From Actinomycetota bacterium (GTDB lineage Bacteria > Actinomycetota > Acidimicrobiia > Spongiisociales > ZC4RG35): a stretch of DNA of 33,451 nucleotides. The notes beneath the pieces were generated by a model. The model was given only the letters and a program-made list of their open reading frames with translations, was not told the origin of the DNA and did no database searches. A program made the position numbers and the translations under genes. This document shows positions 1-33,451 of the stretch, piece after piece (the stretch's first letter is position 1; each line of letters begins with the position of its first letter). The stretch spans positions 1-33,451 of the forward strand of contig JALDXP010000001.1 in the NCBI GenBank assembly GCA_032154885.1. The letters run 5' to 3'.

Positions 1-121
1 TCGACTTCCGGAACCCTCACCTGACCGGTGAATTTCACCCTGACACCGTCACCTCTGCGTCCCTACCCGCCCTATGCAATGCATCAAGATCCCACCCTCC
101 GGTTGAATGTCAAGCCAAGAA

Positions 122-2947
122 TCAAACGTAGGCGTCGAGGGGCGGGCATGCGCACACGAGATTGCGGTCGCCACCGGGACCATCCACGCGGCCGACGGGT
201 GGCCAGTATTTGTCCACCCGGAGCGAGGCCACCGGGAAGGCGGCTGTCTCCCTCGAGTAAACGTGGTCCCATTCGTCCGACGCCACCTGCTCGGCCGAAT
301 GAGGTGCGTTGTGCAGAGGGTTGTCGCCCGGGCTCCACTCCCCGGACTCGACGCGCCCCACCTCGCCGTGAATGGCGATCATGGCCTCCACGAATCGATC
401 CAGTTCCTCGAGGCTCTCGGACTCAGTGGGCTCGATCATCAGAGTGCCGGGCACCGGGAACGAGAGCGTAGGTGCATGAAACCCGTAGTCGGCGAGACGC
501 TTGGCGATGTCTTCCGCGGTCACGCCTGCAGCACGCGTCATGGGTCTCACATCGACTATGCACTCATGGGCTACGCGACCGTTCGTCCCGGTGTACAGCA
601 CCGGGAAATAGGGATCGAGGCGCCGAGCCAGGTAATTGGCCGAGAGAATCGCCACCTTGCTCGCCGCCCGCAGGCCGTCGGCTCCCATCAGGCGGACGTA
701 GGCATACGGGATGGGGAGGATCCCGGCCGACCCGAAGGGCGCTCCAGAGATCGGCCCCACTCCGGTCGACGGGCCTGCCCGCTGACTCATTGGGTGATTG
801 GGTAGAAATGGGGCAAGATGTGCCTTCGCCCCAACCGGGCCCACGCCAGGCCCACCACCCCCGTGAGGGATGGTGAACGTCTTGTGGAGATTCAGATGTC
901 CGACGTCCGCCCCAAATCCGGCCGGCTTGGATAGCCCCACCATCGCATTCAGATTGGCCCCATCGACATAGACCTGGCCACCGTGTTGGTGCACGATCTC
1001 GATCAGCCGTCGCACCCCTTCCTCGAAAACACCATGGGTCGAGGGATAGGTGATCATTGCCGCAGCCAGCCGCTCGGAGTTCTCCGACGCCTTGGCTTCG
1101 AGGTCGGCGAGGTCGACGTTCCCCGAGCTATCGGTGGCGACTACCACGACCTTCATGCCTGCCATCACTGCCGAGGCGGCGTTGGTTCCGTGTGCTGACG
1201 ACGGGATCAGACAGATGTCTCGATGCCCTTCTCCAATCGAACCCTGATAGGCGCTGATCGCGAGCAGACCTGCGAGCTCGCCCTGCGAGCCGGCGTTGGG
1301 CTGCAGCGACACGGCGTCGTAGCCGGTGATGCGGCAGAGATAGTCGGCAAGGTCATCGATCAACTCCAGGTATCCAGCCACCTGCTGCTCCGGCGCATAA
1401 GGGTGGATTGCGGAGAATTCTGGCCAGGTGATCGGGATCATCTCTGTGGTTGCGTTGAGCTTCATCGTGCAAGACCCCAGTGGGATCATGCTTCGGTCAA
1501 GGGCGAGATCGCGGTCGGCAAGGCGTCGCAGGTAACGGAGCATCGAGTGCTCCGACCGATGCAGACTGAACACCGGGTGAGTCATGAACTCCGATTGCCT
1601 GACCAGGTCGACAGGAATCGAGTCGTCGTTGGTGGCGACGACAACAGTCGCGCCAAAAGCATCGAGCAACCGCTCGACGATCTGATCGGTGGTCGTCTCG
1701 TCGAAGGCGATCCGCACGTGGTCCTCATCCACACGCCCGAGATTGATCCCGCGCTTCAAGGACTGCCCTATCAGCTCCTCGGCTCTGCCTGGAGTGGCAA
1801 CGGTGATCGTGTCGAACCACGACCCATTGACCACCTCATATCCGGTGGATCGAAGAGATGCGGCAGTCACCGAGGTCACCCGGTGCACCTCCTTTGCGAT
1901 CTCTTTCAGACCTAGCGGCCCGTGCCAGCAGCCGTAGAAGCCGGCGATCACCGCGAGAAGGACCTGCGCGGTGCACACGTTGGACGTGGCCTTCTCCCGC
2001 CGTATGTGTTGTTCCCGTGTCTGGAGGGCAAGCCGATAGGCGACGCGACCCGACGTGTCATGAGAGACACCGACGAGGCGGCCGGGGAGGCCCCGGACGT
2101 GCTCTTCCCTGGTGGCGATGAAACCGGGATGGGGCCCGCCGAATCCCAGAGGGACGCCGAAACGCTGGGCTGAGCCCACAGCGATGTCGGCACCCCACTC
2201 CCCCGGCGGTGTGATGGAGGCGAGAGCGAGCAGATCGGCGGCCACAGCCACCAAAGCTCCGGCGCCGCGGGCCTCGTCGACCAGGGCCCGGTGGTCCCTG
2301 ATGTCACCCGAAGATCCCGGATACTGGAGCAGCAAGCCAAACGACGCATCGGCCTCGAAGCCCTCGGAGAGCATCCGGATCTCGATCCCGGCCGCCGCGG
2401 CCCGGGTCTTCACCACCTCGATTGTCGGGAGATGGCAATCGTCATCGATGTAGAACACCGACCGATCGCTCTTGGCGAGGCGTCGGCACATGGCCATGGC
2501 CTCGGCGGCGGCGGTCGCTTCGTCGAGCAGCGAGGCGTTGGCCACCTCCAGACCCGTGAGATCGGCGACCATCGTCTGGAAATTGAGGAGGGCCTCGAGC
2601 CGGCCCTGGGAGATCTCGGGTTGATACGGGGTGTAGGCCGTGTACCAGGCCGGGCTCTCCAACACGTTGCGTTGGATCACCGGTGGGGTGATGGTGTCGT
2701 GATAGCCCAACCCGATCAACGAGGTCATGACCACGTTCTTTGATGCGAGGTCTGACAACCTCTCGATCGTCTCGCCTTCGGACAGGGCCTGGGGAAGGTC
2801 GAGGTCTTTGTCGAGGATCGAGGCGGGGATGGTCTCGGTCACGAGGTCATCGAGACTGGCCGCGCCGATCGTCGCCAGCATCTTGTCGACATCGTCAGGC
2901 CGGGGACCGATGTGTCTGTCGGCGAACCGCTCGTGGGGGTTGGGCAT
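122..2947 (-). CDS. gcvP: glycine dehydrogenase (decarboxylating), glycine cleavage system P protein
   Basis: From Met41 of the 981-aa ORF ([15 protein letters not shown]...) this is a full-length single-chain P protein. The PLP-lysine region [18 protein letters not shown] is present. I placed the start at the ATG at 2945-2947 because the 40 upstream codons overlap the glycine riboswitch. Confidence 0.95.
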
Positions 2948-2949
2948 CT

Positions 2950-3090
2950 CTCTCCTCAGGGTGCAATGCCCTCCCCCGCTGTCGTTGCCTTCAGCGATGC
3001 CTCGACCGAACGGTCCAAGTGCCTGAGAGATTCCGGGGAGGAGTTGCCCCTTCGGCGCCCCTGCCAACCAGGGGCTCTCCCATTCGGTGT
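2950..3090 (-). promoter_or_regulatory. glycine riboswitch in the gcvP leader (one clear aptamer plus a weaker adjacent unit)
   Basis: The minus strand reads ...GGGAGAGCCCCTGGTTGGCAGGGGCGCCGAAGGGGCAACTCCTCCCCGGAATCTCTCAGGCACTTGGACCG... This carries the glycine-aptamer hallmarks GGAGAG, CGCCGAAGGGGCAA and CTCTCAGGC..GGAC. A weaker ...GCTGAAGGCAACG... segment follows, then the SD-like GAGGAGAG directly before the gcvP ATG. The boundaries are approximate. Confidence 0.7.
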
Positions 3091-3154
3091 CGATGGCCAG
3101 GCCAGTCTAATTGGCCGGCCGGAGTCACACGTTGAAACGGAGTGAGGCGACATT

Positions 3155-3199
3155 TCCTCCCCCGTAGGGGGAGGTGTCGCCCTTGGCGACGGAGGGGGA
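3155..3199 (-). repeat. REP-like bipartite-hairpin element, copy D
   Basis: The sequence is tcctcccccgtagggggaggtgtcgcccttggcgacggaggggga. Its reverse complement is tccccctcc-[gtcgcc aagg gcgac]-acctcccc-ctac-gggggagga. That matches the architecture and end sequences of the 7457-7556 units. It is intergenic, between the DUF559 stop and the gcvP riboswitch. Confidence 0.7.
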
Positions 3200-3232
3200 T
3201 TCGTCAGGAACGTGATCCGCAGGACGGGAGGC

Positions 3233-3602
3233 TCAGTCGGGTGGTATGCCTTTTGCCTTGAGGTGGGCGACCCACGCCGAAATGGTGTCCATCACCTCGG
3301 GGTATTCCTGAGCGACCTGTCTGTTGGTGAAGCGAAGGACGGGGAATCCCAGTGACTCGAAGTATTGGGTTCTCACACTCTCATCTCGAAACTCATGCGA
3401 TGTGTCGTCGATCTCGACGACGAGCTTCGGGTGGAACGAGCAAAAGTCGGCAATCCAATGTCCGCAGGGGACCTGACGGCGGAACCGAGCTCCACCCGCC
3501 TTGTTCTTCACCGATCCAGACCCTCGCCTCGGACACGGTGAGGCCTCGGCGCAGAGCCTTGGCACGAACCCCAGCGGTTGGCGTGTGCAACGGTCGAGCC
3601 AT
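3233..3602 (-). pseudogene. DUF559 / Vsr-like endonuclease-fold gene disrupted by a single-nucleotide frameshift
   Basis: The N-terminal part (MARPLHTPTAGVRAKALRRGLTVSEARVW, frame of ORF 3393..3602) and the C-terminal part (VKNKAGGARFRRQVPCGHWIADFCSFHPKLVVEIDD...GFPVLRFTNRQV, frame of ORF 3233..3613) together make a typical DUF559 protein. They lie in different frames. Four nucleotides (3512-3515) sit between the TGG (W) and GTG (V) codons where three are expected. Confidence 0.7.
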
Positions 3603-3635
3603 CCAGCGATCATGACGCCAAGGTGGGACAGGAAA

Positions 3636-3680
3636 TCCCCCCTCCCCGGCTGCGCCGGTACTCCCCCCTTCAGGGGGAGA
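3636..3680 (+). repeat. REP-like bipartite-hairpin element, copy A
   Basis: The sequence is tcccccctccccggctgcgccggtactccccccttcagggggaga. The first 33 nt and last 7 nt are identical to the reverse complement of 8470-8514. It has two hairpins (ccggc-tgc-gccgg and ctcccc..ggggag). It sits between the ychF stop and the DUF559 start. Confidence 0.85.
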
Positions 3681-3686
3681 AATGAG

Positions 3687-4769
3687 TCAAACGTTGAAGC
3701 GAAACTCGACCACGTCGTCGGGTCGCATCACGTAGGACTTGCCCTCGGTCCTGACCAGACCTTTTGCCTTGGCCGCCACCCATGAGCCCGCCTCGACCAA
3801 AGCCTGGTAAGCCGCGACCTCGGCCGCGATGAACCCCCGTTGGAAGTCGGTGTGGATGGCGCCGGCCGCCTCGGGGGCGGTCGCCCCGGACCGGATCGTC
3901 CAGGCACGGGCTTCCTTCTCTCCGGCGGTGAGAAAACTCTGCAGGCCCAGGGTGCGATAGGCGGCCCGGATCACGGCATTGAGGCCGGGCTCGTCCTGTC
4001 CCACCGAGGCGAGAAGCTCCCGTCGATCTTCATCGTCGAGCTCGCCCATCTCGGCCTCGATCTGAGCATCGACGAAAAGCGACTCGGATGGGTCCACCAG
4101 ATCCGACAAACGGCTGCGGAGGGCATCGTCGCGCAGACCCGCCTCGTCCACATTGAACAGATAAATGACCGGCTTGGCCGTCAGCAGATGAAGATCGGAG
4201 AAATCAGCGCTACGGGCCATCATCGACGGGACGCTGCTAACCACACGCCCCGAAGCCACCACTGCGCGCAGCTCTCTGAGCAGTTCGACCCTCGGCATGA
4301 GTGTCCGATCGATGGTCGACTCCTTTTCGAGGCGAGGCAGCCGCTTGTCGATCGTCTGGAGGTCGGCGATGGCCAGCTCGGTCTCGATCGTCTCGATATC
4401 CCTCTTGGGATCGAGCTCGTTGTCGACATGGGCAACGCTCTGCGAGCTGAAGCCCCTCACCACATGGCATATTGCGTTCGCATCGCGGATGTTGGCGAGG
4501 AACTGGTTGCCGAGACCTTCCCCCTCGCTGGCTCCCTTCACCAGTCCCGCGATGTCCACGAAGGTGACTGTGGCCGGGATGACCCTCTCCGAGTCGAAGA
4601 TGCCGGCCAGGACCTCGAGCCGGGGGTCGGGTATCGGAACGACCCCCGTGTTGGGCTCGATCGTGGCGAAGGGATAGTTGGCGGCGAGAACGCCGGCATC
4701 GGTGAGCGCGTTGAAGAGAGTCGACTTGCCGACGTTGGGGAGACCGACGATGCCAATGGAGAGCGCCAC
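3687..4769 (-). CDS. ychF: ribosome-binding / redox-regulated ATPase YchF
   Basis: The N-terminal P-loop is IGIVGLPNVGKSTLFNALT. The length is 360 aa and the C-terminus ...DDVVEFRFNV is characteristic of YchF/OLA1. It uses a GTG start. Confidence 0.95.
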   Translation of the reverse strand: MALSIGIVGLPNVGKSTLFNALTDAGVLAANYPFATIEPNTGVVPIPDPRLEVLAGIFDSERVIPATVTFVDIAGLVKGASEGEGLGNQFLANIRDANAICHVVRGFSSQSVAHVDNELDPKRDIETIETELAIADLQTIDKRLPRLEKESTIDRTLMPRVELLRELRAVVASGRVVSSVPSMMARSADFSDLHLLTAKPVIYLFNVDEAGLRDDALRSRLSDLVDPSESLFVDAQIEAEMGELDDEDRRELLASVGQDEPGLNAVIRAAYRTLGLQSFLTAGEKEARAWTIRSGATAPEAAGAIHTDFQRGFIAAEVAAYQALVEAGSWVAAKAKGLVRTEGKSYVMRPDDVVEFRFNV

Positions 4770-4820
4770 CGAGATCGCAGGTTAGGGAGCGGCCCGGGCA
4801 TGCCCACTACCGTCGCTTCG

Positions 4821-5819
4821 ATGGACAGGATCGCAGTGATTGGCGCCGGGTCGTGGGGCACGACCGCCGCAGCCCTCGCCGCTACGGACACGCCCACCAT
4901 GCTCTGGGCGCGCCACCCTGAGGTCGCCGATGGCGTCAACCAGCATCATCGGAATCCCCGCTACCTGCCCGACCATCCCCTCCCCGATGGCCTCGTCGCC
5001 ACGTCGCACCTTGCCGACGCGGTCGCGGGTGCCGGCGCCGTCGTGATGGCAGTCCCGTCACATGGGTTTCGTGGTGTTTTCTCCGAAGCCGCCCCCCTCA
5101 TCGATGCCTCTGTCCCCATCCTCTCCCTGACCAAAGGAATCGAACAAGAGACCCTTGCCACCATGACAAAGGTGATCTCAGATGTGTCCCCGACCCACGA
5201 TCGGGGACGGATCGGCGTCCTGACCGGCCCCAACCTCGCCTCGGAGATCGCCGCCGGCCAGCCAACGGCAGCGGTCATCGCATTTCAGGACCCGGATGCG
5301 GCCGTCTCACTCCAGAAGGTGTTCATGGGGCCGACCTTCCGCGTCTATACCAATGACGACGTGCCCGGTTGCGAGCTGGGAGGTGCCCTCAAGAACGTCA
5401 TGGCGATCGCAGCCGGTATGTCTGACGGCCTCGGGTTCGGCGACAACACGCGGGCCACCCTCATCACCCGAGCTCTTGCCGAGGTGACACGCCTGGGGAC
5501 CGCATTGGGGGGCCGCCCGTCGACCTTCGCCGGGCTGGCCGGGATGGGGGACCTGATCGCGACCTGCATCTCCACCAACAGCAGGAACCACCACGTTGGC
5601 TTCGGGCTAGCCCGAGGAGAGACACTCGATGCGATCGTCCAAGAGATGCAGATGGTGGCCGAAGGAATCAAGACCACTCGAGCCGTCCTCGACCTGGCCA
5701 CCAAACACGGGATCGATATGCCGATCGCGGCCCATGTCGGAATGGTTTTGTACGAGGGGATGCACCCCCGCGACGCCGTCCTGCGCCTCATGACCCGTGA
5801 CCCCAAGTCGGAGAGCTAG
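4821..5819 (+). CDS. gpsA: NAD(P)H-dependent glycerol-3-phosphate dehydrogenase
   Basis: MDRIAVIGAGSWGTTAA is a Rossmann motif, and GALKNVMAIAAG and the other GpsA blocks are present. The long 659-aa ORF is an artefact, because its N-terminal half is antisense to ychF. An alternative in-frame ATG lies at 4800. Confidence 0.92.
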   Translation: MDRIAVIGAGSWGTTAAALAATDTPTMLWARHPEVADGVNQHHRNPRYLPDHPLPDGLVATSHLADAVAGAGAVVMAVPSHGFRGVFSEAAPLIDASVPILSLTKGIEQETLATMTKVISDVSPTHDRGRIGVLTGPNLASEIAAGQPTAAVIAFQDPDAAVSLQKVFMGPTFRVYTNDDVPGCELGGALKNVMAIAAGMSDGLGFGDNTRATLITRALAEVTRLGTALGGRPSTFAGLAGMGDLIATCISTNSRNHHVGFGLARGETLDAIVQEMQMVAEGIKTTRAVLDLATKHGIDMPIAAHVGMVLYEGMHPRDAVLRLMTRDPKSES

Positions 5820-6458
5820 ATGGCGAGGACACCAAATGCGATCCGCCGCCTGCCCGAGAAGTCTGTCGATGATCGAGCAACCATCGACGCCATCCTGGAC
5901 GAGGGCTTCGTCTGTCATGTCGCCTATATGGTCGAAAGCAGGCCTGTGGTCATCCCGACGCTCTATATGCGCGACGGCGACACATGCCTGCTCCATGGGT
6001 CGACCGCGTCGGGGATCGCCGCTGCGGCACGCCGGGGCTCACCGCTCTGCATCGCGGTGACACTCGTCGACGGGCTTGTCGTGGCACGGAGCGGGTTCGA
6101 ATCCTCGGTCAACTACCGATCCGTCGTCATCCATGGACATGGCACTGTCCTCACCGGCGACGCCCATCGACGAGCCCTCGACCTGATGGTGGATGGTCTG
6201 ATCCCGGGCCGACTCGCCGATATCCGGCCTCCCACGGAGATCGAGTTACGCAAGACCGCAGTAGTCGCAGTCCCGCTCGACACGATTTCGGCCAAGATGT
6301 CGGCAGGCCCACCCGAAGACGATGTCGCCGACCTGGGCACCGGGGTGTGGGCAGGGGTGGTGCCGATGACCACTGTCTATGGAGATCCGGAGCCCTCACC
6401 GGACCTCGAGCCAAATGTCGAAGTCCCGGACTATCTAATCGGATACAAGCGTTCTTGA
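5820..6458 (+). CDS. pyridoxamine 5'-phosphate oxidase-family FMN-binding protein
   Basis: The 212-aa ORF starts immediately after the gpsA stop (TAG-ATG junction). The N-terminal pattern ...IDAILDEGFVCHVAYMVESRPVVIPTLYMRDGDTCLLHGS resembles PNPOx-like split-barrel proteins. Family assignment is from recollection only. Confidence 0.7.
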   Translation: MARTPNAIRRLPEKSVDDRATIDAILDEGFVCHVAYMVESRPVVIPTLYMRDGDTCLLHGSTASGIAAAARRGSPLCIAVTLVDGLVVARSGFESSVNYRSVVIHGHGTVLTGDAHRRALDLMVDGLIPGRLADIRPPTEIELRKTAVVAVPLDTISAKMSAGPPEDDVADLGTGVWAGVVPMTTVYGDPEPSPDLEPNVEVPDYLIGYKRS

Positions 6459-6498
6459 TTGAGCGCAACCGCGGCAGGGAGTCCGGTGTTCTAGAGAT

Positions 6499-7458
6499 AT
6501 GACCAACCGTCTGCTGTCCACATCCCACGGCACCAATCGTGATGCCTTCACCGGTCGCGATTGGGCCCGTTTTGTGTCGATCGGCCTCATCTGGGGCGCG
6601 TCGTTTCTGTTCATCGAAGTCGGGCTCGACGCCTTCCACCCGGGTCTGGTGACCTGGATGAGGGTCGGTTTTGGCGCTCTCTTCATGGCCATGCTCCCCC
6701 GTGCTCGATCGACCCCGATCCGACGCGAGGATCGCCCGCGGGTGGCGCTTCTCGCTGTGGTCTGGGTAGCCATACCATTGACGCTCTTCCCGATTGCACA
6801 GCAATGGATCGACTCCGCAGTCGCCGGGATGCTCAATGGCGCGGTGCCGATCTTCACCGCAATCATCGCTTCGGTCCTGCTCCGACAGCTCCCTGGGCGT
6901 CTCCAGATCGCAGGCCTGATCGTCGGCTTCATCGGCATTTTGGCCATCGCCCTCCCGTCGGCAGAATCGGGCAACACTGCTGCCCTTGGCGTGGGCCTCG
7001 TGCTGGTGGCCTGCATCTGTTACGGATTCGCTACCAACATCGTCACACCCCTGCAACAGGCCTACGGGTCGATCCCGGTCATGGCACGGATGCTCTGGGT
7101 GGCCGCAGTGCTCGTCGCCCCGTACGGCCTGTACGGCCTCACCCGGTCCACCTTCGCCTGGGGTTCCCTCGCCGCCCTGATGGCCCTTGGCCTTCTCGGG
7201 ACCGGTCTCGCCTACATCATCATGGGAGGACTGGCAGGCAGTGTCGGCCCGACCCGGGCCAGCTTCATCACCTACCTGATCCCGGTGGTGGCCCTGATCC
7301 TCGGAGTCGTGTTCCGCGATGAGATAGTGGCGCCTGTTGCCATAGTCGGATCGCTCCTCGTCATCGCCGGAGCATTCCTTGCTTCGAGAAGGGAGACCCC
7401 GGCCGCAACCCTGGCAACGCCGGCTGCACCCGATGTCGAGGACGACGACGCGGCCTGA
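6499..7458 (+). CDS. EamA/DMT-family transporter
   Basis: The 319-aa polytopic membrane protein has two EamA-like halves. GC3-rich codon usage is consistent with a real gene. Confidence 0.85.
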   Translation: MTNRLLSTSHGTNRDAFTGRDWARFVSIGLIWGASFLFIEVGLDAFHPGLVTWMRVGFGALFMAMLPRARSTPIRREDRPRVALLAVVWVAIPLTLFPIAQQWIDSAVAGMLNGAVPIFTAIIASVLLRQLPGRLQIAGLIVGFIGILAIALPSAESGNTAALGVGLVLVACICYGFATNIVTPLQQAYGSIPVMARMLWVAAVLVAPYGLYGLTRSTFAWGSLAALMALGLLGTGLAYIIMGGLAGSVGPTRASFITYLIPVVALILGVVFRDEIVAPVAIVGSLLVIAGAFLASRRETPAATLATPAAPDVEDDDAA

Positions 7459-7556
7459 ATGTCCCCCTCCGGCCCTGACGGGCCACCTCCCCTGCTGGGG
7501 AGGACAGAATCTCCCCCTCCGGCCCTGACCGGCCACCTCCCCTGCTGGGGAGGACA
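7457..7556 (+). repeat. tandem duplication (2 x 50 nt) of a REP-like bipartite-hairpin element, copies E1/E2
   Basis: 7457-7506 is gaatgtccccctccggccctgacgggccacctcccctgctggggaggaca. 7507-7556 is gaatctccccctccggccctgaccggccacctcccctgctggggaggaca, with 2 mismatches between units. Each unit holds two hairpins (ggccc-tgac-gggcc and cctcccc-tgct-ggggagg). The tandem fills the whole convergent gap between the EamA stop (7456-7458) and the nurA stop (7560-7562). Confidence 0.9.
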
Positions 7557-7559
7557 TGG

Positions 7560-8462
7560 TCAGGCGGCCGCCCGCCTCAACGCCCTCATCGCCAGGTCAC
7601 GATCGCCGAGTCTGCGGCGCAGCTCACGTTCCAGGCCACCGATCGGATAGAGGTTCTGGGGAGCCCGGGGGTCTTTGTGCCGGGCTGACGCATAGCGGGG
7701 CAGCGAGGCGCTCACCATGTTGGCCCGACGTGCGGCGTCGGCCACGGTCATGTCGGCCTTGACCTCACATCGAACCAGCCCTCCGGCAGGCCCGGTCCCG
7801 TTGGCCAGTCTCAGGTACCACGAGAACCTGCTCCATGATGTCGTGGTCAGGAATAGCGGTGTGCGGCATCCGACCGGCAGGCTCCCCAGGGTGCCCCTCA
7901 GATCTTCGGGCAGGTATTGGACGTGCTGGGTCTTCACATAGCCCACCGCCCCTTCGACATGCCGGCGATGTGAGAGCGGGCCGTCGACTACGACGAGAGC
8001 CACGTCTGCGTTTGCTTCGGCGACCACGCCCTCGAGGTCACCCATCCTCTCCTGGATCCCCAGCCACAGCTCCTCAGGAGTCGATCCCTTCGTGCTCATG
8101 ATCTCGTAGGTCCCCACCGCCGTCTCAACGGAGTCGGCATCGGCGCCGGTGAAGACCCCGCGTCGCACCTCGGCGGCCACCACACGGGCAATGCTGTTGC
8201 AGCGAACGGCCCCGGCAGCGAAGGTGGCGGCCAGGCCAAAACCCGGGAAACGGCCATCGCGGTCGATCCAGAGATTGGCATCGACCCGGCGAACACCGTC
8301 GACGAAGAGGATGTCCGGCGCAGGGTCGCCTTCGGGTGGCATCGGGCGCCACTGCTCAGGGGGAAGCTCGACGGAGGTATCGACGTTCTCCGTCGCATCG
8401 ACGAGATCCGCCTCCGACGGCGCTCCGTAGTCGGGGTCCCATGCTTCGACCGTGAACCTCAT
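7560..8462 (-). CDS. nurA: NurA-like 5'-3' nuclease
   Basis: The 300-aa ORF is the last gene of the herA-sbcD-sbcC cluster. NurA-like acidic motifs are ILFVDGVRRVD near the N-terminus and ALVVVDGPLSHRRH mid-protein. The call rests on these motifs plus gene context. Confidence 0.65.
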   Translation of the reverse strand: MRFTVEAWDPDYGAPSEADLVDATENVDTSVELPPEQWRPMPPEGDPAPDILFVDGVRRVDANLWIDRDGRFPGFGLAATFAAGAVRCNSIARVVAAEVRRGVFTGADADSVETAVGTYEIMSTKGSTPEELWLGIQERMGDLEGVVAEANADVALVVVDGPLSHRRHVEGAVGYVKTQHVQYLPEDLRGTLGSLPVGCRTPLFLTTTSWSRFSWYLRLANGTGPAGGLVRCEVKADMTVADAARRANMVSASLPRYASARHKDPRAPQNLYPIGGLERELRRRLGDRDLAMRALRRAAA

Positions 8463-8469
8463 CTTCTGG

Positions 8470-8514
8470 TCTCCCCTCGCAGGGGGGAGTACCGGCGCAG
8501 CCGGGGAGGGGGGA
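8470..8514 (-). repeat. REP-like bipartite-hairpin element, copy B (inverted copy of 3636-3680)
   Basis: The sequence is tctcccctcgcaggggggagtaccggcgcagccggggagggggga. Its reverse complement differs from copy A only in the 4-nt loop of one hairpin plus one adjacent base. It lies between the sbcC stop (8518) and the nurA start (8462). Confidence 0.85.
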
Positions 8515-8517
8515 CTC

Positions 8518-10848
8518 TCATTCCCCCACCCTCACTATCGATGAAGTCTCAGGGCCCTTGGTGACCTCGAAGCGGACTGGCATCCGCTCGGCGAGCTCAC
8601 GCACGTGGGTGACGATGCCGACGGTGCGGCCCCGACCGACCAGCTCGTCGAGCACGGATGCAACAACGTCGAGAGATTCCTGGTCGAGGGAGCCGAATCC
8701 CTCGTCGAGGAACACGGACTCGAGGCGGGAGGACATCCCGGTCAGTTCGGCCAACTGCTCAGCCATGGTGAGGGCGAGGGAGAGGGCGACCAGAAATGTC
8801 TCGCCACCGGAGAGGGTCCGTGTGGTTCGAGTGAGCCGGGCATTGCGATGGTCGACGACTTCGAACTGACTCTTCTTGACCCTCAGCGAGTAGCTGCCAC
8901 CTGAGAGCTCGTCGAGAAGACGGTTGGCGCCATCGATCAGAACATCCATCGCCTCCTCGAGGAGCCAGGCCTCGAAGTTGTTGGCCTTGAGGTGGTTGCC
9001 GAGGGAGGACGCGACACGAGCATGGCCCATCTCGACACCCAGTTCCTCGTTCAGCTCAGTGGCGTGAGCGATCGTCTTCTCCATCTCTTCGATCTCGGCC
9101 CGCCGTCGCTCCTCCGCCAAGGCAAGGTCGCGATCAGGTGACTCAGTGGAAGGGATTCCGAGCAGTTCGAGCCAGGAGCGCTGCTCCTGCTGCACTTTCG
9201 CCAAGCCTTCGGCAGCCGACTCGACTGCCTTTTCGAGATCGCCCAATTCCTCCACGCGAGCTGCGGTCCTCTCCCCCAGCCATGTCTCGAAAAGCCGCCA
9301 GGCTTCGATGGCGTCGTCATCGGGGAGTGGTGGCTTCTCGTCCGCAATCTGATCCCTGACGGCGAGAAGGGCCTCGCGCAGACCTGAGCCGCGTGTCTTG
9401 AGATCAGCAACGGCGAGACGTGCCTGATCGACGGCGAGGGCGGCCTGCGTCACCGCCTTCTCGCCGGCTTGCCGGGATTCGACCAAAGCCCGGACAGTGG
9501 TGATCGCCTCCTCGAGGGCGTCGAGGTCCTGCTTTCCCTCCAGACGCCCACTGACTTCGTCGAGCTGACGATCAATCTGCTTTGCCTGCCCCTCTGCCTC
9601 CTTGAGGCCGTCCCGAGCGCGATCTGCCCGCTCCTCGAGCTCTCGCAACTCGCTGGTGAGATCGTCGAGCGAGATGTCCGGCCCGTCGATCTCTTCAGTC
9701 ATCGGAGCAACCACCGACCGGCACACGGGACAGGTGTCACCAGTGGCGAGCCCCCGACGAATGTCATGAGCGGCGTGCTCGACACGGAGCACGTCCAGCG
9801 AGCGACGCTTCTCATCGCGATCGGCGGTTATCTCGCTCACGGCCGTGGTGAGAGATTCGAGACTGAGCTCCAACCTGCGGTCGGCGAGATCCCGGTGCAG
9901 GAGCCGGTCGGTCCTCGCCGACTCGAGACTGGCCAGCTCGGGGCGCCCCGCCATGTCCGCATCGATCGCCTTGGCCGTCTCGACAGCTCCGGCCAGTTCC
10001 TTCTCGAGCGTTTCGAGATGCTTGGCGGCGGCCGCCATATCCGTGTCGAGAGTGTCCAGATCGTCGGGCACTTCGATGGCCCGGAGCCGGGTGAGACTCT
10101 CCGCCGCTGACGCATGTGTCGACCTCGCCTCGCCCAACATGGCCGCAAGCCGGCCGATCTCTTCGAGACGGGCCGGGAGCTCGACTCTGGCTCGTGTCAG
10201 GTCTCCCAGAAGTTGCCGCGCTTCCTCGATCTGCTCCGGAGTTGCGATTTCGAGCTTGGCCAGGCTGTCATTCACCGACTTTGCCCTCGCCTCGGCCAGC
10301 TTGGCTCGCTGATTGGCGAGCTGCATGACTTGCTCGTACAAACCCATCTCGAGCAAGGCACCGAGAAGGGCCTGACGATCGCTCGGCTTGTCAGTGAGAA
10401 AGTCGGCAAACGCACCCTGGGGTAGGACGACCGCTTTGATGAAATGCTCGTACCGCAGACCGAGCAGGTCGGTCACCGCATTGGTCACCTCGTCAGCCGT
10501 CCCCGCCAGCACCTCCTGGCCCTCACCACGGAGCAGGCGGGCCTCGGTAGTGGATGCCCCCAATCCCTGCCGCACCATGAGCCGGACGGCTTTGTAGGTC
10601 TCCTCACCGACCGAGAACTCGAACTCGACCCGGCAAGTGTCTGCCTGAGCCGAGATGAGGGGCGCCACCGAGCCCTTGCCTACGCGGGGGATGGCCCCAT
10701 AGAGAGCAAACGTCATCCCGTCGATGACGCTCGATTTGCCCGATCCCGTCGGGCCTGACAGCACGAAGAGGTCTGCATCGGTGAAGTCGATCTCGGTCCT
10801 GCGCCGGTAGGCGAGGAATCCCTCCATCACCAGGCGCTGCGGTCTCAC
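8518..10848 (-). CDS. sbcC: SbcC/Rad50-family ATPase with zinc hook
   Basis: Motifs present are Walker A LSGPTGSGKSS, a long coiled-coil, a central CPVC zinc hook (9721-9732, residue 373 of 776), the signature motif LSGGETFLVALSLAL, Walker B VFLDEGFGSLD and the H-loop VGIVTHV. The GTG start overlaps the sbcD stop (GTGA). Confidence 0.9.
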   Translation of the reverse strand: MRPQRLVMEGFLAYRRRTEIDFTDADLFVLSGPTGSGKSSVIDGMTFALYGAIPRVGKGSVAPLISAQADTCRVEFEFSVGEETYKAVRLMVRQGLGASTTEARLLRGEGQEVLAGTADEVTNAVTDLLGLRYEHFIKAVVLPQGAFADFLTDKPSDRQALLGALLEMGLYEQVMQLANQRAKLAEARAKSVNDSLAKLEIATPEQIEEARQLLGDLTRARVELPARLEEIGRLAAMLGEARSTHASAAESLTRLRAIEVPDDLDTLDTDMAAAAKHLETLEKELAGAVETAKAIDADMAGRPELASLESARTDRLLHRDLADRRLELSLESLTTAVSEITADRDEKRRSLDVLRVEHAAHDIRRGLATGDTCPVCRSVVAPMTEEIDGPDISLDDLTSELRELEERADRARDGLKEAEGQAKQIDRQLDEVSGRLEGKQDLDALEEAITTVRALVESRQAGEKAVTQAALAVDQARLAVADLKTRGSGLREALLAVRDQIADEKPPLPDDDAIEAWRLFETWLGERTAARVEELGDLEKAVESAAEGLAKVQQEQRSWLELLGIPSTESPDRDLALAEERRRAEIEEMEKTIAHATELNEELGVEMGHARVASSLGNHLKANNFEAWLLEEAMDVLIDGANRLLDELSGGSYSLRVKKSQFEVVDHRNARLTRTTRTLSGGETFLVALSLALTMAEQLAELTGMSSRLESVFLDEGFGSLDQESLDVVASVLDELVGRGRTVGIVTHVRELAERMPVRFEVTKGPETSSIVRVGE

Positions 10849-11975
10849 CTGGCGAGAACCTCCTCCTCGAGCTCCCGGAACAGCTCCACAACAGCGGGAT
10901 CGTCGACCCCCTTCGAGCTGAGATAGGCCTCCAGCAGCGCCGCCGGAGACCGGCCCACCCGTTCGATACGTTCCCGGGGCGCCTGGTCCTCTGGCTGGGC
11001 GATGATCACGTCGACCGCCCCCGGGATCGCATCTCTGACTTCCTCGTTGAGACCTGCTCTGGCCTGCTCGTCGAGCAACACCTTCACATAGGACCCTTCC
11101 ACCTCGGCAGCTCGGCTGAGCACCTGCTCGAGGGTGCCCCGTATCTGCACGAGCCCGATACCGCCCTCCAGCGGGATTTGATCCACCGATGCCGGCTTTC
11201 CCGGCTCGGCCTCCACGACGAGGACGCCCTTCTCGTCACTGACCTCACCGAAGTCGAGCTGCATCGGTGACCCGCTGTACCAAACAGGGGCGGAGGCGGG
11301 AATCCTCTGCTGACGGTGGAGGTGTCCCAGCGCGACATACGAGAGGCTTCCCGGAAAGGCCTGAGGGGGGATGGCATAGCCAAAGATGTGGGCTTCACGC
11401 TCGCCGCCGCCACTCTCCGCCCCATACACGGTGAGATGCCCGGTGAGCACGTTGACAGTGTCCGTGCCCATGCCTTCGGTCAGACCGCCGATGATCCGTC
11501 TCAGCCGCTCTTCGTATCCCTGGGAGTGTTGATCGGGGTCGAGATCCATGATCTCCGCCGCCTTGATGATGCCGCGCTGAGAGACGAATGGGAGGCAAGC
11601 CACCTTGAGGCCGAGAGACTCGAAGAGCGCCACCCCACCATCGAGAGGCCGCGTGGGACGAGCGACGACCGTGATTCGACCCAGATCGAGGAGCGGTTTC
11701 ACCGCTTCCAGCCGGGCAGCGCTGTCGTGGTTGCCCCCCACCACAATGACAGGGCCGACCTCGGCGAGGCCGAGCAGTGCTCGATAGACGATCGATTCGT
11801 CCTCAGGTAAGGGTGAGGAGATATCGAAGAGGTCACCGGCGACCAGAGTGATGTCGACACGCCGGTCCCGAGCGATTTCGACGATCTCGGACAGGACCGC
11901 CCGATGCTCATCAGCCCTGGAGCGACCACGAATCTTCCTCCCTACATGCCAATCAGAGGTGTGGAGCAATCTCAT
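10845..11975 (-). CDS. sbcD: SbcD/Mre11-family nuclease
   Basis: The protein starts at MRLLHTSDWHVGR. The calcineurin-like phosphoesterase motifs DWH, GDLFD, GGNHD, TGHL and GHLH are all present. The 245 codons upstream in the 621-aa ORF run through the herA 3' region in another frame and are rejected. Confidence 0.9.
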   Translation of the reverse strand: MRLLHTSDWHVGRKIRGRSRADEHRAVLSEIVEIARDRRVDITLVAGDLFDISSPLPEDESIVYRALLGLAEVGPVIVVGGNHDSAARLEAVKPLLDLGRITVVARPTRPLDGGVALFESLGLKVACLPFVSQRGIIKAAEIMDLDPDQHSQGYEERLRRIIGGLTEGMGTDTVNVLTGHLTVYGAESGGGEREAHIFGYAIPPQAFPGSLSYVALGHLHRQQRIPASAPVWYSGSPMQLDFGEVSDEKGVLVVEAEPGKPASVDQIPLEGGIGLVQIRGTLEQVLSRAAEVEGSYVKVLLDEQARAGLNEEVRDAIPGAVDVIIAQPEDQAPRERIERVGRSPAALLEAYLSSKGVDDPAVVELFRELEEEVLAR

Positions 11976-12040
11976 GGTGGGACCGAGCAGGTCATCGCTC
12001 CCGATCGTAGGTCGGGGCAGGGACAGTTCCTGGGAGGCTC

Positions 12041-13714
12041 CTAGAGGTCTTCGAAGGGGTCGGCCGGGCCATCGATCTCGCCAGGTGCCCTCCCTGCCTC
12101 GGAAGCGCGGGTAGCCCAGGCCGGGAAGGGGAATTCGAGGACGAGTGGGACCGGGATCTCCGGTTGCGCCAGGAGCATGGTCCCCGGCTTCAGGATGGTG
12201 GCGCGCTGTCTCTGTGCGGCGGGGAGAAAGCCGTACTCCTCCCGGGACGCTTCGGCCGAGTCGAGTCTGCCCACCACCCGAATCGAGGAGTTGGCGATGA
12301 TCCGCCTCTCCACCTCCGATGCGGTCTGCTGGGCGCCGATCAGGATCACGCCCAGTGAGCGGCCCCGTTCGGCCACGTCTAGAAGCACTTCCTTTATCGG
12401 GCTGGCTCCCTCTCTCGGGGCGTACTTGTTCAACTCGTCGAGGACCAGGAAGAGCAGCTCGTCGGATTGGCCCGCTTTCTCCTTGTCCTCGAGGGCCCGG
12501 CGCACTGCCACACCGACCACGAACCGTTTTGCCCGATCGTTGAGGTTGTGAAGGTCCACCACGGTGATCTGGTGGCCCTGAACCTCGATCCGGTGCCGAT
12601 CCGGGTTGGCGATGTCGCCTCGTATCAGCCGTTCGACATGCCGGACGGATCCCTGAAGTCTTCGCACGAAGGCGTTGACGGTCCCGGCCCCGATATGGGG
12701 GCCGGCCCAATCGTTCCGGGTTTCCTCCTCCTGGACCTTCCGGGTCACCAGATCGACCAGGTCCCGGAAGGTCCGCACCGTGTCCCCTTCGATGCGGACC
12801 GACCCCCCGTCCGCCGGGTCGGCATGTCGGAGCTGAGCCATGACGTTGTAGACGACCATCGTGTACTGCGCACGCTCATCCTCTGCGTCGGCGAAGAGGA
12901 AGACCATCAAGTCTTCGTGGCAGAACTCGGCCAGCGTCCAGAAGAACGACGTCAGGTCGGAGCGGCTGCTCACATCGGCCACCGCCCGATCGGACCCGGG
13001 CCGCGGCGGAGCGAACAGACCGACCGAGCCGAACGGCTGGGCCGGTAGCTCCAGCGCCCGATAGAGACGCTCGGCGTCTTCGTCGAGGCTGGTGTTCCGC
13101 CGGTCGAGATGAAGGAGGTCTTCGCCCTTCACGTTGAAGATGAGCGCCCGGGTGTTGACGACGGCCGCTCCGAGTACCCCTGACGTGAACAGAGAGTGGA
13201 GGAGAAAGGTGGCGTAGCTGGTCTTCGTAGCGACACCTGATATCCCGGAGATGTTGACGTGGGCGCCCCGCTGCCCGTTGATGAACTCGAAGTTTGCATA
13301 GAGGGGCTCGCCGCTACGCGAAGCGCCGACCGGGAACCTGCGATCCATCCGATCGAAGAACAAGGCCTGGTCGCGCTCCTTCCCGTGGGCCCTGCGCACT
13401 GGTTGTCCGGGACGGGGTGGGACGAAGATCTCGGGCTCGACCCGGGTCGCAGTCACTTGTGCCGCCTCCATGACCTCGGCCGGCAGAACCCCGTCCTCGA
13501 TGAGGAAGACGTCGGAGTCGAATCGGGCGCCCTCGTGGCGGGCCCGCACCTGGCTGATGGTCCCGAAGATCTTGACCAACTCACCTGTCGGAAGGACGCG
13601 CTCGAGGGCGACGACATCGTCCAGCTCCAAGTATTCGCCTTCGGCTACGCCGACCCAGAATTCGAGCGGTGTGGCGTCGACAGTCCCCAGCACGCGACCG
13701 ACCATCTCCTCCAT
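12041..13714 (-). CDS. herA: HerA-like (FtsK/HerA superfamily, DUF87-type) ATPase
   Basis: The N-terminus has a HAS-barrel-like pattern (GRVLGTVDATPLEFWVGVAEGEYLELDDVV). There is a P-loop-like segment NISGISGVATKTSYA, a Walker B LLFLVLDELNKYAP, and the C-terminal block SLGVILIGAQQTASEVERRIIANSSIRVVGRL. I chose the start at Met41 (13712-13714). The ORF's first ATG at 13834 would overlap the divergent GT gene. Confidence 0.78.
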   Translation of the reverse strand: MEEMVGRVLGTVDATPLEFWVGVAEGEYLELDDVVALERVLPTGELVKIFGTISQVRARHEGARFDSDVFLIEDGVLPAEVMEAAQVTATRVEPEIFVPPRPGQPVRRAHGKERDQALFFDRMDRRFPVGASRSGEPLYANFEFINGQRGAHVNISGISGVATKTSYATFLLHSLFTSGVLGAAVVNTRALIFNVKGEDLLHLDRRNTSLDEDAERLYRALELPAQPFGSVGLFAPPRPGSDRAVADVSSRSDLTSFFWTLAEFCHEDLMVFLFADAEDERAQYTMVVYNVMAQLRHADPADGGSVRIEGDTVRTFRDLVDLVTRKVQEEETRNDWAGPHIGAGTVNAFVRRLQGSVRHVERLIRGDIANPDRHRIEVQGHQITVVDLHNLNDRAKRFVVGVAVRRALEDKEKAGQSDELLFLVLDELNKYAPREGASPIKEVLLDVAERGRSLGVILIGAQQTASEVERRIIANSSIRVVGRLDSAEASREEYGFLPAAQRQRATILKPGTMLLAQPEIPVPLVLEFPFPAWATRASEAGRAPGEIDGPADPFEDL

Positions 13715-13769
13715 CCGGGCGAGCGTAGACCCGGGGAGGGACGGATTGAGGGCCACGTAGGCTCGCTGC

Positions 13770-14915
13770 GTGAGCCTGGCGGTGTTTCCCTTCAAATCGG
13801 AGGAGCCCTCCCTGGTCGTCTCCAATCTCGCCACGGCAGCGGCTCACCCGGCGATCGACGAGGTATGGGCCGTGGCGCCGGAGATAGGCGGCGCGGAGGC
13901 GTCAGTTCGAGCGATGGCGAAAGAAGTGTCCGGCGCCCATGCCAAGCCAGTTGAGGTGATCATTCAGGAGCGTGTGGGCACTCACCGATCGGGCAAGGGC
14001 GACGCGATGAACACTGCCCTGGCCCTCGCCGCCGGGCAGGGGCGGCATCGGGTCCATTTCTACGACGCCGACATCACCAACTTCGACGCGTCTTGGATCG
14101 ACGGGGCCGAGGCTGCGGCCGACAGGGGCTTCGGCGTGGTGAGACACCGGTTCCCCAGGGCAGCGACCGACGCGATGATCACGTGGATGATCACCAGACC
14201 GGCCCTGGCCCGCCTGTTCCCCGGGACCTTCCTCCCCAGGCTCGACCAGCCGCTCGGAGGTGAGGTCCTGCTCACCCTGCCAGCCGTTGAGACCCTGGCC
14301 GCCTCGGATCTGGTGCGAAGTCGTTCCGACTGGGGGATCGACACGGTTTTGACCTACGCCACCTCGGTGATGGACATCGGCTTCTACGAGCACCACGTTG
14401 CCGACGGGAAACGACACGCCCTCTACGGGTCGCTCGACGAGTTACGGGAGATGCTGATCGAGTGCCTGGATGCGGCCGCATCACTGTCGGGCCGGCCCGG
14501 CCCCGGGCCTGGCGCCAGACATGCCACCGACCCACCCGCCCCGGTCCCGGAGGATCTGAAACAGATCACGGCATATGACCTGCAAGGCACCGTCCGCCTC
14601 CTCGACGCGGAATGGAGCCCCGACGAGGTCCATCTCGCCGAGAGCCTGCCCACGGACCTCTCCGGTCTCCTCCTCGACGATCCGGTCCGGCCGAGATTCG
14701 AGCTGATGGACGCCGACCGATGGCACATGGCGCACGGTTTCTTGATGGATAGCTTCGCTATCGGCGACCCGGCATGGGAGTCGCTGGCCTTTCGCCTCTG
14801 GCTGACCCGGGTGCTGTCCTACACGACCAATCAGGCCAGGGAGGGGTTCGACGCCGCCATCGCATATCTCGAATCCACGATTCGACGCTACGAGGTGATC
14901 GCTGGATCCTCCTGA
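13770..14915 (+). CDS. glycosyltransferase, mannosylglycerate synthase-like (GT78; GT81 GpgS-like is the alternative)
   Basis: Motifs are GKGDAMNTAL, HFYDADITNF, FPRAATDAMITWMITRP, QPLGGEVLL and RSDWGIDTV. The 381-aa length and C-terminal helical extension match my recollection of Rhodothermus-type mannosylglycerate synthase. It uses a GTG start. Confidence 0.7.
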   Translation: MSLAVFPFKSEEPSLVVSNLATAAAHPAIDEVWAVAPEIGGAEASVRAMAKEVSGAHAKPVEVIIQERVGTHRSGKGDAMNTALALAAGQGRHRVHFYDADITNFDASWIDGAEAAADRGFGVVRHRFPRAATDAMITWMITRPALARLFPGTFLPRLDQPLGGEVLLTLPAVETLAASDLVRSRSDWGIDTVLTYATSVMDIGFYEHHVADGKRHALYGSLDELREMLIECLDAAASLSGRPGPGPGARHATDPPAPVPEDLKQITAYDLQGTVRLLDAEWSPDEVHLAESLPTDLSGLLLDDPVRPRFELMDADRWHMAHGFLMDSFAIGDPAWESLAFRLWLTRVLSYTTNQAREGFDAAIAYLESTIRRYEVIAGSS

Positions 14916-16018
14916 TCCCTGGAACCGGCCGTGACCTCTCGCACACCGGTGAGAACCACGATCAAGGCGGCCAGGGCCACTACGGCCGCCATCAACGTGA
15001 CCGACCGCATACCGCCGGCTGCGAACACACGCGGGGCGACGAGGTCCCCGGCGATGCGCCCCAGCCCGCTCGCGACAATGAGGAGAGAGAGGAGGCGGGC
15101 CCGCGCCCGCGGCCGAAGCTCGGTGGTCAAAGGGATGGCGGAGATGATCCCGAACTCGATGGCGACACTGACGACGACGAGGACCGCCATCGCCGCCAGT
15201 AGCTGCTCGGAGACGACCGAGAGCACCAGAAGGGCTACCGCGGCGACTGCCAACCCCAGGGCCAGAGAGTTCCGTTTCCCGATGCGATCGGTGAAGGCGG
15301 CCATCGACACCTCTCCGGCCAGCTCAGAAACCCCGACGAGCGTGCCGACGCCACCGAGTGCGATCAGACTCAACCCGAAGCTGCCTTCGAGCCACCCGCC
15401 GAGGACGACCAGTAGCGACTCATGGGTGAAACCGAACAGCGCCACAGTCACCAGGACCAGCGCCACCTGACGACCCGGGCTGTCCGCCGCCATGACCCCG
15501 GAGACGGAGTCGTCCCTCCGGTCCAGGAAGAACAGGGCCAGCCCGATGCCGAGAAGCCCGACGGAGCCGACCACCCAAAACGGGGCCTCCCAACTCCAGT
15601 TCTCGATGAGCCATCCGGCCAGCGGGGCGCCGATCAACAGCCCCCCGGCCCAAGCGATCTCCAGGATCCCGAGATACCGCGCTCGCTCTCCGTAGGCGAC
15701 CCGTTCGGAGACATACACCTGGGAGCTGACATCGATCATCGGTTTGGCCAGGCCGACCAAGGCAAAGCCGATCACCGCTCCGACAAACACCCCGGTCCAT
15801 GCGGTGACGATCGAGCCGATCGAGAAAAGTGCCAGTCCTGCGACTAGAAGACGACGACTTCGCCCTCGAGTTCCGGAAAACGACATGAAGGCGGGCGTGG
15901 TGAGGGCACCGGCCCAACGAACCGATACAAGCGCACCGGCCTGCGTCAGGTCGATTCCCAGCCCTCGGGCGATGGCGGGCAAGAAGGGATAGACGAAGCG
16001 GAAGCCGATGTTGGCCAC
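14888..16018 (-). CDS. MFS transporter (N-terminus uncertain)
   Basis: The 376-aa polytopic protein has the conserved YPFLPAIARGLG segment near the N-terminus. The first canonical start (GTG at 16018) leaves TM1 truncated (see findings). Confidence 0.8.
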   Translation of the reverse strand: MANIGFRFVYPFLPAIARGLGIDLTQAGALVSVRWAGALTTPAFMSFSGTRGRSRRLLVAGLALFSIGSIVTAWTGVFVGAVIGFALVGLAKPMIDVSSQVYVSERVAYGERARYLGILEIAWAGGLLIGAPLAGWLIENWSWEAPFWVVGSVGLLGIGLALFFLDRRDDSVSGVMAADSPGRQVALVLVTVALFGFTHESLLVVLGGWLEGSFGLSLIALGGVGTLVGVSELAGEVSMAAFTDRIGKRNSLALGLAVAAVALLVLSVVSEQLLAAMAVLVVVSVAIEFGIISAIPLTTELRPRARARLLSLLIVASGLGRIAGDLVAPRVFAAGGMRSVTLMAAVVALAALIVVLTGVREVTAGSRDQEDPAITS

Positions 16019-16153
16019 CAGCTTCAGGAAGAGAAGTGTGGCGATGGCGGGGCGGAACGGCCGTGCTCGGACGGGTGACTCGGCTATGGCCCCATCGTAG
16101 GTTCGGGCAGATCCGCTTCCACCGGGCCCGAAGCGACCATCCTGGCGGGTGAG

Positions 16154-16588
16154 ATGACACTCGTAGTCGTGGTGCTGATTGCAGTCCTCGGAGGCTTGGC
16201 CGGGGCCCTCCAGTCACAATTCCTCGGTGTGATGGAGGAGAGAGTGGGAACGCTCGCCTCGACCTTCGTCACCTATGCCGGAGGAGGGTTGGCCGTGGCC
16301 ATCCTGATGGTGGTTTTTCAAGGGAACCGGCTATCGGAGTTGAGGGAACTGCCGTGGTGGGTGTACGGGGCCGGGCTCATGGGGCTCGTAGTCGTGGCCT
16401 CGTTGGGAGTCAGTGTGGCCAATCTGGGGCTGGGAGCCGGACTGACTTTGTTTACTGCGGCCACACTCATCCTCGGTGCCCTGATCGAGCATTTCGGCTG
16501 GTTTGGGGACGGGCGCTCTTTGGACGCGATGCGGATTGTCGGCATGGCGCTCGTCATCGGGGGAACCTGGCTGGTGGTCCGAGGCTGA
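16154..16588 (+). CDS. DMT-superfamily small membrane protein (DUF606/YdcZ-like)
   Basis: The 144-aa protein has about 4-5 TM segments and a Gly/Ala/Leu-rich composition typical of DUF606 transporters. It is divergent from the MFS gene. Confidence 0.7.
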   Translation: MTLVVVVLIAVLGGLAGALQSQFLGVMEERVGTLASTFVTYAGGGLAVAILMVVFQGNRLSELRELPWWVYGAGLMGLVVVASLGVSVANLGLGAGLTLFTAATLILGALIEHFGWFGDGRSLDAMRIVGMALVIGGTWLVVRG

Positions 16589-16594
16589 TCGTGC

Positions 16595-17425
16595 TCAGCC
16601 CACAGCGATGGCTGCCATGGCCACGATTGTGAGGACGAGGCCGACGATCTGCCGTGACCGGAGGTGCTCGGCATTCACCAGCCGGGCAAGCAGCACGGTG
16701 ACGGCCGGGTAGAAGGAAGCGGCGACTGCGGCCAACGCGAGAGAGCCGGCCCGCACCGCGAGCAGGAGAGCGACGTTGCCGCTCACGTCGAGGACAGCAT
16801 TCCCCAAGACCACCCGCCGGGGCACCGAGCCAAATCCGACGAGCTTCCAGACGCCAAGGCCTGTCAGCGCCAGAACCGCCAGCATGGTGGCTGCCCGAGA
16901 CGTGATGAGCGGGAGCAGATTCGACTCGGGATCGGTGAACCCGATGATCGAGGTGAAGCCACCGAACCCGAGCCCGGCGGCCAGCCCATATCCGAATCGA
17001 CCACGTGGTGTGTCGCCCGGGTCCGCCACCCATGAGCTGAGAACGATCGCCGGGACCGCCACGGCCACACCGACCCAAGCAAGGGTGCTGGGTCGCTCGC
17101 CACGGACGACCGCCACGATCACCGGTAGCACCGCGGCCACGGCGGCCGCTGTTGGGGCGACGGCGGCGGCGTTGCCCCGACTGAGCCCCGCGAACAGGGA
17201 CACGAGACCCACGGCGCCTGCGATGCCGGCTGCTGCGCCGAGCAGGAGGTCGGCAGGCCCGGCATCGCCACCTACGACCAGAGCGACGACAAGGATCATC
17301 GGGAAGCTGATCACTCCCGCCCAGAGGACGATCGCCGCGGCCGGAGCGCGCTTGGCTCCCTCTCCGCCCAGGAAATCGGCGACTCCGTAGAGAAGGGAGC
17401 TGATCCCCCCGAGGATTACCTCCAC
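16595..17425 (-). CDS. EamA/DMT-family transporter
   Basis: The 276-aa polytopic protein starts MEVILGGISSLLYGVADFLGG.... The GTG start directly abuts the stop of the upstream HIT gene (TAG-GTG). Confidence 0.8.
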   Translation of the reverse strand: MEVILGGISSLLYGVADFLGGEGAKRAPAAAIVLWAGVISFPMILVVALVVGGDAGPADLLLGAAAGIAGAVGLVSLFAGLSRGNAAAVAPTAAAVAAVLPVIVAVVRGERPSTLAWVGVAVAVPAIVLSSWVADPGDTPRGRFGYGLAAGLGFGGFTSIIGFTDPESNLLPLITSRAATMLAVLALTGLGVWKLVGFGSVPRRVVLGNAVLDVSGNVALLLAVRAGSLALAAVAASFYPAVTVLLARLVNAEHLRSRQIVGLVLTIVAMAAIAVG

Positions 17426-17848
17426 CTAGCTGCTGGCCCCGGGCAGACCCATTGCAGCCAGCTCATTACGAATCACCCCGGCGGCGTCGTCGAGGTCCTC
17501 ACGCTCGACCGAGGAAGCCGCATTGGAGAAATCCAAATCGTGCATACCATCGATCGGGACGACGTGGATGTGCATGTGCGGAACCTCCAGACCGGCGATC
17601 ATCAGACCGACCCGCGTTGGCTGAAAGACGTTCTGGAGCGCCATGCCGACGTGACCGGCGACGGTGAACAGGTGATTCGACAATTCCGGCGGGCAATCGA
17701 TCCAATGGTCGATCTCCTGCCTCGGCACCACGAGGGTGTGCCCCCGCCGCAAGGGGTTGATGGAGAGAAAGGCAACAGATAGATCATCCCGCCACACGAA
17801 TGTGCCGGGTATCTCTCCATCGATGATGCGGGTGAACAGTGTCGACAT
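17426..17848 (-). CDS. HIT (histidine triad) family protein
   Basis: The protein starts MSTLFTRIIDGEIPGTFVWRDD.... It carries the histidine-triad motif HMHIHVVP and is 140 aa long. Confidence 0.92.
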   Translation of the reverse strand: MSTLFTRIIDGEIPGTFVWRDDLSVAFLSINPLRRGHTLVVPRQEIDHWIDCPPELSNHLFTVAGHVGMALQNVFQPTRVGLMIAGLEVPHMHIHVVPIDGMHDLDFSNAASSVEREDLDDAAGVIRNELAAMGLPGASS

Positions 17849-17872
17849 CGAGCCGAGAATATCTGCCCCCGG

Positions 17873-19078
17873 TCAGCCGCCGGCAACCACCTTCAACAGT
17901 TGGTTGGTTGTGGTGACATACACCTCGCCCGCCCCGTCGACGCCAAAACCAGTCACCTGCCCGGGGACTCCGACCTGCTCGGTCCAGTCCCGAAGCTCGG
18001 TGGCAGCACCATCTGCGAAGAGAAAGCTGCGCAGATACCCGCCGCAATAGTCGGAGTAGAAGTAGTGACCGGCCAACTGGGGAAGCGACGCTCCCCCGTA
18101 GACAGGCCCACCCGTGATGGAGCAGGTGCCGGCGTCGCCGTGCTCGACCTCGAGGACGGGAGTCACCGTCCCGGACCCGTCACAGTCAGACGTGCTGAAG
18201 CAATTGAGGCCCTCGAGAATGGGCCATCCGAAGTTGTGGTCGGGCTGAAGGGGGACGACAGAGACCTCCTCATACGCGTTCTGGCCGACATCGGCGATGT
18301 AGATGGTTTCCCCGTCGATCCAGAAGCGCCACGGGTTGCGCAGCCCCATCGCGTATTTGGTCGGATTTGGCTCGGCACCCTCGACGTCGATGCTCACCAA
18401 CCCGCCGAGGAGCGTGTCCGGGTTCTGGCCGTTTTGGAAACCGTCCCCCGCCCCGCCCCCATCGCCGAGCCCGAGGATGAGGGCGCCATCGGGGGCGAAC
18501 TGGATCATCCCACCATTGTGATTGCCTGCGGGCTGGTCGACCTCCAACAGCACACGTTCGCTTGCCGGGTCGGCCTGTTCCGGGCTGGAGAAAGTGAACT
18601 CGGATACAACGGTGTCTCCCGAGGTATCCGAATAGTGGAGGTAGAAGCGTGCCGGATCCGTTGGGTGAAGTGCCATCGAGAGCAGCCCCTGCTCCCCGTC
18701 ATTGCGAACCCTCTCCAGAATGTCGAGCACGGGCGCCTCTACGATGGCGCTCCCGTCGTGGAGCCATATGCGCCCGTCCTTGGTCACGACGTAGGAGTGG
18801 GCCTCTCCGGCCCGGGCGGTGAGCTGAACGGGAAAGTTGAGGTCTGCCTCAGGCTGATAGGCGAGGACCGTCTCGTCCAGGGCGAGGGTCGAGGTGGTGG
18901 CAGCCGCACTGGTCGTGCCTTCGGCCGGAGCGGACGTGGACGTGATCTCGGGAACGGTTGTTTCGGCGCTCATCGATGACGTGGTGATCGCTGGGATGGT
19001 CGAAGTGGTGGGCTCCTGCTCGGGCTCTGCAGTGCATGCGGCCACGAGGCATAGAACAGGGATGAGAAGGCGGCGCAT
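17873..19078 (-). CDS. PQQ-dependent sugar dehydrogenase, predicted lipoprotein
   Basis: Motifs are GNHNGGMIQFAPDGALILGLGDGGG, GLRNPWRF and LLSMALHP. The N-terminus MRRLLIPVLCLVAAC contains a lipobox-like LVAAC. I set the start at the ATG at 19076-19078. Confidence 0.87.
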   Translation of the reverse strand: MRRLLIPVLCLVAACTAEPEQEPTTSTIPAITTSSMSAETTVPEITSTSAPAEGTTSAAATTSTLALDETVLAYQPEADLNFPVQLTARAGEAHSYVVTKDGRIWLHDGSAIVEAPVLDILERVRNDGEQGLLSMALHPTDPARFYLHYSDTSGDTVVSEFTFSSPEQADPASERVLLEVDQPAGNHNGGMIQFAPDGALILGLGDGGGAGDGFQNGQNPDTLLGGLVSIDVEGAEPNPTKYAMGLRNPWRFWIDGETIYIADVGQNAYEEVSVVPLQPDHNFGWPILEGLNCFSTSDCDGSGTVTPVLEVEHGDAGTCSITGGPVYGGASLPQLAGHYFYSDYCGGYLRSFLFADGAATELRDWTEQVGVPGQVTGFGVDGAGEVYVTTTNQLLKVVAGG

Positions 19079-19110
19079 GCCGGACACGCTAGGTATAAGT
19101 TCCGCCAATC

Positions 19111-20457
19111 GTGGCCGCCGAGCACCACAACGATCCGGGCAGCATCCGTGCCTGGATCACATATGACTGGGCCAACTCGGCCTATGCCACCACGATTCTG
19201 GCCGCCGTGCTCCCGGCCTACTTCGCCGCCGAGGTCGTGGGCGACGCCGGCTTCGACCTCGTCGGTCGCAACTGGACCGGTCAGGATCTTTGGGCTCTCG
19301 CCGTCGGTGCGGGGCCGCTGATCATGTTCCTGGCGACGCCGGTGCTCGGGGCCATCGCCGATTTCTCGGGATCGAAAAGGCGCTTTCTCGTGGTATTCGC
19401 CACTTGGGGGGCCATCTTCACCTCACTTCTCTTCTTCGCCGCTACCGGAGACGTGCTGCTCACACTCGGTATCTTCCTCCTGGCTCACCTCGGATTCGTC
19501 GGCGCCAACGTCTTCTATGACGCCTTTCTCCCCGACCTCACCACCGACGACACCATTGATATGGTCAGCTCCAGGGGCTTCGCTTGGGGATATCTCGGTG
19601 GTGGGCTCCATCTCCTCCTCTCCCTGGCGCTGATCGAGCTCAGTGATGGCCTCATTCCCATCGACACCGCCCTGGCCACGAGGATCGCCATCGGATCGGC
19701 CGGGCTTTGGTGGCTGGGATTCGGAGCGATGGCCTTCAGGCGCTTGCCCCGGGTAGGCAACGCCCAAGAGCTACCCGGCGGTGTCACTCCAACCTGGGGG
19801 GCGTACACCCGGTTCGGGTTCAGCCGTACGTTTGCCACCCTGAAGAAGGTGGTCCGCAACCGGCCGCTGCTCGTGTTCATCATCGCCTTCATGCTGTTCA
19901 ACGACGGGGTGCAAACCACGATCGCTCTTGCGGCGATCTACGCCACCGAGACATTGGACCTCGACATCACGATCGTGATCGTCGGAGTGCTCCTCGTGCA
20001 GTTCATCGCCTACTTCGGCGCGATGGGCTTCGGGCGTCTCGCCGACAGAGTCGGCACCAAGCCCGCACTTCTGGCCAGCATCGCTGTCTGGTCGGCGGTG
20101 ACCCTTGCCGCATTCTTTCTCCCGCCCGGCGGGGCGGTGCCATTCCTGGCCCTCGCCGCAGTCATCGGCTTCGTCCTCGGCGGCACGCAGGCGTTGTCGA
20201 GGAGTCTCTACGGATCGATGATCCCCGAGGATCAATCGGCGGAGTTCTATGGCTTCTACTCGGTGTTCTCCAAGTTCAGCGCGATCTGGGGGCCCTGGAT
20301 GTTCGCCTTCGTCCGCCAGGTGACCGGCTCGGCCCGACTGGCCATCCTCTCGATTGCCGTATTCTTCATCGCGGGCGGCATCCTGTTCAGGTCGGTCGAT
20401 ATCGACGAGGGTCGACGCAACCGGGCGGCACTACGTACCCCGGCGGTCATCACATAA
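19111..20457 (+). CDS. MFS transporter, UMF1/Atg22-like family
   Basis: The N-terminal signature is WITYDWANSAYATTILAAVLPAYF. It is a 448-aa polytopic protein with a GTG start. Confidence 0.85.
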   Translation: MAAEHHNDPGSIRAWITYDWANSAYATTILAAVLPAYFAAEVVGDAGFDLVGRNWTGQDLWALAVGAGPLIMFLATPVLGAIADFSGSKRRFLVVFATWGAIFTSLLFFAATGDVLLTLGIFLLAHLGFVGANVFYDAFLPDLTTDDTIDMVSSRGFAWGYLGGGLHLLLSLALIELSDGLIPIDTALATRIAIGSAGLWWLGFGAMAFRRLPRVGNAQELPGGVTPTWGAYTRFGFSRTFATLKKVVRNRPLLVFIIAFMLFNDGVQTTIALAAIYATETLDLDITIVIVGVLLVQFIAYFGAMGFGRLADRVGTKPALLASIAVWSAVTLAAFFLPPGGAVPFLALAAVIGFVLGGTQALSRSLYGSMIPEDQSAEFYGFYSVFSKFSAIWGPWMFAFVRQVTGSARLAILSIAVFFIAGGILFRSVDIDEGRRNRAALRTPAVIT

Positions 20458-20467
20458 GATCGACTCG

Positions 20468-20812
20468 ATGACCGACGAGCATCAGGACCCGTTGGAAGTT
20501 GAGCGAGACCTTCCTGCCGAGCCCGACGAGCGCGAGACGCCGGCCCGTCGTTCGGGAGCCACTGGGATCGCGTGGGGGGCCATCTTCGCGTTCGCCGGGA
20601 TCGCCCTGGTCATCGTCTTCGCGGTCCAGAACACGGACCCGGTACCGGTCAGGTTCCTCTGGATGGAGGGAGAGCACCCGCTGGCCATCGTGATCCTGAT
20701 CACGGTCGGTGTCGTGATCCTGCTGACCGAGCTGATAGGTGTCAGCTATCGCAAGCGACGGCGTCGGCGGCGCGAGGAGAGAGATGAGCTGCGGAGGTTG
20801 CGGGACGTGTGA
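20468..20812 (+). CDS. LapA/DUF1049-family small membrane protein
   Basis: It starts at MTDEHQDP.... It has two TM helices with VQNTDPVPVRFLW between them, and a basic tail KRRRRRREE. The earlier ORF start at 20354 would overlap the MFS gene. Confidence 0.65.
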   Translation: MTDEHQDPLEVERDLPAEPDERETPARRSGATGIAWGAIFAFAGIALVIVFAVQNTDPVPVRFLWMEGEHPLAIVILITVGVVILLTELIGVSYRKRRRRRREERDELRRLRDV

Positions 20813-21624
20813 GCATGCCCGCCGGGGCTCTGGCCCTGGTCATCCTCCTCTGTGCCTGCTGGTCGCCTGGACAAGGAAGCGGGAACGCGGAATCGCCCGA
20901 AGACCTCGTTCCTGGGCGCGTCATACGGGTGAATGACGGAGATTCTGCCGTGGTTGCCACCGAAGACTCCGACATCGAAGTGAGGCTGATGGGTGTCAAC
21001 GCCCCCGAGCAGGTCGAGTGCCACTACCACGATTCGACGAATCATCTCGCCGGGCTGATCGACGGCGAATCGGTCGCCCTAGAAGTGATCTCGACCGACC
21101 AGTTCGACCGCACCCTGGCCTATGTCTGGCTAGATGGCCTGCTCGTGAACCAGGACCTGGTGAGTGGCGGTTTCGCCATCGCCACCACTCCATCGCAGGA
21201 CGGCGATCCCCATGGTGAAATGCTCCTCGCAGCCGAGGACACCGCCTTCGAGGCGGGACTGGGTCTGTGGTCCCACTCCGTATGCGGCTCGGCTGGTCCG
21301 CTCCCTGAAGTGGTCGTCGATGCCCGTGGGTCCGAATTCGACCCGTCCGGGCCGGATGAGGAGGTCCTCGACGAGGAGTGGGTTTCGCTCACAAGCGTCG
21401 AGACCGTCGATGTGGGCGGCTGGACGATCCGTGACGAGTCGTCGCAACATCGGTGCCACCTCCCTTCGGGCACCACGATCTCACCGGGCCGAGGCCTGAC
21501 CGTGACGAGCGCAGACGAGTGTTGGGACCCGGGCGGCAGCTCGGTGTGGAACAACAGCGGAGACATGATCCTGCTGCTCGACGATTCGGGCACGGTTTTA
21601 GAGCGACATCGTTACGGTCCATGA
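20809..21624 (+). CDS. secreted thermonuclease (SNase) fused to a lamin-tail domain, predicted lipoprotein
   Basis: The signal peptide ends LLCAC. SNase motifs are RLMGVNAPE and DRTLAYVWLDG. The C-terminal EWVSLTSVETVDVGGWTIRDES... is LTD-like. The GTGA start overlaps the upstream stop. Confidence 0.85.
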   Translation: MSMPAGALALVILLCACWSPGQGSGNAESPEDLVPGRVIRVNDGDSAVVATEDSDIEVRLMGVNAPEQVECHYHDSTNHLAGLIDGESVALEVISTDQFDRTLAYVWLDGLLVNQDLVSGGFAIATTPSQDGDPHGEMLLAAEDTAFEAGLGLWSHSVCGSAGPLPEVVVDARGSEFDPSGPDEEVLDEEWVSLTSVETVDVGGWTIRDESSQHRCHLPSGTTISPGRGLTVTSADECWDPGGSSVWNNSGDMILLLDDSGTVLERHRYGP

Positions 21625-21740
21625 TTCGAACGGGTCACCGCAACCGGGTCAACCCGACATGTCAGATTGGTTTGCTTGATTCCCGATCTGGATAACAATG
21701 GCCCGGCACAGGCAACCTGTGCCCTCATAGGAGTTGAAGA

Positions 21741-21932
21741 ATGATCTTTGGTTATCTGGACCCGGGCTCAGGCAGCCTGATCCTGCAGGCCGTCATCGGG
21801 GGCCTCACCGGCATCGGTGTCGCCTACAAGGCCTACCGCGCCAGACGCGGCCTCGGCAAGGTCGATCCTGATTCCGAGCATGAAGGTGACGAGGAGAACG
21901 CTGGAGACGCGGCGCTTCCCGCCGAGTCCTGA
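21741..21932 (+). CDS. small membrane protein (MxFGYLDPGSGS N-terminal motif)
   Basis: The 63-aa ORF has a good SD (AGGAG, 7 nt upstream of the ATG). It has one TM helix and then an acidic tail. It lies 9 nt upstream of the methyltransferase gene. Confidence 0.55.
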   Translation: MIFGYLDPGSGSLILQAVIGGLTGIGVAYKAYRARRGLGKVDPDSEHEGDEENAGDAALPAES

Positions 21933-21941
21933 CATCCCTTC

Positions 21942-23300
21942 ATGAGCACGCCCGACCCCGGGTCGTTCCGAGACCCGGCCTCCCGCGTCGTCATCGACGG
22001 CGACAAGGTGATGCGTCTACTCGACGAGCGAGGGCTCGAAGGGTGGCGCGCGCTGTCCGCGACGGAATTCTTCCGCAAGGCGGTGGACGACAGCCTGCTC
22101 ATCCATTCGGTGGAGATCGATCCACCTGAGGGCAGCGCTGGTGCATTGAGGCACCCACGACTCGATCTGATCACCTACCCCTACGAGTGGACCTTCTCGA
22201 TGCTCCGGGATGCCGCCTTGCTCCAGCTCAGCCTGCTCGAGGGGGCGCTATCGGCGGGACTCACGATCAAGGACGCCACGCCGTACAACATCCAGTTCGT
22301 CGATGGGCGGCCGATGTTCATCGATATCGGGTCGTTCGAGCCTTATCGCAAAGGCGAGCCCTGGATCGGCTATCGACAATTCACCCGTCAGTTCTTATTC
22401 CCGCTTTTGCTCCGGGCTTGGGTGGGCGTCCCCTTCCAGCCCTGGCTACGCGGGGACCTGGAGGGACTCACACCCGACCAGATGTCGAAGCTCCTGGCGG
22501 GGAGGAAGCGCTTCAACACCAGTGCCCTGCTCCATGTACGGCTACAGGCCCGCATGGAGTCCCGGATGGCCGATCGCGCCATGCGTCAGGAGTTGAGCGA
22601 AGCCGGCTTCAGCGCTGATCTGATCCTGGCCAATGTCAGGAAGCTGCAAACACTGGTCGGCTCCCTTCAATGGGACGACGGTGAGCAGGGATGGTCCAAC
22701 TACGTCGAGTGCAGCCACGTCACCCGCGACCGGACTTCGAAGGGCGAATTCCTCGATTCGGCGCTGAAGAGATTCGTTCCGCGGCGGGTGGTCGACCTGG
22801 GGGCCAACGATGGCCATTTCTCCCGCATCGCCGCCGAAAACGGGGCATTGGCGATCGCGATCGACAGCTATGAGCCGGTGCTCGACGAGGTGTATCGGGG
22901 CAGTGCCGGCACCGGCATCGCCGTCGCCCTCACCGAGCTGGCCAACCCATCACCGTCCCAGGGCTGGGCCGGGAAGGAGAGAGCCTCGTTGATGGAGCGC
23001 GCCCGTCCCGATCTGATCATCGCGTACGGGGTGATCCATCATCTGATCTACGGATCGAGTATCCCTCCCCGCGAGGTGGTGCGGTGGCTGGCCTCGTTCC
23101 GTTGCCCCGTTGTCGTCGAGTTCGTCTCTCCTTCGGATGAGATGGTGATCAAGCTCGTCGGCAACAAACTTCCTCACGAGCTTCACCCCGGAGGTGAGGA
23201 GTCGGAGTTCCGGGGGCTACTCGACGAGTCATTCGTCACCGTTGAAGAGAGCACTCTCTCCTCGGGTACGAGGATTCTTTTCTCACTCGAGCCGCGATGA
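21942..23300 (+). CDS. class I SAM-dependent methyltransferase with an N-terminal kinase-like domain (NoeA-like)
   Basis: The C-terminal half has SAM motif I, VVDLGANDGHF. The N-terminal half has GSFRDPASRV and a kinase-like IKDATPYNIQF...FIDIGSFE segment. Confidence 0.85.
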   Translation: MSTPDPGSFRDPASRVVIDGDKVMRLLDERGLEGWRALSATEFFRKAVDDSLLIHSVEIDPPEGSAGALRHPRLDLITYPYEWTFSMLRDAALLQLSLLEGALSAGLTIKDATPYNIQFVDGRPMFIDIGSFEPYRKGEPWIGYRQFTRQFLFPLLLRAWVGVPFQPWLRGDLEGLTPDQMSKLLAGRKRFNTSALLHVRLQARMESRMADRAMRQELSEAGFSADLILANVRKLQTLVGSLQWDDGEQGWSNYVECSHVTRDRTSKGEFLDSALKRFVPRRVVDLGANDGHFSRIAAENGALAIAIDSYEPVLDEVYRGSAGTGIAVALTELANPSPSQGWAGKERASLMERARPDLIIAYGVIHHLIYGSSIPPREVVRWLASFRCPVVVEFVSPSDEMVIKLVGNKLPHELHPGGEESEFRGLLDESFVTVEESTLSSGTRILFSLEPR

Positions 23301-25393
23301 AGCCGGGGCGGCTGGGCTCGTCGCCCTGGTTGATGGTGCCTTTGTCTTTGGCAGCGGTGGGTGCGTTTGCCCTGGCTCAGCCCGTCCTCGACCTCCTCGG
23401 GAGAAATCCGGAGTTCTTCATCGCCCGGGGCTTCACCGCGATCGATGTCATCCTGTTCCCGGCCCTGCTGCTCCTATTGCCGGCGCTGCTCTCGCTCCCG
23501 GTCCTCGCGCTCCGCTGGATCGGTCCCCGGACGGCAGGCATTGGGCACGCCATCGTCATCGGGGTGCTCTTCTCCCTTTTCGTCGCCAATGCCTGGGTCG
23601 CCTTGTTCGGAAGCGACACCTCCACACTTCTCTTCGGTGCGGCGGTGGCCGTCTCCGGGATCGTGTTCGGCTGTGCGTTCCTCGCCTTCCCGGTCATCCA
23701 GACCGGGACGGTCTACGCCGCCTGGGCCGTACCGATCTTTGCCGCCTGGTTCCTCTTCATGACCCCGTCGGGCGATGTGGCCCTGGCCCGATCCGGCGAC
23801 CTCCCCGAGACCGGTGAGGTCCAGAACCCGGTGCCCGTCGTGCTGCTGGTGTTCGACGAGTTCCCGGTGGCCACGTTGATCGATTCGCAGGGCAACCTCC
23901 TGGGCGACCTTTTCCCCAATCTCGCCGAACTGGCCAGTGATGGCATCTGGTACCGAAACGCCGTGGGGGTGCGACAGCAGACCGAAGAGGCCCTGCCCAG
24001 CATTCTCAGCGGCGTAGGAGCCGACGAAGGGAGCATTCCAACCTCCTCGGACCACCCACTCAACCTGTTCACCTTGTTCTCGGACGCCTACGACATCGCA
24101 GCGGTGGAGACCGTCACCAACCTCTGCCCGGACTTCGCATGCAGCAACTCGAGCAGGCGGATCGCCCCATGGCTGGAGCGATGGACAGGACTCGGCGTCG
24201 ATATCGCCGTGGTGTACGGGCATCTCACGACACCGCGCGAAGTATCAGATGAGCTGCCGCCGATCGACCAGACGTGGGGCAATTTCACCACCGGTGAGAA
24301 CTCGGACTTCGACATCATCGACCGCTTCCTTGCCAACGTCGACGACGATCGAAGACTCGAGGTGGATCGACTCCTCGACACCTTCCAGTTCGATGAGGCA
24401 GAGCCAGCCCTTCGCTTCGGCCACTTCCTCTACCCCCACCACCCGTGGGAGGTGACTGCGGATGGTCACCGGACGGGTGCGGGCAGCTCACCGGGAGCCG
24501 AAGGGATGGGTTGGACGAACGACACGTGGCTCGTCGGTCAGGGCTATCAGCGGCACATCCTGCAGTCCCAGTATGCGGATACCGTCGTCGGGTCGGTCAT
24601 GGATCGTCTGCGCGAAGAAGGCGTCTACGACGAAGCCCTGGTCATGGTCGTGGCCGACCATGGGATCACCATCGGCCCCGGAGTGGAGAACCAGCGGTTG
24701 ATCACGGAGGACACTATCGGAACCATTGCCGCAGTCCCGATGTTCGTGAAATACCCCTCCGGACAAGCAGGAGTCGAGCCAGGGACGATCGACGACGTGA
24801 GAGCCGAGACTGTCGACATCCTCCCCACGGTCAGCGATGTGACCCGGACCGAGGTCCCGTGGAGCATGGAGGGGATGTCGCTGCTCGACCCGGAACGGGC
24901 CACCCGGGCCGAATCGGTGATGGTGGGACGGGAAGGCCCCGTCTCGATCGGAATCGGCGGTGAGGAGAAGCTCGCCGCCGCCGCCCTCAAAGAGAGCTGG
25001 TTCCCCGGAGGGAACCCATGGTCACTCGTCCCGCCGGGTTGGCAGGAGTGGATTGGCCGCCCGCTGTCCGATGCGAACAATGTCGAGGACAGGGAGGACG
25101 TCATGGTGAGTGTTCGACAGCAGGATCTGTTGGACGAGGTCCCACCCGACCCGGATGTCCTCCCGGTATTCATCTCCGGGAGCGTGACACTCGATCGGGA
25201 AGCGACCGGTCAGGAGATCTTGGTGGCGTCGGTCGACGGCGTTGTGAGAGCTGCCACCCGTGTGTTCGAGCCCGATGGGCGCTCCGCCCGATACGAGGTG
25301 ATGATCCCGCCCGAACTGCTCCATCCTGGTGACAACGATGTGATGGTCTGGTTCGCCGACGGTGACTCATCAAATCCTGCCTTCGTCAGATAG
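23297..25393 (+). CDS. membrane-anchored sulfatase / alkaline-phosphatase-superfamily enzyme (LTA-synthase-like)
   Basis: About 5 N-terminal TM helices are followed by an extracytoplasmic domain with VVLLVFDEFP, HFLYPHHPW and MVVADHGI. The ATGA start overlaps the methyltransferase stop. Confidence 0.85.
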   Translation: MKPGRLGSSPWLMVPLSLAAVGAFALAQPVLDLLGRNPEFFIARGFTAIDVILFPALLLLLPALLSLPVLALRWIGPRTAGIGHAIVIGVLFSLFVANAWVALFGSDTSTLLFGAAVAVSGIVFGCAFLAFPVIQTGTVYAAWAVPIFAAWFLFMTPSGDVALARSGDLPETGEVQNPVPVVLLVFDEFPVATLIDSQGNLLGDLFPNLAELASDGIWYRNAVGVRQQTEEALPSILSGVGADEGSIPTSSDHPLNLFTLFSDAYDIAAVETVTNLCPDFACSNSSRRIAPWLERWTGLGVDIAVVYGHLTTPREVSDELPPIDQTWGNFTTGENSDFDIIDRFLANVDDDRRLEVDRLLDTFQFDEAEPALRFGHFLYPHHPWEVTADGHRTGAGSSPGAEGMGWTNDTWLVGQGYQRHILQSQYADTVVGSVMDRLREEGVYDEALVMVVADHGITIGPGVENQRLITEDTIGTIAAVPMFVKYPSGQAGVEPGTIDDVRAETVDILPTVSDVTRTEVPWSMEGMSLLDPERATRAESVMVGREGPVSIGIGGEEKLAAAALKESWFPGGNPWSLVPPGWQEWIGRPLSDANNVEDREDVMVSVRQQDLLDEVPPDPDVLPVFISGSVTLDREATGQEILVASVDGVVRAATRVFEPDGRSARYEVMIPPELLHPGDNDVMVWFADGDSSNPAFVR

Positions 25394-25465
25394 CCGGCCG
25401 TCGAACCGGCGCCGTCGCTCCCGTCACCTACGATTGGCAGCGCCCGGCTCGAGAAGGGACATGAG

Positions 25466-25789
25466 ATGGGACTTATGGACACCATCAAAGGATGGTTCGG
25501 AAATGCCAAGGAAGAGGGCGCGGATCTCGCCGACAAGACCATGGATCAGGCCTCCGAGCTGGTGGACAAGGCCGAGCCCTACGTAGACAAGACCCAGGAC
25601 TTCGCCGAGGACGCTGCCGACACGGCCGGAGACAACATCGAAAACCTCAAGGACTCGGGATCGGATTCAGTCAATCGTGCCCAGGACAAGGCAGCCGAGG
25701 CGGCCGACGCCGCCAAGGACGCCGCAGGAAACGCGGCCGATGCAGTCGAAGGTGCCGTGGACGACGTCAAGGACGCGCTGGACAGCTGA
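25466..25789 (+). CDS. small acidic helical protein (Rv0909/CsbD/LEA-like)
   Basis: The 107-aa ORF starts MGLMDTIKGWFGN... and continues with repetitive DKA/AADA segments. The coding call rests on codon bias and on resemblance to small actinobacterial stress or antitoxin-like proteins. Confidence 0.55.
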   Translation: MGLMDTIKGWFGNAKEEGADLADKTMDQASELVDKAEPYVDKTQDFAEDAADTAGDNIENLKDSGSDSVNRAQDKAAEAADAAKDAAGNAADAVEGAVDDVKDALDS

Positions 25790-25833
25790 CGGAACCACAC
25801 GCCCGACCAGGATCCCATGACCGATACTGAACG

Positions 25834-27009
25834 ATGAAACGCGCCTCAGACCGTCTCAACAGCATTCCCCCATCAGCCACCCTCGGCATCAGCGCACGAG
25901 CCAGGGAGCTGCGCGCCGAGGGCCTCGACGTGATCAGCTTCGGCGCGGGTGAGCCCGATTTCGCCACACCCGAGCACGTCGTGGCCGCCGCAGCGCGCGC
26001 TTGTTACGACCCGGAGAACCACAAGTACACGGCTTCAGCGGGTCTTCGGCCGCTGCGGGAAGCCATTGCAGAGGACGTGGGCCGATACTCCGGAGTCGAG
26101 GTCGACTGGTCAGAGGTGATGGTCACCAACGGGGCCAAGCAAGCTGTCTTCCAGGCGTTTGCGGCTCTTCTCGACCCGGGCGACGAGGTCCTGCTCCCGT
26201 CGCCCCACTGGGTCACCTACCCGGCAGGCATCGACCTGGCCGGCGGGGTCACTGTCTCGGTGCCCACGAGGATCGAGGACGAGTTCAAGGTCGACGTCGA
26301 GAGTCTCGAGCGGGCGCGGACAGATCGAACGAGGCTGCTCGTGTTCGTCTCTCCTTCCAACCCGACCGGGGCTGTGTACACGCAGGAGGAAGCGCGTGCC
26401 ATTGGTGAGTGGGCCAAGGCCAATGACATCTGGGTGATCGCCGACGAGATCTACCAGCGTCTCACCTATTTCACCGATGTTGCGCCCTCCATAGCTGCGG
26501 TGACTCCTCGCTTCGACAACTGGGTGCTCATCAACGGTGTGGCCAAGTCGTACTCCATGACCGGTTGGCGGGTGGGCTGGATGGTCGGCCCGTCCGACAT
26601 CATCGATGCTGCCAACAGCCACCAGTCCCACGCCACGGGCAACGTCGACAACGTCGCCCAACACGCCGCCCTGGCGGCACTCCGGGGACCTCAGGACACG
26701 GTGGACGAGATGCGTCAGGCGTTCGACAACAGACGCAAGCTGATGCTCTCGCTGGTCAGCAACATTCCGGGTGTCAGATGCGTCGAGCCCCAGGGCGCGT
26801 TCTACGTCTTCCCCGACGTGACCGGAGCCATGGAGGGGCGGTGGGACTCCACTTCTGACCTGGCCACGGTCATCCTCGAAGAGGCAGGAGTGGCGTTGGT
26901 CCCCGGCGAGTCGTTCGGGGTGCCCGGGTATCTGCGACTCTCGTATGCCACCGGGGAGACCGAGATCGAAAGAGGTATGGAGCGCATCGGCCTTCTCCTG
27001 GCCGGTTGA
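25834..27009 (+). CDS. aspartate aminotransferase (class I PLP-dependent aminotransferase)
   Basis: Motifs are SFGAGEPDFATPEHV, SPSNPTGAVY and the PLP-lysine motif AKSYSMTGWRVGW. The length is 391 aa. Confidence 0.92.
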   Translation: MKRASDRLNSIPPSATLGISARARELRAEGLDVISFGAGEPDFATPEHVVAAAARACYDPENHKYTASAGLRPLREAIAEDVGRYSGVEVDWSEVMVTNGAKQAVFQAFAALLDPGDEVLLPSPHWVTYPAGIDLAGGVTVSVPTRIEDEFKVDVESLERARTDRTRLLVFVSPSNPTGAVYTQEEARAIGEWAKANDIWVIADEIYQRLTYFTDVAPSIAAVTPRFDNWVLINGVAKSYSMTGWRVGWMVGPSDIIDAANSHQSHATGNVDNVAQHAALAALRGPQDTVDEMRQAFDNRRKLMLSLVSNIPGVRCVEPQGAFYVFPDVTGAMEGRWDSTSDLATVILEEAGVALVPGESFGVPGYLRLSYATGETEIERGMERIGLLLAG

Positions 27010-27045
27010 CAGGCGTCATCTGAACCGGGTTTACACTCGCCGACG

Positions 27046-28119
27046 ATGGAAGGCACGACAGCGCGGGCCATGATGCTCGTTGAGCCCCGTCACTTCTCGC
27101 TCACCGAGTTGCCGGCCAGACCTGGCCTCGACGGAGGATGGCTTGCAGTCGAGGCCACCGGGATCTCCGGGGCAGACGTGCAAGTGTGGAAGGGCGAGGC
27201 CAAGGACGTCGTATACCCGTTGATACCCGGGCACGAGGTCGTAGGGAGGATCGCCCGGGGTGGGCCTTCCATACCGTTCCCCGTGGGGACCCGGGTCGTC
27301 GTCGAGCCCAGGATCCATTGCGGGGAGTGCCATCGTTGCAAGCTCAACCTGGCGACCTGTGTTCGCCGCCGACCTTCCAACTCCTATGGCTTCATCCCCT
27401 CGATCGAGCCTCCTGGCCTTTGGGGTGGTCTCGCCGAGTTCCTCTATATCGACCCGGCAGCCCGGCTGCACCCCCTCACCGACGATGTCCCCGCCGAAGT
27501 CGGGACCTTTGTCCATCCTCTGGCAGCGGGCCATACCTGGGCGGTGGAGCTGCCCAATCTCCAGAACGGTGAGAACGTCCTCATCCTCGGCCCCGGCCCC
27601 CGAGGGCTGGCCTGCCTCATTGCCGCAAAGGCGGCCGGCGCGGGGTGGGTGGGTGTTACCGGCCTGTCCCACGATCGTGACCGGCTCGAGCTGGCCAAGC
27701 GCCTCGGTGCGGACCTGGCCATTGACGCTGAGAAGGAAGACGTGGGGGGCGCCATCGCCGAGGCGATCGGGCGGAGGCCGGACATCGTCGTGGACGTCAC
27801 CTCCGACGACCCGGAGGCACTCTTCACCGCACTCGACCTGGTGCGCAGCGGCGGTCGGGTCATATTGGCTTCCACCAAGGGCAATCGGGCCTTCCATTTC
27901 ATCAGTGACGTTCTCGTGGCCAAGCAACTCACGATCAGAGGCGCCATGGGGGCCTCGACGGTCGGGTACCAGTGGGCATCTCGCCAGATCGACACCGATC
28001 CCCGAATCGATGATCTCGTCTCCCATCAGTTCCCGCTGTCCGAGTCGTCCCGCGCGCTTCAGGCAGCCGCCGGGTTGCTCGGGCGTGAGGAGCTGATATC
28101 AGTGGCCGTCACGTTTTGA
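27046..28119 (+). CDS. zinc-dependent alcohol dehydrogenase family (MDR) oxidoreductase
   Basis: Motifs are the catalytic Zn site GHEVVGRI, the structural Zn site CGECHRCK and a Rossmann-fold LILGPGPRGL segment. Confidence 0.9.
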   Translation: MEGTTARAMMLVEPRHFSLTELPARPGLDGGWLAVEATGISGADVQVWKGEAKDVVYPLIPGHEVVGRIARGGPSIPFPVGTRVVVEPRIHCGECHRCKLNLATCVRRRPSNSYGFIPSIEPPGLWGGLAEFLYIDPAARLHPLTDDVPAEVGTFVHPLAAGHTWAVELPNLQNGENVLILGPGPRGLACLIAAKAAGAGWVGVTGLSHDRDRLELAKRLGADLAIDAEKEDVGGAIAEAIGRRPDIVVDVTSDDPEALFTALDLVRSGGRVILASTKGNRAFHFISDVLVAKQLTIRGAMGASTVGYQWASRQIDTDPRIDDLVSHQFPLSESSRALQAAAGLLGREELISVAVTF

Positions 28120-28155
28120 AATGACCCGCTGAAATGACCCGCTGAAATGACCGGT
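28117..28155 (+). repeat. 13-nt direct repeat x3 (tgaaatgacccgc) spanning the ADH stop and the MFS start
   Basis: 28117-28129 and 28130-28142 are identical, and 28143-28155 matches at 11 of 13 positions. The first TGA is the ADH stop and the third ATG (28147) is the MFS start. Confidence 0.9.
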
Positions 28156-29427
28156 CGCGGGGAGGCCCCGGGCCGGTTGTCAGTTTGGTCCTGGGTCTTG
28201 TACGACCTGGCCAACACCATCTTCGCCCTGGGTGTCATCGGGCGCTACTTCCCGGAGTGGCTCATCTCTGTCGGCGAGCCAGACAGTGCGCTCGCCCTGG
28301 TCGAGGCCGGTGCCGGGGCATTGGTGATATTCCTGGCACCGTGGGCCGGGGCAAGGAGCGACGTTCGAGGCACCAGGGTGCCGACCCTGGCGCTGACAAC
28401 CATCGTCTGTGTCGCCGCTACCGCCCTGCTCGCGTCGGGCCCTGCCAGCCTCTCGCTCGCCCTCCTTGGCCTGGCCCTCGTCGCGTTCAATGTCGGCGCG
28501 GTCGTCTACGACGCCCTCCTCGTCGATGTCAGCACACCCGCCAACCGGGGCCGCATCTCCGGGCTGGGGGTCGGCGTCGGCTATGTCGGCTCGTTCATCG
28601 GCCTCGGTATCGGCGTAATCACACTCGACGTGCTCGGCTGGTCGTACGCCGCCACGTTCCTGATGCTCGCCCTGGCTTTCCTGGTCCTCGCACTACCCGC
28701 GTTCTTCTTCATCGAGGAACGGGGCGGTCACGACGACTCACCTCTGCCAGCCATACGGGATATCGGGAGAAGGTTGGTTGCCTCTTGGCGGCTGGCCGGC
28801 ACCTACGACGGCGTGGTCCGATTCCTCGTCGGGCGGTTCCTCTACACCGACGCCATCAACACCCTCATCGGCGGCTTTCTCACCATTTTCGTCATCCAGG
28901 AGTTGGGACTCGACGCCCGGTCCACGACCAGGTTGCTCGGTGTCGCCATCGCAGCCGCCATCATCGGTGCGTTCGCAGCCGGTGGTTTGGTGGAGAGATT
29001 CGGGCCGATCCGCGTGCTGCGCGCCGTGCTCGTGTTGTGGATGGCAGCCATCGGCGCCGGAATCGCCGCCGCGGTCACCGGCGAGACCGGCCTGGCCTGG
29101 GCGATCGGGCTGCTGGGAGGCATTGCTCTGGGGGCGACCTGGACCGCAGATCGCGTGGTCATGACCCGGGTCTCACCACCACGTCACCTCGGTGAGTTCT
29201 ATGGGCTTTACGCAACCGTGGGTCGATTCGCCACCATTCTCGGACCGTTGACATGGGCGTTGATCGTGGACGTGATCGGGCTCGGGCGTCGCGTCGCGAT
29301 GGGTGCCCTGATCGTCTTCATCGGCATCGGCTGGTGGGTGTTGCGACGGGTCGACGACACGGAACGGGATTGGACCACGGCCGACCTGCCGATCGTCAAT
29401 ACAGCCCCTGACGTTCCCCTGATATGA
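28147..29427 (+). CDS. MFS transporter, UMF1/Atg22-like family (paralog of 19111..20457)
   Basis: The N-terminal signature is SVWSWVLYDLANTIFALGVIGRYFPEWL. It is a 426-aa polytopic protein. Confidence 0.85.
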   Translation: MTGRGEAPGRLSVWSWVLYDLANTIFALGVIGRYFPEWLISVGEPDSALALVEAGAGALVIFLAPWAGARSDVRGTRVPTLALTTIVCVAATALLASGPASLSLALLGLALVAFNVGAVVYDALLVDVSTPANRGRISGLGVGVGYVGSFIGLGIGVITLDVLGWSYAATFLMLALAFLVLALPAFFFIEERGGHDDSPLPAIRDIGRRLVASWRLAGTYDGVVRFLVGRFLYTDAINTLIGGFLTIFVIQELGLDARSTTRLLGVAIAAAIIGAFAAGGLVERFGPIRVLRAVLVLWMAAIGAGIAAAVTGETGLAWAIGLLGGIALGATWTADRVVMTRVSPPRHLGEFYGLYATVGRFATILGPLTWALIVDVIGLGRRVAMGALIVFIGIGWWVLRRVDDTERDWTTADLPIVNTAPDVPLI

Positions 29428-30388
29428 GGTGGTGCTCCACGGCGTAGGGGATGGGCAGATCCCTGGTCTCGTTGGGCCCTCGCACCAATCTCCTTCCGAT
29501 CTCGGCGAACCACGTGTCGTTGGCGAACGCCCATGGCCAGGCACGAATCCCCACCCGGGCCCCGACTATCCCGCCCACCATGGCGGCCAGCGGGCTACCA
29601 GCGAGCCTCGCCGCCTGCTCGACCGGGAGATGCGAGCGGTCCACGACCGGAGCCGAGAGGAGCAGACCTGCCCTGACCAGGTCCCAAGGAGAAGGATCAC
29701 CTCGATCGTCGATGACTGCCAGCGCCTCGTCTCCGTCGATCACACCGACGTGGCCGGCAATCCGCCGCAATCCTTCGACCAGGTCACCGGGTTCTGCGCC
29801 CGAAACAGGATCGGGCTCCAGGGTGGCCGCAGCCGGCTCGGCTATCTCGACGATTCCGGTGATGAGATCGCGGCCCGACTGTCCGAAACAGGAGGCTGCA
29901 GCGGCTCCGGCCGCCACAACACCGCTCAAGATCGACTGCGGATCGTCGTGGAACAGCCTGCCCAGCGCGAGGGCCTGGTCACGGAGACGATCCGGATGGC
30001 GCCGATGCTTGACGCCGAGCGGGACCGCTCGGGGCGCGGCATCCAGAGACGGATCCTCCTCGGGCACCGGCCGTCCGGCGGCGGCCCGGTCGAGCCATGC
30101 CCGGAATTGAGGGCTCTCGGCCCGATAAACCGGCTCTTCCTCGTCCGACCCGTCGAGCTCTCGCAGCGCGGTGACCACAGCATCGAGATCCAGCGTGTCA
30201 CTCTCGATCAGTTGATAGGCGATCACGGTCGCCTGCTCGGTGATTGCGCTGTACCCCAACTCCCAAAGCCCTCCGGCGGTGTCGCCGGCGGCAAGCCCCA
30301 GCATTGCCCCATCACCCTCGCCCGACACCAGCGAAAACCTCGGTCTCGAGTCCGTCACGGTGCGGGAGGGTAACGAACGCAAGACCAT
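29396..30388 (-). CDS. ADP-ribosylglycohydrolase-family protein (divergent)
   Basis: The N-terminal GAMLGLAAGDTAGG matches the ARH GxxxGxxxGDAxG motif. The C-terminal GSPLAAMVGGIVGARVG aligns with the usual GGDTDTxAAIxGxxxGA block. The start is uncertain, with an alternative at Met29. Confidence 0.72.
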   Translation of the reverse strand: MVLRSLPSRTVTDSRPRFSLVSGEGDGAMLGLAAGDTAGGLWELGYSAITEQATVIAYQLIESDTLDLDAVVTALRELDGSDEEEPVYRAESPQFRAWLDRAAAGRPVPEEDPSLDAAPRAVPLGVKHRRHPDRLRDQALALGRLFHDDPQSILSGVVAAGAAAASCFGQSGRDLITGIVEIAEPAAATLEPDPVSGAEPGDLVEGLRRIAGHVGVIDGDEALAVIDDRGDPSPWDLVRAGLLLSAPVVDRSHLPVEQAARLAGSPLAAMVGGIVGARVGIRAWPWAFANDTWFAEIGRRLVRGPNETRDLPIPYAVEHHLISGERQGLY

Positions 30389-30409
30389 CGGTTGTAGGCT
30401 CCCTCGTCA

Positions 30410-31348
30410 ATGGACCGCATCGTGGTCGTGGCCAATCCCTCGGCGTCGCAATTCACCGGCGGCGCCCATCGGACAGTGATGTCGGCACTTGGACGGGTCG
30501 CGGAAGTCGAGTCCGTTTGGCCCGAGACCCCGGCCGACGCCGAGATAAAGACGGCACAGGCTGTCGAGAACGGTGCCCGCGTCGTCGTGGCGATGGGCGG
30601 GGATGGCATCGTCCACCATGTTGCGCAAGGCCTGGTCGAGACCGATGCCGCCCTCGGCATCATCCCCGTCGGGACGACGAATGTATTAGCCCGGTTGCTG
30701 GGAGTCCCGACCAAACCGGTCAAGGCAGCCCGTCTGATCGTCGACGGCGACGAGCCGCCCCTGACGATGGGGACGGCACGGATGATCCTGACCCGGGGCT
30801 CGGTCGAGACCACGCACCACGCCGTCTTTGCCTGTGGTTTCGGGCTGGATGCCGCCGTCGTGCTCGAGGCGGAGAAGGATCCGTACCGGAAGTATCGATT
30901 CGGATCGCTCCACTATGCGCGCACGACCCTGGGCGTCGCCTTCAAGGATTTCCCGCGCAGGAAGCCTCACGTTCGGGTGACGCACGGCGACGACGAGGAC
31001 CTGGGCATCGCCGCCCTCCTGCAGTTCCGCCAGGTCTATACCTACTTTGGGGCTATCCCGCTTCGGGTGTCGCCGGAGCGACCCGACCCCATGACCCTGC
31101 TCTTCATCAGCCGGCTGCGACGTCGCCGCATCCCGGGCATCGTCACCAAGCTGCTGCGCAACGCTGAGCTCGACACAGTCCCCGAGATGGAAGTCGTCTC
31201 CCATGTCAAGCGGATCGAGGTCACCGCCGACCCACCGGTGGCCGTCCAGGCCGACGGTGAGTCTCTGGGCCTCGTCGATGGCGGGCTGGTGGAATGGGTC
31301 CCGGGCTCGCTCCGGGTCGTGGCCGGGCCGAGACCCCTAGACGACTGA
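30410..31348 (+). CDS. diacylglycerol-kinase-family lipid kinase (YegS/BmrU-like)
   Basis: MDRIVVVANPSASQ, VVVAMGGDGIVHHVAQGL and LGIIPVGTTNVLAR are DAGK catalytic-domain motifs. Confidence 0.88.
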   Translation: MDRIVVVANPSASQFTGGAHRTVMSALGRVAEVESVWPETPADAEIKTAQAVENGARVVVAMGGDGIVHHVAQGLVETDAALGIIPVGTTNVLARLLGVPTKPVKAARLIVDGDEPPLTMGTARMILTRGSVETTHHAVFACGFGLDAAVVLEAEKDPYRKYRFGSLHYARTTLGVAFKDFPRRKPHVRVTHGDDEDLGIAALLQFRQVYTYFGAIPLRVSPERPDPMTLLFISRLRRRRIPGIVTKLLRNAELDTVPEMEVVSHVKRIEVTADPPVAVQADGESLGLVDGGLVEWVPGSLRVVAGPRPLDD

Positions 31349-31352
31349 GATT

Positions 31353-31396
31353 TCTCCACCTGAGGGGCGAGTACGCCGATGGGCGGGGAGAGGGGA
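31353..31396 (-). repeat. REP-like bipartite-hairpin element, diverged copy C
   Basis: The sequence tctccacctgaggggcgagtacgccgatgggcggggagagggga aligns block by block with copy B (tctcc..agggg..gagtac-10 nt-ggggag.gggga). It fills the convergent gap between the lipid kinase stop (31348) and the MscS stop (31398). Confidence 0.6.
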
Positions 31397-31397
31397 A

Positions 31398-32174
31398 TCA
31401 GAGGATTTCGATGTCCTCGTCGGCGAAACGGTTCTTCAACCGGCGCAAGGCCTCCCGCTGCACGGACCAGCGTTGCTCGGCCACCGTGGTGAGCCGGGCC
31501 CGGATCAGCACGCCGGAACCCACCAAGTCCTGCACTCCGAGCATCTGCGGCTCCTTTGTGATCATGTCCGACCAGTCGGGATCGGCAGACATGCGCGCCA
31601 ACTCGTCGAGCATCACCTCCATTGCCCGGTCGACGTCCGCCTGGTAGCCCACCCTCAGATCGATAGACGGCGATGCGTAGAGACTGGTGAGGTTGGATGA
31701 GACCGTGATCTGTCCGTTCGGGACGTAATGGACATTGCCCTCGCCGTCACGAAGCACGGTCACGCGGAACTGGATGTCCTCGACCTTGCCGGTGGTGGCA
31801 GCGATCGTCACTGTGTCTCCGATGCGGTATTGGTCCTCGGCGAGGATGAAGAAGCCGGCGATCACGTCCCTGACCAGGTTCTGAGCGCCGAACCCGAGTG
31901 CGGCGGCGATAGCCGTGCTCACAGCAAGGAACGGGGCCATGTTCAGACCCCATATGTCCACCACCATGAGGATGACCAGGACGACGATCACGATGAGGAT
32001 CACCCGCCTCACCATCACCCACAGAGTTGCCACGCGCGCAGCCGATCCAGGGGTCCGCTGCCGTACCCGCTCGACGAATCTGGCGCCGGCGGCGGCCAGG
32101 ATCAGATAGAGGACGACTCCCGATACGACCACGATCGCGGTGACCAGCGGGGGGTTCGCAGCGGTCGCGTTCAT
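31398..32174 (-). CDS. small-conductance mechanosensitive channel (MscS family)
   Basis: TM helices are followed by the MscS beta-domain motif IGDTVTIAATTGKVEDIQFRVTVLRDGEGNVHYVPNGQI. Confidence 0.88.
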   Translation of the reverse strand: MNATAANPPLVTAIVVVSGVVLYLILAAAGARFVERVRQRTPGSAARVATLWVMVRRVILIVIVVLVILMVVDIWGLNMAPFLAVSTAIAAALGFGAQNLVRDVIAGFFILAEDQYRIGDTVTIAATTGKVEDIQFRVTVLRDGEGNVHYVPNGQITVSSNLTSLYASPSIDLRVGYQADVDRAMEVMLDELARMSADPDWSDMITKEPQMLGVQDLVGSGVLIRARLTTVAEQRWSVQREALRRLKNRFADEDIEIL

Positions 32175-32189
32175 CCCGGGCGAGGCTAG

Positions 32190-33410
32190 TTAGCCAGTCC
32201 TCCGCTCCAGATCTCCCAGCGCCAATGCGAGATCGGTGATCGCGGCATGGGCCCGGCCTCTCTGCACCAGGAGGTCACGGATAGGCCCTCCAACCTCCAG
32301 GTCGACCTTGGCAAACAGGTCCTCGCGGTCCATTCCCCCGCCCTCGAGATTGTCACTTCGTATGCGTCTCAGCCATGACCTGCCGGGTCCGGTGGTCGAG
32401 GCCTGGGAGGCGACACACCTCAGGAAGGCGGCATGGGTTTCGATCGCGAGATCCTGCAGACGGTGTTCGGTCTCACCTCCCATCTCGGTAGCGAGATGGG
32501 ACACATACTCCGCGAGATCGTGCCCGCCGCCTGCCGCCCTACCGGCGATTGCAAGGTCGCACGCGGATCCCACCTGGTCGGCCCATTGACTCTCGAAATC
32601 GACGGCATGGGCCGTCGAAGACGACGTCACCAAACGGGACGAGGCACTGGCGAGGTCGGCAAGCGCCTTGCGACTCACGGCCAGGCGACGATCCCGCGCC
32701 GCCTCCAGCGCGTCGATCAGCAGATCCACCCCATAAGGGGGCCCTGCCACCGGGCTCGCCGCCGTGGCTACGACCTCTGGCTCGAGGATCCCATCCTCGC
32801 GCAAAGCCTTGCCGAGATCTCCGACGACCACCTCCACGTCCTCAGGGTCCAGACGGTCGACCTGGTTCAGGACGAAGACGAACTGCTCCTGGTAGCCAGA
32901 CATCTCTGAGATGTATTGGTGATGGAGCACTGCGTCCCGGTACTTCTCGGGGTCGGTGACCCACGCCACCATGTCGACCCGGGGGAGCAGGGCATCGACC
33001 CGATGGCGATGATCCAATTCAACGCTGTCGTTGTCCGGTAGATCTATCAGGCACAGCCAGGATGGGCCATCGTGCTCGACACGGTCGGAGATCCCGAGCT
33101 CGTCCAGAAACCCATCTAGTGCCTCCGCTCCGTCGGCAGGTACCAGTGCCAGTGGTTCGGATGTCATCGGGCGGATGCCACCGGTCAGCGCAACTTCTTC
33201 GCCGGCGATCGCGTTTGCGAGACTCGACTTGCCTGATCCGGTGCCGCCCGCGAGTGCGACCACCACGATGGAGTCGGGATATGCCAACCTCACCCTCGTG
33301 GCGCGGGCAAGAGCCGCCACCGATTCCACTTCGGTTCGATCTAGAGCCCCGACCGACTCCGCCACAGCCGTGTCGACCTTGTCGAGAAGGCCAACAAGCG
33401 CATCATGCAT
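32190..33410 (-). CDS. P-loop GTPase (dynamin-like / YfjP-type)
   Basis: Motifs are G1 LAGGTGSGKSSLANAI, G3-like LIDLPD and G4-like LNQVD, followed by a long helical C-terminal region. An upstream reading frame at the window edge ends in a TGA that overlaps this gene's start (ATGCATGA). Confidence 0.78.
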   Translation of the reverse strand: MHDALVGLLDKVDTAVAESVGALDRTEVESVAALARATRVRLAYPDSIVVVALAGGTGSGKSSLANAIAGEEVALTGGIRPMTSEPLALVPADGAEALDGFLDELGISDRVEHDGPSWLCLIDLPDNDSVELDHRHRVDALLPRVDMVAWVTDPEKYRDAVLHHQYISEMSGYQEQFVFVLNQVDRLDPEDVEVVVGDLGKALREDGILEPEVVATAASPVAGPPYGVDLLIDALEAARDRRLAVSRKALADLASASSRLVTSSSTAHAVDFESQWADQVGSACDLAIAGRAAGGGHDLAEYVSHLATEMGGETEHRLQDLAIETHAAFLRCVASQASTTGPGRSWLRRIRSDNLEGGGMDREDLFAKVDLEVGGPIRDLLVQRGRAHAAITDLALALGDLERRTG

Positions 33411-33451
33411 TGGCGAAAGACGACCTCGCGATCACTGCCCACCGCGATGCC

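Follow-up and report, generated by a model that had tools for sequence, protein, structure and literature searches.

A conserved herA–sbcD–sbcC–nurA operon in an Acidimicrobiia bacterium, a probable damage-inducible module for DNA double-strand break processing

The window analysed here, a 33,451-nt stretch of an Acidimicrobiia genome (contig JALDXP010000001.1), carries four co-directional genes, herA, sbcD, sbcC and nurA, on its minus strand at positions 7560–13714. They encode a bacterial-type HerA hexameric ATPase/translocase (12041..13714; 557 amino acids), a Mre11-family nuclease subunit (10845..11975; 376 amino acids), a Rad50-family ATPase with a zinc hook (8518..10848; 776 amino acids) and a bacterial-type NurA nuclease with an RNase H-like fold (7560..8462; 300 amino acids). 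The junctions are exactly those described in an earlier sequence-only reading of the locus: the GTG start codon of sbcC lies over the TGA stop codon of sbcD as GTGA, which bears out the translational coupling proposed there, 65 nt (12040..11976) separate herA from sbcD, and 55 nt (8517..8463), without overlap, separate sbcC from nurA. The identities proposed in that reading for all four proteins also held in phmmer, profile and Foldseek searches, and the central CPVC hook of SbcC was confirmed in its sequence.

The 557-residue protein is orthologous to Deinococcus radiodurans HerA over its full length (phmmer against the PDB, 7f6d_B, E = 2.7e-145), and its Walker A (GVATKTS) and Walker B (LDELNKY) motifs are conserved. 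The alignment begins at the ATG at 13714, and a longer GTG open reading frame from 13834 was rejected as the herA start. A Pfam search of HerA returned no matches, and no archaeal HerA was among the phmmer matches from the PDB at E ≤ 1.

SbcD and SbcC align clearly as bacterial-type proteins. SbcD matched TIGR00619 (sbcd; 1.1e-50, 172.8 bits), whereas archaeal Mre11 models scored at most 51 bits; it also matched Pfam Metallophos (2.8e-12), and among solved structures it is closest to E. coli SbcD (5e-35), with P. furiosus Mre11 at 1.5e-11. All five phosphoesterase motifs (DWH, GDLFD, GNHD, GH and GHLH) were found. SbcC matched TIGR00618 (sbcc; 4.7e-78, under the model's trusted cutoff) as well as AAA_23, SMC_N and SbcC_Walker_B, and gave a far stronger match to E. 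coli SbcC (4.5e-44) than to archaeal Rad50 (1.4e-19). It contains Walker A (GPTGSGKS), signature (LSGGE), Walker B (FLDEGFG) and H-loop (VTHV) motifs, and the CPVC hook occupies residues 373–376 of 776; 66 of 70 related loci likewise encode a CxxC in the middle of the protein (60 with CPVC, 4 with CPLC, and 1 each with CVIC and CPIC). E. coli SbcCD (PDB 6S6V), the nearest solved relative of both subunits, has the same nuclease motifs, ABC-type heads and CxxC zinc hook, but its SbcC coiled coil is longer (1048 amino acids in total) and E. coli sbcDC stands alone as a gene pair, without a HerA or NurA partner.

The NurA identity of the 300-residue protein was confirmed by profile and by predicted fold. 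It matched D. radiodurans NurA (7f6d_H) at 1.6e-20 by phmmer and, with a family profile, at 8.4e-25 over residues 32–297; the profile also matched TM1739 (2.7e-10). With Pfam NurA it scored 16.5 bits, under the cutoff of 21. The best Foldseek matches to its AF2 model (pLDDT 69.5, pTM 0.73) were all NurA: 7f6d_G (DrNurA, 8e-17), 1zup (TmNurA, 3.5e-13) and 2ygk (SsoNurA, 5e-7), the Sulfolobus protein being 11% identical in the structural alignment. The motifs FVDG, EELW, VVDGP and HKDPRAPQN are invariant across 26 homologues, and the alignment with the longer Deinococcus NurA (369 amino acids) shows FVDG, VVDGP, GYVKT and HKDxRAPQNL as conserved or at least recognisable motifs. As read from their motifs, HerA, SbcD, SbcC and NurA all retain the hallmarks of active enzymes.

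HerA matches at E ≤ 1e-30 form 517 clusters at 50% identity. Scanning one genome per species, we recovered at least 597 HerA relatives. Among the best 80 of these at least 597 relatives, all 67 informative loci have herA, sbcD, sbcC and nurA in this order on the same strand, and the cluster is a real operon and not a chance adjacency. Carriers include Acidimicrobiia, cultured Micromonospora and Actinoplanes, and some Acidobacteriota, Gammaproteobacteria and Bacteroidota metagenome-assembled genomes. Of 70 loci, 57 have a 4-nt or 1-nt overlap between sbcD and sbcC, and 41 have a 4-nt overlap between sbcC and nurA; unrelated genes lie between herA and sbcD in 9 of 67. A second order, nurA–herA–sbcD–sbcC, occurs in Cyanobacteria and Chloroflexota, and linkage of bacterial HerA/NurA to SbcCD had already been noted in Oceanithermus profundus as nurA–hepA–sbcD–sbcC (Blesa et al. 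2017, PMC5448004). These clusters likewise link bacterial-type HerA and NurA to bacterial SbcD and SbcC, but in an order different from that seen in the window and in at least 67 further genomes. The arrangement, which the sequence-only reading took to be unusual for bacteria, is therefore common and conserved in Actinomycetota and recurs in other phyla; it represents an under-described repair module. That reading had singled out a non-NurA fold, another ATPase clade and unconserved adjacency as points of doubt, and what we found was a NurA fold, a full-length DrHerA match and conserved adjacency.

Two PafBC-type (RecA-NDp) promoters are predicted in the operon. The motif upstream of herA (13722..13743, minus strand; CGTCCC-TCCCCGGGTC-TACGCT) matches the published consensus of mycobacteria and other Actinobacteria, tGTCgg(N10)tA(N3)T without a −35 element (PMC8635444), in its −26 element with a GTC triplet and its −10 element TACGCT; the assignment rests on this consensus match, the published regulon work covering Actinomycetes including Salinispora and leaving out Acidimicrobiia. 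Its first base is C and not T (CGTC), at a position weakly conserved in the consensus. The herA ATG lies 7 nt beyond the predicted −10, so that the herA mRNA is probably leaderless. A second motif in the herA–sbcD spacer (12004..12025, minus strand; TGTCCC-TGCCCCGACC-TACGAT) is predicted to be an internal promoter for sbcD–sbcC–nurA. The strict motif was found in 28 of 82 regions upstream of herA (0.005 expected per region), and a relaxed form with TGTC, which does not count the window's own CGTC copy, in 55 of 82 (0.036 expected per region). Upstream of sbcD, the window has the strict motif, as do 15 of 79 related loci (approximately 0.4 expected), among them loci in which unrelated genes split herA from sbcD. 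Enrichment upstream of the two genes is roughly 35- to 60-fold above background; spacers between the conserved positions vary among loci, and the −10 element lies 6–9 nt ahead of a start codon. The motif is also found at RmuC, LigD primase-polymerase, DUF222-HNH and DUF559 endonuclease-like genes of the same loci. A simple scan found neither a sigma-70-like promoter nor a convincing terminator, and our literature search found no paper naming herA, sbcDC or nurA as PafBC targets. Judged by these motifs, the operon is probably switched on by DNA damage. Reading of the sequence also revealed a seven-codon upstream open reading frame, MTCSVPP (11972..11995, minus strand), which begins 8 nt past the internal −10 and whose TGA overlaps the sbcD ATG as ATGA. 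In related loci L001 and L004–L007, an equally long open reading frame, equally spaced from the −10, also terminates at the sbcD start codon, with the final stop base unread there; this arrangement may couple sbcD translation by reinitiation.

In the window, genes of metabolism and transport flank the operon, and these flanks contain neither integrases nor transposases nor adjacent defence genes. Mannosylglycerate synthase, gpsA and gcvP also flank it in relatives whose NurA is 72–74% identical. Among 72,556 plasmid records, only 6 contained HerA relatives, and one of the 6 is truly a chromosome; phages gave three weak matches. One Streptomyces linear plasmid carries the operon close to a Wadjet-like set (TIGR02680, TIGR02678 and DUF2397), with an ImmA/IrrE gene and one hypothetical gene in between. 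Cyanobacterial and Chloroflexota plasmids carry a sigma70–ImmA/IrrE–nurA–herA–sbcD–sbcC cassette, with its own sigma factor and ImmA/IrrE protease gene. The conserved synteny in relatives and the order kept across families fit vertical inheritance and not island turnover.

Together, these results make it probable that the four genes form a chromosomal, vertically inherited and damage-inducible operon in which SbcCD and HerA–NurA process DNA double-strand breaks. By homology to Mre11–Rad50, SbcD–SbcC would recognise DNA ends, tether them through the zinc hook and open or clip them. As in the D. radiodurans complex, for which a structure and a resection model are available (PDB 7F6D; BMC Biol 2023, PMC9960219), a HerA hexamer would dock on a NurA dimer and pump duplex DNA into it, and NurA would split the strands and digest the 5′ one, so that a 3′ tail remains for RecA. 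[quoted passage not shown] A PafBC-like WYL activator acting at the −26/−10 hybrid promoters could provide damage induction and leaderless or near-leaderless mRNAs, and the role would lie in homologous-recombination repair or recombination control. D. radiodurans NurA and HerA belong to the same families and bacterial subtype as the window proteins, but Deinococcus has nurA–herA alone with sbcCD elsewhere, whereas in the window herA and nurA bracket sbcD–sbcC under predicted PafBC-type regulation; the authors who studied the D. radiodurans pair regarded its link to SbcCD as still open (PMC4663267).

We consider it unlikely that the genes are co-regulated without forming a single end-resection pathway, with HerA–NurA serving another DNA transaction (recombination restraint or modulation, RecJ stimulation, DNA pumping or segregation, or DNA transfer) and SbcCD independently cleaving hairpins and blocked ends. 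Fujii et al. (2018) reportedly found T. thermophilus to be more UV-resistant when nurA or herA was inactivated, which we count towards such separate roles. In D. radiodurans, HerA–NurA makes a small contribution to radioresistance, and RecJ is both a binding partner of HerA and stimulated by it (PMC4663267). In Thermus, transjugation is affected by HepA (HerA) and by a second NurA homologue (PMC5448004). The loci with a split herA indicate that the proteins need not be tightly linked in stoichiometry. However, all four genes stay linked across phyla, in two orders, most loci show translational coupling of sbcC and nurA, sbcD retains its own copy of the promoter motif in split clusters, and archaeal Mre11 binds HerA. 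Phenotypes in the bacteria studied to date are mild or paradoxical, which counts against the end-processing explanation that we favour.

The sequence-only reading had left the choice between a repair machine and a defence module undecided; the repair half is favoured and the defence half found no support. A HerA-type ATPase, a NurA-type nuclease and an SMC-like ATPase could in principle destroy phage or plasmid DNA, as in Sir2–HerA, DUF4297–HerA, TdpAB, Lamassu and Wadjet, and PADLOC gave weak, partial matches of HerA to mad8 (7.8e-11, residues 377–491) and to HerA models (5e-6 or weaker) and of SbcC to LmuB (2.5e-26) and mad3 (7.6e-23). The fifth Foldseek match of NurA was TdpB of the TdpAB complex (4.9e-4), and the Streptomyces and sigma70–ImmA/IrrE plasmid contexts point the same way. 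However, these matches are many orders of magnitude below those to DrHerA and E. coli SbcC, and those of SbcC are as expected from shared SMC/ABC heads. Given also the housekeeping flanks and synteny, the near-absence from plasmids and phages, and the damage-type motifs upstream of herA and sbcD, a defence role appears improbable.

Constantinesco et al. (2004) are said to have described the archaeal operon order as herA, mre11, rad50, nurA. The operon of thermophilic archaea (Sulfolobus, Pyrococcus) has the same four functions, order, co-direction and tight packing as that of the window, and the sequence-only reading was correct on this order (PMC4351679). The archaeal operon is UV-induced, and damage induction is likewise predicted for that of the window. 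The archaeal genes are essential in Sulfolobus; they encode Mre11/Rad50-type proteins in thermophiles, whereas the window host is a mesophile-looking, high-GC bacterium. In published work, Thermus and Sulfolobus HerA are about 27% identical. Although the order, together with the view of earlier authors that bacterial HerA is of archaeal origin (PMC5448004), would suit horizontal transfer of the block from thermophilic archaea, such an import is highly improbable, as all four proteins are bacterial-type by the scores, PDB search and NurA identity given above, GC content is uniform across the locus and the regulatory motif is actinobacteria-specific.

Four adjacent, co-directional genes on the minus strand of the window follow the order of the archaeal-type herA-mre11-rad50-nurA operon: herA (13714..12041, 557 aa), sbcD (11975..10845, 376 aa), sbcC (10848..8518, 776 aa, with a GTG start) and nurA (8462..7560, 300 aa). 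The GTG start of sbcC overlaps the TGA stop of sbcD as GTGA, and the herA–sbcD and sbcC–nurA gaps measure 65 nt and 55 nt, respectively, in exact agreement with the four ORFs and junctions of the sequence-only reading. GC content is even throughout the cluster region. Extending herA upstream to a GTG at 13834 is not supported, because the alignment to HerA of Deinococcus radiodurans (DrHerA) begins at the Met encoded at 13714; this alignment start and a promoter-like element directly upstream assign the herA start to the ATG at 13714. The overlapping or short junctions, together with two promoter-like motifs, suggest one long and one internal transcript.

A phmmer search of PDB sequences matched the window HerA to DrHerA (PDB 7F6D chain B) with E=2.7e-145. 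The alignment spans query residues 1–544 of 557 as two contiguous stretches and takes in the HAS-barrel at the N terminus, the RecA-like ATPase and the helix bundle inserted in HerA. Walker A (GVATKTS at 160), Walker B (LDELNKY at 425) and the NVKGED motif at 194 align to K175/T176, D487/E488 and the catalytic acidic position D220 of DrHerA, respectively. This near-full-length match and the conserved Walker motifs uphold the earlier identification and place the ATPase with DrHerA rather than in another FtsK/VirB4 clade. No Pfam family matched HerA at E≤0.01 and NCBIfam returned weak C-terminal matches alone (15–16 bits); the curated models of both collections do not reach this bacterial, NurA-associated clade. 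From homology and genetic linkage to nurA, we infer that HerA would form a hexameric ring, translocate on dsDNA and bind a NurA dimer.

The 300-aa protein matched NurA of D. radiodurans (DrNurA, 1.6e-20) and of Thermotoga maritima (TM1739, 1.9e-6) in a sequence search, and a profile of 26 homologues aligned residues 32–297 to DrNurA at 8.4e-25 and to TM1739 at 2.7e-10. An AlphaFold2 model (mean pLDDT 69.5, pTM 0.73, with the N-terminal 32 residues poorly modelled) retrieved NurA structures as its top four Foldseek matches (7f6d_G, 8.4e-17; 1zup_A, 3.5e-13; 1zup_B, 1.3e-11; Sulfolobus 2ygk, 5.2e-7), followed by the NurA-like TdpB (4.9e-4), with the next unrelated match at E>0.05. Search, profile and predicted fold thus concur in identifying the protein as a NurA with the RNase H-like NurA fold, as had been proposed. 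The Pfam matches anticipated for the two proteins were less clear, with PF09376 scoring 16.5 bits on the single NurA sequence, under its gathering score of 21, and HerA giving no DUF87 match; PF09376 is annotated on some close homologues of NurA, and the other searches settled both identities. D55 (FVDG, strand 51–65), E130/E131 (helix 129–150), D160 (VVDGP, strand 156–160) and H262/D264 are invariant among the 26 homologues, and these candidate catalytic residues sit on the expected strands and helices, although no one-to-one mapping onto the residues mutated experimentally in DrNurA or PfNurA could be made.

SbcD scored 172.8 bits against TIGR00619 (cutoff 77.65) and 47.9 bits against Metallophos, and it contains the five Mre11 phosphoesterase motifs (DWH, GDLFD, GNHD, GH and GHLH). 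SbcC matched AAA_23 (75 bits), SMC_N (46.8 bits) and SbcC_Walker_B (43.7 bits) and has a split ABC head, with Walker A at 32, LSGGE at 679, Walker B at 713 and the H-loop at 746; the zinc hook CPVC occupies residues 373–376 of 776, in the coiled coil between the head halves. Both halves of the head align to TIGR00618, and the score of 263.2 bits, under the cutoff of 478.5, fits a much shorter coiled coil. The SbcD/Mre11 assignment and that of an SbcC/Rad50 with a central CPVC hook therefore both stand.

The cluster lies in a housekeeping context. On one flank are gcvP with a glycine riboswitch ahead of it, gpsA, a pyridoxamine-oxidase-like gene and an EamA transporter gene; on the other are a divergent mannosylglycerate synthase (MGS) gene, then transporters, a HIT protein and other metabolic genes. 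Integrase, transposase and defence genes were absent from the window. The closest homologues come from Acidimicrobiia metagenome-assembled genomes (MAGs). The exact window NurA had no match in the assembly collection, and neighbourhoods were compared via close NurA homologues: relatives with NurA 72–74% identical retain the four genes together with MGS, gpsA and gcvP.

A wider census, with one genome per species (GTDB representatives) and a diverse HerA alignment, found at least 597 loci with relatives, of which the best 80 were analysed by tblastn with the window proteins. The order herA-sbcD-sbcC-nurA on one strand was present in all 67 informative loci among these 80, the other 13 having too little DNA downstream of herA to judge. 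The four-gene adjacency is thus conserved in relatives, as the earlier reading had proposed to check, and the cluster, which that reading presented as an oddity among bacteria, has the same order across many Actinomycetota and other phyla. Carriers include many Acidimicrobiia, cultured Micromonosporaceae (Micromonospora, Actinoplanes, Phytohabitans, Longispora, Planosporangium and Plantactinospora), Egicoccus, Nonomuraea, a Mycobacteriales MAG, Acidobacteriota MAGs, an Azotimanducaceae chromosome (Gammaproteobacteria), a Saprospiraceae MAG and a Streptomyces linear plasmid. The sbcD stop and sbcC start overlap by 4 nt in 33 of 70 loci and by 1 nt in 24, and the sbcC stop and nurA start by 4 nt in 41 of 70. 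A CxxC motif lies in the middle of SbcC in 66 of 70 loci (CPVC in 60, CPLC in 4, CVIC in 1 and CPIC in 1).

The herA–sbcD gap is <400 nt in 58 of the 67 loci and 0.6–3.3 kb in the other 9. Intervening ORFs, examined in four of these 9, were rejected as extra subunits, being unrelated and locus-specific (thioredoxin/DsbA, FAD oxidoreductase, MerR, polyketide cyclase-like and M15 peptidase). In one Acidimicrobiia MAG (locus L011), a gene for an AlkZ-like DNA glycosylase (6073-7248, +) directly follows herA where sbcD would be expected, and the contig ends ~2.4 kb beyond herA, after a 154-aa ORF and a fructosamine-kinase gene; AlkZ is an interstrand-crosslink repair family.

Distant HerA homologues (27–46% identity) on cyanobacterial and Chloroflexota plasmids occur in a second order, nurA-herA-sbcD-sbcC, which has been reported for Oceanithermus profundus (PMC5448004), the one mention of a bacterial HerA/NurA–sbcDC linkage found in the literature searched. 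Two of these plasmid clusters have a sigma factor gene and an ImmA/IrrE protease gene upstream, in a seven-gene cassette of sigma-70 factor, hypothetical gene, ImmA/IrrE metalloprotease, nurA, herA, sbcD and sbcC (Chlorohelix NZ_CP128402, locus L086, 2838-12152; Aulosira AP018313, locus L087, 2651-11963). The IrrE-type protease next to such a distant form of the module may point to regulation of another, self-contained kind, damage-sensing or defence-like.

The upstream regions of herA and sbcD contain motifs resembling sites of PafBC, the actinobacterial DNA-damage activator. The PafBC ChIP-seq consensus, tGTCgg(N10)tA(N3)T, lies near the transcription start and lacks a −35 element, being made up of a −10 element and a −26 element whose GTC is strictly conserved (PMC8635444); published PafBC work covers Salinispora (Micromonosporaceae), not Acidimicrobiia. 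In the window, the herA motif CGTCCCTCCCCGGGTCTACGCT lies at 13743-13722 (−), and because the ATG follows 7 nt after it, the herA mRNA is probably leaderless. The strict pattern GTC-N12-TA-N3-T was found in 28 of 82 herA upstream windows (expected 0.005 per window) and TGTC-N13-A-N3-T in 55 of 82 (expected 0.036 per window), a count that excludes the herA motif of the window itself, which has CGTC. Micromonospora herA genes have TGTCGTACTCCTCGGGCAGGAT, then ATG or GTG 7 nt on, and Actinoplanes herA genes have TGTCGTACCTCTGAGGCACCAT, then GTG 7 nt on; spacers between the conserved positions vary among loci. The motif was absent from the non-actinobacterial herA loci examined.

A second, internal motif, TGTCCCTGCCCCGACCTACGAT, lies in the herA–sbcD spacer at 12025-12004 (−), and 15 of 79 related loci share with the window the strict pattern at the equivalent sbcD position (~0.4 expected). 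Its carriers are close Acidimicrobiia relatives and include loci in which herA is parted from sbcD, which suggests an internal promoter for sbcD-sbcC-nurA. Across the motifs of the window and of related loci L002–L083, the −10 element lies 6–9 nt before a start codon, a spacing that suggests leaderless mRNAs. In the window, a 7-codon upstream ORF (11995-11972, −) begins eight nt past the internal −10, and its TGA stop runs into the sbcD ATG, forming ATGA; five related loci (L001 and L004–L007) show an ORF of identical length and position before sbcD, with the final stop base unread. By its position, this ORF may couple sbcD translation by termination–reinitiation.

In ~1.6 Mb of related loci, the strict motif preceded a sizeable ORF in 52 cases, comprising herA in 25, sbcD in 12 and other genes in 15. 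Among the last group, four of the cases examined were DNA-metabolism genes, encoding RmuC (L083, 2075-3217, +), a LigD primase-polymerase (L056, 20084-21142, −), a DUF222-HNH protein (L010, 3937-5034, +) and a DUF559 endonuclease-like protein (L034, 8070-8987, −), which fits a DNA-damage regulon. A class I/II aminotransferase gene in six Actinoplanes-group loci (L067–L078, ~2.5–5.6 kb, −) also bears the motif and is unexplained by such a regulon. Two other matches in the window, at 24565 (within a coding region) and 25414 (before a small YtxH-like gene), were taken as chance because 3.6 window matches are expected by chance.

Searches for other signals gave little. The LexA SOS box TCGAAC-N4-GTTCGA (≤3 mismatches) had no consistent matches upstream of herA; a stricter RecA-NDp pattern, TGTCnGTG-N8-TAnnnT, had almost none, and the published ChIP-seq consensus was used instead. 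A simple sigma-70 promoter scan of 7000-14200 found no promoter, and terminator-like sites were at chance level. No pafBC gene lies within the 33-kb window, and no paper linking PafBC with herA, nurA or sbcD was found in the literature searched. The PafBC damage regulon of actinobacteria probably includes the herA-sbcD-sbcC-nurA unit.

The best-supported explanation of the whole is a damage-inducible module for double-strand-break end processing. SbcCD would detect, bridge and open DNA ends, and a HerA6–NurA2 complex would next carry out ATP-driven resection, removing the 5′ strand. ATP-driven resection of the 5′ strand has been worked out for NurA–HerA of D. radiodurans (PMC9960219), and the archaeal operon has been proposed to act likewise (PMC3326311, PMC2288612). 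The analysis establishes the protein identities, the motifs, the coupling, the conservation and the promoter motifs; we infer the cooperation of SbcCD with HerA–NurA, the dependence on PafBC and the physiological role. In its fullest form, the proposal is that SbcCD and HerA–NurA make up one archaeal-style, four-component end-resection machine in Actinomycetota and several other phyla, switched on by the RecA-independent PafBC response from leaderless −26/−10 promoters and constituting a further bacterial pathway beside RecBCD, AddAB and AdnAB; we hold this tentatively, at somewhat short of an even chance. Bacterial phenotypes have so far been mild or unexpected, and the module may modulate recombination instead of simply promoting it.

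An alternative, that the genes are co-regulated but mechanistically separate in function, we consider unlikely. Less likely still is anti-phage or anti-plasmid defence, an option that the sequence-only reading had left beside repair. PADLOC matched HerA to mad8 (7.8e-11 over 115 residues) and the SbcC heads to LmuB and mad3, and gave no match for NurA; these matches are weak and partial, and with them the resemblance of the NurA fold to TdpB and two plasmid contexts are what speaks for defence. The cognate partner genes Sir2, DUF4297, LmuA and Jet are absent from the window, however. Evidence against defence also comes from the housekeeping synteny, the vertical conservation of the cluster, its rarity on mobile elements and its damage-type promoters. 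HerA relatives gave 6 matches among 72,556 plasmid records, one of which is actually a chromosome, and 3 weak matches among 50,697 phage records; this scarcity and the housekeeping context led us to reject an island-like or mobile status for the cluster. On the linear plasmid of Streptomyces sp. BB1-1-1 (NZ_CP134205, 1-14453; locus L084), the cluster lies near a Wadjet-like set (TIGR02680, TIGR02678 and DUF2397), with an ImmA/IrrE gene and a hypothetical gene in between.

All four cluster proteins are bacterial-type by sequence. SbcD ranked E. coli SbcD (5e-35) ahead of T. maritima Mre11 (1.4e-20) and Pyrococcus furiosus Mre11 (1.5e-11) among structures, and SbcC ranked E. coli SbcC (4.5e-44) ahead of T. 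maritima Rad50 (1e-30) and archaeal Rad50 (1.4e-19). Archaeal HerA structures in the PDB were undetected by phmmer with the window HerA, and Sulfolobus NurA is 11% identical to the window NurA in a structural alignment. The archaeal-like order itself would be what import of the block from archaea predicts, but these affinities contradict it and therefore speak against a recent archaeal block transfer, leaving such an origin highly improbable.

The preferred end-processing module extends known biology and is not a new kind of system; it is unsurprising in principle. Reviews have bacteria resecting ends via RecBCD, AddAB or AdnAB and archaea via HerA–NurA with Mre11–Rad50 (PMC7752040), and groups working on bacterial NurA–HerA are explicit that the link to SbcCD is still open. 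The component families, the archaeal four-gene unit, bacterial NurA–HerA and one printed bacterial sbcDC linkage are already known. The extent of the herA-sbcD-sbcC-nurA order in Actinomycetota and beyond, the routine translational coupling of the unit and its PafBC-type promoters appear to be undescribed in the literature searched, with older papers perhaps excepted; some of these may depict actinobacterial neighbourhoods. Many bacteria, among them the cultivable and genetically tractable Micromonospora and Actinoplanes, keep the four genes together as a conserved unit with translational coupling, and these carriers, with the probable membership of the PafBC regulon, make the relationship between SbcCD and HerA–NurA directly testable in bacteria. 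If the four proteins do act as one machine, the 'nurA-herA only' arrangement of Deinococcus and Thermus would be a derived exception and not the bacterial rule. There is also an annotation gap: both proteins escape the Pfam and NCBIfam models, and RefSeq (locus L084) lists HerA as an 'ATP-binding protein' and NurA as a 'hypothetical protein'.

Several features of the flanks were observed in passing. The mannosylglycerate synthase gene (13770-14915, +; MGS_GT, 1.6e-82) is divergent to herA at a distance of 55 nt, a pairing kept in three related loci (L001–L003); as a compatible solute, mannosylglycerate is typical of thermophiles and halophiles. Upstream of gcvP, at 3001-3092 (−), is a glycine riboswitch aptamer (RF00504, 68.5 bits); the longest gcvP ORF (122-3067) has a 5′ end that overlaps this aptamer, so the true gcvP start must be further downstream. 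The longest ORF at 3840-5819 (+) encodes 659 aa, and since its glycerol-3-phosphate dehydrogenase domains begin at residue 331 and GpsA of relatives has ~332 aa, its N-terminal half is probably non-coding. A YchF-type GTPase gene lies between gpsA and gcvP in the related locus L002, and a ychF gene may be hidden on the opposite strand of that half. Finally, a protein with staphylococcal-nuclease and lamin-tail domains, encoded at 20809-21624 (+), may be an extracellular nuclease and appears unrelated to the operon.
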